From Bispira polyomma (Eukaryota), in contig OZ287752.1 of the NCBI GenBank assembly GCA_965649765.1, positions 19,964,001 to 20,028,000 on the forward strand: a stretch of DNA of 64,000 nt, read 5' to 3'. The translations under genes were made by a program, and so were the position numbers. The notes under the pieces were generated by a model. It searched no databases and was not told the origin of the DNA. It saw only the letters and a list, made by a program, of their open reading frames with translations. Of the stretch, positions 1 through 64,000 are shown piece by piece (positions within the stretch are counted from its first letter, which is position 1; the number at the start of each line of letters is the position of its first letter).

Positions 1-154
1 AGTGACAAAACCACATTCTCTTTAGAGCCCATCCCCTACATTTCCTTAAGTTTAAGTTAATAGCCCATGGGCTATTACGAGGGAGTTTAGGGTAAACTTC
101 CTGACAAACTTTTTATTGACTGAGACAGTCACTGTTCATGTAATAGAGTTTTAA

Positions 155-1406
155 GTGGATACTATGGATTAATAATCGTTACGCCGACGCCGCGTCAGTG
201 TGTGTAGAGATTTTACCATTACCGCTCTCCTGGAAAAACTTTCGCACCTAGGCTCCTGAAATTTACAGGAAATGTTCTTTATTACAAAACCTTGCCTGGG
301 AATAATTTTGGCCTCATTTTGACAAACAAGATGGCTGCCACGGGCGTTTGTTTGAAAATAATCAGGCATTTAACTGTGTATTTCTCAGCTGTAGAAGGTT
401 GAATCTCTTTACGGGTGATACGTTTAACGGTTAAATATGTCCTTTATAACCCCAAGTGACCGATTGTGGCAAAACTTTCCCAAAGTGCCTATATTTCGCT
501 TAATATTTGTCCTAGAGGTTTGGGATCTAAAACAAACCTATAGGAAATCATGAGCTGGGAATCTTTTCATGTGGTCCGATTTGACCTTGGGTCCCTCGTT
601 CAAGTTCAAATGCAGATGGCCAAACTTAAAAGTGCCTATATCTCGCTTAATATTGGTCCCAGAGGTTTGGAGTCCCAAACTAACTTATAGAAAATCATGG
701 GCTGGGAATCTTTTGATGTACTCAGATTTGACTTTGGGCCCCTCGTTCAAGAAAAAATGCGGATGGCCAAACTTAAAGGTTTCTATATCTCACTCATTCT
801 TGGTGTGACAGGTTTAGAGTGCCAAACCAATCTATAAAAAATCATGGGCTGGGAATCTTTTTATGTACTCAGATTTGACCTTGGGCCCCTCGATCAAGGC
901 CAAATGCAGATGGCCAAACTTAAAAGTGCCTATATCTTGCTTATTATTGGTCCTATAGGTTTCAAATATGAAACCAACCTGTACGAAATCAAGGCCTGGG
1001 AATCTTTTCATGTGGTCCGATTTGACCTTTGGCCCCTCGTTCAAGGTCAGTCTTCGTCAAACTTAAAAGTGCCTAAATTTCGCTTATTATTGGTCATACA
1101 GGTTTGGGATGTGAAACCAACCTATAGGAAATCATGGGCTGCTAATCTTATGCTGTGGTCAGATTTGACCTTGGATCCCTTGTGCAAGGTCAAACGGGTA
1201 GGCCAAACTTTAAAGTGCCTATCGCACACTTATTGGTCCCAAATGTTTGCAATGTGAAACCCACTTGTGCGATTTAAGGCAATCCTTGGCTTCTAGCTTG
1301 GGTGCTAGCTAGGGTGCTTCCCACCTAAGGTGCTTGTTACCTAGGGTGCTTTGTTTTTTTGGTGGCTACAAATATGCATTGGTTCTCCGATGCGCTAGGT
1401 CTAGTT
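155..1406 (+). mobile_element. Helentron-associated non-autonomous element (HINE/DINE-1-like), family A copy 1, with about 5-6 internal ~147-bp tandem monomers
   Basis: 5' box gtggatac...gttacgccgacgcc; repeated monomer aaacttaaaagtgcctatatctcgctta...gaaatcatgggctgggaatc...atttgaccttgggcccctcgttcaagg; 3' ggtggctaca (degenerate subTIR), hairpin tgcattgg..ccgatgcg and terminal ctagtt. Same layout at 15790, 46344 and 56571. Confidence 0.75.
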
Positions 1407-1576
1407 TACTCTTGTGTCATTTAAGAATGTTTTACATCTGTTATAATTTTGAGGATGGGCTAATTTTAGTCCTTGTTATGGTGCTATCATAAAGAAACAT
1501 CCATTTTAGCTTTAAGAATCTTAGACTGGACGTAAAAGTTCTATTCAGCATTCAGAAAAGATTTGTGAAAATGAGT

Positions 1577-2030
1577 AATGTGGCAGTCACACTGTCCAGT
1601 GTCCACATTTTGTAGGGTCGTTTCCTCCCAATGTAAAGAACGTATGTGGTCTGGAAACGTCTAACATCTGGGCATAAACTGGTGAGATCCGCAAGAACGG
1701 GAGTCAGAGCCGGAAATTTTGAACATGTTTAAAACCTCCATGGGTGGTCGTCTCTGAAAGCACATCTTGAGAGAACTTTAGGAAAGGGACATAAATGGGG
1801 CTTAAACTGCTTAGAACTTGTGTGATCTGGCCAGGACTTTGTAATTTGGTGTAATCTGGAGCAAACCTTACATGAACGTGTGCTGAACTGCTCAGATCTG
1901 GTCTGGTCTAGGCATACATTTGTACTGGTGAAATCTCATCAAAACTGGGCATATCCTAGGCATAAATGGGTAAAACAGCCTGTCAAAATTTTGCTTAAGT
2001 AGAGTTTTTTATCCTGGTTCCTTGAGGTTT
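1577..2030. mobile_element. Partial PIF/Harbinger-like MITE, inverted relative of 39120-39599
   Basis: Begins taa-tgtggcagtcacactgtcca. Internal ccggaaattttgaacatgtttaaaacctcc matches the reverse complement of ggaagttttgaacatgttcaaaatatccgg at ~39428. Right end not resolved. Confidence 0.5.
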
Positions 2031-4233
2031 TACTTAAAGGGCTGGGTTATTACTGTCGGGTAGTATATTGCCACGATTTCCAATTCTCATACACTAGCAT
2101 GGCCGTTAACCCGATCAGTTGTGTAATAACTTGTTCACATGTTTGGGCACATTTCACGGTGAAGAGTTTTAGGGTTGAACTCAAACAGAGAAATGCTATA
2201 CTCAGATATAATCATTTTGATGAACATAAAAAATGAAAGGTTAAAGCATTTGGGTATTATTGTTTAGGCATTAGGAGACCGTTCTGCATTCTTGGAATGA
2301 TTTTGGTGATGCACTACTCGAGGAATGACATGCAAGTTTGATTTCTGCTGCTCTGACTCCTCTCACCTTCAACTTTGGACCTTGCTTTTCAAAACATTAT
2401 CTTTGCTATCTCTCAAAAATACTTGTTGGATCTCTGTACTTACTATTTGGTATAAATATTTATAAAAGTTGTAGTCATGACATGATCTTTAGTTTGACTG
2501 TTTGAATCTTGTAGAAATATTATTATTTTAAAAAAAAATCAAAATATCAAATTTGAATAGCCATTTCTAGTAATTATGCATCACATTTAGAAACACATGA
2601 ATGGATACTGACTCGCGGATAGGATAATTACATGAAAATTTGTGGTATATAATAATCTATAGAAGTTTATAATAAAGAACATCTAGGTTTTATATAATAA
2701 ATACACTTTTGTTGCCCTTGTCTCAGTTTGTCAAACACACCATCAACGACTATAATACACGTATGAAAACTGGGACCAAAACTACAGAGTGCCTTCTTGG
2801 AGTAATCTGGCCATCGGGATATGACTAAATTCTGTTGAAAGCAACGTTTAAACTAAATTCAAGTCAACGCTTGCATAAATATATATATATATATATATAC
2901 AATTTCGTAGTCACATACACTTTATATTTATGTACACTTGGTGTATTTATTTTATGTTTTATAATTATTGTTTTAGATGTTCTAAAAATAGATATTAATT
3001 TAAGATTATATAAAACAATGTTGGTGTATTTATAATTAGAACAGTCCTGTATATACAGTCATGTACAAGAGCTTAAATAATCAGCTTTAGCTGTAAATAT
3101 GTATTTATGGGATGTTTAACTTTTACATGTGTGAATATGAGGAGAGCTTCTACCTAATCTGGTTAATTTGTAATGTACAATTTCAGATACTAATACAAAA
3201 GTTTTTTGTTCAAAACATCAACAATGATTTCATCATATAACCTATAATAATAAATATGTACTAAGCGGTCTCGGTAGGGCGGTTGAAACACAATCGCCTC
3301 CCGCGTATGCAGTTGTGCATTTAAAATCTGCCCCAGTATGTGTGTGGGAAATTTGTTGGTAGAGTTGTTGTGAAGGCTGGTGATTTCCTCCATCAAAATG
3401 TGAGGCTGAGAAAGTTCATATTTGGTACAAAGATTCCTTAGGGGGTGTAACTGTACAAACTGTCATGGTCTGATTTCACCCAAAGTCTGCAGGGTTTCGA
3501 AATGTTGATAGAATGTACTAGTTTTAAACAAATTTAGGAGGAATTCCACAATAACCAGGTACTTTAAAGACAACATAATTCATGAAATACAACATTGCAA
3601 ACAGGCCTAGAATCTAATGAACATAAAATTTAAATGTTATTCTGTACTTAGCTCGATAAACTAAGATATTTACCATTAGTCCCAAATTTATATATAAATG
3701 TACCAATTGATCTAAGCTGGACAAATTCATGTGTAAGTGTGCCAATTTATATATTCTGGGCAGTTAAAACTTCTCTGTATTGATGATGCACCAAATCTAA
3801 TATCTAACTTAATCTTTCATGAACTCCATGTTATGTCTGATATTATAGTGCACATGTTTGTATTAAGTGGTTGATTTTAATAACTTGCAGTGGTTTATAT
3901 AACATTATATAAATGTATAATATAAGATTTGTCGCTGTATGTATTTAACCTATGCTTTGCATTTAAGTTTTCTGTACTAAGACAGAACAAAAGTGTATTA
4001 ATTTAAATAAGTAAACTTGAGCGCTGTCGTTGAATAATTCAGTGGTCCAGAAAATACAAGTAAGGGTACTTAATAAACAAGATTACCATTTTACTAGGAT
4101 AAAGAATGTACAACAGGAGAGGTGCAGTTGGGACCTTAAATCTACCTGAATGTTTAAAGGGACTTAAAGGAATCAGAATTGTATGTAAATATCTTTAACT
4201 AGCTGGTTCCTCAAGAATAAAAAGTTATTTCAG

Positions 4234-4258
4234 AAACAGTAACATGAAACCTACACAG
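4234..4258 (+). CDS. Candidate upstream exon of the microexon gene (NSN-MKPTQ)
   Basis: ttatttcag|AAACAGTAACATGAAACCTACACAG|gtaaat. Good splice sites, ATG at 4244, ends in phase 0. Linkage to downstream exons is inferred. Confidence 0.35.
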
Positions 4259-5882
4259 GTAAATAAGAATGAATAATTGCATGTCGGAGTCTATTACTCT
4301 GTTAATAATATGGCAATCTGCACACTACAAAGTTAAACTGTTTTTCAAAAGCAAGTACGCTTTGTAGTCAGAATAGAACCTAAAATTGACTTGTAGGGTG
4401 AGGGATTGGGAATGTGCAAAAATTTTAATTAAATACAACAGCTTTAACAAGACATTTTAAAGGGACCATGTTTTAGTTATGAACTGACATTGACACAATA
4501 AAAGAAGTAAAAGGTAGTTACATACAGTCTGCATTTAAAATCTCGATATCATTAGCAATGTATACAGTCTGGAAATCTGGTTAAAGGATATATACAATAA
4601 TTTGACAGGAGATCTAGTCAATCCAGGCAAAATCTTAACAATGGTAATACGATTGAAATGCCTTTTTCCATAGAACTGAACTTGTAAATAATGCACTTCT
4701 ATATTGAGGAGTATGACGATTACACCAGATTTAATGAAGTATCAGAACACATTGGCATCCACTGATGTGTGAGTTAATCGTCAGTCCATATGGGGGTAGT
4801 TCTGTACCTATACACACATACCATACAAGTGTAAATCTCAGCTGTAAGGAAATTTCACTGAAATAACAATTTTTAACAAAGTTCACTGGAATTAAGTATC
4901 AATTTAGGCTACTTTTATGTTAAAATGTCAATATACAAACTTCGTATTTTCACTGTGAAGTATGTTTCCCTGTCCCAAATCTTCATTAGTAAAAATAGCT
5001 CAAATTATTTCTGGGTAAAATTTCCACTGATATGGTATATAGACTGACATTTAGGTTAATCTATGAAAGGGGGGAAAAAGTCTAGCCAGAAAAAAAAGTG
5101 GAACGCTTAACTACAATATGTAGTTAATGCTATTTTGTGTATACGTGCTGTTGTCAACAATTTTTTTTTTTTTTGGTGGTGTATCGAACACGTTTATGGT
5201 ATGAATAAACTACCTCTAGTACATAAGCAAACAGTCGTTTCTGAAAGATATATAAAAAAAACATAACTTTGATCAAATCATACGTGTACAATGTACCTAA
5301 TTACAGAGAAGCCCTGTATTTGTATTGTTGTTCATACCCCACCTTATGTAATACTAAAACAGTCCCATAACTTATATGTGTTTGTTAATTATTTTATTTT
5401 CTATCTAATGGTTAACGTTCTTTTTGATCGCTTAGTTAATGGATACCTTGTAATTTTCAGCGGCTTAATAAATTGATGTTATAAAAAAAAATATGTTTTT
5501 TTCTTTGATTGTTTTCTGCTTGGCCCCTGCTAATGGTACAACTGCAGTAAATATTACACCACACTGACTAATCAGTCTGCTCAGCAAGGATATATTGTGT
5601 GTAATAAATACTCTGTATCTAAGAACTGTATATCCCCCCCCCCCCCCCCCCCTCACAAAAAAAAAAAAATCTACAACATATACTAAACTCAAGTGTTTGT
5701 GTATTTATGACAGTTTGGTTGCTTACTATGTCCCTCATATTATAATTTTGCCTGGTGATTAGGATGTTGTGGCACTTTGAGTTCACCTGGACAGAAGATT
5801 TAGCACCTTAAGAATGACTACATTAGATTAGATTAGATCTTTGTTGGTGCATGCCAATGCATGACCTTACTAAGGGTTTTTA

Positions 5883-7765
5883 ATAGTAAACGAGGCTAAA
5901 GTTTACCGCAGAAATTCTGGATCACAGATGCACGTCTTAGCAGTTCGCGTGACCGTGTGTGAATGATTTGTATTGAATCATATATCCATGTAACCTAGGT
6001 GAGATGACCCCTGAACCAATGAATTTGAAGATTTGCACTGGTGGACAGGCGTAACTAAGGCCTTTGTGATGTCACTGTATTGTGATGTCATGATGGTTGT
6101 GACATCACGGACAGTGTAATGGGCTTATATTAGATTTAATGCCATAAACCAATATTGGGTATTCCAATATGGGTAAAAATTACACGGTTCGCCGGAGAGG
6201 CTCGTCAGACGCATTAGAACTAAAATTATCTGTTTAGTGGTCAAGTATAGGTTGACCTTAGTGGTGGTAATTCCTGGATTGGGAATATTTTATGTTAATT
6301 TGATAGTCATTGTAAACATAATTTTTGGGTTGGTGATGTCCCATAACCACTTTAACTCTAAGTGAGTTCCTCTACTTATCAAGCTAGTAGTATAAGCAGG
6401 TCTAGATTAAGTGAGGTGATTGGGGTAATAGAAGGATTGGAGTTAGTGTCCACTCAAGATTAGTAGGTGTAGAGTCACTAGGTTACATTTGAATACCAAG
6501 CCTGGTGGGGTATGGTGATGGCTGGTCTACTCCATGGGTCGTTGTTGATAATTTTTTGAAACGTGGCAAAGGACCTATGGGTTAGACCTGGGTTTTATTC
6601 CTGTATGTTGAGACCCTGAGGTGCATTGGTTCTAAATCTGTGTTGCCAATGCCTTTCGATTTTCCTCCTGATGTTGAGGGCCTGAGGGCTTAAAGGGTGG
6701 GCATGGATAAAGTCGACAATGTGGATTTCAATGTCCTCTAGTCCATGGTGGTCGGGGAGATTAAAGTGTTGACCAATGGTGTCCCTTGAGTTTTTAGACG
6801 TGATGTTATAGAAGTGACCTTGGAATCTATCCATTAGTCATCTTTTAGTTTGCCTGACATACTGTAGCTTGCAGGTTTTGCAGGTGATACAATATATTAG
6901 ATTACCACTCTTGCAGCCCACTCTAATTTTTGTGGAGTAACTACGACTAGTGTAGGTGCTGATTATCCGGCCAGACGGATTTAGTCTTGGGCAATACCTA
7001 CATGTTTTGGTATTACATGGAAATTCATGAGCTACTGGGCCATCACGGGTTGGTTTTGGCTTAGGTGGGTAATCAACTTTGGCTTTTACAAGGATGTCCT
7101 TGAGATTCTCATTGCGTCTGTAGCCAAAAATGACTTTTTTATCATGTAGGTGTTTAGTGTCATTAGATCTTGTGAGAAAATCCCAGTTTTTGGCAACAAT
7201 CTCTTTCAGTCCGCCCCATTGTGGTTGGTAGGTTGTGATTAGGAAGAGATTTATGTTGGGTTTAGCCTGCTCCTTATTATGTGATTCTAAAGGTTTATCA
7301 CGATCCTGCCTACGTGCTAGGATAAGGGCTTCTTCAATGAGGTCCTGTGGGTAGCCTCTTCTTTTGAAGTGGTGGGCTAGGGTGATAAAATGTTTGTCAA
7401 AATATTCTATCGAAGAACATATGCGACGGACCCTTAGAAATTGGCTATAGGGTAAACTGGTCTTACAGTTCTTGGTGTGCGCAGAGGTATATAGCAGATA
7501 GTTGTGTGAATCTGTGGGTTTGCTATACAAGTCCACATCCAGTGCCCCCTCTTTGTTGAGGTAAACAGTGGTGTCAAGGAAATTTACTGAAATTTCCGAG
7601 ATTTCAGCCGTGAACTTGATGGTTTCGTGGCATGAATTTAAATGTTTTATGAAGGCTTCTAAAGTGGGTTTGCCTTCAGTCCATACCATAAAGATATCAT
7701 CTAAAAATCTCAGCCAAACAAGTGGTTGTGTTGGGTAATTATATACATGGGTTTCCTCAAAGTTA
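5883..7765 (-). mobile_element. 5'-truncated Penelope-like retroelement (Neptune-type) with RT C-terminus, Cys linker and GIY-YIG endonuclease
   Basis: ORF 6838-7773 has WLRFLDDIF, VNFLDTTV, LYSKPTD, SQFLRVRRICS, linker CNTKTCRYC and NLIYCITCKTCKLQYVRQTKR. It continues in frame in ORF 6595-6834 (GQHFNLPDH, IERHWQHRFRTNAPQGLN). Flanked by direct repeat cttacYaagggttttta at 5866-5882 and 7766-7782. Confidence 0.92.
6181..6212 (-). ncRNA. Degenerate hammerhead-ribozyme-like core in the Penelope 3' region
   Basis: Minus strand reads CTGACGA-GCC-tctcc-GGC-GAA(C), i.e. the CUGANGA box, a G-C-closed stem II and GAA. The fourth A of GAAA is C and stem I pairing is not evident. Confidence 0.4.
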
Positions 7766-7773
7766 CTTACCAA
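6595..7773 (-). pseudogene. Penelope RT/GIY-YIG ORF remnant with an in-frame TGA at 6838-6840
   Basis: Two ORF-track segments in the same frame, separated by a single stop within the GIY-YIG domain (QTKR*LMDRF). N-terminal RT motifs are missing. Confidence 0.9.
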
Positions 7774-8850
7774 GGGTTTTTAGTATGCCTTCATAACTAA
7801 ATAAACAGTCTCAAAGTATAATTGGTGTAAATTAAATTTATTCATTATAGTGACCTGTATATAAACCTAGACAACTTACAATAATTGTAGAACAGATACA
7901 ATACACCCAGCCCGCCAGAGAGCTTATAGGTCACTTTAAAGTGATACAATCAATAAGGCGTGTGGTAATACAGAAAATGTAGAGAAAATATAGTTATTAA
8001 TTTACTTTTAAGAATATATAGCCGATCTTACAAATGTCTCGTTTACATTGTACTGAAATTCTTTTTTTTTCTCCCTTTTCTTCATTAGTCTGGTGTTGTA
8101 CACACATATATATATATCTGCCAGTCAAGTACACCATTTATTCCAACTAAAGTTTAGTTATGTAAAGTGAGAAAAAAAACTCTTGGCGTTTTATGTGATT
8201 AAATCTTTAAGTAGGAGTCTCCCCTATATGTGTGTAAGGAGAGATTATTTGTAATCTTCTTTAAGGAATCGGTGCCTTCATGCAGAGGAAGAAGTCTCAC
8301 TTTACCAGTTGTGTTAAAATTGACCCACCCTTTAATTGTAAAAGTACATTATGTTTCACAACATATTTAAAGTTTTTTAAACACATAAATGGGTGTGTCT
8401 AAAAATGACTAAATTTATTGATGTTCACAAAGACCTGGTGACAGGGCACGATAATATACTATAAATAAAATATAGTCTGCGTGGTTTACCAAGTGGAACT
8501 TTGGGTGGGTATTTGTGTGACAAAAGTCCACATTTTATTTGTTTTCAGGGGGAAGTCTTTGTATCAAAAATATATATAGTCACACACCCACACCCCCCCC
8601 CCCCCCCTCTAAATTAGAACTCTGATATGTGGAAGTATCTGTTATAGTAGAAATCCCATTGCTGCATTATCATTAAAATTAACCCTTTAAGGTTTAATTT
8701 CTGTTAAGTAGAACAAATTTATATGGTCCCTTCAGAGTCTCCCATAGTTAATGGTGCTCTACTGTATTTATATACCAGTACATACATGTATGCAAAAGAT
8801 TCATTATAAGGTTTTGAAACACAATATTTAAGTGAGATTATTTCTTTCAG

Positions 8851-8863
8851 GTGCAGAACATAG
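8851..8863 (+). CDS. Candidate 13-nt microexon (VQNI), phase 0 to 1
   Basis: tttctttcag|GTGCAGAACATAG|gttata. Strong acceptor, weak donor. The phase bridges 4258 to the phase-1 array. Confidence 0.25.
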
Positions 8864-11663
8864 GTTATATTACTGATCTTTCTTATTAAATCATTTTACA
8901 AGTGCGTATAAGAGTGCAATGGCCGTAAAATGTCAAGTATTTACATTTGACTTGGCTACCAGGGAGTACTTTCTACATTGACAAATGGGGACAAACTCTT
9001 GTGTACACAAACAGTCCCTAGAGACAAGACAATTACAAACGGTCCTATTGATTAGTGGAATGTAGTCTTTAAAGCATTGACTACCTGTAGTTAGTTCTCC
9101 ATATCTGTATGTTTTTCCTGTACAGCCTGTGTGCATTTCTCGTACATTACACTACTTATACATGTATATAATAATGAAATGAAAAAATAATAAAATATGA
9201 CATTTCTTATGGCACACTTACGCAACATGGGGTCATTTCTAATGCACTTCCCCATAGGCAGCCAATATAGGTGCTGATGTTTGCTTAAACATGGACATTT
9301 ATCAATGGCCCCAAGGATCTTTAATCTGTCCCTGGTACTTTATGACAGGGTCACTATTTTAAGTGGTATTTCGAACCACTAGGTTATCCCACCAAATGAA
9401 AGTAGCGCTAGTAGAACCTCTATCACCAGAACTTCTATTTTCTAAACATATTCCATTTTCTGAACAAGTTTCCAATCTCTTAAATTTATCTCCCCCCTAT
9501 CTTTCTCTTCTACTTCATAAAACCTTCTATTATCCCAACAAACTCTCTCCCAACATATTTAGATAATGACAAAGGTTTGTACTGTACATGTAAATATTGT
9601 TTCAAAATGCGTGTCCACCGGAGTAATTGTGCCATTGAAAAATGTGTCAAAATAAAGGCATAATCGAGAAATGTTAGATTTCATGCTAAATATTTTGTTC
9701 CACCACAGTAATACAATGGGGTTTAGAGGGCGCGGGGGTGGAGGGAGGTGACTTGTACCATTACGGACACAAATCTAAGGGAAGTGGATCGGTTGCTTAC
9801 CTTGTTTTTGCTTTAAAGGGTCAAAACAGATATGGAAAAGACATCTCCAGTTACGCCTGATTATCTCCTGTCGATATTGTTAAACTAAAGTGTGCTGTAT
9901 AAGCTCAATAAGAGATTGATCTATACTTGTTTTGTGGTTGATTTTAAAACCCCTCAATACTTGTAATAGCTGAAAAGTATATGATATACAGTGTACATGT
10001 TCTTGTAGTAGCAGAAATGTATATCATAAAAATGTATCAATTATTATAAGGAACAAATTATATCCTGTAATGAAGTCATTTTGGGGCATGTGACAGCTTG
10101 ATTAGAAAAAAAACATGAATTTAGAAAAAAAATTACTTGTAATATTAGTGGTGCATGATAAACTTTTGATTAAAAAAAGAAAAAAACAAACTAAGAAAGT
10201 AGTTCAGACTGATTTAAAACTTTTAATAAACACAATATAATTGAATGGAAAAGTTCTATAAAAAGCATTCTGACCTCATATATTGTAAATTTAGACTTTA
10301 TTATTTACTATTATTTTAGTCTTCCTTCTAATACTTCTACACATTTAAGATAGGTGGCAGCACATTCTTGTTACTTACCTGTGGTAGAACGAGGAAGTTT
10401 AAAACCTTGTTATTTATATGCTCTAAACTATTGACTGTGTAAACTGAGGCAGAAAATTAAGTGGACAATGTATTGAATAAGAATCGTGACTTGTGTGCCT
10501 TAGCCTCATTACCCATACACAGTGGTGTTGCTATTTAGAAAATTGCGTCATTGGTATGAATTATGCAGGAAGTTAGAAACAAGTGCTAAGTATAAACCAG
10601 TTTAGAATGCTAATTTATAGTTTATTAAAAAATCCCTCATAAAATTTACCTTGAAGGTTTGATGTTTTCTCTGCCTGTGATTCTTTATATCAGAAAATCA
10701 GTAGCAAAGTAATATGTCAATTAGGTAATACCATAAAATAAACACTTATAATATATAATCTGGATAAATTTTACCCCCAAAAAGTTGATCTTTAAAGATG
10801 ACACATCTTAATCCCTAGGAGTTATATCAAGCTCATTTGCAGTATTAAGGCGTGTTTAGCTACCGGTAACAAGGAATTGTGGGGAATTTTTGTAAAGCTT
10901 CAGTAAATTAGGTCAGTGTGTCTACGAGTTTGTACCCTTAAATGTCTTGTTTATGTCAACCATACTGGAGATTAAGAGTAAAGTAACTACTGGAGAACTC
11001 TGTGAAGTTAAAAAAAACCTCCCTCCCCTCCCCAAAAAATGTATATATTTTGCACGATATTAAAGAGCACTTATTAGTGTGATGCACTGCTTTTAACAAT
11101 GTGTTTATTTGATTTACACAGTCCTAATGAATAAATTGGTATTTGCTGTAATAAAGACACACACAAGTTTACATACAGGTCTTTCCATTTTCTCTATATA
11201 TCGGGCACCGTTATCATAGCCACCTATATAGGCATAAATATGCTTCCTTATGACTTGTATAGGGGACATTTTATTAATACAAAAGTAGATCTGAATCATA
11301 CGACTACAAATTCCCAGGTGTTCTTCCCCCCAATGTAACACACAGGTGTTAGATCAGGGTCTACCCAATCATTTCTGTGTGTTTGTATGTAAATTATTAG
11401 GCGTCTTTTGAAAATATTAGGAAGAAATGTGATACAATCTAATAGTCTAAAGTATATTACTAATCTTGTCTAAATATATAAATTGCAAAATAAAGACATT
11501 TGAGCTTAAAGTGTGATGTTTTGTTGTGTTTTAAAAGTAAACAAATATACTAATGTATTTAACATAAATAAAAACAAATGTGAAACTAGGTTTGGCCTTT
11601 GTCCATTTTTCCCCCAGACACCAAGTAGCTAGGATGTAGTTTTTGCTATATATTGTTCACTAG

Positions 11664-11675
11664 GCAATAACACAG
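11664..11675 (+). CDS. Candidate 12-nt symmetric microexon (GNNT)
   Basis: tattgttcactag|GCAATAACACAG|gtatga. Ends in ACAG like most array exons and encodes an N-x-T sequon. Confidence 0.35.
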
Positions 11676-12729
11676 GTATGAGCGAGTATCACCTGATCTA
11701 TACAATGTCCCGTCCAATGAAAGCTAAGCTCACACCCAGGAAAAAGGTTTGGGGGAATTCCCAGTAAATGTGGAGTTATATAATTATAGTGCACAGGAGT
11801 GACATCTAGAGGGAAATATGTTAATTATTCCATGATGATACATGTCTTGTGCCAAATGATTTGATTGCATACAAGTTATGTGTGCTCCCGGATTTGTCGG
11901 CTTTTGTCCCGGGAAGTAAAATAAAACTCCCAGATGTATTGTAACATTTACTTGACTGACGTAATTGCACTTCTATGTATATAAATAGAATATATTGCCA
12001 TGTACAGTATATATGTTATAAATAATCCTCTCATTAAACCTACACACACCATTTTTGTCATGATTAATGTCAAAACATATTGAGAAATAAAAAATAATTT
12101 ATGCTACCTATTGTGCTAGATGTGGCCCAGTAAATATTACATGAACATTAAAGATATCAAATCTTTGGTTAATACGTTGTTAGTAAAAAACCACTTAACA
12201 CTTTTTTTTTTAATCGAGTATCAGTTTGGAATATTTTGACCAAGTTAAAGATTTCACTTTAAAACTTCTCCGAGACAGTTGAGACAATTCAGACACAAAT
12301 GTTAAGTGACTTTCAAAGTGACAACATGAAAGTCACTAATCCATTTTGTTACCTACTCTTGTTGTTTTGTAAAATTAATATAAAATATCCTAATTATAAA
12401 GATTTTTAAATACACGAGTTATTGTTACTTAAATGTAAATGCAGACTGTTATTTCTTTATCATAATATCATAATTAGTAATAATAAGTTCAACATAATGC
12501 AGATTATTGAAACATAAATAAAATAATACTAAATGTCGCAGGATAAAAATCTTTAAAAATATTAATTGGGAAACGTAGATTTTCTTTTGTTGTGGAAAAT
12601 AATAAAGACAGTCTTACATAGGCTTTTTCTGTACTTTAAAAATCTACACATTTAAGTGGAAATTTGACCTTAGTAGAGTTATTGTCATGGTCCCCTAAAG
12701 TTTGACTTATTTGGGTACAGTTATATTAA

Positions 12730-13880
12730 TTTAAAGAAAAGTATTGTAAATATTATCACCAAATTATATATGGTTGGCATGGATTTTGGACCCACTTAAA
12801 AAACAAGATGGCCGCCATAGTAAAAATCGTGAAAACTTTTTTCAAGATTGCCACCATTGGCAATATCATAGGAACGGTTTACGCTCATTTTAAGGAGAAA
12901 TATTGCAAATATCATCACAAAATTATATATGGAGGTGTATTAGGTTAGTAGCTTTCTTGGTGGGTTTTTGGACCCATTTTAAAAACCAAGATGGTCGCCA
13001 TGGCCAATATCATAAAAACCATTTCCGCTTGGATTTTATGGAGAACTATTGCAGATGTCATCAACAAATTAATCATGAAGGTGTAATACGTCAATAGCTT
13101 TCTTGGTATTGATTTTGGACCCGTTTCCAAAATAAAGATGGCCGCTATCTACAAAATCTTGAAAACAGTTTTGGGCCATATCCAAAATACAAGATGGCCA
13201 CCATGGACAATATTATAAAAACGGTTACTGCTCATTTTAAGGAGAACTATTGCACATATCATCACCAAATTATATATGGGGGTATAATAGGTTAGTAGCT
13301 TGCTTGACATTAATTTTGGACCCGTTTCAAAACTAAGTTGGCTACTAGCGGCGAAGTCTTGAAAACCGTTTTGGCTCATTTTATGGAGAATTATTGCAGA
13401 TGTCATACTAAATTTTAAATGGAGGTATATTAGGTCAGTAGTTTGGTTGGTATTGATTTTTGGCCTGTTTAAAAAAACCAAGATGGCCACCATCGGTGAA
13501 ATCATGAAAACTGTTTCAGCTCATTTTAAGAACTATCGCCATTATCTTCACCAAATTATATATGGAGGTGTAATAGGTCAGTCGCTTGCTTGGTATTGAT
13601 TTTGGGCCAGTTTAACAAAACAAGATGGCCACCGGAATCATGAAAACACGGTTCATGCTAATTTTGAGGAGAAACATTGCAGTTGTCGTCACCAAATTTT
13701 ATATGGTGGTGTATTAGGTCAATAGCTTGCTTGGTATTGATTTGGGGTCTGTTTAAAAAATGTCTACTGTCACCGAAAGCATGAAAACTGTTTTCACTTA
13801 TTTGAAGGAGAACTAGGTCAGATATCAGTACAGGCTTTTGTTGTATAGTTCATAAAAATATCAATGGGGGTACAAGTGCC
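12730..13880 (+). repeat. Array-bearing interspersed element, family B (about 8 degenerate ~125-130-bp monomers)
   Basis: Recurring caccaaattatatatggaggtgta.taggtca.tagc.tgcttggtattgattttgg...aaaacaagatggccgcc...gctcatttt. Related array at 24780-25390. Confidence 0.7.
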
Positions 13881-15121
13881 TCATTATGATTTACTCTACG
13901 TTGGACCTTGAAATTGCCTCAGTCTTGTTTTGGCCAAATGACAGAAAACTACGTGCTGAAATGTGCTTCTTATTAACATCTGTAAATAACCATACAAATA
14001 ATTTTCTATGCTTGGACCTCCAACAAACATCATTGTTCTACAGTTTCTCTGAAACAATGTCACTGTACTGTCATGATGGGCACAATGTTTATCATCAGGA
14101 AACTACTTTCACTCATTGAAAGTATATCAAAAGCAAATATATGTTTTATCATATTTCTTATTTGGGGTGGATATTCACACATAATAATGTGTACATATTC
14201 AATTCACCACAAAAGCCGCGTCACTGATGGCCCCTGCCGAGTTGGCCCAATTCTAGTTAAATGTGTTTTAATGTAAAAGTTAACAATTTTTAGGTCCAAG
14301 AAGCAATATTTTCAAGGTTGGAGGGTTTATTCAATTTGATCTACAACTATTCTAAGCCTTGTACTCCTGACCTACAAATATTAGCCGTGTGTTTGTCACA
14401 TCATTCATGATTTGGTGACCAGAGAGTATAAAGTAAATAAAGCATATAAAGTATATTCCCTTAAACAAAAACAATTGTAACAAAATACTGTGTTATTAGA
14501 CTGTTGTACAATATACATGTTGTATATTTGTGACCCCCTAAAAAAAGGACAACCAGGTAGGATGTACATGTAGTGTTGTTACTGTGTTTTCACATCTCAT
14601 GACTCTGAAGTTTTGAGTAATTATCTACAGTAAACTGAGAAAAGTAAAACCCTTGGTAGTATTTTATTTTTGACCACTTTACAACCATTGCACCAAGTGA
14701 ACTGTTCAAACTTCATGTGCATGCTAGATGGAGTTCTATTTGAAATTTGCATGGAAAAAAGGTTTGTGCATGATTGTGTAGAATATATCGGTCAACAAAA
14801 GACTGTCGCACTGTGTCCTTAATGCAAGAAACATCACACTCTTGGTGTAAAACACAACTTTTCTAGTTATTATGTATTATTGTATCACTATACATCTGTT
14901 TTGTAAGTAAAATATTATGGCCCAAACCATAAATGGCTGCCAGGGTATTATTGTTAGTGATTTTAATGTAAGATTGCAAAAGCAGGGTGGCTTATATCCA
15001 ATGTATAAAAAATTGTAGAACTTTATATGTTGGCAAAGTGATATCAAAGGATCGTGGCATAGGTGTACTACACCAGATTTTTAATTCGTTTGACCTGAGG
15101 GTGCTGTTTCAAGCTGGTCTT

Positions 15122-15336
15122 GTGTAGTGGCTAACACACTCCCTTCCTACCTCTGAGGTCGTGGGTTGGAATCTCGGCCATGGCTTTATGTGGGAAGTTG
15201 GCAGTTACTTGATGATGTCTGGTGGTTTACAGTGCAGAATCTGGTCACCTGGTATGCACTGCTTTCCTCCACCAGTGAAACTGACCATTGTGATATAATT
15301 TATACAATGTGTTGAAAGCAACATAACCACAATCAA
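15122..15336 (+). mobile_element. tRNA-derived SINE with 13-bp target-site duplication
   Basis: A-box-like gtgtagtggctaa, B-box-like gggttggaatc, tail caatcaatcaa. TSD tcaagctggtctt at 15109-15121 and 15337-15349. Confidence 0.85.
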
Positions 15337-15789
15337 TCAAGCTGGTCTTATCTGAAATATGACCCTCTTGTGTCCAGTGGAATCTTTGACTTGATTTTAG
15401 GAACTAGAAATGACTAAACCATTCATATTTGGCCCTGTTCTGAGGCCATGTTACATAAATCGTTGCAACTACAAATTTGGCCAAGTTATAGACCTTATTG
15501 GAAAAACCTGTAAAATGTTGATGATATTTACTAAAGGTATTTAAGTCTTACTTTGTCTCAAACCTAAAATGTTGATAGATGGTATTTAAGATTACTGGGT
15601 CTTTGTCTTTACAGTAAGAGCCCAGTTTAAACAAGGAGCTAAACTATCTTATTTCTATTTTTAATAATTTGTGCTTTTTCATAGCCATCTTGTTCTCTAT
15701 TCTGCATATTATTGTTTGGATGAACTGCATGCTTTGATTCCTGCGATAATATCAATGTTATTTTCATAATGAACAATAGGTTTGATTAT

Positions 15790-16738
15790 TGTATCTACCG
15801 ATCCGGTGGATACTTTGGTTTAGCGTTCGCTACGCCGCCGCCCCAGAGAAATTTTCACCGTTAACACTCTCAGCAGAAAACTAGACCAGCTAGCTTCACT
15901 AAATTTGCAGGATATCTTCATTGGGAAGTAAGCTTCTCTGCGACTCAAATTAGCCTCATTCTGAAAAACAAGATGGCCGCCATCAGCATTTCTTTAAAAA
16001 TTATCCACTTTTTTCTACTGGCTGGTTTTCATAACTAGAAGGTTAAATCTCTTCATAGGTGATATGTATAACAGATATATATATCCTCTACAAGCATGCA
16101 GACATTTGACCTTGAAGCTCTTTATTGAAGGTCATCCACGGAGTGCCAAAGTACCCCACATAGCGAACATAAAGAGTGCCTATATCTCCCTTATTATTGG
16201 TCCTAGAGGTTTGGCATTTGGCCTACCTGTATTAAATCATTGGCTAGGAATCTTCCGATGTGGTCAGATTTGACCTTGGGCCCCTCAGTCAAGGTCAAAC
16301 AAGGTATCAAAAAATAAAAGTGCTTATACTCGCTTATTATTGGTCCTAGAGGTTTGCATTGTGAAACCAACTTATAGGTAATCATGGGCTGGGAATCTTC
16401 TGATGTGGTCATATTTGACCTTGGGCCCCTTCATCAAGGTCAGATGAGGGTAGCTTCTGATGTGGTCAGGTTTGAACCCTCCATCAAGGTCAAATGACAA
16501 TAGTCAAACTTAAAAGTGCTTATAACTTTTTTATTATTGGTCCTACAGGTTTCCAATGTGAAACCAACTTGTAGGTAATCATGGGCTGACAATCTCCTAA
16601 TGTGGTTAAATTTGACCTTGGGCCCCTCCTTCAAGGTCAGACAAGGGTAGCCATAGCTTGGATGCTTCCTACCTAGGGTGTTCTGTCTTTATGGTGGATA
16701 CAAATATGCATTGGCTCTCCGATGCGCCAGTTCTAGTT
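15790..16738 (+). mobile_element. HINE-like family A copy 2
   Basis: 5' hairpin gtatctaccg-atc-cggtggatac, (gcc)n, about 3-4 monomers, 3' ggtggataca, hairpin and ctagtt. Confidence 0.75.
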
Positions 16739-17173
16739 ATTTATAGAATTGTAAATTACTGTGCATCACGAACGCTTGTATTTCGGGTGAAGATAGACAT
16801 GGATTGTGCTCCTAAGTGGTATTTTTGTTCCATGTCTATCATTAATAATCCAATTTTGTATCTTTACATGCTTTGTGTTACAAGCCTAAATTGCAAAAAC
16901 ATATACAGCACCTTTTCAATTCATCAAATCAAAAGATTTCTAATTATACCTTAAATGAGATGTCCAATTTTATTGTACAACTCTTTCAAATTGTGCAAGA
17001 AATGTACAAAATGTATTCCATCGTATTCCTATCATTTATTGTGTCAATCGATAAAATAGTTGTAATAATTATTACAGCACATTGATATTTGCACGACTTG
17101 CGTAGATTGCTAAATAATTCACCTTGTGATTACTTTGCATGCCTTTAAAGCTCCTAAATCCTGTGTTTTTCAG

Positions 17174-17206
17174 AGATGACGACGACCACGACTGAGTCCA
17201 CCACAG
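17174..17206 (+). CDS. Microexon 1, 33 nt, phase 1-1: (E)MTTTTTESTT
   Basis: cctgtgtttttcag|AGATGACGACGACCACGACTGAGTCCACCACAG|gtattt. Confidence 0.8.
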
Positions 17207-17407
17207 GTATTTAAGTGTTAATGGAGCTTTGATTTTGTAGCTATTTCAATTAAAGCTTACCCCTTCTACTCAGTAATGTCTGTGTATTTAACTCTCTGAG
17301 GTGTGTTGTCTGTAGCTTTTTAGTCTGGCTATATATTTGTGGCTTGAGTCTATCTATGTGTAACTGTGCTAATACTAATACTATTCTCCTATTTTATTAA
17401 TCGTTCC

Positions 17408-19562
17408 TTTAGCACCCCTAGTTTCCTCGCTGCCGCCACTGCCCGTGCCGCCGCCGCCACATGGTCTTTTTTGAATATCTCCGTCAATATTTTCTGCATC
17501 AAAATTATTAATGGAAATTATCTTAACCAGGAGTGGGAAATTTTTTTTTAAAATTCTTAGATTTGAACTTTGGCCTACTTAAATGTCAGGTGACCCTGGG
17601 AATGTAAAAGTGCTTTTCACTAGGTTTTCTCAACAAGTATTTGTCATAGTTCAATGAAATTTGGCATGTACCTTGGTAAGGCAATTTTCTAGATGGGAGA
17701 CGCTGTTGAGATTAATTGGATCATAATTGGCTGATTGCCGACCCATTGATTTTTCTTTGAAATGCCCAAAATCGGTACTTTTTTGCTGTCTCGGTAACTA
17801 TTGAGATTTCGGCTTTTTCTTGCTGTAAATTATTCATCTACTTTTGGATTTTATGTATTGTGTTATAATCTCATGTTTTTAAGTGTAATACCTTATGAGA
17901 AACCCAGTACTTCAAATGAGTATTTTGCTCTATTTTGCTCTGTCTTGCACTTTTATTAACTTTTCTTTTGAAGTACTTCTCATAGTTCCATGAAATTTGG
18001 CATGCATATTGCAAATACTAAAACAGACATGACTGAAAATTTTTAGATCAATCTGGTCATAATTGACTGATTGACAGGGTCAATCAATCCTACAAAATGG
18101 GATAAAAAAAAAGTGTTGATGGGGGTTGTTTCTAAAACTCGGAGCTCCATACGGAGCTCCGTCACGTAGGTAAAATCGCCTAAAATCGCCTAGATCTTGG
18201 GAGGTAGCTCCGTACGGAGGTAAAATCGCCCAAAATCGCCTAAATCTTGGGAGGTAGCTCTTAAATCGCCCAAATCTTGGGAGGTAGCTCTAAAATCGCC
18301 CAAATCTTGGGAGATAGCTTGAAAATTGCCTAAATTTTGAGAGGTAATTTATAAGGAATTAATTTCATAATTAATAATTTATTTTATAATTAATCTCATA
18401 ATTAATTTTATAATTAATGAATGTATTATTATATGCTTTGTGGATTATAATATACAGTCTAGGATTTAATTTTGTATTATGTATTTTTATATGTAGTATT
18501 ATATTTATATTTGTTCTTCATTCGATTTGGGAATTATATAATATACAGTATAGGAATTATTTTTTTTTTCATATTATTCTCCATATTTATTTAGTCTATA
18601 TTGTCCTAGAGCCATTTTAGAGCTACCTCCCAAGATTTAGGCGATTTTTAAGCTACCTCCCAAGATTTAGGCGATTTTCAAGCTACCTCCCAAGATTTAG
18701 GCAATTTTCAAGCTACCTCCGTGGATTCAGGCGATTTTAGGCGATTTTAGAGCCACCTCCCAAGATTTAGGCGATTTTAGGCGATTTTTACCTCCCTGTA
18801 CAAAGTGCATTAGGCGATTTTAGGCGATTTCTCCGTCACGGAGGCGATCGCCCCCGAGTTTTAGTATTAACCGTTGATGGGGGCTTTTTTCAGCGACTGG
18901 GGGTTTTATATATATTGAATTTTAGAATTTTTGAGTAAGTTTTTCAGAAAAGCCTCAATTTTTATTTATTTTTACCACTTCCAAAAATATGCGATCGTTA
19001 CTGATATACAATGATTTAAATTTTAAAAATGTCAAAGCTTCAGTGTTTTTTCAAAACGTCTGTTATCTCAGAAACGGTGCTAGATAAAGCGATTTCTAGC
19101 TCACTTTCGATCCACAGAAAAAGATTCTGTTTATATGTCAACTTTTTAAAAAATTTCTGATTTTGGTGGCCATCTTGAATTTCTGCGTCTTTTTTGGAAA
19201 CGTCTGTTATCTCGGAAACGGTGCTAGCTAAAGCGATTTATAGCTCTTTTTCGACCCACAGGGCAAATTCTGTTTATATGTTAACTTTTAAAAGAATTTC
19301 GGATTTTGGCGGCCAAACGGAAACGGTGCTAGATAGAGTGATTTGGAGCTCATTTTCGATCCACAGGGCAGAGCGTCTTTTTCGAAAACAACCATTATCT
19401 CGGAAACACTGCTAGATACAGCAATTTTGAGCTCATTTTCAACCTCATTTTTAATCCACCGGCCTTATTCTGCTTATGTCAACTTTTCAAAAAAATTTAC
19501 CTTCATTATTATTTCAACTTCAGGGACGCTTCGTTTTTGTTATCCAAAACTGTTTTCTAGTT
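17408..19562 (+). mobile_element. HINE-like element (different family) hosting a nested foldback MITE
   Basis: 5' (gcc)n microsatellite at ~17430-17460, internal tandem monomers containing tctcggaaacggtgctagata.agcgattt (19050-19440), 3' end ...gttttctagtt. Confidence 0.55.
18124..18872. mobile_element. Foldback/Mutator-like MITE with 9-bp TSD
   Basis: TSD gttgatggg at 18115-18123 and 18873-18881. TIRs ggttgtttctaaaactcgg / ccgagttttagtattaacc. Arms are tandem aaatcgcctaaatcttgggaggtagc repeats and their reverse complement, around an AT-rich spacer. Confidence 0.85.
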
Positions 19563-20075
19563 TCACTTCACATACTTTCCAATACTGCTGGTATTTTATT
19601 CCATTTTACTTCATTTTGGCTAATTTTACACAAATAGCCACTTTTCAATAGATTTTCTTGTTTTTAGCGTTGTGTAAACATGGATAGGTGATATATCCAG
19701 AAGTTTAAAAATATGTTTCAATGTGTATAAAATAACCAGGCTTAGCATAGAAGTTTCATTTATATTTGTATATAGCAAATTTCTTGATGAATATTTGTTA
19801 GGAAAACAATAAGAAACATCAATTGTACAATACAACATCATCCTATTTAAATCTCTGTTTTTTTAACTCAATTTCACCTTTTCAAATTTGTCAAATATCC
19901 CTTCTTTTTAATGATTTTTTTTTAAATGTTTCATCACATTTACCAAGGATTTTGGATAACAGAAGTTCTACTGTATTTAGTCAAAGTATGAGTAGAGCTT
20001 TACAAAGCTATATGCTATGTCAAATGTAAATTAAGTTAGATCTTTTTTGATCCTCAATGCCTGATGTGTCACTTA

Positions 20076-20758
20076 GCCTGCGCTTCCTTTCAGCATGTTT
20101 TTATCGGCCGATGTCGGCCGACGTCGGCCGATTTTTTCCCTCATTATACAATATTACCAAGTGCTTCCTTTCAGCAGATTTGCATCAGATCAGATTTGTT
20201 TTGCCAACAGTTTTTATATGTCAGGGAGCGAAAAAATCGGGAGGACTGTCCGATTTTGAGGCAAAAGTGGACAAAATAAACTGTCATAGGTATAGTTTTC
20301 ATCCAATAAATACTCAATATTCGTCGGATGTTAAAGTTGAAAATGGCATGAGAAAGCTTATTTTATTGTGATTACTGTGCTTTTTTCGAAACGGCTCAGA
20401 TATTTAAGCTTATAGAAGGGTACCCTATTTAACTTTCCCTTCTACAGTGAATAATATGTCACAGTGACGTTATAATGACGTCAGGTTTGTAGCTACGTCA
20501 CAGCTTATACATGAAGAAGTAAAAATGGATGCCCTTTTTTAACTGTATATATCTCAGTCGTTTCTAAACGATTTTTTGTGGAAAAAGAAGCACATTAACC
20601 ACAATAAAATAGGCTTTCTCCTGCCATTTTCACCTTCTACATCCCACAGATTTTAAGTATATATCTGATGAAAGGAAGCGCTACATCGGCCGACGTTGGA
20701 TCGGATCGGGCACCTTCAAATCGGCCGACGTCGGAATGTGCTGAAAGGAAGCGTAGAC
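20076..20758. mobile_element. MITE with ~20-bp TIRs (TA or TWA target)
   Basis: Left tta-gcctgcgcttcctttcagca, right tgctgaaaggaagcgtagac-taa. Internal tcggccgacgtcgg palindromes near both ends. Confidence 0.8.
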
Positions 20759-20944
20759 TAATTTTCTCCTTCAGGCTGTAAGAAAAATTACCTATTAGTA
20801 CTAATACCCCTGATGCTAACAAATCTATTACTTTCTGGCTAAAACATTGTGAGTTTTTCTTTCACACTGATTTTTATATTACAAAACTTTTGCTGAAAGT
20901 CGTCACCATTCATAGTGTATATGTTACAGTCAATCTGTGAAACC

Positions 20945-21053
20945 AGTCATTATGCGTAATGACTAAAACTTACTCATTTCATGTAATGCCTGAAACCACC
21001 AGTCATTACGCGTAATGACTAAAATTTCCAGTCATTACGCGTAATGACTGGAA
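20945..21053. repeat. Cluster of three 20-28-bp palindromes (agtcattacgcgtaatgact)
   Basis: Copies at 20945-20964 (one mismatch), 21001-21020 (perfect) and 21026-21053 (perfect 28-bp ttccagtcattacgcgtaatgactggaa). Confidence 0.85.
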
Positions 21054-23541
21054 TTATGGTAGACGGTTATTATACAGGAAGCACACATTGATGGTTGTTT
21101 ATTGACCAAGTTACTTTAAACTGGTATGTTTTGCAAAGTTTTGTATATAAAAACGTTGATTATGAGAAATTTGTGATCCTTTGTTCATGATATTTGTTCT
21201 TGTATTTGCAAAAATAATCTTTCAGAGATATTTGAAAAGTTAGGGATGGGCGTTTGCGCGAGCATAGGCGATATCGATATGTCACATGATTTGTTTTTAT
21301 AATGTCAGCTGTGTTTGGGTCACTAACTTGTGTCCTGGATGTTTATCTAATTGTTACAGAATATATGCCTGGATTTTTAAACATATGTGTCTCAGGGTTG
21401 AGAAAAACCCGGGTTTTATGAGTATTGCCTAGCCTTGCCCAAGATTATGTCTAAGTAGGTGATTAGGCACTTTGTGAGGTAATTTTTTTGTCTGGATTTA
21501 GATCTCAGGAAATACTGGCCACAGGAAGTTATATGATAGAAATACTCATTGAAAGTCCTAGTTGTACCTCATGATCTTTGACTTTTAGTTATGACCTTGA
21601 CCATTAAAATGTTCTCCAGATGATAATGATGAACCTTTTTAAATCAAATCTTAAGTGACTAGGAGAAATATCTCTACTTAAGCAGGATTTCCACTTAACA
21701 GGCTAGCTTTTAAAGGAATATTATCCGCTGTTTTGGGACTGTAACTTTTCTCCACAAATTAGGAATTGAATTAGCAGTGTTCTACCTAATAGGGTTTGAC
21801 TGTATATTGTAAAGTACTTGTCGCAGCAAGTTTGGTACAAATGCAATGCCACCTGTCATGTCATGATCTGATCTCATTCTGACAATTGAACTCGGAAGTA
21901 TGACCTTCTCACAGCAACTTTACCTTCAACAAACATTTGTTCAATGTTGTGGTCTGGCCTCATTTTCACCTTTTACCTTCAAAGATCTTGTCTACATTTG
22001 TTTCAATAACTGCTCTTCACAGGAAATTTACATATGTTCGGGGTGTAGAGGTGCAATATCATGCTTTTATCTTATTTCATTTTGTTAATGACCTTGACCT
22101 AACAACACTTGTTCCGTCTATATCTTATTAGCTATCATATTGGGTATAACCGAACAAAAATAGTTTTTATGTGAAACCGTCATAATATTTATTCATTGTG
22201 TAATTTGTATGTGTAATTATAAGACATTCTGTCTTTGTTGCTGTAGAATTTCTGGGTTAGTGTTCATGAAAAGGGAAACCTGTTGTTTTATCCGGTGCTC
22301 AGACTACAGGCTGTAGGGAGTGCAAAGAGAAAGGTTTAATTTCAATGTTTTTCTTCAGACTACTGCACTGATGTATTTGTCAACTGCATGTAGAATTGAT
22401 TAAAAGAAACTTTTTTGACAAATTATGGACATGTAAACTGCTATTTCAAGTCTCATAATATAGCTCTCCAGCAAATTATTATTTTTACAGACATGTTATA
22501 GGACATTATGAATCCATCAATCTCACATTTGTGCAGACCTTTTATAGGGCATTATATCAATCCATCAATCTGCCAGGTTTGAGTGCATAATGTATACTTA
22601 ATATATCAGATAATAACTAGCTACTACACATGTGCTTTAGATTGAGTGACCCATAAAAGTCACACAATCAGACTTCAATATCTCCTCCTAGGAGATTATG
22701 TTTCTTGTCCATGTTCGTCATTTTGTTTCTTTTTACAAGGAATAGTGTACGTTTCCATATCGTCAATTGGCGATGGCGATCAGCTGACGTTCGACAAGCA
22801 ATTGGCAATTTTTATGTGTCCATAGAGTTATTTAACAAAAATGGATCCTATATTTAAACCTAAATATTTTAGCCATTTCTCAACCCATTTTGATGCAATA
22901 AAAAGCACAATCAACCCAATAAAATAAGCTTTCTAACCATATTTTTGCAAAATTTGTAATTAATAAAGAATCGGCAATCAGCAAATTTTGCAGTCAGGAT
23001 CCGGATCTAGTGATTTTCTTTACTTTTTTATGGCCTTGGAAATGGTATGCACTCAGTGCCCTTAGTCTAGTTCATGTATGAAAATATATTACTTGAGTAA
23101 AGGACACCACATTCCCCTGATAAGTGTTACAATGTTTATGTATCAGTGACAGATTATAAGGACTAGATTCTAGATTCCTTAGGGTTTTGAGCCATTGAGG
23201 TTTTGTCCATAAACCTATAATGAAAAATCCTTTCAAGTAGAACTTGGTTTAGTCAATTTCCCTTGGATGTTTAGAAAATGCTGTAGTCCTACTAGGCCCT
23301 TTCTGTTTTAACATCAACCCTGTTAAGTAGAAATCCAGTGTTTCACCTGAATTCTTGAGGTTCTACTTAAAGGGGCTGGACTATCTATATGGGCTGCTAG
23401 TGTTCCCTTTTAAGGTTCTTAAAAACAAACAATTGTATATACTAATTTTTGTTGATGTACTATATTCTCTCCGTGGACAAATCTTTGATTTTATATTTGA
23501 ATAGAAGGACTAGTTCAAACTGTCCACTGTTTTTATTACAG

Positions 23542-23574
23542 AAACAACTGTCACTTCAGGGGTTACAAATACAG
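23542..23574 (+). CDS. Microexon 2, 33 nt, phase 1-1: (E)TTVTSGVTNT
   Basis: gtttttattacag|AAACAACTGTCACTTCAGGGGTTACAAATACAG|gtaaca. Confidence 0.8.
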
Positions 23575-24779
23575 GTAACAAATACTCTTAACACATATAT
23601 ACACAAATATGATATAATCATTTTCCAAAGAGATTTGTTTTTCTTCCCTCTTTCAGACTGGCAATATGTATATAGTGTACTGTGTCCCTCAAGATACAGA
23701 CTCTTGTCTCCAATGTACATGTATATCCTTGTGTGTATTAATACTGTATAAGTGGGAATTTTAGCTGGAAGAAAATTTCACTTAAATTTACAATTCTTCA
23801 AGAAATTTGCTGTATATAACTGCATATTCACTACAGTTGCAGATTAAAATACAAATTTTATTTTTACTTGGAATTAATTTTTACTACTTCAGGTCACCTA
23901 AACTTTAAAATAAGTAAAATTACTTCAGAGTGAAACTTTCCACTTGTGCAGCATGTTTAGGTGTATAGAAATATATATGATATATATAGTCAAGTTGTTT
24001 GCATGCATATTCTTAGGAAGACTTCTCACTATTCTAGACTTTTGCATGGCCTCTTAGCATAATATGAATAGTCATTTATTATGACACTATAAGGAATATT
24101 GACATGAAAATTAATGAATAAGCCCAGACAAACTATGAATATATGGTAAGTTGACCACGATTAAAAGGTGTTTCTACGCTTCAAACAGTGGTAATTTGCC
24201 TTATATCCAAGGTTTGGAATGGGTTATTACAATTGTAACATGACATACAGTCAAACCCCTTTACGTAGAACTCTGATAAGTGGAATTACATGCTAAGTAG
24301 AAGTTATTGAAAGGTTTTATGTTAAGTATAACAATTTTTTATGGTCCCTTCAGATACGACTATATTAAGGGTTCCACTATATTAAAATTAATACCTAAAT
24401 CTTTAAAAAAAAAAAGCAATTAAATGGTGTTACTGGAGCGTAAGAAAAAGTATGGAATAAACAGTCTCGAAAATTCAGATGTAGTCCTAGAATTTACCAT
24501 GTTCTTGAGCCTGAACCAGAATCGGCAACACAAGCATATCAGGTTAGAATCTGTAATATACAGTAGGATGGTTCAAATGCATTAAGTTTGTACTATATGT
24601 ACCTCTACTTAAGTAGGAGATACACTTAACAGGGTAGATTTTAAAAGAAAAGGCAATTGTGTTACATAAGTAATGCTCTTTAAGGGAGTTTGACAATACT
24701 AACTTTTCTCTACTGGATAATTATTCATAGGGTTCCCGTCCCCCAACCCCCCCGACCCTACCCCCCTCCTTCAGGACAT

Positions 24780-25390
24780 TTTATTTTGGTGGTATGGTGT
24801 CCCATTTGGGTTTCCGCTCAATTAAAGAAAAAGTATTGCGGCTATCTTTACCAAATGTAATACATGAGTTTATCATGGGTTATCATAATAGTTTGCTTGG
24901 GGCTGATTTTGGAGCCATTCCGAAAAAAACAAAAGGGCCTCCATTGATTTCAATGTAAATACTGTTTTTGCTCATTTAAAGGAAACATATTGCAGCTATC
25001 TTCACCAAATTTAAATCATGTTTTTTTCAAGGGAAAATGTTACTTGCGATTGATTTTGGGCCTGTTCTGAAAAACGAAATGTCTGCCGTTGACCTTAACA
25101 TGGAAACTGTTTCCGCTCATTTAAAGGAAAAGTATTGCAGCAATGTTTATCAAAGTCAATACATGGGTTTATTAAGGGTACAGCTCCATTGAGATTAATT
25201 TTGGGACTTGCCGAAAACAAAATGGCCGCTGTTGACATTATTGTGAAAGTGGTTTCCACCCATTTAAAGAAAACATATTAGAGCTATCGCCCCAAATTTA
25301 ATGCATGAGTATAGCTTGGGATCGATTATATTTCGTTTTTTTTTACATTGTCTAAAAGGGGGAAAGGCAAGCTAGGGGTTGGGGACATTT
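24780..25390 (+). repeat. Family B-related array element (about 4 monomers)
   Basis: Recurring tttccgctcatttaaaggaaaagtattgcagctatcttcaccaaattt...gattttggg...aaaatggccgc. Confidence 0.6.
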
Positions 25391-26079
25391 ACACACTGAT
25401 AATGTGCACATTTTTCCCATAGAAACGTATGCTAATTCTGATAGTCTGCATCAAAGTATGACCCGTTTCTGTATGGCCCCCTCTGAGTTGGCGCCATCTA
25501 GTTTGTTTTACAATGGTATTGTTTTCACCCGGGTCGTCCAAATAACGGAGCGGGTGAGCGATGACAGTCAAAGTTTGTTCAGACTACTTATCTCAGACAC
25601 CATGAGGTAGAATAAGTTCAAATATTGCACTAATATTCACTGGGGGATGTAGGTGTACAACATCATGGTGTGACCTTTGACCTTCAAGCAATCGGACCTT
25701 GACTTTGAACGTCTTGTCTTGAAAATCTTATTTTGCCTATTTGTCAAACACCTTGAGGCGGAGTCAGCTCATATTTGCTACAAATTTATGAGTTTAGGTA
25801 TGCAAGGTCATTGTCTGACCATATTTTTACATCTGACCTTGAAATAATGACCCCCAGCTCAAATAATCTTGTTTGGATTATATATTGGAAACTAATTTGA
25901 ATTCTGATTCTTTTATTCATCAGGGCATGTTTGTACATGTGCAAACTCATGAGCTGATCTTATTTTGCCCTTTGATCGCGGAATAATTACCTTGACCTGA
26001 TTTTTTTTCAGGACCAGTATTTCTTAGAGAGTAATTCCTAATCCCACATGTAGAATGAATTATGTAAACTTATTATTAA

Positions 26080-27265
26080 GTGTCCCGTAAGAGCGCTCGT
26101 TTGTATATAGGAGAAAAATTTACGTGTTTTTGGTCAGGCGACTTCTCTGATTGGTTGAAATTGGGCGGATTCTTTTCAAATTTGGCATATGTGTGCAGTA
26201 GCCCTGGGAAAATTTTTTCAATATGGCGTCATCATATTTCGACCAATCAGAGAAGTCACATGACCAAAAACACGTTTTTTAAAGGCGTGTGCTTGTCCGG
26301 AGGATAACTTACAATGCACTTTACCTATTCTCATGAAATTTGGCAAGTAGGTTTCTTATATAGATGTCTGGAAGTAGATAACTTTGGTAAGTCATCCGAT
26401 ACAAAATAGCCAATTTATTAACGATTAATTTAACGTTAAGAGTTTTCGAAACAAAGAAAATGAAAAATCCTTAACATCTCGGAAACGGTGCGAGATAGAG
26501 TGATTCCGGCTAAATTTTGGGCCCAGAAGGTATACGCAGTCATCTGCAACTTTTTAAAAATTTTGAAAAATTCAAAAATGCGTTTTCGGCTGAATTTTGG
26601 GCCCGCAGGGTATACGCAGTAATCTGGAACTTTTCCAAAATTTTTTATAAAATTCAATTTTTTTTATTGCAATTTTTTGGGTGATAACATTTTTTTAAAA
26701 AAATATTTTTTTTGGTCATAAAATTTTTTTTTTTTTTTTATTTTTTTTAGGATCATAAATTTTTTTTTTTTGGCAATACTTTTTGGAGTCATAAAATAAT
26801 TTTTTTTTGCAATATTTTTTGGGGTCATAAAATATATTTTTTTCGCAATATTTTTTGGGGTCAGAAAATTCTTTTGCAATATTTTTTGGGTTCATAAAAC
26901 TTTTTTTTGGCAATATTTTTTGGAGTCATAAAATTCTTTTTTTGGGGTCATAAAATTTTTTTATTGCAATATTTTTGTGGGAGTCATAAAATTTTTTTTT
27001 TGCAATATTTTTTGGGGTCATAAAATATTTTTTTTGCAATCCTTTTTGGACTCATACAATTTTTTTTTTTAATTTTTTTGGGTCATAAAATTTTTTTTTT
27101 GGCCATATTTTTTGGCGTCATGAAATATTTTTTTTTTTGCAATACTTTTTGGGGTCATATTTTTTCTTTAAATTTTTTTTGGGTAATAACATTTTTTTTT
27201 AAAAAAAAATCGCTCTCACCATTTTTGGCAGCCAACTTGAATTTCTGCGTTAAACACAAAAATGT
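26080..27265 (+). mobile_element. Array-bearing element with an internal T-rich ~31-33-bp minisatellite (26660-27200)
   Basis: Repeated ttttggggtcataaaa(t)nGCAATA units. Flanks share ctcggaaacggtgcgagatagag and ttggc.gcca.cttgaatttctgcg with 19050-19340. Confidence 0.6.
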
Positions 27266-28353
27266 GTTTATCAACCTATTCATATTTTATCTTCAACACT
27301 TGCTAACAATAATATTACAACAATAACACACAAAACATCCTTATTGCAGTCTTTCTCATTTAGTGTTTTAGCTTTGATCTATTATTTCAGAACCATCATT
27401 CATTTGAAACTCATTGATTTATTTTTCAGTTAAATTTATTTATATCTACAAAAGATAAGCTAGTTTGTCTGCCCTGATTTGTTCAGTTTTCTTGAACTAG
27501 ATATATAACCTTTGACTTTTTCCACTTGCATATTCTCAGGTTATTTTTTAATTGAGAAAAAAATCATATTTATTTTAATGGTTTGCATATAGATATATAT
27601 TTAATCAAAGATATTGTTAATCAATTTTATTTCTTGGAAAAGAAATTTTATGATTTCAGTAGCTTTTCTAAGAATAAATTCATAGTACCCAGGTAACTGT
27701 ATGAACTCATTGTTTCATTGTTAGTTTCAGTCTAGCATAAGCTATAATTAACTCAATACATTCAACCACCAAAAACCCTTACCACATTTAAATTTACAAT
27801 TTTTTTGACATATTAATAAAATAATGGTCTGCTCTATGATGAAATCCTATGATAAAATTAAAACAAAAATAATCAAGCCTGATCAGGCGATTTAATTTTT
27901 TTCCATGCGTAACACCACACATTCGGATTAAAAGACCTGTATATGCCAACTGAGTCATTGGCTTAGGTTAACTAACATTATAGTAACATAATATTAACAA
28001 TCTCAATAATGATCTAAAAGAAATTTAAAGACGCCACAGAGTATTAAATAATCTTCAGTGTCATTTATAGTCAATTTCTCTATTTTTTCCACAAAAAAAA
28101 TGGGTAAGCAGAAGTTATAGACTTGAATGTCTTGTTAAACATGGTTGCGCAAATCTGGGAAAATATGTGTTAAGCCGAGTACTAATCTGTTAATTCATAC
28201 AAGACAAAGAATCGGTTATTTTCAGTATCGTAGCACCCTACGATACACTTATCAGATATATATACATGTACATAATAGTTGTACTAGTAAATTTGCGAGT
28301 GGATATTATTACATCCAAATTCTAATAGAAGATTAAATTTAATTTTTCCCAAG

Positions 28354-28380
28354 CATCAATGGCGACTACAGAAGCTCCAG
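28354..28380 (+). CDS. Microexon 3, 27 nt, phase 1-1: (A)SMATTEAP
   Basis: aatttttcccaag|CATCAATGGCGACTACAGAAGCTCCAG|gtaaat. Confidence 0.75.
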
Positions 28381-28527
28381 GTAAATATTGTGTACTTTTT
28401 GTCACAGTTTTATCTGGATTCACACATTAACAATAACACTTATACCACATGATAGATAATGTAAATGTTATGAGGTATGATATGTGGTGATCACATCTCT
28501 GATATAAGTTTAAATGTATAATAAATA

Positions 28528-28690
28528 CAGTTTAACCCCTGCAGGTCAAGGTTCCAGGAGAAATACCTCTACTTGAGTAGGATTTTAACGTAACAAGATA
28601 CACTGTAAAAGAAAGGTCTTTGTGGGACTACATTTTTTCTCCACATAAAAGAGAAGTTGACTTAAGATAGTTCTAATTCAAGGAGTTTAA
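28528..28690. mobile_element. Small TA-flanked (Tc1/mariner/pogo-type) MITE whose right TIR seeds the adjacent minisatellite
   Basis: Left end ta-cagtttaacccctg. Internal cctctacttgagtagga..tttgtgggact..ttctccaca is shared with copies ending agggtttgactg-ta (~21660-21804). Other relatives start ta-cagtcaaacccct (24246) and lie at ~24600-24695. Confidence 0.6.
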
Positions 28691-29575
28691 CTCTAATTCA
28701 AGGAGTTTAACTCTAATTCAAGGAGTTTAACTTTAATTCAAGGAGTTTAACTCTAATTCAAGGAGTTTAACTTTAATTCAAGGAGTTTAACTCTAATTCA
28801 AGGAGTTTAACTCTAATTCAAGGAGTTTAACTTTAATTCAAGGAGTTTAACTCTAATTCAAGGAGTTTAACTTTAATTCAAGGAGTTTAACTCTAATTCA
28901 AGGAGTTTAACTCTAATTCAAGGAGTTTAACTCTAATTCAAGGAGTTTAACTTTAATTCAAGGAGTTTAACTCTAATTCAAGGAGTTTAACTTTAATTCA
29001 AGGAGTTTAACTCTAATTCAAGGAGTTTAACTCTAATTCAAGGAGTTTAACTTTAATTCAAGGAGTTTAACTCTAATTCAAGGAGTTTAACTCTAATTCA
29101 AGGAGTTTAACTTTAATTCAAGGAGTTTAACTCTAATTCAAGGAGTTTAACTGTAATTCAAGGAGTTTAACTCTAATTCAAGGAGTTTAACTTTAATTCA
29201 AGGAGTTTAACTCTAATTCAAGGAGTTTAACTTTAATTCAAGGAGTTTAACTCTAATTCAAGGAGTTTAACTTTAATTCAAGGAGTTTAACTCTAATTCA
29301 AGGAGTTTAACTGTAATTCAAGGAGTTTAACTCTAATTCAAGGAGTTTAACTTTAATTCAAGGAGTTTAACTCTAATTCAAGGAGTTTAACTTTAATTCA
29401 AGGAGTTTAACTCTAATTCAAGGAGTTTAACTCTAATTCAAGGAGTTTAACTCTAATTCAAGGAGTTTAACTTTAATTCAAGGAGTTTAACTTTAATTCA
29501 AGGAGTTTAACTTTAATTCAAGGAGTTTAACTCTAATTCAAGGAGTTTAACTCTAATTCAAGGAGTTTAACTTTA
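28671..29575. repeat. 20-bp minisatellite, about 45 head-to-tail units (ctBtaattcaaggagtttaa)
   Basis: Units are identical apart from one C/T/G position. No spacers. Confidence 0.98.
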
Positions 29576-29633
29576 CATGAATTCTGTAATGAGTGCTTCT
29601 CAGTTGTTAACCAAACATATTATTTCATTACAG

Positions 29634-29669
29634 CCTACACATCAACTATTGCTGGTATTGCTGATACAG
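29634..29669 (+). CDS. Microexon 4, 36 nt, phase 1-1: (A)YTSTIAGIADT
   Basis: tatttcattacag|CCTACACATCAACTATTGCTGGTATTGCTGATACAG|gtaacg. Confidence 0.78.
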
Positions 29670-31210
29670 GTAACGTCATTCTATGTTTAATGTCACTTTT
29701 GTTTCTTACAGGTATTCACTCTTCACTGTGTATCTTAAATACTGAAATTGCATGCTCAGTATATCACTCAGAGTGTGAGAAAATCTTGTACATTTTCAGT
29801 TTAGAAGCTAAATGTTCAAAAGTATCGCCCATATGTCCCTACATAATGCTATAACATATTCAGAAATTAAAAAAAAATTGTCATGACAAATTGTTTTTAG
29901 AGACTCACAAGTGAGCTTTTATCAGAATCAGATTTTGTGAAGAGTGTGGTTATATAAAGAAAAGACCCCCCAAAAAGAAGAAAATAAGACAGATACCTGT
30001 GCGAGCTGACTTTATAAATAATGACTTCTATAAAAAGCATGTGTTAAGAATACTCTGTGTAATATCTGAACACCTTGCGAAAGCTGAAGTTTAATAGAAG
30101 GTTCATAAAATCGAAGAGACAATTTATATCAAACAACAGGAAAATATAAATCTTTCAAAGTAGTTATGAGTTCATAAAATTGAATATTTGAATAGTAGAA
30201 GTTCAGCTATTAGAAGTTATACTAGTATTTCAAGCATACCTTACAGTATATCAGAATGAACAAACTGATTTAGTCAAATGTTTAGCCCCTGCTGTTAATC
30301 AGGCCTCTTCTGTTCATTATCATCTAGTCTTTAAATACATGTACCGATGGTAGGACTGCTATATAGGTGTTAATTAAAACTGGGTTGGCCTGAGTAAGCA
30401 GGTGACTATAACTAGTTTTAGTATAGCATAAGTTATAATTATTGTAAGATAGTCAACCTAGAATGGTCCTTACCACATTTAAATTTGCTTGTTTTGGCAT
30501 TTCAATAATATAGTGCTCTGATCTAGTATGGCTTAGGGTCATATAGAAAAGCTGTCTAGCATTGATAAGTCTTTTGAGCTTTTCTCTTTGTCACATAAAA
30601 ACTGGGGGCAATTATGTAATTCTGTACCATCTTATCAAAAACATCCTACAATAAACATATGTATGTAAACCTCTTAACATCATAATTAACACACGGTGGG
30701 ACTAGTTCTTAACTTGCTTGCCTAATACACTGCAGTTGGAATTATAGTAGACGGCATTCGCACAAATATTAAGCAAGTTATCAAATACTAAATGACTTAA
30801 TAATAAGAGTAGAGTAATAAATAATATTAAAGTAGGATTGAATATTTGGATATTAGAAGTTTAGATAGTAGAGGTTCTACTGAGAGTAATAAATGAGTTG
30901 TAATAACTTATATAAATGAAAGTGTGATGATGTCAAGCAATTATAGAAACTAAGGAAGAAATTTATCTATTAAAGAAGTGCATGTCACTATAATAATTAA
31001 TATATAAAATATTTTATAGAGATAACTAAAAAAGCTTAAATAGTCCACGTAGGATTTTTTTTTTAAATACTCAATCTTTATGTGTATATTTGCTCCATTC
31101 TTAAACACTCTTTCTAATATCTTTAAATATTCACAACTGTTCAACATGTATAACATATTTTATGTAAAAGAGAAAATTATTTTTATCTGGTTTTTTAATC
31201 TATTTAGTAG

Positions 31211-31237
31211 ATTCCATGACAACTGATAGTGTGTCAG
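31211..31237 (+). CDS. Microexon 5, 27 nt (30 with the NAGNAG acceptor), phase 1-1: (D)SMTTDSVS
   Basis: tatttagtag|ATTCCATGACAACTGATAGTGTGTCAG|gtaaat. Confidence 0.75.
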
Positions 31238-31539
31238 GTAAATAAAAACCCTTCATACAATGCACAGCTTTCTGCCAGAACACTAAATACTATTAATCAA
31301 TGTACTTCAATAATAAATGTGTCCCTTCCAGTTGTCTGCGTCAAGAGCAGTGCATTTGAACACTGACTTGATTAAACCTGTGTTTTTTTGCTCAGTGTTA
31401 AATGTCCTGATCTTCATGCCATATATAATTGCTATTTATTCATTTCTAGCTTTTAATGTTAACTATTTGGGCATCATTATGTTAAATCCTGGGTGCATCA
31501 GCCTATGGCACTTTCAATATAATAACACAATGGTCAAAG

Positions 31540-31648
31540 AAATCACCCCTATTCTAACTACCTCACAAACTTTCCCATATGAGAATGGGATTTGAACCCA
31601 CATTGGTGAGAAGCCAGTAATTATAGAGCCACTAGGCCACCGCAGGCG
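31540..31648 (-). mobile_element. SINE head fragment
   Basis: gggatttgaaccca...ccactaggccacc is the reverse complement of a tRNA-like A/B-box head. Confidence 0.45.
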
Positions 31649-31979
31649 CTCCTAATCACCAGTCACGAATCAGGCAGTTTTTGAATCATTATTTTACACA
31701 CAAATAAAGTGGTTAACAATTAGTTCTATGCTGTCTTCATCTCTTCTCATATTTTACTCAATCACTTAAATATGCCTGCCAAGTTTAAAGAATTAAAGAC
31801 AAAAACTGTTAATGGGTACATTTACATGTACTTGTAGAAATCTTATAGTGACGTAACAAAATGCTACTTGGTATAAACTGCGGTATGCGTTGCAATTATT
31901 GTTTTGAACGATAAAAGTTCTTGTGATTTGCAAACTTAAGATGATAATCCCATTTGTTTAAACTACATGTTTTTTACAG

Positions 31980-32012
31980 ACTTTACATCCACCACTAGTT
32001 TAACGGTTACAG
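31980..32012 (+). CDS. Microexon 6, 33 nt, phase 1-1: (D)FTSTTSLTVT
   Basis: gttttttacag|ACTTTACATCCACCACTAGTTTAACGGTTACAG|gtaaat. Confidence 0.8.
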
Positions 32013-32493
32013 GTAAATAAATACATATGTTTCAACACCTATCTCATGATTTTCAGTGCATGGTTCTGGTGTATAAGTTACACACAACAAATAATATTAT
32101 TTTTTAAAATCACATTTTTACTACCTCTTTTTTTGTAAAAGAAAAAGTAAAAATAAGTGTATAGAGTTAAAGTAAATACTACATGCAGGCTAATTTGTTA
32201 CTCCCAACAATTGCTAATGCAATCGAATGTGTTTGATTTTGTGCTTAAGCATTTTAAAAACTGGTAGTTCCATAGAAGAAGCATAGTATATGATCTAGTA
32301 GTTGCACAGTATATGTTCATGATCGCTAAAATGCATAGTTTGAACTATGAATTTAACTGAAGTCTATATATTTTATATGCAAGTTGTTTTAATTTTTTTT
32401 AGAATATCAAATATCAAGTGGACTTATTAAAGAAATTGCATGTAATATTTTTATCTTTGACAGAAGTTCTTTGTTTAAACCTGTGTTTTTCAG

Positions 32494-32526
32494 ACTCTGA
32501 TACTATGAGTCAAACTCTATCAACAG
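32494..32526 (+). CDS. Microexon 7, 33 nt, phase 1-1: (D)SDTMSQTLST
   Basis: cctgtgtttttcag|ACTCTGATACTATGAGTCAAACTCTATCAACAG|gtcact (weak donor). Confidence 0.72.
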
Positions 32527-32876
32527 GTCACTCAGAGAATGTCTACATATCAATTGGTATTTACATGTATAATCAAACCTTAATGAGAGACTATCTGTAT
32601 TAATTGAACAACCACCTGACCTTAAAATCATTTGAAAATATTCTCAGGCCTTTACTAATTGGACAGGTGAATCATTCATATAAACGTCACCACAAATGAG
32701 GCCTAAATATTAATAATCACAACATTTTAATGAAAAATTATTTAGATGTATTAAACGCCTCTTCAACTGATATTGTATAAAGCAATGTTTTGTTCTAAAA
32801 TAAGAAAGTACAGAAAATGCTAAACCTTATATATTATAATCTCTGTTAGAATACTGAACACAAAATGTTGTTTCAG

Positions 32877-32909
32877 AAGCCAACACTGCAGTAGAAACCT
32901 TGTCTACAG
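32877..32909 (+). CDS. Microexon 8, 33 nt, phase 1-1: (E)ANTAVETLST
   Basis: tgttgtttcag|AAGCCAACACTGCAGTAGAAACCTTGTCTACAG|gtaaac. Confidence 0.8.
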
Positions 32910-33039
32910 GTAAACTTTACCTACATTCATCAGCAGGGGAAACAGAATTTCAGTCTCTGATACCAAAACCAATAAACGTATTGGATCTGGTGCAACACCT
33001 ACCCTATTGAAAGATTTACCAACCAATATAAGATACTAG

Positions 33040-33241
33040 GAGATCCTCTTTAGATTTAGAAGTGACCTTAAAACCCACCTTTTCACCCTCACTTTCAAGT
33101 ACCCTCCATTAAGTCATCTTTCTCCTCCATGTTACCCACTGATCATCAATTTGCATTGGAAACAGACCACGATTTTAACAACTTTGTCAATGAAGTTGCC
33201 TAGCATCAATTAAGCGTGTTAAAAATCTATCATATCATATC
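33040..33241 (+). mobile_element. 3' tail relic of an L2/CR1-group LINE
   Basis: tttagaagtgaccttaaaacccaccttttc encodes FRSDLKTHLF. Ends aagcgtgttaaaaatc followed by (tatca)n. Confidence 0.5.
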
Positions 33242-33519
33242 AGGTGTGGTTTAAATCTTTGATAAGACTTATTTTTTGTTATTTATTGAACTGGTTGAGT
33301 TTGACTTTAAGTTATAAAAATACTATTATACCTAGTTTCAACATAAAAGATAAACCTAAAATTTCAGATATTTGACAACAGATGATATTTTTATATATTT
33401 TATACAACACAGATAATATGGACTTATAGTATGTGAGTTATAAAATGACTTAAATATTGGTAGCTTTTAATAGTCATGTAATATCATGAAATCCTTGATT
33501 GTTGAAACTTTTCTTTTAG

Positions 33520-33552
33520 AATCTGAAATAACAACTACCACTCAATCAACAG
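33520..33552 (+). CDS. Microexon 9, 33 nt, phase 1-1: (E)SEITTTTQST
   Basis: cttttcttttag|AATCTGAAATAACAACTACCACTCAATCAACAG|gtaact. Confidence 0.8.
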
Positions 33553-35552
33553 GTAACTTAGGTGTTATTTCCTTTTCAAATATGCACCTTCTATAGTATC
33601 ACATATTCTTCAAGCTTAACACATGTAACAACCTGACAGTGTGTGGTACCTGGGTAGGGTTATGGACCTTTTTTATTTTTAATATTTTTAGTGGATCACA
33701 TGGTTACAATACAAAACAAAAAGACAAGGACAATAATGAAAACAATAATGACAAGTTTTACTGAAATCTACAAACAAAATCACTGATAACAAAGATTAAT
33801 AGTAGGTTATCTCTATGCTATGTTTTATACCTTAATATATTTGACCTATATTATGATAGGTATAGATTGTCGTTCACTGTTAATATTGTACTTATTATTT
33901 TTACTTGTTAGATACGTATTTTACATTGAAAATAAAATTTTACATTAACAAGAACCTTTAGCAATATAATATTTTACCACAATTAACTGTTACACTAACT
34001 GACATTACCCTTCTTATTGTCCTCAGTTATTCTACCAACTTCTAGTTCCATAAACGTTATGACACAAGATATACATTTTAGTTTGTCATATATATTTCAC
34101 ACATAAGTAGTATACACATTTGAGTTTTATCCTAATGTTATATAATATGGCCTTCACTATCAATTTGTTACAACTCAACTATCTATCTAATGTTAAAATT
34201 TCTACCAAACACCTCATATAATAAAGCATGTAATCTTGGAACTGTATATTTATTTCAATCATATTAAGGAATTCCACTTTACAGAGTTCCAATTGATTCG
34301 GTTCGTATATCTATATATATAAAATATATATCAAATAAAAGTATGTAATGGATAAATACATTGGATAGGTCTACTTGTACTCAATATAGCTTTTCACTTA
34401 CTGGGGTTCCACTTATACATGACTGTCTGTATATTTCCATAATTAGAGGGTATATAACTACATAAATGTTATTTTATATTGGTATTTGTAATAGTAACTA
34501 TCACATTTATATATTTTTTTTAAAATATTCATAAATTATGTATAAAGATATGAGTTATATTATTTATATATATTCATATGTTTATCAGTTATAATGCTCT
34601 AAGAGTAGACCTTTAATTAAATATAACTAACCAATGCTTAATCATTTGATTAACAACGACACAGAGGAATAAACTATAGAAATGTCATGACTTCTTATAT
34701 CAAGACTCCTCAATACTAAAAAAGTTACTTATCTCTGTTTAAGTTCCTTTAAGTGTCTAATTGTTTTAATGCTTCAGTGTGACTCCCAGTGAGGTAAGGA
34801 TTTAACCCAACACATTTTCTCCCATCCATTTGCTTATGGACCTTCATTATTTCAGTAGGTACTAGATTTATTTTTACTGAGGTCAGACAGAGATAGCTGA
34901 GCAGAGATTTTTTCTGACAGTTTTTACCATTATTAAAAGATTGAGATTATGATGTCTTTTTTCACTTTTTTTCAGGTTTGGCAAAAAAGATATCATGATA
35001 GCATAGATCTTCAGTTGTGTTGAAATCATAGTATCTGCTATTATTTCTAAAATAATGTTTTATTGTTTTACATTTGATAAAATCAGTATGAATTGGCTGT
35101 TCATTCTTATTTTTTCGATGAATGACTGGCTTAGTAAGATGTGTAACTGCTATTCAGTGCCAGAAAACCATTGGAAAGGTCAATGTTTTGGCAGTAGTCG
35201 AGAGGTGGCTACGGCCATAGATATATATGCCAAGTATGTATTGTTATTGTTTCCCATGGCCAAAGGTAATACCTAGAGAGGGTTACCAGTCTCCTTGCAG
35301 TACAAAAAAGAGCATTCATGTTGCAAGTGACACTTGACTGGTTTTGTACAACAAGTTCCAATCAATAGAGTGACATTTTTAGGGAGAATCCTCCGTCAAT
35401 GAGATGTATCTAGATATTGCAAGAACATGAGTGCGATCTTACAGCACAATGATTTTTAGAAGATAATATTGCAGATTTTCTTCTTGTGACTAAGTTAATG
35501 TACTTGCTAAGTGGCTGGTTTATATATTTGGATCTCCTGAATGACATTTCAG

Positions 35553-35603
35553 ATGATGGCAATTCTAACGATGGTCAAGATGGTAATATGAATAATGATA
35601 ATG
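35553..35603 (+). CDS. Exon 10, 51 nt, phase 1-1: (D)DGNSNDGQDGNMNNDN
   Basis: acatttcag|ATGATGGC...GATAATG|gtgagt. Canonical donor and length a multiple of 3. Confidence 0.78.
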
Positions 35604-36713
35604 GTGAGTTATGAGCTCACAGTATGTCTCTCTCTATATATATATATCTACAGCAAAAGCTCATATATAGTGAACACCCATAGGACACAGTTGAAATTTG
35701 CACGATAAAATTGTGTTTATTATTCAGAGGTACTGTACAATCCTGTACTGGTTGCAAAATGGGACCGGGGAAATGTGTTCATTCTGGAGAGGTGTTTAAT
35801 TACTATTCTGTCATGTTCACTAACAAAGCTTTTACTGTATTGTGAGAGTTTACATTGACATACATAAAATCCTAACAATTCTTAAAGTTGTGTATAATGT
35901 CTGAAACAATAGGAGTTGTATCAATGAAAGATCTAAAACAACAGTCTTTATTTACCCCTTTCGACCCAGACATTATATCTGCCAGCCAAATCAGTTGACA
36001 CCCTCAAAATATTATGTTATTTTCCTTCAGTTCCTCGCAATAGTAAATTGTTGGTGTAGCAGACTTACCCCTGTAAACAATTCTACATTACCCCTGTAAA
36101 CAATTCTACATAAGGCCGTTATTAAATGCTGGAAGTAGCCTGTGGTGTGTGTTTCAGTAACTCCAGTTATGTCCAACCTATTACTAAATATTTCCTTCAG
36201 TTCCCCGCAATAGGTTTCTCTTGGGGTCAAAAGGGTTAGACGTCACTTTAAGGCAAATGATCTTTCATCACTACAACCTCTAGACCAGTAATCTGAACTA
36301 TATTCAAGCTCAAGTCAGGGCATAGGTGGATCCAGGATTTTGGGGAGGGAAAGGGGGGGGGGGGCCCTTTCCCAGAATGTATTGTGAACATAAATATTAT
36401 ATTTTGGTTGGTGGATATATGTTGCCACATAAAAAATTGGTGAGGGAGACACTCCCACTCCACCCTAGACTGAGTTATCTGTTAATCTATCACTTAACAT
36501 CCATGCTTTACTGATGTGCTAATGGCTGCACATCAATAAAAACTCGGTCGATTCGACGACAGATAACTCTGTCTAACCCCACCCACTGCTGGATCAGCCT
36601 ATGGAGTGGAGCGGTTTTTTAAAGTGAACCAGACACTTCTAATATTATTGTTATACTACCATGACACTGACTTGGGCATGAACCATGTGAAAATGTGGGC
36701 AAAATATAAACAG

Positions 36714-38056
36714 TGGCAACTCATTGAGAAGGGCGTGGCTAAACAGCTAAATGGATTCATCTCCCAAGAAGGTATCGCAAATGTTAACCAATCTGCATAC
36801 CGGAGCTCTCACTCCACAGAGACTGCTCTACTCAAGATTCAAAATGACATAGCTACATCAGTGGACTCGGGAAAGGCATTGGCCCTTACATTACTCAACC
36901 TCTCTGAAGCTTTTGAGAACCATCGATCACTCTATTTTATATGACTGTTTATCGGACTGGTTTGGAATTGATGTGACTGTATTATAGTGGATCAAATCCT
37001 ACCTCCTAGACCGTAAACAAAAAATCAAAATTGGTAGCAGTTTTTCTAGGGTCTTCTGCTCCCCTTAGGTGTTCCCCAAGGTTCTGTCTTGGGTCCTCTG
37101 TTTTCACCCTGTACACTAACCCCCTCAGTCAAGTCAGTTCAAAGTTTAATGTTACCCATCACCTGTATGCTGATGACACACAAATACACTTAGCACTGGA
37201 CTCCAGGAACTTTGACTCAAGTATTGCCGAGCTCACTGACTGTTTAAAATCAGTCCAGGAGTTGTGCAAAATTAAAACTCAACCCAGATAAAACAGAGTT
37301 CATTATTATAGGTAACAAACCCACCACAGAGTCACTTACACCAAAATTTCCTATTTCATTCTCTAAAACAATATCACTCCGTAAGAGGAGGTAAAAAACC
37401 TGGGTGTCATCTTTGACTCAGACAACTCCTTTAATAACCATATTGCCAAGGTTTGCCATGCCTGTTACTATCATCTACGTAACCTGCGACGGATTCGTAG
37501 ATTTCTTAGCGCTGATACTGCAGTTCTGGTGGCAAATGCTATGGTCAGTGGCCGTTTGGACTACTGCAACTCTTTTCTATATGAGGTCGGTAAGGCCAAT
37601 ATTGCCAAACTCCAGAGAGTCCAAAATGCTCTCTCTCGCATTGTTTACAGGTTCGACAGATTCAGCCATGTTTTCAAAGGCTATTAACTATTGCCAACCT
37701 CCCTACCTATCTTCCTTAATCAAGTCCAGCAGCCTCACACGTGGAAATAGACTATCTGTTTCATTTTGCCCTAAACGGAAAATTGGAAGGCGCAGCTTTG
37801 CTGTTGCTGCACTGGCAGAATGGAACAGGTTACCACGAAATGTTAGATCCTAGCTGACACTGTCAGGTTTTCGTAGCCAGCTCAAGACTCACTTGTTCAG
37901 ACTGGCATATCTCCCACCTTAGTTACTTTCCGGTTGGCTCTCACTTGGTGACAACTTTTGCTTGATAAAGAACGATCCCTTTTTGTAATTCAGCGCATTA
38001 GAGGATTTTTATCAATTTTGCACTTTATAAATGCTTCTATTATTGTTATTATTAGT
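36714..38056 (+). mobile_element. 5'-truncated, frameshifted L2/CR1-group LINE (RT relic)
   Basis: NQSAYRSSHSTETALLKIQNDI, LLNLSEAF, ggtgttccccaaggttctgtcttgggtcct (GVPQGSVLGP), HLYADDTQI, RRSFAVAALAEWNRLP, and a (tat)n tail at ~38038-38055. Confidence 0.92.
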
Positions 38057-39119
38057 AAGGATGAGAAAAAGGGCTGTGGAAATTATACAATACATGTAAA
38101 TATAGATTTATATCTTTGTGGATTATGGTACATTTGATTTAATTGCTGCAGTTAAATTGATTATTCTATGGGTGTAAACTAATTTGAAGTTAAAATAATA
38201 CCAATTTAAAAACTGTGGAAGTTAACATCCAAACTTGCTGTTAACATAAAAGCTGTGGAAGTTAACACCCCTCGGCAAACAGAGCTACAACATGGTTTCA
38301 AATCTTGCATCTCAGTTTCACACAGCCTTACTTTTCAAACCATGAATCATTTTAAAACATTTTTGTTGTAGTAAAGGTATTGTATAAGTTCCCCATAACC
38401 TAAAATAACTTTCAGGTGTTCTCATTATTTTATTCTATTTGTATTTGAAAATGACATCTACAAAGAGTCCTATGGATGATTTATAATAATTTTCACAGAG
38501 CTCATTTGGTTTGTGGAAACAATTGACAAATTAACTACTTGAATACACTATAGTCTTGGATGGATCAAATATATATGAACTGAATGTTTATTTTTTGATA
38601 AAATCACTTTACTGAACAACTTATGTTTTCTCTGTTATTTCATTTCTGCAATTCGGTGAGTGGCGTAGAATTCTGTTGTTCACTGGTTTCATCAATGAAA
38701 AGTTTTGGATACTGACTACCATTGAACCTTAGAATTTGATGTAATCCAAATATTTTGAGCGCCGAAAAAATGTTCGATAAAAATCTTAATAATTACTTGG
38801 TGTGATTGTTTGTCACCAGGATAAAGTTATTCACATGAAATATGGTGGGATGTTTTTCTCGTTTTTATAAATGTTCGACTTTATAGAGGTATGCATTCTA
38901 TTGAGTACCCTTCAATTTATGTTTTTTCTTTAATTTTTTGTGCTTATCACTATATTTCGTGTGTTTCCTATGTATTAATGTAGTTTTCTCTTAATTGGTT
39001 ATGCCATAATGCTCTATACTACAGTAGTCCTTTCTTGTGACATTATAATTATGTTTTGTCATTTTCAGACAATATTCCTTCATTATTTTGTACATTTACA
39101 CACGTAGCTGTGTCTCTAA

Positions 39120-39599
39120 TGATGCGTTCACATTGTCCAAGTTCACGCCCTGGCATTGCCGTGTATTCAAGACCTGAAGAACTTGGCTTATCGGGAGAAA
39201 AAAGGCGGGAAAATGTTCATTTGCATATTCATATATTTTCATACCCCGTTTATGGCCCGTTTATGCCTAGTTTATGTAATGTTTTTTTCCAGTTCTCTCT
39301 AGTTCTGACAAGATCAAAGTTCTAAGCAGTTTAAGCCCATTTTAGCCTCATTTTAGCTCCCTTTATGCCCCGTTTATGCCATTTTCTTCAGTTTATTCAA
39401 GATGTGCTTTCAAAGCCGTCCTCCCACGGAAGTTTTGAACATGTTCAAAATATCCGGCTGTAGCTCCTGTTTTGCCGGTTCGCCCAAGTTCTACCCCCGT
39501 TTAAGCCCCCAGTTCTCATATGTTTATTCAAGTTCTCACACGTTCTCAGAACGTGGACCGAGAACGGGGACTGAGAACGTGGACAGTGTGTACGCTACT
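39120..39599. mobile_element. PIF/Harbinger-like MITE
   Basis: TAA on both sides. Imperfect TIRs tgatgcgttcacattgtcc / ggacagtgtgtacgctact. Confidence 0.7.
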
Positions 39600-40835
39600 T
39601 AAGCTTGTCCTGCTTTACAAATGATATTTTTTACTTTAACTATGTTCTATGTGTAATGTAAATGTTTCAGGTTACAAGCTCTTCTAATTTGTCAACAAAT
39701 TCTGCTAATATGAGTTAATTGTCAAGCACAATAACATCTTATATCACAAAACATATCTGACACTGCTACCATGGTATACAACATATGCCAGCAGGGTTTA
39801 AAGGGTAGTATATGTATTATCCTTTATGTTTTCATAGATTTTCTTGCTAATTGGTTGGCGATATCGGGGGACAGACAGAACAAACCGGGACAAAACTAAC
39901 CAGACCTAAAACAAAATGTATCAAGATTTTAAAGCCAGCTAAAAAAGACATGTGCAATGACATTTTAAAAGCTCTTTTAGTAATATTTTAATAATATGTT
40001 AAAAGTACATTTAAAAGGAATTTCAATTGTAATAGCCCTTTTAACAGAAGAAACACTGCTCCCCCAAGAGTACATTTGAAAGAGAAAAAAGTGGTGGGAA
40101 GTTTATGTGAACATTTTTGTAATGACTTTAATTGCAATGGAGATTTTAGTAAAAAAAAAGCTGTCCTGTAAAGATGATTTGCAATGTTCACACATCATTT
40201 GATTGCAATGAGCATCCTCACACTAAAACCTCAGTACAAAATGGGCTTGATTTTAAAGGGACTACCAATGGGTATGACTTTAAGATGTAAAATACAAAAT
40301 ATTTTCTACTGAAAATTTAAATCTTGGTACATGACTTAAATACTAAATATTTTCTCTAAAAATAGTAGTTACATTAAATTTTAGTGAAAAAATTTAAATC
40401 TTGTTACATTTTGGCCCAGTTAATTTTGTCTCAGTTCGTTTTCTCCCAGTTTATTTTGTCCTAACACCCAGCGATATCAGGGTCAATTTTTCTGGGCATT
40501 AATAAAAAGGCTGAACATTTATTTGGATTATTAATGGCCAGTTCAAAATAAAAGAAAAGGCATTTTAGTATGAGGCAGCAGGAAATTACAAATTTTTAAA
40601 GATTCAAAGTATGTTCATTAAATCCAATATTTGGATAACAAAAATACGAAAAAAAGTGGTTGCACTATTTATGTATGATTTTCCATCTTGTGTACTGTTT
40701 CAATATCTGTCTAGGTAGCCATTCAATCACCAGAATAAAATTGATGTGTTGTGTTAAAATGCCTTTATCTACAAAAAGCCAGATGGTCAGTTCTGTGCCA
40801 CTAGGAATTTGTGCTCCACGTGAGTCATTAAAAAT

Positions 40836-41033
40836 TGTGTAGTAACACATACTTACCTCCCATCTCTGGGGTCGTGGGGTTTAAATCTCGTCCCTAGCGT
40901 GTATGTTGGCAGTCGACCTTTTTTTTAAGGTTTGTGGTTTGCATAGCAGAGAACCTTGACTAACTATCCTGCTTTGACTTCCTCCACCAGTGAATGCCTG
41001 TCATGATATGAAAGAACCATTAACACTAAACAT
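40836..41033 (+). mobile_element. Degenerate copy of the 15122 SINE
   Basis: gtgtagtaacac...ctctggggtcgtggggtttaaatctcg...gttggcag...ttcctccaccagtgaa. Confidence 0.65.
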
Positions 41034-41060
41034 ATTTAACTTAGAATATTTTATCTGTAG

Positions 41061-41234
41061 ATTGTGACTGTGACTGTGACTGTACCTGTGACTGTTGTAC
41101 CTATGCCTCTGGACTCTTCTATGGCCCTGGTATCAGCGTGCCACTCGGCCAAATGTTTACTCTGACTATTCTATGCCTAGTCTGGACTGGTGTGCTGTGT
41201 GCTACGTGGCAATGTGTCAAGAGATGTAGTAAGA
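41061..41234 (+). CDS. Exon 11, 174 nt, phase 1-1: Cys cluster plus TM1 (DCDCDCDCTCDCCTYASGLFYGPGISVPLGQMFTLTILCLVWTGVLCATWQCVKRCSK)
   Basis: ttatctgtag| ... |gtaagt. Open over 58 codons, GC-richer than the introns, with a hydrophobic stretch followed by basic residues. Confidence 0.85.
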
Positions 41235-41937
41235 GTAAGTATATTAGCAATTAAAGCTAAAATTCTCATCACCGATAAACCATTACAATATCTGGTCAAT
41301 TAGCATCAATAGTCACATTATTTATCCATACACACTATATTAATCAAATTATAATGTAGAAATAAAGTTCAAGTGTGGGTACTTTATTGGTGAATCAAGG
41401 ACTGACTTACGGCAGAATAATGAATGAGGGCCGGTAGAAAGACTGAAAAGCAAAAAATAAGATATTTTCCAACTTACTGTGAACTATTTTTGTTGCTACT
41501 GACGGAACTATTTATCCGTGATCTATTCTCCCAGATAAAGTACGGTTACGAATTGCGCACTGACGGCTTTTGTCATTTGACGTTTTGACACACATCACCA
41601 TATTTATGACATTCGCTTCATCTAGATATCAAAACCAGTTCATATCCATGTCAGTATTTCACTGCAATGCATTTGTATGTCATAGGTACATAACAGTAAA
41701 GTTATTTGTGTTTTGAAACATAATTATATGCTTGGAAGTTTTGAATTCCTGGGAGACAATAGTAAATTAAAGGGAAATTACTCAGTTTGTTTAATATGTG
41801 TTATAAATTACTCCACCGGTTTTAAGATTTCTTAGTTATTTAACTTATATATATATAAATTATATTATTATTCTTGCATAAAGAAACACAGTATTGAGTA
41901 TATTATTAACCTTTAATGTATTCCATTGACTTTCCAG

Positions 41938-42081
41938 AAAACAGGATGTTTCAGCTAAAGGTCCAGTCAGTGATACATTGCATAGTAATTACATTCTCGT
42001 TTTCCTGCTTAATCGCCATTGGTGTATGCTATGGGAGAAATCAGAATCAACACTGTGACTGTTGTAACTGTGACTGTAACT
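41938..42081 (+). CDS. Exon 12, 144 nt, phase 1-1: TM2 plus second Cys cluster (KNRMFQLKVQSVIHCIVITFSFSCLIAIGVCYGRNQNQHCDCCNCDCN)
   Basis: actttccag| ... |gtaagc. Lies within ORF-track ORF 41916-42098. Confidence 0.85.
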
Positions 42082-42759
42082 GTAAGCTCAATCCTTGAAA
42101 TAATTTATATTACTTCTAAATGTATATTTTTACCTACTTTATATTATGGGGTTCAGAGAGTAGATATTCACCTGTGTGACTGTTTTGTGTCCATATTTTC
42201 CAAGTTTTCTCAGATTCAGCCTAATTTTCAACTCAAAATCTTTGGTCCCCACTTTTGACACAATGAAGAGAAATACACAGAACACACTCATGGTTATAAA
42301 TTTAAACTATGAGAGTTTTTACACAAATTGTAACTATGTAGACCATATAACCAACAAATTATTTCAATGTCAGTCCAGACCTAACTTTCCAACATAGGTG
42401 GCTTCTTATAAAATTCTATCACATTGTACAATGATAACCAGCCCCGCATCAATTAGTCTTTATCAGAACACCTACATCCTATCAGACACACAAATAACTC
42501 TACCCTGCCGAGCCTAACGGAAGAGTAACACAAGGAGATTATAATTTAATGAGTTTTATTTTGCTGGCCGAACTGGTTAAACTGTATTGACCTGTTTCCA
42601 TAAAGAATTATTAGAATGAAATGAGAAGTGCTTTGGCAAACTACATGTATATCTTAAAAACAAATTATCTTCCCTTATTGATGGATGGGCTTGATATGTA
42701 TGGATGATGTGCACATTTGTATGAAAACCTTACTTAATAGAGTTTTACCGGCTTTCTAG

Positions 42760-42867
42760 GTGAAGATAAGACACCGGCGTACATAGTGATAGTACCAACT
42801 CTCATTTTAACCGTCTACATCATTGGATTGATTCTGGTGATCCTATGTGTGCCGAAATACATCAAAG
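42760..42867 (+). CDS. Exon 13, 108 nt, phase 1-1: TM3 (CEDKTPAYIVIVPTLILTVYIIGLILVILCVPKYIK)
   Basis: gctttctag| ... AAAG|gttggt. The T|GT junction completes a Cys of the cluster. Strongly hydrophobic stretch of more than 20 aa. Confidence 0.85.
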
Positions 42868-45400
42868 GTTGGTAACAATTTCTATATCCTTCCCTTATAT
42901 GAATAAAAGTGTACATCATACTAAGCATTCCATGAATTTCATCACAAACGTTGGTATTCTATTATCATTATATAGCGCCCTATTGACATAGCATTGTCTA
43001 AGGTGTTCATTCTCGAAAATGATGGTCTTACGACATAGCCCAGGTTGTTATCAGTAGGAGATGGCTTGTGTTCACATCTAGTCCAATTATGTCATCCCAC
43101 ACACCAATTAAGCTAGTGGTATTATCATGCATCGAACCGTAGACCTTTGGATCACCAGACCACCTCTCTCATCTGTGAATCAAATTGGGGACCTCCTGAT
43201 CACCAGACCAACTCCCTGATCACTGTGGGAGACCATGATCTGCATTCCAACCTGTTGAATACACTTTCTATTATGCAGCCAATCAATTAGTTTTGGTGTG
43301 ATGTCCTTACCTCCACCAGGCTGTTAGACAGAAAAAGCAGGACAGTTCGGCATCTTGCTTCACTGTTGTCACCACAGTCTCTCGGGACCATCTTCTATGA
43401 GTAATTGTTTGTAGTTTTGAATTAATTAATATAAGACAAGAGAGTTCTTATTATCTTATTTCAACTTGTATTATATATATTGTAGTACTGTTCACAATGA
43501 CTACTTCTTTAGAACTGGGGAGTTTTCCCTACATATTTTGTAACCAGGTCTCAGGACCCTTTGACCCCATACACATGTTATTATCTATTAATCTGCCAAG
43601 GTGTTGACAGCTTTACCCAAACAATCTGATTACCTACTAGCCTTTCATTAGGCTCTTCTGAACCCTTTAACAGTAATCATACCAGAACTTGTAACAGCAA
43701 CCTTGAATGTTTCTATTTTATATATATTGTAATTTTTTGGGTATTATCGCTCATGGAAGATCTATTGACATCAGCATTGCTTTTTACATCTAAATATTAT
43801 GTATATGTAACATGACCTTTCACCTTTTGCTGCACTCTTGGATTTCTACATCTTCAGTGCTTCTCTCTATATTTTGGGGGTTTCTGTTTAATTAAGCAGT
43901 GGTCAAGTACTTATCTTGACTAGTTACACTTATATATGATGTATCCATGTCTTTTGGTAAAAAATAAAAACAGAAAATTGACAAATGGTAATAATTGGTG
44001 TGACAAGTTAATTAAGCTTCACCCACAGGAGCACAGCTAGTGTAGAAGCTAGTACACCTAGACGTACCAATTTCATGACAGAAAAAAAAATAATAAAAAA
44101 CAAAAAATAAATTTAATGACCGAATGACCCCCTCTCCCACAAACGAATCGAATTTATGTTAGCACATAAAAAAACATAAGCTTTGGATTAATTGGTGAGT
44201 ACCAAATGAAAAATCCTAGCTACTCCCATGACACAGACAAAGCTTTGAAATTAAATTTTTTCAGTGTGTGATAGCTTATTATATCTGTGCATTAACTAGC
44301 TATACTGCTCTGTAATCATGAGTAATCAAGTATAATGTATTTAATGAATATAAGTACAAACAATAGAACCTCTATTGTTTGAACAATAGAAGGTTAAAAA
44401 AAAAGGAGGAATTTCTGTCTAAAACAACAGAAAGACAGATGTTTGGGGGGGGGGGGGTGTTTGGGGGAGGGGGGCGGTGGAAACTAGTTCATAAAATTAA
44501 ATATTTGGATAACAGAAGTTTGGATAATACAGGTTCACTGTTTTAGTTTAACTGATTTGCTATATGTGGAAATCTATCAAATATTGGGTTTGGTTCAGGC
44601 TTTGTGGCAGATTATTTTATTAGTCACAGACAAGGTGCTATATTCACAAAAGCACTGACTTAAGTTAAATTATGTGTGTTTTATTTCTACTAGATTTGAG
44701 ACTAAATCCAGACTTAGGCCTGTTGCGAACATGGTGTCTGTAGTAAAACTGATTAACATAACTACCACACTTTCACAGAACCTAGATTTGTTATTGTATT
44801 GTTAATAATGGTTATGTAATAACAATTTGTAGTAAATGTGTGTATCAACATAATATGGTCCATATAATAATTATGTAGATGTTTAAATTTGATAATACAT
44901 TCTTGGTGAAATGATTCATTCAGTTATCCCACAGAATGTCTATTTTTTGTGAAAAATTTTTTTGTAGTCATACCATTCATTATCAGTCCGTTCATAATTA
45001 TTCATAATGTATTAATTATAAAATATTCGTTATGTTCATAGTATATTTCTTTTATGAATAATTTGTTAATGTTTCGTAAATATTCATAATGAACAAATGG
45101 TCATTAATTCATAAATAATGTTATGAATTTCCTTATGAATGTTGTTATAAATATATTAGAAATATTATTCATAGGAATTTTATTTTGACAGGGTGCTTAG
45201 ACTTTTTTAGTTTGTGCTTATATCAGTGACTGGAGTTAATTATTTTAATGTTTTTGTACAGTACATTAATGTCATTTGCTCTGTACATAAGAATTAACTT
45301 GTGCATTTAGTTATTTTAATGTTCGAATAAAATAATAATAATAATAGAATAAATACACTTACTTTTGCATTTTTTTTTTTATATTTGTGTATGTACAAAG

Positions 45401-45473
45401 AAGGGACAGATGAATCCAGTGGAGGTGCTGGAAACAGTGTTAGCAGGAGCAATAACGAAACTGGAAATTCCAG
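45401..45473 (+). CDS. Exon 14, 73 nt, phase 1 to 2: low-complexity tail (EGTDESSGGAGNSVSRSNNETGNS)
   Basis: T-rich tract then acaaag| ... TCCAG|gtaaag. In frame with exon 13. An alternative in-frame acceptor exists at 45410. Confidence 0.7.
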
Positions 45474-46343
45474 GTAAAGCTTTGAAATTAATGTACATGT
45501 ACATACATATATACATGATGTGTACTGCATTTGTTATGGTAATTTATATTCACTTCACTGTTCACATTTTCATGTGCCACAAAGGTTTTCTAAATCTTAG
45601 CCAGGTTTTTGTATAAAGAATCCATGTAAACCATGTTCTAAAAATGACAGTTGAAGTGTGTCTTCTGTTGAGAAAATGCAGGATGGCCTTCAAAATTTAA
45701 AATAAATGAATTGGAAAATCCATGTAGTACAGATATTAAAGAATCTATGAAGCAATATCACTTGACTAAGTGGAAAGTTTACATTTGGTGCTGACCGTAG
45801 GGCGGTAGCTCTATTTAGTCTAATTCACAGATATAATGCTATGATGATGGCTGTGAGGTTACTCCATCCTGATGATAATTTATAGGATATTGTACCCACA
45901 TGGAAATGACCATTATTGAAATATTAAAAACCTGAATATCCAAATATTTAGTGAATATGAATTATACTGTGTACATAATGTTTTTCTTCAATATCTAATG
46001 TAAGTTATTAGACTAAACTCATTTTATAGCAAATTGGTTGTTTATAATCACCTAATTCTTTTTTGTTATGTTGTACTCAAGTTTTGTTCACCTAATTGTT
46101 TTTAATTTTTCACAACTTTCATGTTTTTTTACATACTACTGATAGATACTGTCAACAAAAAGGACTTTTGTATAGATTTATTTAAAATACATGTATTGGA
46201 GCAGATTTAGTTGAAATGCACTTTCTTGCACTGTGATTATTTAAAAAAATATGTGGGTGACATAATAAGGAATCTAGATCCAGCCTTCTTTATCATAGGT
46301 TTCACTGAAATATAGGTATGAGTAATAAAACATTATCATTCAC

Positions 46344-47510
46344 TGTATCCACCAGACAACTCCGGTGAATACTTTGGATTAGTCATTGTTACGCCGCCGC
46401 CGTGTCAGTGTGTGTAGAGATTTTACCGTTACCACTCTCCTAGGAAAACTTTTACACTTAGGCTCCTCAAATTCACAGCAAATGTTCTTTATTACAAAAG
46501 TATGCCTATGAGTAATTTTGGCCTCATTTTGAAGAACAAGATGGCTGCCACGGGTGTTTCTTTGAAAATAATCAGGCTTTTAACTGTTTTTTAGCTGTAG
46601 AAGATTGAATCTCTTTATGGGTGATATGGTTAATGGATATATATGCTCTGTATAAGCATGCACACATTTGACCTTGAATCTCCTTATTCAAGGTCATCGA
46701 CAGAGTGCCCAAGTACCCCAAGTTACCGATTTTAGCCAAACTTTCCCTAGTGCCTATATCTCGCTTAATATTGGTCCTAGAGGTTTGGGATCTGAAACAA
46801 GCCTATAGGAAATCATGGGCTGGGAATCTCTTCATGTGGTCCGATTTGACCTTGGGCCCCTCGTTCAAGGTTTAATGCGGATGGTCAAACTTAAAAGTGG
46901 CTATATCTCACATAATATTGGTCCTACAGGTTTTGGATCTGAAACAAACCTATAGGAAATCATGAGCAGGGAATCCTTTGATGTACTCACATTTGACCTT
47001 GGGCCCCTTGTTCAAGGTCAAATGCAGATGGCCAAACTTAAACGTGCCTATATCTAGCTTATTATTGGTCTTACAAGTTTTGAATATGAAACCAACCTGT
47101 ATGAAATCAAGGCCTGGGAATCTTTTGATGTGGTCCAATTTGACCTTTGACCCCTTCGTTCGAGGTCAGTCTTGGTGAGACTTAAAAGTGCCTATATCTA
47201 ACCTATACTAAATCATGGGCTGCTAATCTTTTGCTGTGGTCAGATTTGACCTTGGATCCCTCGTGCAAGGTCAAACGGGTAGGCCAAACTCTAATGTGCT
47301 TATCTCACACTTATTGGTCCCACATGTTTGCAATGTGAAACCCACTTGTGCGATTTAAGGCTTTAGCATAAATGCCCTATAGGAAATCATAGGCTCCTAG
47401 CTTGGGTGCTAGCTAGGGTGCTTGCTACCTAAGGTGCTTGCTACCTAGGGTGCTTTGTCTTTCTGGTGGATACAAATATGCATCGGTTCTCTGATGCACT
47501 AGGTCTAGTT
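46344..47510 (+). mobile_element. HINE-like family A copy 3 (closest to copy 1)
   Basis: subTIR tgtatccacc ... ggtggataca, (gcc)n, about 4-5 monomers, 3' hairpin tgcatcggttctctgatgca and ctagtt. Confidence 0.8.
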
Positions 47511-48219
47511 TTACTTTGTTTTTATAAGTTTCAATTTATTTATTCTTTGAGCATTGTTAATCCCATGGTATTTCTTTTATTTTTATAACTGGTTTGGTGA
47601 TCAACTAAATGTGTAAAAAGAACCTTTTATGTTGGTGATATCTATCTACACTGTATATTATAGTTGGAGAAGTGTTTTAGAGATGCATGTAAATATAATA
47701 TATCCGTCTGTAAAGATACAGTTATGAACTTTGAACTATATAGTAAAAAACATATACTACATGTTTACCTTTTGAAACACGTCAAAGATATTATTTGCAT
47801 TCTTTTATCTTTATTATTTAACAGAACTATCTTGTTGTACTCTGTTCTTATGCAAACTGGGAATCTAATAGGTCATATCACAAGATCAGTATAATGTATA
47901 TACTATACTTTCTTTGTACAACCCATGGGCTATTAACTTAATATGGAAGGTCTCTTACAATAGTGTGGCTTTCTGCTTAAAATTAAACTTGTATTTATAG
48001 AGTGTTGGGGGTGGGCTGTTAATGAAAAGTGGGGTTTTTTGAAAGCTTTTCCTGTATATATATTACGGCTATATATAAATGAGCCAAACATGCTCAACAA
48101 TCAAATTCAAACTTCAATGAAAGTTACTTATTTTATGCACTAATTAATCATGCTGTATTCTATAAGACATGTAAGTAAATAAAGGTAACAGCCTCAATTT
48201 CAAATAACAAAACTTGTAG

Positions 48220-48296
48220 TAAATGTGGCAAATATTTTCTGAAGAAGTTAGAAGACGGTGAAAACGAACCAGAATTGTCATCACTGCAAAAATAAG
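48220..48296 (+). CDS. Candidate alternative terminal coding exon (SKCGKYFLKKLEDGENEPELSSLQK*)
   Basis: aacttgtag|T AAA TGT... TAA G|gtaatg. The phase-2 start fits exon 14. The polypyrimidine tract is weak. Confidence 0.4.
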
Positions 48297-50619
48297 GTAA
48301 TGTGTTACATTATTTTAGTTTTTATTGAAAAAATCTTTAAGCCATTTAATCTGTATTTTTCAACAATAAATCACACTTACATCGAAACTAAATCAAATTA
48401 AATGAAAAATTGGAAAACAAATGTGGTCTCCAATATATGGGGGAAACTAAAAAGCTGAAAAAAGGAATTTGTCCCCCAAAGAGTTTTACCAAAAATAACA
48501 ACGTGGACAAATTTGTCCCTCTAACTTTTACCAAAAGTTTCACCTTATTGACATTTTAGTGCTGTTTCTTCTTGTCTAACTAATAGCTTTGTTTTTCCAT
48601 TGGTTATATGGGGAGGTACATCACTCGTTGTTACAGACATGTTAAATTCAGTACACTAGTAAAGTTATTGAAGAATGCAAATAATATATTGATAACTTTT
48701 TTGCCATGGTTCTGAAAGACTAACATTAAAACTGTAGACATTGACAAATGTAGTATACCTGTATATAATTAGGTATGACTTTTCTGTGTTTATATGTTTC
48801 TAACACAATATTTACTTGCCTGCTTTAGTTATTAATTTTGCAATTATTAAGTAAATAAATGTATATACAAATTATGTGATTATCCAACTTTTGTGTGAAT
48901 TTGATTGGGTAGAGCTACAGATTGTGTGATCTATAGGAATTCTGTTGTTTAAGTACCGGTAGTAAAACTAAAATATAAACCTACAAAAAGAAAAGAGGAT
49001 TATGGGCTAAATTTCATATGATTACAAGGTCAAAGGTTAAACTAAGGTCAATTTTTTATAATGCACACTCACATGCATGAGTGTTTCTTTTGTCCTATGA
49101 ACCCTTTCAAGATAACGATCACAACAGAAATCTCAAAGGTCGAAATGTATGCAATTACCAACAAAAATTTTGTATCATTTGTTTAAAATCTAGTACTGGA
49201 ACATTGGACAAACTGACCAAACGTTATTCATCAGAATATAACAAAGATATATTTTTAAAGCTAAGATGTTTGATTATATTGATAAATAATAAAATTTAAC
49301 TGTATATGGCTAATGTAGTGCTGTAAAGTATGGTGTGTAATTGTTGGACATAGAACAATCTTTAACATGTAGTTTTTGTGTTAGCTGAGGTAGTTACAAC
49401 AAAAGTACAGAATTCACTTATGACAAAAGATTTTTTTTCTGGAAAAAGAAACTTATATACTGCACTCTAGAATCTGATTGAGTAGTGATTTACTTACAAA
49501 AAAATATAAATAAATAGCTTTCGGAAGGAGAATAATATCATATAAATATGAGCAATAACAGTCTTAATAGTAATAAATATTTAACTATTAATTCTGCACT
49601 ATTTGTATGTTTAACTCAGAGAAAGGACAAATAACTAGATTTGTAGATGTCCGTATGCTAAGGCTCAACCACATTAAAGATAAAATCTGCCGTTTTTTGA
49701 GCTCTGTCTCTTACTTAAAATGCAAGTTTCAATTTTATTGTAGTTGTATGTGTCACCAACAGAAGCAGTGAAACCAGTTTCTGTTTTAACACTTATAGTT
49801 ATACTTGCAGTGAAACTAATTTTTATTTATACACAGTTATACTTATCTATAAGTTATAAGTGAATTCTTCTTTTATTCCTCTTATTTGCACTGTATGTAT
49901 CAATGGACAAGTGTTTCTCTGTTATCATTTCAGCCCCAATGGTGCAAATGTAAATTAACAGAAATGAGATATACATCACACAACAGAGAACATATCTGAG
50001 GATTAACATAACAATATACAGCTGAGGACTGTAAATTTTAATAAAAGGAGCACCTGTTTTTAATTCTGTATTAATACGTTTGTGACAAGTTGATGTTTTT
50101 GAATTTGATATGATAAATTTTAATTAGTGCTCACAAAGTGGGAAACTTGGGAAACAATTATGCATTATAAAGTTTTGTACAATATAAATTTTTAGTTTTA
50201 GTTTATATATGCTTTGTGATGTGAAGGCAGTAATATACATTTTTAAACTTATTCTACTCAGCATATGTATTCAAAAATATATTTTCAAAACTATTTTTGT
50301 TTACAAGTTCTGCAATATTGTAATAGTTTAAAGTGATTTTTTTGGCATTTGAAAAAGCAATAAAGTTCACAGTCAAAACTTGACAAAAATATTCATAAGA
50401 TATCTTTTTTAAAAGTTTCCATAGGCTATATATTATATTCATGAGATATTTTTTTAAAAGTTTCCATATTCTATGTAAATATATTTTATTACTAAATGCT
50501 GTTTGTTGTTAAACTAATAATAATTTCAGATTTTTTCTGTTTTTTTTTACAAGTTTCCTCTTGTCCTAAATACAACGCCTTAATAAGGGTAAACGGTTCC
50601 ATATCATTTGACGTTTCAG

Positions 50620-50710
50620 TGAAGTGAAACATCATGACCTACCAAAAGGAGTGACGGTGACAGATCCCATGACCCCTCGCAAACTACCACCTATAGGTCG
50701 AAAGTATTAA
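50620..50710 (+). CDS. Last coding exon: (S)EVKHHDLPKGVTVTDPMTPRKLPPIGRKY*
   Basis: gacgtttcag|T GAA GTG ... TAT TAA. The phase-2 start fits exon 14. GC-richer island followed by AT-rich putative 3' UTR, with aataaa at 51101. Confidence 0.7.
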
Positions 50711-51899
50711 CTAAAGGTGATGCTAATATAAAGAAAATGTTTCAAAATTACCAAGATTTCTGATTGTTTCACTGTTTGTAGAAATGCCTCTATTCAAGAT
50801 TATGATGTGAATATTAGAGATGTCACACTCGTGATAGAATATGATAATTAATGACATAGACATGCATGTTGCTTATATGTATATTAAATGGAAATGTTTA
50901 TGTGTGAACTATTTTAACTATCAATATATGATGTGTGTTTAAACTGTAACTTGCCTACTGTTTGGATTTTGCTTTGTTTTGTTTTAATATCTGAGAAAAC
51001 CTTGCGTGTCGTCCCCTTGAAAAGTTTACAGTGATGGGGCAGGTTAAGAACAGACAAATTTAAAGCTGATCATGCAAAGTGGTATATAGCTTTTGAAGTG
51101 AATAAAGTACTGTCCGACATAACAAGAGTTTATTATACCTATCAGAATATACATGTGGACATTAAATAATTTTGATAATAATTAGTAAACATTAAAATAT
51201 ATTCACTTCTGGAGTTATATATGGTGAGATAATCAAATACATAATTAAACATCTCTTGAAAAAAGGGCCCTTATTAGCTCTTGGGTCAGGTTTTTTTGCA
51301 ACTGTAGCCGCATTATGGTCTTTCTTTAATATCTCCTTTAATATTATTGATATCAAAATGATTTTTCGCAGTTAGCTTCTCTAGCTTTGGTCACAAAAAC
51401 AAAATTTTATCCACACTTGCTTGTAACAGCTTTTTTCAGAAAGTATTCTTTGTAGCCCAACCAAATTGTGTTACTGACAGTAACATCGTAATTTTTAGGT
51501 CAATCAGGTAAACGACTGACGAGTCATTGATTGAGTGCTGCAAAATACATTAAAATTAACTCCTTCTGGTTCATATTTTATGTGTAAAAAAGAAATGTAA
51601 ATATGATGGGTGGATGCACTGATACGTAAATATGCACCTTATGTTTAAGGTTACCATAAAATAATTCAAAAGAAAGCTACAGTTTTTTTTTTCTGTGTGA
51701 TGCAATAAAATCTTATTAATGTTAATACAATTATTAAACTTTGTGTCAATAAATACTTCCATGTCTTTTCAATTGGCTTAATCTAATTTGTATAATTTAT
51801 GTAAAAGGTTATTCAAGGAGGTGTCTAATCTGTATCCCTATTCACAAAACTTTAAAGCTAAGACTGTCTATCCTTATTGTCTATCACATGCGTATATTA

Positions 51900-53249
51900 C
51901 CATATTCGACGTAATTACCGCACAGTGCCCTTAGAAAAACAAATTACCTCTATAAATGAGGTTTTAAGTGTTTTCTGGTAACCGCCCAGGCCTACAAAAG
52001 AGCATATCTGTCTGTTCACAGATTAAATTTTTGGAGACCCCATGTAGAAACATATTGGTGCCTGTATTGAGGTGATCTTACCCATCTACACACAAGTCTA
52101 CCATGTCAAGTTACACCTTAAACTGAGACAAACAAAAATGTGTAAATAATGTCACTAGAGGATAAAAATATTACATAATTATTCCCAAGCCAAAAAATAA
52201 CTGGTTTGGTTGAACACAGATAAATTAAAAAGTGAAGTTAATAAATCTTCAGCAATTGTTATTTAGTTTAAGGTTGATTCTTGGCTTTTAAAATATATAG
52301 CATGTCTTTTGCAGATGTGTTCACACTGGTAAATTTTACAATCTATCTGATAACAGAAAGCTCCACAATGAAGTATTACTATAAAAATTTGCTGTAAAAT
52401 TGAAAGGTATTATAAAAATTATTTGGTAACTTTACTATCTTACTCTGTTATTGTCAGTATGATAAGTTCTCTTAGCTTTTAAAAGCATGCCTATTTCAAA
52501 CTTCTACAGCCTACAACAAGAAATAAAATGTGTACTTGGCAAATGAAACTTGAAGCAAAATTTTGATAATTTACTCTAAATTTTTACTGGATTTTAATAG
52601 CCATATGCTGCAGTTGATGGCAGGACAGAAATAGTAACCTTGCTTGGGCTTGTATTTCACACCATTGATCTAAAGAGTATATTTATTTTTTAAAATTTAA
52701 CATTATTGTTTAAATAATATATTAGAGATTATATTCTAATTACATTAATCATGCTAAAGTAGCTTAACTCATTGGAAGTCCTTATTTTGTCACCAATGGG
52801 TGTGCAGACTGATTTTCCTACATACAATAAAGTTGAGCCTTAAATATCTTTGAACAAGGCTACTTCATCAGTCAGTCACTTTCTTCTGTGTTCAAATTTA
52901 TGACTAATTTCTAGCTTTGTAAACCTTAGTGCAGGAAGACTGCATCTTGTGATAGTTTACTTTCACAGGCACTAAAAGTCTTGATTGCAGTTATTCATTT
53001 GTATTAGAAAATAACCCAAGTACTAACATAGACTTGTATATAGTATTTATTGCGGTTATTTGCAAAATACTTTTATTTCAAAAATAGCAGTAGAATTATT
53101 TTTTTCCTCTTTCAAATTCTCATTTGCATAGGTACATGCTGATACTTAAGATAAGGCTGAAGTAATATCTCAAATAGAGAACCATACCAAACATAAAATT
53201 AAGTGATGTGCGGTTAATGGGGCATGTGCGGTAATTACGTCGAATACGG
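51900..53249. mobile_element. Non-autonomous Tc1/mariner/pogo-type DNA transposon (TA TSD, ~24-bp TIR)
   Basis: ta-ccatattcgacgtaattaccgcaca ... tgtgcggtaattacgtcgaatacgg-ta. No transposase ORF seen. Confidence 0.88.
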
Positions 53250-56200
53250 TATATGAGATAATTTCTCTGCTTAGGGATGCAGTGTTTTTGCTTTACAAAA
53301 ACAGTTTTCTTGTTTCATTTTACAAAGCAACCAATTATACTGTTAAATGTTGTTAATGATGCACTTTTTTGGTTTGTTTATGTTAGAATATACCAGTATA
53401 GTAAATTATTTATTCATATTTGAGAAAGGAATCTAAGATTTTCCCTATTAACGTAGCCACATATATTAAAATCAATATTAGGAGTGAGGCTAATTTAGAT
53501 AAAGCTAAAACAACTTTTGAGTCCAAAAATTAATAATTTTTTTACATGTAAGAGTTTTTATTATGTGGTGAATGTTAGATTCCATTCTTTGTGTATTATA
53601 TTGTATTGTCAATGTAACAACCAACATAAAGGGGTGTATATGAATACAATTTAAAAAAAATTACAATTAAAAGGATAAATTATCCTTTTGTTTGTTAACC
53701 TCAAGCACAACAGAACCTCTATTATCAGAATTTTTAATTATTCAAATTATAAACCCATTTCTACCAAACTTCTTTTTATATATTTTTTTTAATTTCTCTT
53801 CCCACAACCATTAATGACTGCTGGGGTACTGTTGTTCCCAGTGATAGACGGGTTTGGTGATCAGGTGGCTGTCCACCTTCTGTCCGTAACTACATATTTC
53901 ATTTTACATGTTCAATAAAGAGTACAGATATGCAGTTCCATATTTTAATCATTGACCTTGGGGATGGGACAGTGATCTCAAAACCTATCTGTCTATATCT
54001 CAGTAACTACTTTTCAAAGGGCAGAGATTTAAATGTTGTTACCCTTGTTTATAACACAACTATTTCATTTCATGACTCTATTTTGAATCTCTTTGTGCCA
54101 GTATTTGTTCTCTCCATAGTTGTATTCTGATAATACGGGTCCCTTTGGCTGGTAAATAAGTGTATGATCTGACCCAGAGATTGTGTGAATGATATACTCA
54201 TCAACTGAGGAATAAAGCTCATGTTATAGAAAATGTAACTTTAAAAATATTTTTTTGGCATATTTGTTGATGATATTTGAGACAGTTTTTGAAAAATTGT
54301 TTGACTAAAGCATAACTGTGATGCTACTATCTGTTTATGTACAGTGACTTGCTAGATACTTTTGTCTTGATGTATATGTAATACATGTATATATTTGGTG
54401 TTTGTTTTGATGCATATCTATCTTTATTAATATTTATTATTATTAACATTTATAAAAAGTATCTTACTGATAATTGTAGCAAACACCAAGCTATATGGAC
54501 TAATACCTACAATATTTGTTGCCTGATTTTAATAACAAATTTCCCATTTTTATCTCTGTGCACATATATTAAGTTTTATCTGAAAATATGTCGTATCAAT
54601 TTTGTATAAATGTATCATAGTAACTTTTTTTTTAATAAATGATCATTCACAAATGAATTCTAATTTAAAATAATATTGAAAAAATTCTGTTCACTGATGC
54701 TTTCATATCTTCTTTCACATATTTAACCTTGTAATAACTGCCAACATTTATTTGTCTTGACCTTAAACTCTATATTCCATTAATTTCTCTAGAAGTATGA
54801 TCATTAAAACATGAGTGATGTGTACTTACCAAGCTCTACATCAAATATGACCATATATTACAGGTATTACAGCTTTGTCAGTGTAAAACCATGTAAATTT
54901 CACACAAGTTTGGATGATTTAACTTCTTTAGTGTTTCCACTCAATACATAGACGTAACTATTTTGTATTTTAAGTTGAATTGTTGTTGGGTTGTTTATTC
55001 TTCGTTTTGCTTCGTTGTGTACATGCCTTTACAGATTCATATCTGATGTTTTCTCTTTTCAAATACTCTTTAAACCAAAGATAAATCTAAAATAGAAATG
55101 TGACTAAAGACCGTCATTGTTGTAATATTTGTAATTATATTGTTACACAACCATTAATGTCAGCCGGCTCATAAAACTATCTGCCGTGTTATTTTAGTGC
55201 TTCAAAAATATTGATATTGCTAGTTTAAGAATATCAAAATTCAACATTAATATGTTACGTTAAAGATGGTAATTTTTTGTGAACCCAAATGTGTAACCCG
55301 AACAGGGTCTTAAACACTACTGTACAAGTTTTTTAAAATTGTGTTATTTTGAGATGATAGAGTAAGACATCTAAAATTTGTCACTTGTATCTGAAATTTG
55401 TCACCTCTAAAATTTAAGCCAAATTAATCAAAACTGCTGAAAAATAACTGTCATTTAGGTAAGTAAGGCAAAATAGTCACAAAAATCTCAATTTGAGCTA
55501 ATATTACCTACAATTATACCAAAAACTCGACATTATTTCAGATACGGTGGCAAATTTTCGAATCCTTACTCTATACAGTGACCAAATGGTAAAGTGTGAA
55601 GGGTAAAAAATGGAGATGTTTTCAACACAATAAAAATATCAATAATGTATTGAAGTAAGTCCCAAATTCTCTTTTAAGATACTTCACTTGTATAAAACAT
55701 TTTATTTCCATCTGGGTTTAATGCAGATCTTGCTGTATTTTAACTATCAAAATTAGAATTCATATTTTATTTATTAATGACATTTTTCTTGTATATATCT
55801 GTTAAACTTCACTTTTGTAATACTGTATTACAATATTATAATCTAATTGGTTTCATTGTTGTTAATATTTTTGTGTAGTGTTTGAAATATATTTGAGTCC
55901 AGTGTATTGCTTTTTAAATATTTTAGGATGTTATCAAATTAAAATCTCGCATCATTTATAAAAATAGTATCATCTATATTCTTGCTATTACAGTTTGTGG
56001 ACTGTTTAGTATGTATGACAATGATTTAATATTTATCACAAATTAAATATACGAAATGTGAAAAAAATTGTTGTTCAATATCCTTGGCAATATTTGGGAT
56101 ATCTAGTTCATTTCCTGTATAAATACAGACAAGAAAAATGTATTAGTTGCAAATTGATGATATTATAACATGATCTGGTATAAATATAATTTGGTTTTTA

Positions 56201-56570
56201 ATATTGTTTTAGCTAAATTTTGTATTTCCAGTTATCTTTCATTATAATTACAGAAATTAAAAAATGTAAAAGTTGTAAAATTATGTAATTATAACAAGAT
56301 CTGGCGTAAATAAAAACTGACTCAAATAAAATGTTTTGATTTTCTTAGCTAAATTTACACTGAAATTATACTTTCACAGAAAAGGTATAGAATCATTAGC
56401 AAAAAGCCTGAAACTGCTGTCAACATGCATCACTTATATGACAAACTAAATGGGGCTTATCAAGGAGCTTAATCCTTGTTTCTTGCCGCAGCCATGATCA
56501 GCAGTATTATTTTGTAAAGAAAGTCCGGTTCATAGTAATTGACAGAATTGCATGAAACCGTCAGTGTTAT

Positions 56571-57445
56571 TGTATGCACCGGAAAACTCCGGTGGATACA
56601 TTGGATTATACTTTGTTACGCCGCCGCCACGTCAGTGTGGGTGGACATTTTACCGTTACCACTCTCCTGGGAAAACTTTTACACCTAGGCTCCTGAAATT
56701 TACAGGAAATGCTCTTTATTACACAAGCTTGCTGGGAGTAATTTTGGTCTTATTTTGAAAAACAAGATGGCCGCTATATGAGTTTCTTTGAAAATAATCA
56801 AGCTTTTTGTACTGATGAACGGTGTCTGTTTCTCTGCTGTAGTGGTTAAATCTCTTTACAGGTGATATGTTTAATGCATATATATGTCCTGTACAAGCAT
56901 GCAGACATTCGACCATGAATCAATGTATTCAAGGCCATCGACAGAGTGCCAGAGTACCCTAAATGACAGATTTTGGCTAAACTTAAAAGTGCCTTTATCT
57001 CACTTCATATTAGTCCTAGAGGTTTGTTATCTGGAACCAACCTATAGGAAATCATGAGCACGGAATCTTTTGATGTTGACATTAAAATATTGGCCCTCTC
57101 CTTCAAAGTCAAACTGGGATGGCCAAACTTGAAAGTGCTTATACCTTGCTTATTATTGGTCAAACATATTTAGTGTGTGAAAGCAAGCTATAGGAAATCA
57201 TGGGGTGGAAATCTTTTGCTGTGTTCAAATTTGACTTTGGGCTTCTCCTTTAAGGTCAAACAGGGACAGCCAAACTTACAAGTATTATTGCTCCCATAAG
57301 TTTGCAATGTCAAAGCCTCCTGTGCCATTTTCGCTGTAACACTTCAGCGAAAAAATGTCCTGTGGCATGCTAGCTACATTGCTTCCTACCTAGGGGGCTT
57401 TATGTTCCCGGTGGATGCAAATATGCATCAGTTATAGGTCTAGTT
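56571..57445 (+). mobile_element. HINE-like family A copy 4 (more diverged)
   Basis: tgtatgcaccggaaaactccggtggataca hairpin, (gcc)n, about 3 monomers, ggtggatgca...ggtctagtt. Confidence 0.75.
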
Positions 57446-58369
57446 TCATATCAAATCAGTTCTCTCTCATTACTGGCTTGATATTTATTCTGGGAAACCC
57501 CAAAGCCCTGAACTGCATTGAATACCATGGCTTCCATGACAGATAGTGACAGTCAACCTGAGCTAGGTACTTGTTACTTATTGCATATCTGGTGTCACTT
57601 TTACCATAAAAGGAATTCACTTTGAAATAGAAATTACAATAAATCGGCTTGTCATGTGCACATATTCTATTTAATAAACTATTCAATGTTACCAACATGC
57701 CTGCTTAGTGATCATAATAAGGGGATTTTTAAAACCCTCTACACCATAAAATAGAGGATTACATGTTTAGTTCATATAGACTAAGATTGGTTGTATAAAA
57801 ATAGACTTTCCTCGTCCTAACATTTGCTATATTTGATGGACATCATATAGCCGAAAAGTTATACACCTGCCTTAACCTGTGATTTAGTAGTTTACTTGTG
57901 TTGTAAACCATAACTAGGTCAAGGACAAAGAACCTCCTTTTTAGCCTCACTTTATTTTTGACCACCAATGTGTACAGTATGGTCATGCCGACTTTTCATT
58001 ACGTATTTTTAGTAAGTACACTGAAAAACCCCAACGATCATCATACACACCATTTTGGAAATTTAGAATTTTTTCCCCAAAGTTTTTTTACTTTTGAGTG
58101 AATTATGGCTCAACAGAATTGCTAGTATGTGATGAAATGTGCTGTTTTGGACGTTTTTAAATTTTAAGTTTGCTTTTAGGAATATCAGTGCCCATATGGT
58201 AGATATGTAGCATTAGAGTCATTTATGACTGGCATTGCTTACACACACCAGGTCACCTGTGGAAAACCATGCAGTTCCACACCCATAGAAGGAAATCTGC
58301 TGGAAACTCCATAGGGCTATCATTTAGAGGTGGTGTAGCATTTGAGTCTGGCATTAAGAACTACATATA

Positions 58370-58802
58370 CATGGTGATTTTTCGCCTGGGCAGTCATACT
58401 GATGTCACTCCATTCCTCAAAAAACGTCACTGGCTTCCTATGCATTATAGAATTTTTGTTCAAAATTCACGTTGCCACTACCAATGCTGTGGTCACTCAA
58501 CTGCCCTCCAACCCTGCTTCCCTTATCTTATTCAGTAACCTAAAGAGAGGCAATAGACTATCTGTGTGTTCTGTTAAACCCTACAGAAAGGTTGGATGCA
58601 GAGCGTTCTCCATTGCAGCTCCATTTTTTATGAAACAGTCTTCCAATCGACCTGGCCTCCCCACTGTAGTTTCCCCTATACATCCTTCCTTGTGACCTTG
58701 CTATGTCCATGGATCACACCATTGGATCACTGATTCTGCTGTTGTGGATTAGAAAATGCCTAACATCAATTAAGGGCGTTAAAAATGCATATTAATAATA
58801 AT
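58370..58802 (+). mobile_element. 3' relic of an L2/CR1-group LINE
   Basis: HTDVTPFLKKRHWLPMHYRI, RGNRLSV...GCRAFSIAAP, tail gcgttaaaaatgcatattaataataa. Resembles 37690-38050. Confidence 0.8.
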
Positions 58803-58959
58803 TGCATACTTACACCATAGAAGTTCCACAGCTTTAGAAGCAGGTCTCGTTGAAATCTCCTCTTTTGGTGGAGGTGATGGTTGTCGGTCACGGCTGGCAT
58901 TCTATTCACACATCAGAGCCATGGAAGTTACAGGAGCCACATGGGTGCCACAGTTTTGT

Positions 58960-59095
58960 CAGGTCCACACCTCCATGGAAAGCTATGCCAGCCCCACAAC
59001 TCCATGGAAAGCCATGCCAGCTCCACAACACAATGGAGAGCCACAACATGTCCACGACTCCATAGAGACCCACTGCTGCTCCACAAATCCACAAA
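58960..59095. repeat. Degenerate ~29-bp tandem repeat (ccatggaaagccatgccagctccacaact), about 4 units plus scattered half-units
   Basis: Units visible directly. Their period shifts the reading frame from one unit to the next. Confidence 0.65.
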
Positions 59096-60329
59096 ATCCA
59101 ATGCTGGTTCCAGAAGAAACTCTGGCTTACCCTGTCCTTACTCTGTACATTTTGACGGAAGCCATGGCAGATCCACAGTTTCAGGAAGCCATGCTGGCTC
59201 CAGGAAAGTAACTGTCTTGTCCTTTAACAACTCTTTACATGCCCACAGCCTTATAGTGAGGTACAGTTTGATGCTTCTGATGATGAGTCTTGAGGAATTT
59301 TTATTTATTGTCCAGCACTTGCGGTTTTTCTGTTCCTTATATAATTTTGCCATAAAATCTTCCAATAATCCTTCTACTGCCTCATTGCCTAAAACTTAGA
59401 ACATGCCTGGAATTACAGGCCCAGAGGTTTTTAGGAAAGTGTTCCACAGATTATGAAGACTTAGCCAATGTCCAAAGGTCACTTCATATTTCATCACAAA
59501 ACAATATGAAACATTCCAGAGGCACAGTTTTTTATTGCTAAGGATTCGCCACTATCTTGTGTCATTACACCTCTCAAGCATTTTCCTCTTTAAGATCCAG
59601 TCGTCAGTATACATCTTTGATGGAAATATCAAAGTTTTGATCAATAAGGCTTTATTCCTAAACTTATGCTTCTGTGGACACTGGTGTGGAAACGTTTTTA
59701 ACCCAAAATATGATTATTCTATGCATTCTGTTAGAACAAAATACACTTTTTTCAGAAACTTCCTTGACCACATAATCAATTAGGATCTGAATCTGCTTTT
59801 TGTTTCCCTCCAAGGTATTGCACTGATTGAATATTTGTAACTTCTTCATGTCCCAAATCTTTAAAAATGTCCAAGTTTGATTGTACACCACTGCGTTACT
59901 ATTCCTACAAAGACATTTGTCAGGTTCCATAGCTCACCTCTTCTCAACAATAGAAATGATTTCTCTCTTTTGTGACTTTCGACAGCTCACAGAGTAGAAC
60001 GTATCAATCGAATGCTACTTTCTTTTATTTCGAGTTCTTCATACGGAAGCAGGCAACAGCCAAGTTTTGTTTCACAGACATATACATAGAGGAGTTCTGA
60101 AGGTTTCTTAATAGGTATCTTCTAGGTATGGAAAACTTGTCAAGTCCACCTCAATGCAGCCTTCCCTATTTAGTAATCATATTGACTAGATTTCCGTGCA
60201 AACCAAGGATTTTAAGAATTCTGGATGTGATCTGTGTTACATAAATCCACAAAATCTTCACATTCATCTGAATTCATCAGAATTTTACTAAGTTTCTATA
60301 GTGCCAAAACTCCAAACTATAGAGTCCAG

Positions 60330-61236
60330 TGATAGGTCATGGTTTGGTCAGTTTTCGGAATTGCCCAAACTTCAAAATGGAGACAGCAGAGTCAATCTGG
60401 AAGTCTCAGAAATGGAGGTTGGTTGAGTTTGATAGCTTTAAACACAACAAGGTTGTATTTGAAAAGAATGGTAGCTAGTACAGTTTCTTTAGGTAGGTTG
60501 AGACATGGCTAAATTTGTTAAGCTTGTACACAATAGAGGCAGGGCATTGTGGACTCTTTGACCTTATTTCTACCGTACAGCAAGTAGTTGCGATAGTCTA
60601 GCTGGCACCATTAAGTTAGCCACTTGGACCAAAGTTTCGAGACTGAGGTACCTACGTATTCTGCACAGATCGCGTTGATGGTAGTAGCAGGCCCGGCTGA
60701 CACTGGCTACATGACTACTGAATGAGTTATCATGGTCGAAGATTACATTAAGGTTTTTTCACTTTACTTAATGGTGACATATTGTTGTTTAGGAGACTAA
60801 TCGGTAAGAATGATTTGCATTTTCACCTATAGTGATAAATTTGGTTTTATCTAGGTTAAGTTTAAGATTTGGCAATCCATTCATGTTTGCACAGCCTCGA
60901 GATATTTTGCCGACTCTGATATGTTTGAGACAAAGTGTCTAGCGCTAAGTGTATTTGTGTGGCATCAGCATACTGGTGGTGAGTGACGTTAAACTGAGAG
61001 ATTATTTTACTGAGGGGAGTGGTCTACATGATGAAAAGAAGAGATCCCAATACAGAACCTTGTGCGACACCATGTGGTAGTGAGAAAGCTTCTGAGAAAT
61101 TATCGCCAATTTTTTTTTTTCTTTCTACAATGTAAATAAGGCCGAATCCAACTAAAATCCAACTAATGCCATCAATGAAAAACCATTCATTCACAATTTA
61201 ATAGGATAGTATGGTCGATGGTATCAAAGGCAGCAA
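60330..61236 (-). mobile_element. Degenerate L2/CR1-group LINE RT relic on the minus strand
   Basis: Minus-strand translations AAFDTIDHTIL (~61205-61236), HGVAQGSVLGSLLF (~61035-61078), YADATQIHLA (~60943-60973), SRACYYHQRDLCRIRR and FKAIKLNQPPFL. Confidence 0.85.
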
Positions 61237-61559
61237 CTTTTAGTCTTTTTTTAGGCTTATAGCAGGTGGGATTCTCTCTTTCGGTCAGGCCAACACTCAA
61301 CTCATCAATTGTTAAGGAAGTGAAGTTTATTGCTTTGACTCATAATTTCAGTATTCAGCAATATTTCTCGAAGATTGGCTCCATAGGGCGAAATCTTGAT
61401 TATTATGTTGTTCTCTAATTTCTTGGGCTGTTTCTTGAAGTACCCTTTTGACTTCAGAATCAGATTGGCATACCCAACCGAGCAAAAATGTTGCATACAG
61501 AAGGATCACATTAACTGAGAATCAGTAGCCTTCTGTTTGACCTGATACTCGATCTGCCA

Positions 61560-61985
61560 TCTCAGCTTTACAGACATCTTTTGACAAAGCTTTGGTTGAG
61601 GATGTCTCTTAGTCTCTTTTTAGTTTTAATGTTTTACCTACATAGAACAAAGGACTTAATGACAGATTCTTAACTCTCTTTTGCTAGCTTGTATAAAACA
61701 GGATTATTCAAAGGATGTTTTAGGCTTCTATTGTTCTCCTGTATCAGTCTATTTTGTATTATTACAGATATTTCAATCAGGAGGTGCAACAAGTCTCTCA
61801 AGGGAAGCCCCATGATGTGAGGGTTATGGCCTCTTATTTGGTCTTTAAAGGGTTTTGTCTCTTCATCAAGTTTTGAGAGCTTGATTCTGGAAGGCTCTTG
61901 CCACTTTCTCCTATTCTGTATTAAACTTGTTCCTCGGGAATATCAGGACATTTTAAAGTTGGCAACTATTGCATCTGCTCAAATG
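61560..61985 (+). mobile_element. DIRS-type tyrosine-recombinase C-terminal relic
   Basis: Frameshifted translations FYLHRTKDL and GKPHDVRVMASYLVFKG...HQVLRA*FWKALATF match the H-x-x-R ... W ... TF catalytic segment of DIRS recombinases. Confidence 0.65.
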
Positions 61986-62824
61986 TAATATGAACATTTG
62001 TGCCGCTGTATAATTCTGTAACAAGAAATATTCCTAAAATATGACTGATTGACCATAAGCTTAGGTTATTTCCTTCGGTCAATCTATGTAATACTATGTG
62101 GTGTTTAAGTTAAATCATAAAAAAAGGTGTAGACCTTCCATGGGGTGCTTTTGGAATACAGTCATCTGAGGATTTTTTTTCCAAAACTTGCTCGAACTTA
62201 ATACTCAACTTAAATGTAGGGCTATGTGAAAATACATTGTATATGTAAATAACCTATAACTTGTGATCACTTATGGTGGTTAAGTGTTAAATGCTTACGA
62301 GTTAAGTTTTAAGTCTGACTAGGCTTTGAGATTGTTGGAGAATATGATCACATATACACAATTGTATACAAAATTACATCTTACCCAAACATCTCCGCCT
62401 CTTGCAACGTTACTGGGAGTTTCTCGTTGAGGACCTTGGGACAGACACACATCATGACTCAAGAATTTAGGACAAATATGAGTGGGGTAGGGTTGCACAG
62501 ATGTCTATCTGTAGAGAAGAAAATGCAGTAGCAAAACCCCAATTACATGCACACCATTGGGTACAGACAGTTTATTGCTGGCATGTGCCCGAAATAGATG
62601 GGCAGTAGCACCAATGTATGGTATCAGAATAAACTTCAGACATGTAAAGGGCATTAATAGCGTTGTAGCTGATCTCTTGTAAAAATGGTACATCTCTTCT
62701 TTAAATACAAGTACCCCTGTTTCAACATTTACCTATCCCTGTGCATGAGTTGATATTTCACCACATTTTGTACTACATAAATTAAAACATTTAGCTATTA
62801 GTTCGTCCAGGTGAACCATCTGCT

Positions 62825-63065
62825 TATGTTGTGATGTTGACAAGATCATGTAAACGTTTGCAATCTGCCTTTCATCCGAAAACAGTAACTGCATATAATT
62901 CCATGTTAATGACTTTCTTTAGATTCTGTGTATTTATGGACATCCATGTGAAGAACTACTTAATTGATCACGTCATGACATTCTTAGAATGCCTGGCATT
63001 ACTAAGTTTACCATCAGTTATGTCTCCAATCACCTATCAAACATTAAAAATATACTGAAATACTA
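62825..63065 (+). mobile_element. DIRS/Ngaro tyrosine-recombinase N-terminal (core-binding) relic
   Basis: ORF 62831-63058: RLQSAFHPKTVTAYNSMLMTFFRFC...VMTFLECLA, a typical 'A-F-x-P-x-T..Y...F..FC...FLE.L' pattern. Confidence 0.6.
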
Positions 63066-63079
63066 CAGTTTGTGTACGT

Positions 63080-63360
63080 ATGTCAAACTTTAATTATACG
63101 CATACCAACATGACAAAAATAAACTTAAATTATATTAACATGCATAGTAGTCAAACCTCAATGCAGTCATGTTGCATACCAACATGACAGAAGCAAAACT
63201 TCAATTATATGCATACCAACATGATAGTAGCAGAACTGATATATACTGACTATATGCTAACATGCCCAAATATGACAAAAGCAAAAATTCACTTTGATGG
63301 CTATATACGTACCAACATGACCAAATATGACAAAAACAGAACTTCAATTATAAAAATATG
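63080..63360. repeat. Degenerate tandem repeat (gcataccaacatgac...aaacttcaattatat)
   Basis: The motif recurs about 6 times. Confidence 0.65.
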
Positions 63361-64000
63361 GCAGTAACGAAGGAACTAACCCAGCCATCCAGGAAGCCAA
63401 TTTAAGATAACTACCAACTCAATGTCAATGTGTCATTTCTTCCACACACTTTCTGAGCATCATGTTCTCAAATTGAACAAAATCCTCTTTATTCAAATTG
63501 TACAGACCAGATCTTATCACCTGACATTATCAAAAAAACTCTGTCCTTGGACACTTGTACCACTCATATTATCAATATTATTCATTTTTCAGTTGGGAAT
63601 GGTATTTTACTTGCTTGTTTCAAAACCGATTATGATAACCACGTACTGAAAAAAAATTAGACCTGTCTCCAAACTTCAGCTTTGTCTCTAAAAAGATTTA
63701 GAAAGATGTTGACTTCATCCAAATATTTTCTGAATTCCTGGAAACCCGCAACTTTCTGTCTCCTATCCGAAGCTATTATGATAGGTGAAATTCGACAAAA
63801 GTCAGCACCACAGTCATTAAATACTTTACCAGCCTCTAACAGAATAGCTTTGATGATATATTTTGTTCTTATTAGTGTGTATATACAACTAAAATCATGA
63901 TGCTTAAAAAGTGTAAACATTTGATAAATTTTTTTAACCCTAGCCCCCATATATTGGATAACTGTCTTTTGTGCTGGTGCGCCTTAGAGTCCCCTTTGTT

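Follow-up and report, generated by a model that had tools for sequence, protein, structure and literature searches.

Microexon stalk and three-helix anchor of a membrane protein gene in Bispira polyomma, a candidate 3' part of an immunoglobulin superfamily gene

Fester and uncle fester (FF family) of the sea squirt Botryllus schlosseri are allorecognition receptors in which stalk exons are skipped (PMC12582321, PMC3549757). Three transmembrane (TM) helices of fester are encoded on exons 8-10 (PMC3549757). In CD46 (MCP), short Ser/Thr-rich, O-glycosylated STP segments (STP-B, 15 aa) are included or skipped, and alternative C-termini are formed (PMC2118878). Alr of Hydractinia is a megabase cluster of divergent immunoglobulin (Ig) genes with alternative TM+tail exons in Alr1 and Alr6 (PMC9546547). 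In schistosome micro-exon genes (MEGs), very small symmetric exons account for the greater part of the coding sequence, up to 75% (PMC4350168, PMC4015677).

The window, a 64,000-nt stretch of contig C5 of Bispira polyomma, lies within a 10-27 Mb stretch of that contig with about 140 related Ig exons. The sequence-only reading had proposed ten exons forming a mucin stalk of MEG-like architecture. All ten are borne out: AG/GT-bounded, 27-51 nt, multiples of 3, phase 1-1, stop-free and with a final G, so that any subset is safe in frame, as had been claimed. The ACAG/gt ending is present in seven of the nine short exons. These nine are Thr/Ser-rich (Ser or Thr at 50 of 96 residues), unlike the 51-nt exon (35553-35603), which is Asp/Asn/Gly-rich. 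The array is larger than first noted and begins upstream of the window. A tandem paralogue, outside the window like the upstream Ig and terminal exons and the wider Ig cluster, and hence absent from the sequence-only reading, has counterparts that are given with the exons below.

17174..17206, + strand: microexon 1, Thr-rich, 33 nt, phase 1-1; codon 2 is an in-frame ATG. Paralogue counterpart 27 nt, re-framed, ATG kept.
23542..23574, + strand: microexon 2, 33 nt, phase 1-1. Paralogue counterpart 34 nt, frame-breaking.
28354..28380, + strand: microexon 3, 27 nt, phase 1-1, weak AAG acceptor. Two paralogue copies, identity 27/27 and 23/27, the latter with 3 synonymous changes and 1 replacement.
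29634..29669, + strand: microexon 4, 36 nt, additional in-frame acceptor at 29604 and donor after 29654. Paralogue counterpart 32/36 identical, its variant letters present in independent contigs.
31211..31237, + strand: microexon 5, 27 nt, tandem NAGNAG acceptor giving 30 nt from 31208. Paralogue counterpart 27/27 identical.
31980..32012, + strand: microexon 6, 33 nt, only two copies in the genome. Paralogue counterpart 31/33 identical.
32494..32526, + strand: microexon 7, 33 nt, weak donor, in-frame 63-nt form with donor after 32556. Absent from paralogue.
32877..32909, + strand: microexon 8, 33 nt. Absent from paralogue.
33520..33552, + strand: microexon 9, 33 nt, in-frame 42-nt form with donor after 33561. 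Absent from paralogue.
35553..35603, + strand: exon 10, 51 nt, in-frame 30-nt form with donor after 35582. Absent from paralogue.
C5:19958901-19958933, + strand: eleventh Thr/Ser microexon, 33 nt, 5.1 kb upstream of window base 1, phase and class as in the array.

Between 17 and 36 kb, Thr/Ser-rich phase-1 symmetric candidates number nine on the + strand and one on the - strand, with none in phases 0 or 2; 300 dinucleotide shuffles gave 0.10 ± 0.31 candidates (maximum 2). In a stricter scan of 264 kb, both strands and three phases, all matches are on the + strand, in phase 1, and in the array or the paralogue. Tandem repeats were checked across the exons, and no array exon lies within one. Exons 7-10 are outside the dispersed repeats detected in that region. 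A search of sequencing runs for the gene gave three runs of one study (at most two samples), none of them RNA. Their genomic contigs confirm the assembly over 29610-35609 and the letters of the paralogue, and none of the joints listed for them is a GT..AG skip. Pairwise similarity among the microexons is weak and, as a sign of common origin, not significant after many tests. Neural microexons of the SRRM4/eMIC type are defined by a UGC motif just upstream of the acceptor; no common TGC was seen near the acceptors in the aligned flanks. A pattern search of the whole genome for such microexons had 10 matches against 16 in the control, with only one on C5, so arrays of exactly this kind appear to be uncommon in the cluster. 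The stricter first version of the pattern gave 0 matches.

Downstream of the stalk, the following exons complete the 3' end.

41061..41234, + strand: TM exon 1, helix 1 preceded by a Cys-Asp repeat, phase 1-1. Paralogue counterpart 64% identical, Cys repeat 24 nt shorter, in frame.
41938..42081, + strand: TM exon 2, short loop, helix 2 and second Cys cluster, phase 1-1.
42760..42867, + strand: TM exon 3, helix 3, phase 1-1.
45401..45473, + strand: cytoplasmic tail exon, phase 1-2. Paralogue with a 51-nt phase 1-1 exon instead.
49934..49958, + strand: coding start of last exon, about 8 residues and then stop, frame common to both copies.

Every TM exon encodes a single 19-residue hydrophobic stretch with a mean hydropathy of 1.8-2.9. 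The coding part of the 49934 exon is followed by a conserved 3' UTR and AATAAA signals. A candidate exon at 48245-48296 that ends in a stop lacks a counterpart in the paralogue and misfits in phase; it was rejected as the last coding exon in favour of the 49934 exon, which fits both copies. Pfam gave no match for the TM exons, Rfam no match, and the Atlas nothing for TM exon 1. The TM exon 1 profile had a single HMMER match among 1.84 billion proteins, P0002, which proved to be a translated tandem repeat and was not accepted as a homologue. No protein homologue was detected in searches made exon by exon. The predicted protein spans the membrane three times, has two Cys clusters outside and ends in a short inner tail; the microexons would give it a spacer of O-glycosylation type, about 110-125 residues long. 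Of the earlier mucin-stalk claim, the coding microexons and the predicted Thr/Ser-rich extracellular stalk of a membrane protein stand; a strict MEG-like architecture does not.

The paralogue keeps microexons 3-6, lacks 7-10, and has decayed counterparts of 1 and 2; stalk length has thus changed by gain and loss of exons. Microexons 3-6 are identical between the paralogues at 117 of 123 positions (95%), compared with 592 of 699 (85%) in the flanks (Fisher p=0.001). Only 6 changes underlie their dN/dS, which is about 1. Alternatively, one three-TM copy or both might be pseudogenes, or unexpressed remnants of segmental duplication within a rapidly changing cluster of Ig genes. The mosaic pattern of duplication, the decay of paralogue exons 1 and 2, and an exon identity in the TM part close to that of the introns are consistent with such decay. 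Against it, the window copy has 15 intact exons without a stop, and the TM frame is held in both copies over a dS of 0.39 with a dN/dS of 0.62; indels in the exons are in frame, and those in the flanks are many. Decay is judged very improbable. The paralogue array, too, is preceded by an intact C-type Ig exon, about 840 nt away, which speaks for a link of such arrays to an Ig gene; this exon, however, has its intron flanks in common with another Ig family and could be a stray fragment.

Four exons lie upstream of the array, on the + strand and in phase 1: one IgV-like, a second one that is Ig-like, and two terminal ones encoding stalk, TM helix and Tyr-bearing tail. The IgV-like exon is in phase, 91 kb before exon 1, and matches the Pfam V-set at E=0.002, below the curated cut-off.

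C5:19937822-19938082, + strand: second Ig-like exon, weak Ig-like fold.

The model of this second exon weakly resembles an Ig-like sandwich (Z 6.6 to CD22); the exon has no Pfam match and no sushi domain. Both Ig assignments fall below curated cut-offs. In tests for an Ig fold in the extracellular domains, Pfam ICAM D2 and C1-set were matched at E=0.002-0.009, below the curated cut-offs, and, separately, antibody light chains at E of about 0.2. Relatives in another assembly adjoin Pfam Ig matches. Single-sequence models of the two Ig exons are poor (pLDDT 47 and 54), and Foldseek found no match for the IgV model. Word searches with the IgV-like exon and with TM exon 2 were blank, which carries little weight given the length limits. 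No ITAM was found in the two terminal tails. No signal-peptide exon of the Ig gene was found within 80 kb upstream, and the 5' end may be more distant.

The exons from the IgV-like one through exon 10 all donate G in phase 1. The second terminal exon has its stop 5.5 kb before the eleventh microexon. From there to exon 1 no convincing signal-peptide exon was found, which leaves the Ig gene with the closest good donors in phase 1. It is considered somewhat more probable than not that the array and anchor are the 3' part of an Ig superfamily gene with an Ig head, a microexon stalk and a three-TM anchor. Such a gene would start more than 74 kb upstream and carry the IgV-like exon and then the Ig-like exon. 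The transcript would next pass either into one of the two single-pass terminal exons with Tyr-rich tails or along the 11-microexon route to the three-TM anchor. The putative introns linking to the Ig exons measure 47, 21 and 22 kb. Their length speaks against the link, as does the need of this route to bypass both terminal exons and their polyA signals.

The same polyA signals, downstream of both terminal exons, would suit a separate three-TM gene with its own promoter, an N-out mucin ectodomain and no Ig domain, the Ig gene then ending at its two terminal exons. Translation would start at the ATG of the 17174 exon, which is in frame and kept in the paralogue copy, or in an overlooked short first exon. 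Candidates with strong sites at 4234-4258 and 11618-11675 could serve as 5' UTR exons, and 8.6 kb before window base 1 there is a short hydrophobic candidate of ATG-donor type. The microexon 5.1 kb upstream, of matching phase and class, nevertheless requires an upstream coding donor. No full signal peptide was found for such a gene, although long ectodomains more usually come with one. A separate gene is rated a possible but rather doubtful reading.

For the Ig superfamily gene, symmetric phase-1 exons would permit stalk length to change without a frameshift, and stalk length would set the distance of the Ig head from the membrane. Some exons with weak sites may be skipped, giving a limited set of isoforms. 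The wider proposal, a MEG-like system that would produce most of the 2^10 subsets and so a large repertoire of stalk variants, appears unlikely. Every subset is frame-safe, several splice sites score weakly, several exons have extra in-frame sites, and the frame-breaking paralogue exon 2 must be skipped if that gene works; fester produces many such combinations (PMC3549757). Symmetry, however, is also expected from simple duplication of a small phase-1 exon, and phase 1-1 holds for every exon before the tail, those of the helices too. The similar low-complexity segments would make the subsets differ mainly in length.

Fester and the present locus both have a short tail and a separate exon for each of three TM helices. 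Also fester-like are clustered duplicated genes with neighbours bearing Tyr in their tails and, if the predicted splice to the upstream exons is made, a V-type Ig head with a second domain and extracellular exons between head and membrane (skippable in fester, frame-safe here). The second domain is weakly Ig-like here but sushi in fester, and 11 microexons of 27-51 nt stand against 1-3 skipped exons. No sequence link was seen in database searches with TM exons 1 and 2. Independent arrival of an invertebrate at the fester design, with Ig head, Tyr-tailed or three-pass anchor, a cluster of about 140 or more Ig exons and combinatorial stalk skipping, is proposed with little confidence. CD46 resembles the locus in short Ser/Thr-rich stalk segments (optional in CD46, frame-safe here) and alternative C-termini (putative here); it differs in being single-pass, with sushi domains and four main isoforms, compared with 11 stalk exons and a three-pass anchor. 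Alr is similar in one domain per exon, a V-set domain without canonical cysteines, a megabase Ig-gene cluster and alternative TM+tail exons, whereas its spacer is an Fn3-like fold and its proteins are single-pass; that no ITAM was found in the two terminal tails here is a further difference. With MEGs are shared symmetric exons of 36 nt or less in series and long introns between them. The MEG-like architecture itself was not upheld: microexons make up 288 of 861 nt (33%) of the window coding sequence, or 22% with the upstream Ig exons, and the predicted product is a three-pass membrane protein, with no convincing signal-peptide exon found within 80 kb upstream. With a putative Ig head, optional stalk exons and three TM exons, the gene would work more in the manner of CD46 or fester.

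Stalk length determines the reach of a receptor across the cell-cell gap and is tuned in CD46 and fester by splicing of short stalk exons. The protein may act in cell-cell or immune recognition. If the exons are constitutive, this would be a mucin stalk of the ordinary kind, unusual in its number of exons. Annotation is likely to miss genes of this class, because such short exons (27-36 nt), set among kilobase introns, are difficult for gene prediction. A narrow literature search found no self/non-self or pathogen receptor system described in this lineage. If the preferred reading is true, an 11-exon stalk on a three-pass anchor within a 17-Mb Ig cluster would be a candidate for such a system.

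Ten microexons on the forward strand (window 17174–35603), AG/GT-bounded, with lengths of 33, 33, 27, 36, 27, 33, 33, 33, 33 and 51 nt. The window is without any N and sits in a 1.04-Gb genome; the analysis also extended 80 kb beyond its upstream end and 120 kb beyond its downstream end. All ten exons are as the sequence-only reading described them: phase 1-1, stop-free and giving a G to the split codon, with seven ending in ACAG|gt. The nine short ones had been called Thr/Ser-rich, and Ser/Thr make up 52% of their residues; exon 10 (51 nt), unlike these, is Asp/Asn/Gly-rich. A splice-score scan of 17–36 kb on the + strand yields nine Thr/Ser-rich symmetric phase-1 candidates, where phases 0 and 2 have none and 300 dinucleotide shuffles give 0.10 ± 0.31. 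A stricter scan of 264 kb on both strands finds only members of the array, members of its downstream paralogue and one 33-nt exon at −5099. Tandem and dispersed repeats fill the introns; the microexons fall outside the former and exons 7–10 outside the latter. Exon 5 has an extra in-frame site (NAGNAG acceptor), and exons 4, 7, 9 and 10 have second in-frame donors. The ten microexons are very probably real.

A minisatellite (28672–29572), in which a 20-nt unit is repeated 45 times with 96% matches, ends about 60 nt before microexon 4 and could affect its splicing. Between microexons 9 and 10 lies an AT-rich dispersed repeat of about 1 kb (33835–34838), with many 85–90% identical copies genome-wide. 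A 25-nt AG/GT exon candidate (4234–4258) has strong sites and an array-like ACAG|gtaaat end; its length is not a multiple of 3 and it contains a stop in phase 1. It is a candidate for a decayed array member or a 5′ UTR/start exon. A 58-nt exon candidate (11618–11675) has good sites, a stop in the linking frame and an inner 12-nt phase 1-1 form from 11664. Retroelement remains in the window comprise a 311-codon ORF on the − strand (6838–7773), by eye the end of a Penelope-like element (reverse transcriptase thumb, GIY-YIG start), and decayed LINE-like reverse-transcriptase fragments (36600–37900 and 58270–58700), with a longer copy 31 kb ahead of the window.

The array is followed by three exons of the membrane anchor, each phase 1-1 with one hydrophobic helix:
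41061–41234, TM exon 1
41938–42081, TM exon 2
42760–42867, TM exon 3

One Cys cluster stands ahead of helix 1 and another behind helix 2, which would place both on the stalk side. The tail, about 35 residues long, is encoded by a 73-nt exon and the last exon, at 49934. No Pfam family was found for the TM part, and protein searches, run exon by exon, gave no real homologue of the TM exons. A candidate exon at 48245–48296, encoding 16 residues and then a stop directly before the donor, is without a counterpart in the paralogue; possibly an alternative tail, or chance.

Upstream exons (negative positions counted from window base 1), all + strand, phase 1:
−73812..−73495, IgV-like exon, Pfam V-set E=0.002
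−26178..−25918, beta-rich exon of 87 residues, weak likeness to an Ig sandwich
at −12553 (7447–7976 of the upstream stretch L018; 12.6 kb upstream), terminal exon with stalk, helix, Tyr-rich tail and stop
at −11462 (L018:8538–9376; 11.5 kb upstream), second terminal exon of the same make-up
−5099, 33-nt microexon from the stricter scan, requiring an upstream donor

The two terminal exons are mutually related and tandem-duplicated. Both encode a Ser/Thr/Pro stalk, a single helix and a tail rich in Tyr (16 residues in the first, 21 in the second), and neither tail contains a canonical ITAM. An internal donor, in-frame and in phase 1, follows the first 234 nt of the second exon. A weak relative occurs at 22.55 Mb of the same contig. 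From the second terminal exon to the array, no convincing signal-peptide exon was found. The simplest model, which we infer, is a single Ig gene whose 3′ end has three alternatives; its predicted splices would span introns of 21–47 kb. The array is probably joined to the Ig exons.

The TM exons occur once more, 81 kb downstream, in a paralogue that is a mosaic of older and younger duplicates. The older is the TM region (dS 0.39, dN/dS 0.62, indels in frame); the younger corresponds to window 15.7–32.3 kb and 39–40 kb. Microexons 3–6 are kept, with 95% identity versus 85% in their flanks (p=0.001), and exon 3 has a second, older copy in which three changes are silent and one is a replacement. 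Exon 1 is 27 nt long and re-framed, exon 2 is 34 nt long with its symmetry broken, and exons 7–10 are absent; thus stalk exons were gained and lost between the copies. The paralogue's letters are present in independent contigs, and it is therefore no assembly artefact.

The paralogue's array, too, has an Ig exon ahead of it: a single intact C-type exon (4844–5161 of the downstream stretch L006, 14.8 kb past the window end) stands about 840 nt before its first microexon, and the intron flanks of this Ig exon are common to another Ig family. The Ig exon may be a transposed piece; a chimeric gene formed by exon shuffling is possible. It has 150 scored relatives genome-wide, nearly all on the contig of the window and mostly at 10–27 Mb, many of them arrayed in tandem at 1-kb spacing with 75–86% identity. 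The IgV exon has 27 weaker relatives, again nearly all on this contig. In another public assembly, one relative is placed among Pfam Ig exons. The region of about 10–27 Mb is a very large Ig-domain cluster.

Ser/Thr-rich chains of this kind are expected to be O-glycosylated and extended, so each exon of 9–12 residues would add one step to the membrane–head distance. Any subset of exons is frame-safe, as had been proposed, because all from the IgV exon through exon 10 are phase 1-1 and donate G. Frame safety makes skipping possible without showing that it is used: the helix exons share the symmetry, which may simply reflect the way the gene arose. Some exon skipping has about an even chance, broad combinatorial skipping is unlikely, and diversification by splicing is a hypothesis.

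In schistosome MEGs, small symmetric exons form most of the coding sequence and a signal peptide is present (PMC4350168, PMC4015677). Here microexons form only 22–33% of the coding sequence; the locus is therefore not a MEG, and the MEG-like reading first proposed does not hold in the strict sense. In CD46, short O-glycosylated STP segments and tails are varied by splicing (PMC2118878). In Hydractinia Alr1 and Alr6, an Ig head is spliced to alternative TM and tail exons within an 11.8-Mb cluster (PMC9546547). Botryllus fester has V-type Ig and sushi domains, three TM exons, a short tail and skippable exons that shift the head relative to the membrane (PMC12582321, PMC3549757). Its layout is the closest, the likeness being architectural: no sequence link was found, and the sushi domain of fester is absent here. 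The array is a real, unusually long microexon-built stalk; the protein that carries it crosses the membrane three times, is undescribed and belongs to a large Ig cluster.

What the first reader, a model, noticed from the sequence alone, without database searches (positions are those of the whole stretch)
41061..42867. Unrecognised three-TM protein with two juxtamembrane Cys-x-Cys clusters on the same face
Seen: the spliced frame gives DCDCDCDCTCDCC (7 Cys), TM1, KRCSKKNR, TM2, CDCCNCDCNC (6 Cys), TM3, PKYIK. The positive-inside rule predicts N-out/C-in, placing both acidic Cys clusters outside, next to the mucin stalk. CxC/CC spacing resembles metallothionein-type metal-binding motifs. Alternatively, the two clusters could pair as a disulfide ladder or oligomerisation zipper. 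I do not recognise this combination (mucin stalk, D/N patch, paired Cys clusters, 3 TM) as a named family.
Basis: partly seen in the sequence, partly recalled or inferred. Interest (0 to 1): 0.8.

Follow-up and report, generated by a model that had tools for sequence, protein, structure and literature searches.

The report
Orphan three-pass cysteine-cluster membrane protein
Three small exons in this invertebrate (probably annelid) genome very likely encode a real three-pass membrane protein with no detectable relatives beyond one neighbouring duplicate, and its cysteine-aspartate clusters are mostly young, copy-specific repeat expansions around a short conserved core rather than a conserved metal-binding motif.

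Summary
Exons A (41061-41234), B (41938-42081) and C (42760-42867) have canonical AG/GT sites and are all in phase 1. They read DCDCDCDCTCDCC, TM1, a basic loop, TM2, HCDCCNCDCNC, TM3, PKYIK.

A tandem paralogue 81 kb downstream keeps all 12 splice dinucleotides. Only the homologous frame is open there, both indels are in-frame (24 and 15 nt), and all three hydrophobic segments survive about 23% nucleotide divergence. In simulation, the chance of staying stop-free with all three TM segments kept is about 0.004-0.007. I therefore take it as a real coding gene, though no RNA data exist.

The Cys clusters are not conserved in size. They are 7 and 6 Cys here against 3 (CDCC) and 2 (NCNC) in the paralogue. 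All cluster Cys use TGT, and the (TGTGAC) run occurs nowhere else in the 1-Gb genome.

Both clusters lie on the same face. The charge distribution in both copies puts that face outside.

No relatives turned up in Pfam, PDB, 1.84 billion protein representatives, the Atlas or metagenome contigs.

The function is inferred, not shown. My best guess is a membrane-anchored mucin-like protein whose exoplasmic clusters disulfide-pair. Both gained four Cys, keeping an n+1/n count. Metal binding remains a weaker rival. Both gene ends are unresolved.

The parts
41061..41234 (+). Exon A (174 nt, phase 1-1). It encodes Cys-Asp cluster 1, an 18-aa linker, TM1 and the start of the basic loop.
   Evidence: AG acceptor and GTAAGT donor. 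The paralogue exon at C5:20086415-20086564 has 65% aa identity, the same splice sites and only this frame open.
41063..41098 (+). Cluster 1, CDCDCDCTCDCC, coded by a (TGTGAC)n hexamer repeat. The paralogue keeps only CDCC.
   Evidence: TRF reports period 6 with 5.5 copies. The repeat is unique in the genome. A 24-nt in-frame indel separates it from the paralogue. All Cys codons are TGT.
41153..41209 (+). TM1 core, MFTLTILCLVWTGVLCATW.
   Evidence: Kyte-Doolittle 19-residue mean is 1.82 here and 2.29 in the paralogue.
41938..42081 (+). Exon B (144 nt, phase 1-1). It encodes the rest of the basic loop (K|NRMFQLKVQS), TM2 and cluster 2.
   Evidence: AG acceptor and GTAAGC donor. The paralogue exon at C5:20087888-20088016 has 57% identity, and CLIAIGVCYG is invariant.
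41970..42035 (+). TM2, VIHCIVITFSFSCLIAIGVCYG.
   Evidence: Kyte-Doolittle 19-residue mean is 2.39 here and 2.85 in the paralogue.
42051..42081 (+). Cluster 2, HCDCCNCDCN plus a split Cys completed by 42760-42761. The paralogue has only PANCN plus the split Cys.
   Evidence: the indel is 15 nt and in-frame.
42760..42867 (+). Exon C (108 nt, phase 1-1). It encodes (C)EDKTP, TM3 (42777-42851) and the PKYIK tail.
   Evidence: AG acceptor and GTTGGT donor. The paralogue exon at C5:20089227-20089334 has 69% identity and the same length. Kyte-Doolittle means are 2.86 and 2.99.
45262..45269 (+). Candidate start of the terminal exon. It completes the codon G|TA (Val), then His, then a stop; AATAAA lies 66 and 88 nt further on. 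Unverified.
   Evidence: A conserved 62-nt block begins here. The paralogue also reads V-H-stop, with a synonymous CAT/CAC change and a TAA/TGA stop swap.
42868..42907 (+). Alternative 3' end. If the weak GTTGGT donor is not used, the frame reads on to KGW-stop (TAA at 42874-42876), with AATAAA at 42902. The 49 nt after exon C are 92% identical to the paralogue.
   Evidence: In the paralogue the read-through gives a different tail and the signal reads AATGAAA.
35553..35603 (+). D/N-rich exon candidate (DGNSNDGQDGNMNNDN), phase 1-1. Its final G would complete Asp with the first two bases of exon A.
   Evidence: It has a cag acceptor and GTGAGT donor. No counterpart was found in the paralogous region, so the link to exon A is inferred only.
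17174..33552 (+). Span holding S/T-rich phase 1-1 microexon candidates. Five are 33 nt, at 17174, 23542, 31980, 32494 and 33520. Others lie at 28354-28380 and 31208-31237.
   Evidence: There are 12 candidates in this strand and phase against 0-2 in each of five control strand/phase combinations. 31208-31237 is identical in the paralogue despite diverged flanks, but 23542-23574 is 34 nt there, which breaks the frame.

Best explanation
Exons A-C are the membrane-anchoring part of a real, fast-evolving, lineage-restricted gene. The gene exists as a tandem pair inside a segmental duplication of about 30 kb.

The product crosses the membrane three times. By inference, the N-terminus is outside, and probably carries a Thr-rich, O-glycosylated stalk built from phase-1 microexons. 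A 19-residue strongly basic loop is inside, a 16-21-residue acidic loop is outside, and a tail of about 7 residues is inside. The protein therefore has almost no cytoplasmic part and acts as an anchor, not a signalling receptor.

The two Cys-Asp/Asn clusters sit on the same face, which is exoplasmic by the positive-inside rule. They grew from short conserved seeds (CDCC before TM1, NCNC after TM2) by in-frame expansion of a TGT-GAC/AAC hexamer in this copy.

Most likely mechanism (inferred): on the oxidising outer face the two clusters disulfide-bond to each other. This would staple the base of the stalk to the TM2-TM3 loop and leave one unpaired Cys for dimerisation or cross-linking. Both copies keep an n+1/n count, 7/6 here and 3/2 in the paralogue, and both clusters gained four Cys.

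Shown: the reading frames, the paralogue conservation, the repeat origin of the clusters and the lack of relatives. Inferred: expression, topology, the link to the stalk, and disulfide pairing.

The confidence figure covers the core claim only (a real three-TM orphan gene whose clusters are repeat expansions on one face). I put the disulfide-pairing mechanism itself at about 0.3.
For: Coding status:
- The paralogue keeps 12 of 12 splice dinucleotides.
- Only the homologous frame is open in each of its three exons.
- Both exon indels are in-frame, 24 and 15 nt.
- The chance of no stop after 86 random substitutions is 0.02.
- The chance of staying stop-free with all three 19-residue hydropathy windows at 1.6 or above is 0.004-0.007, run in both directions.
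- The paralogue's hydropathy exceeded 20,000 of 20,000 simulations in the forward test.
- Second codon positions changed least: 35/20/31 differences by position.
- dN/dS is 0.57.

Not a transposable element: the genome holds only two copies, in tandem.

Repeat origin of the clusters: TRF finds period 6. Cys codons are 12 TGT to 0 TGC inside the clusters against 4 to 4 outside, p = 0.014. The repeat is unique in the genome.

Same face and orientation: two hydrophobic spans lie between the clusters. Loop 1 carries +6 here and +5 in the paralogue, and the cluster regions are acidic in both copies.

Stalk: phase 1-1 S/T-rich microexons are enriched 12 against 0-2. The whole unit, window 22420-51134, was duplicated together.

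Orphan status: no family or relative was found.
Against: - No RNA run exists for this organism. The three runs laid are genomic contigs. No splice junction, start or end is therefore confirmed.
- Exons are no more conserved at the nucleotide level than their flanking introns: 73-81% against 78-92%. dN (0.235) is close to the intron divergence, so constraint on the residues is weak.
- 8 of 13 cluster cysteines are absent from the only relative, so large clusters are not required for function.
- The n+1/n parity and the +4/+4 gain rest on two copies only.
- The 18-residue linker before TM1 is semi-hydrophobic. If linker plus TM1 formed a hairpin, the clusters would lie on opposite faces.
- No signal peptide or first exon was found.
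- The D/N exon and three microexons lie in a stretch (32281-39015) with no paralogous counterpart, and one microexon is frame-broken in the paralogue.
Confidence: 0.7

Rival explanations
1. The enlarged clusters are tolerated low-complexity slippage products with no function of their own. Only the short CDCC/NCNC seeds and the three helices matter.
For: - Cluster sizes are 7 and 6 Cys here against 3 and 2 in the paralogue.
- The clusters are perfect hexamer repeats with uniform TGT codons.
- dN/dS of 0.57, with dN close to intron divergence, shows weak constraint.
Against: - (TGTGAC)n is not a microsatellite of this genome; the 21-mer occurs only here.
- Two separate exons expanded in the same copy by the same number of cysteines.
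- Thirteen unpaired exoplasmic cysteines would normally be costly for folding in the ER.
Confidence: 0.3
2. One reading: the acidic CxC/CC clusters form a metallothionein-like Cu/Zn/Cd-binding site at the outer membrane surface, for metal capture or buffering. One variant is a Ctr-like three-TM, N-out metal uptake protein.
For: - CxC and CC spacing with flanking Asp/Asn.
- The three-TM, N-out/C-in layout with a metal-ligand-rich ectodomain resembles the topology of Ctr1/SLC31 (established knowledge).
- Both clusters lie on one face.
Against: - There is no Pfam hit to metallothionein or Ctr families for any exon, even at E up to 10.
- TM2 lacks MxxxM and TM3 lacks GxxxG, read directly from the sequence.
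- Thiolate clusters are normally cytosolic, and on the oxidising face disulfides are expected.
- Most ligand cysteines are missing in the paralogue.
Confidence: 0.12
3. The topology is reversed, so the clusters face the cytosol and are S-palmitoylated. This is what has been reported for the Cys-rich module of yeast CYSTM proteins.
For: Cysteine runs near the membrane are classic acylation sites. PMC10840359 (title and abstract found, paper not read further) reports palmitoylation of CYSTM proteins in yeast.
Against: - Loop 1 carries +5 or +6 and the cluster regions are acidic in both copies. The positive-inside rule therefore puts the clusters outside.
- The upstream Thr-rich microexons suggest an extracellular N-terminus.
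- Cluster 1 is 18 residues away from the TM1 core.
Confidence: 0.08
4. It is not a gene. The exons are chance open frames in duplicated non-coding DNA that contains a hexamer repeat.
For: - No RNA evidence exists.
- No protein in any database matches, not even a self-match.
- Exons are no better conserved than neighbouring intron sequence, and most non-repeat DNA of the duplicated unit still aligns.
Against: - The joint chance of staying stop-free and keeping three TM-grade hydrophobic segments is 0.004-0.007. This figure does not yet count the 12 of 12 kept splice dinucleotides or the two in-frame indels.
- The other two frames of every paralogue exon contain stops.
- All three exons share phase 1, as does the upstream microexon array.
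Confidence: 0.12

Closest known systems
CYSTM (cysteine-rich transmembrane module) proteins, Pfam PF12734; PMC2804304, PMC10840359
   Same: Both are small eukaryotic membrane proteins with dense cysteine runs at or near a hydrophobic segment. Members of CYSTM are linked to stress and metal tolerance.
   Different: CYSTM proteins are tail-anchored, with a single C-terminal Cys-rich module facing or inside the inner leaflet. Here there are three separate helices, the clusters lie outside the helices on the predicted outer face, and Pfam gives no match.
Ctr1/SLC31 copper transporters (Pfam PF04145)
   Same: Both have three TM helices, an N-out/C-in topology, a glycosylated ectodomain rich in metal-ligand residues, a short TM2-TM3 outer loop and a short cytosolic tail (established knowledge).
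   Different: There is no sequence match. TM2 has no MxxxM and TM3 has no GxxxG. The candidate ligand residues are Cys-Asp repeats that vary between the two copies.
Metallothioneins
   Same: Both have CxC and CC spacing and a very high Cys content. The three exons here hold 21 Cys in about 142 residues.
   Different: Metallothioneins are soluble and cytosolic with conserved Cys positions. Here the clusters are membrane-tethered, predicted to be exoplasmic and of variable length, and no profile matches.
Schistosome micro-exon genes (MEGs); PMC5825161
   Same: In both, a candidate array of very short symmetric exons (27-33 nt, all phase 1-1) encodes a variable extracellular region.
   Different: MEGs encode secreted products in flatworms, and RNA proves their microexons. 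Here the array is unverified, it ends in three ordinary TM exons, and no homology exists.
Membrane-tethered mucins (general class)
   Same: Both have a Thr/Ser-rich stalk outside the cell and a membrane anchor, with cysteines available for cross-linking.
   Different: Known tethered mucins are single-pass with SEA or EGF-type modules and a signalling tail. This protein has three passes and no recognisable domain.

Membership tests
CYSTM (PF12734) | Profile match to the CYSTM module. | tested here: not met
   hmmscan of each exon peptide against Pfam-A at E up to 10 gave no CYSTM hit.
CYSTM (PF12734) | Tail-anchored architecture: one C-terminal Cys-rich hydrophobic module and no other TM. | tested here: not met
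   There are three hydrophobic segments with Kyte-Doolittle means of 1.8-2.9, and the clusters lie outside them.
Ctr copper transporter (PF04145) | Profile match, plus MxxxM in TM2 and GxxxG in TM3. | tested here: not met
   No Pfam hit. TM2 reads VIHCIVITFSFSCLIAIGVCYG and TM3 reads AYIVIVPTLILTVYIIGLILVILCV, and neither carries its motif.
Ctr copper transporter (PF04145) | Three TM helices with an N-out/C-in topology. | tested here: inconclusive
   Hydropathy and charge distribution agree in both copies. This is only a prediction made exon by exon; no topology predictor was run on the joined model.
Metallothionein | Small soluble protein with conserved CxC/CxxC positions and a profile match. 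| tested here: not met
   No Pfam hit. The clusters are attached to TM helices, and 8 of 13 cluster Cys are absent in the paralogue.
Micro-exon gene (MEG-like) architecture | Most of the coding sequence is built from symmetric exons of at most 36 nt. | tested here: inconclusive
   Phase 1-1 S/T-rich candidates are enriched 12 against 0-2 in controls, and five are exactly 33 nt. Conservation in the paralogue is mixed. No RNA exists to prove their use.
Micro-exon gene (MEG-like) architecture | Signal peptide exon and a secreted product. | tested here: not met
   No convincing in-phase signal-peptide exon was found. The 3' exons encode three TM helices, so the product is membrane-bound.

The most novel reading that the evidence does not exclude
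This is a previously undescribed family of three-pass membrane-anchored mucin-like proteins with two exoplasmic Cys-Asp clusters that co-expand by in-frame hexanucleotide slippage. Together they would form a length-tunable disulfide zipper or surface metal-binding collar whose size differs between recent gene copies.
Probability: 0.15. Interest if true: 0.6.

Novelty: new variant of a known kind. Interest (0 to 1): 0.35.

Why it matters
If the gene is expressed, it is an example of a young, taxonomically restricted membrane protein. Its most striking motif was made by microsatellite-type expansion inside coding exons, twice in the same gene copy and by the same number of cysteines. That would make it a small natural test of how paired cysteine clusters arise and whether two clusters on one membrane face evolve together. 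It has no known medical or applied significance. Without RNA or orthologues it remains a candidate gene of unknown function.

Tried and rejected
- RNA evidence: the run search returned only three runs from one study, none on record as RNA. When laid, they are genomic contigs identical to the window, with no variants in the exons. This gave no expression or polymorphism information.
- Relatives, all blank:
  - Exhaustive phmmer of exon A against 1.84 billion representatives gave one hit, P0001. It is a repetitive 1119-aa protein matched in 7 short stretches, and I reject it as spurious.
  - The word search with the exon B ORF found nothing.
  - The Atlas feature search found nothing.
  - The metagenome scan with the exon A profile gave 58 pattern matches, none confirmed.
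  - PDB profiles of all three exons gave nothing.
  - Pfam gave only a sub-threshold TM-type match of exon C to DUF3377 at 13 bits, which I reject.
- Downstream exons: 42960-43225 is a dispersed repeat with hundreds of copies, not an exon. 49100-51140 is shared only with the paralogue but has no conserved open frame.
- First exon: scans for in-phase ATG exons with a hydrophobic start gave only unconserved candidates. An in-phase ATG exon read by eye at 40744-40819, with a GTGAGT donor, lies in sequence that does not align to the paralogue, so I did not adopt it.
- tRNA-derived SINE idea for the repeat after exon C: no tRNA-like gene was found.
- No search, topology prediction or structure prediction was therefore run on the spliced model, and single-exon folds were judged uninformative.

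Full report
**What is there**

The window is AT-rich (about 33% GC), intron-rich eukaryotic DNA. It lies at C5:19964001-20028000 of a 1.035-Gb assembly in 75 contigs. Earlier notes of this scan take the genome for a marine annelid. I did not test that.

| Exon | Coordinates | Length | Reads as |
|---|---|---|---|
| A | 41061-41234 | 174 nt | CDCDCDCTCDCC, linker TYASGLFYGPGISVPLGQ, TM1 MFTLTILCLVWTGVLCATW, QCVKRCSK |
| B | 41938-42081 | 144 nt | (K)NRMFQLKVQS, TM2 VIHCIVITFSFSCLIAIGVCYG, RNQNQ, HCDCCNCDCN, last Cys split |
| C | 42760-42867 | 108 nt | (C)EDKTP, TM3 AYIVIVPTLILTVYIIGLILVILCV, PKYIK |

All acceptors are AG. The donors are GTAAGT, GTAAGC and GTTGGT. Every intron is in phase 1.

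Cluster 1 is coded by a TGTGAC hexamer array (TRF period 6, 5.5 copies). Cluster 2 is coded by the same unit alternating with TGTAAC. Such 12-mers occur four times in the window, all inside the two clusters, against 0.3 expected. The 21-mer occurs once in the whole genome. So this is not a common microsatellite that happens to be readable as Cys-Asp.

**Is it a gene?**

No RNA run is available. The three runs that hold the stretch are genomic contigs identical to the window. The test therefore rests on a tandem paralogue 81 kb downstream, with exons at C5:20086415-20086564, 20087888-20088016 and 20089227-20089334. These two are the only copies in the genome.

Evidence from the paralogue:
- All 12 splice dinucleotides are kept.
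- Only the homologous frame is open in each exon.
- The two exon indels are 24 and 15 nt.
- Amino-acid identity is 65%, 57% and 69% for exons A, B and C.

Nucleotide identity in the exons (73-81%) is no higher than in the flanking introns (78-92%). dN/dS is 0.57 with dS 0.41. Sequence conservation alone therefore proves nothing. Most non-repeat DNA of the whole duplicated unit of about 30 kb still aligns (window 22420-51134 against C5:20044277-20092525).

Simulation is more telling:
- 86 random substitutions leave the frames stop-free in only 2% of trials.
- They leave the frames stop-free with all three 19-residue hydropathy maxima at 1.6 or above in 0.4-0.7% of trials, run in both directions.
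- The paralogue is in fact more hydrophobic than the window copy. It exceeded 20,000 of 20,000 forward simulations, while the reverse test gave 0.019.
- Second codon positions changed least, with 35/20/31 differences by position.

Together with the kept splice sites and in-frame indels, I take this as good evidence that both copies have been maintained as coding three-TM units. My confidence in that is about 0.85.

**The clusters**

Only CDCC (cluster 1) and NCNC (cluster 2, including the split codon) are shared. The window copy has 7 and 6 cysteines and the paralogue has 3 and 2.

Inside the clusters all 12 whole-codon cysteines use TGT. Outside the clusters the ratio is 4 TGT to 4 TGC (Fisher p = 0.014). 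The large clusters are therefore recent slippage-type expansions in this copy, not an old conserved motif.

Two things stop me from calling them mere noise:
- The repeat is unique in the genome.
- Two different exons of the same copy each gained four cysteines, keeping cluster 1 one Cys larger than cluster 2 in both copies.

This is an anecdote from two sequences. It is, however, what pairing between the clusters would predict.

**Topology**

Two hydrophobic spans separate the clusters, so they face the same side whatever the orientation. Loop 1 carries +6 here and +5 in the paralogue. The regions around both clusters are acidic, and the tail is short and basic.

There are two caveats. Cluster 1 is 18 residues from the TM1 core, and that linker is semi-hydrophobic, more so in the paralogue. 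A hairpin there would put the clusters on opposite faces, though 33-37 residues is short for two spans. Also, no topology predictor or structure prediction was run on the spliced protein.

**The rest of the gene**

Upstream, S/T-rich AG-to-GT segments in phase 1-1 are strongly enriched on this strand. There are 12, against 0-2 in each of five control strand/phase combinations, and five are exactly 33 nt.

Conservation in the paralogue is mixed:
- 31208-31237 is identical despite diverged flanks.
- 23542-23574 is 34 nt there, which breaks the frame.
- The stretch 32281-39015 has no counterpart in the paralogue. It holds two microexon candidates, the D/N exon at 35553-35603 and a decayed reverse-transcriptase fragment (the fragment is).

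No first exon was identified.

Downstream there are two options:
- A conserved block starts at an AG at 45260-45261 and reads V-H-stop in both copies, with a synonymous change and a stop-codon swap.
- Read-through of the weak GTTGGT donor gives KGW-stop, followed by AATAAA at 42902.

Either way the cytosolic tail is about 7 residues.

**Comparison with known families**

No match was found in:
- Pfam, apart from a rejected 13-bit TM-type match to DUF3377
- PDB profiles
- 1.84 billion protein representatives, where the single hit is a spurious repetitive protein
- the word-indexed protein search
- the Atlas
- metagenome contigs

A 57-residue query would miss relatives below roughly 45% identity. 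At this gene's rate of change, orthologues outside close relatives may simply be undetectable.

The functionally closest known kinds fail their membership tests:
- CYSTM proteins are tail-anchored with a single module. They are reported to be palmitoylated in yeast (PMC2804304, PMC10840359; titles and abstracts seen).
- Ctr1 copper transporters share the three-TM N-out layout, but the MxxxM and GxxxG motifs are absent here.
- Metallothioneins are soluble and cytosolic.
- Schistosome MEGs give secreted products.

**Verdict**

The locus most likely holds a real orphan gene for a three-pass membrane anchor of a mucin-like ectodomain. Its same-face Cys-Asp clusters are young repeat expansions around short conserved seeds.

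| Reading of the clusters | Rough probability |
|---|---|
| Inter-cluster disulfide pairing on the outer face | 0.3 |
| Tolerated low-complexity expansion | 0.3 |
| Metal binding | 0.12 |
| Cytosolic palmitoylation | 0.08 |

A further rival is that the locus is not a gene at all, which I put at about 0.12. These are rough estimates and are not tuned to sum exactly to 1.

Interest is moderate to low until RNA or orthologues are available.

Noticed in passing
window 22420-51134 and G000:C5:20044277-20092525 (loci L003-L010): A unit of about 30 kb is tandemly duplicated about 81 kb downstream at 68-94% identity. It contains the microexon candidates, the three TM exons and a non-coding block of about 2 kb (49104-51134). 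The downstream copy carries an extra stretch of about 27 kb between the counterparts of 40217 and 41009.
   Followed up: partly
window 41376-41643 (intron 1): This is a very high-copy dispersed repeat. Summed contig depth there is 1,000 to 3,000 times that of the flanking unique sequence, and many contigs run on into unlike sequence.
   Followed up: no
window 42960-43225: A dispersed repeat with hundreds of copies genome-wide contains short internal GATCACCAGACC-like repeats. It is present after exon C in both paralogues, so it was inserted before the duplication. ARAGORN finds no tRNA-like gene in it.
   Followed up: partly
window 28672-29572: A tandem array of 45 copies of a 20-nt unit (TCTAATTCAAGGAGTTTAAC) at 96% match lies inside the candidate gene's microexon span.
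   Followed up: no
window 15781-16653 and 46338-47493: A satellite with a 147-nt unit occurs twice in the window, on either side of the candidate gene, and again in long arrays in the paralogous region (C5:20058500-20062800).
   Followed up: no
window 36567-37850 (+) and 6838-7773 (-): These look like decayed retroelement pieces. 37010-37288 gives a weak, sub-threshold RVT_1 match (19 bits). The 311-aa ORF on the minus strand at 6838-7773 looks retroelement-like to me but has no Pfam hit.
   Followed up: partly
window 42868-42916: The 49 nt just after exon C are 92% identical between the paralogues, which is more than any of the exons. This could be a splicing element or a short 3' UTR.
   Followed up: no
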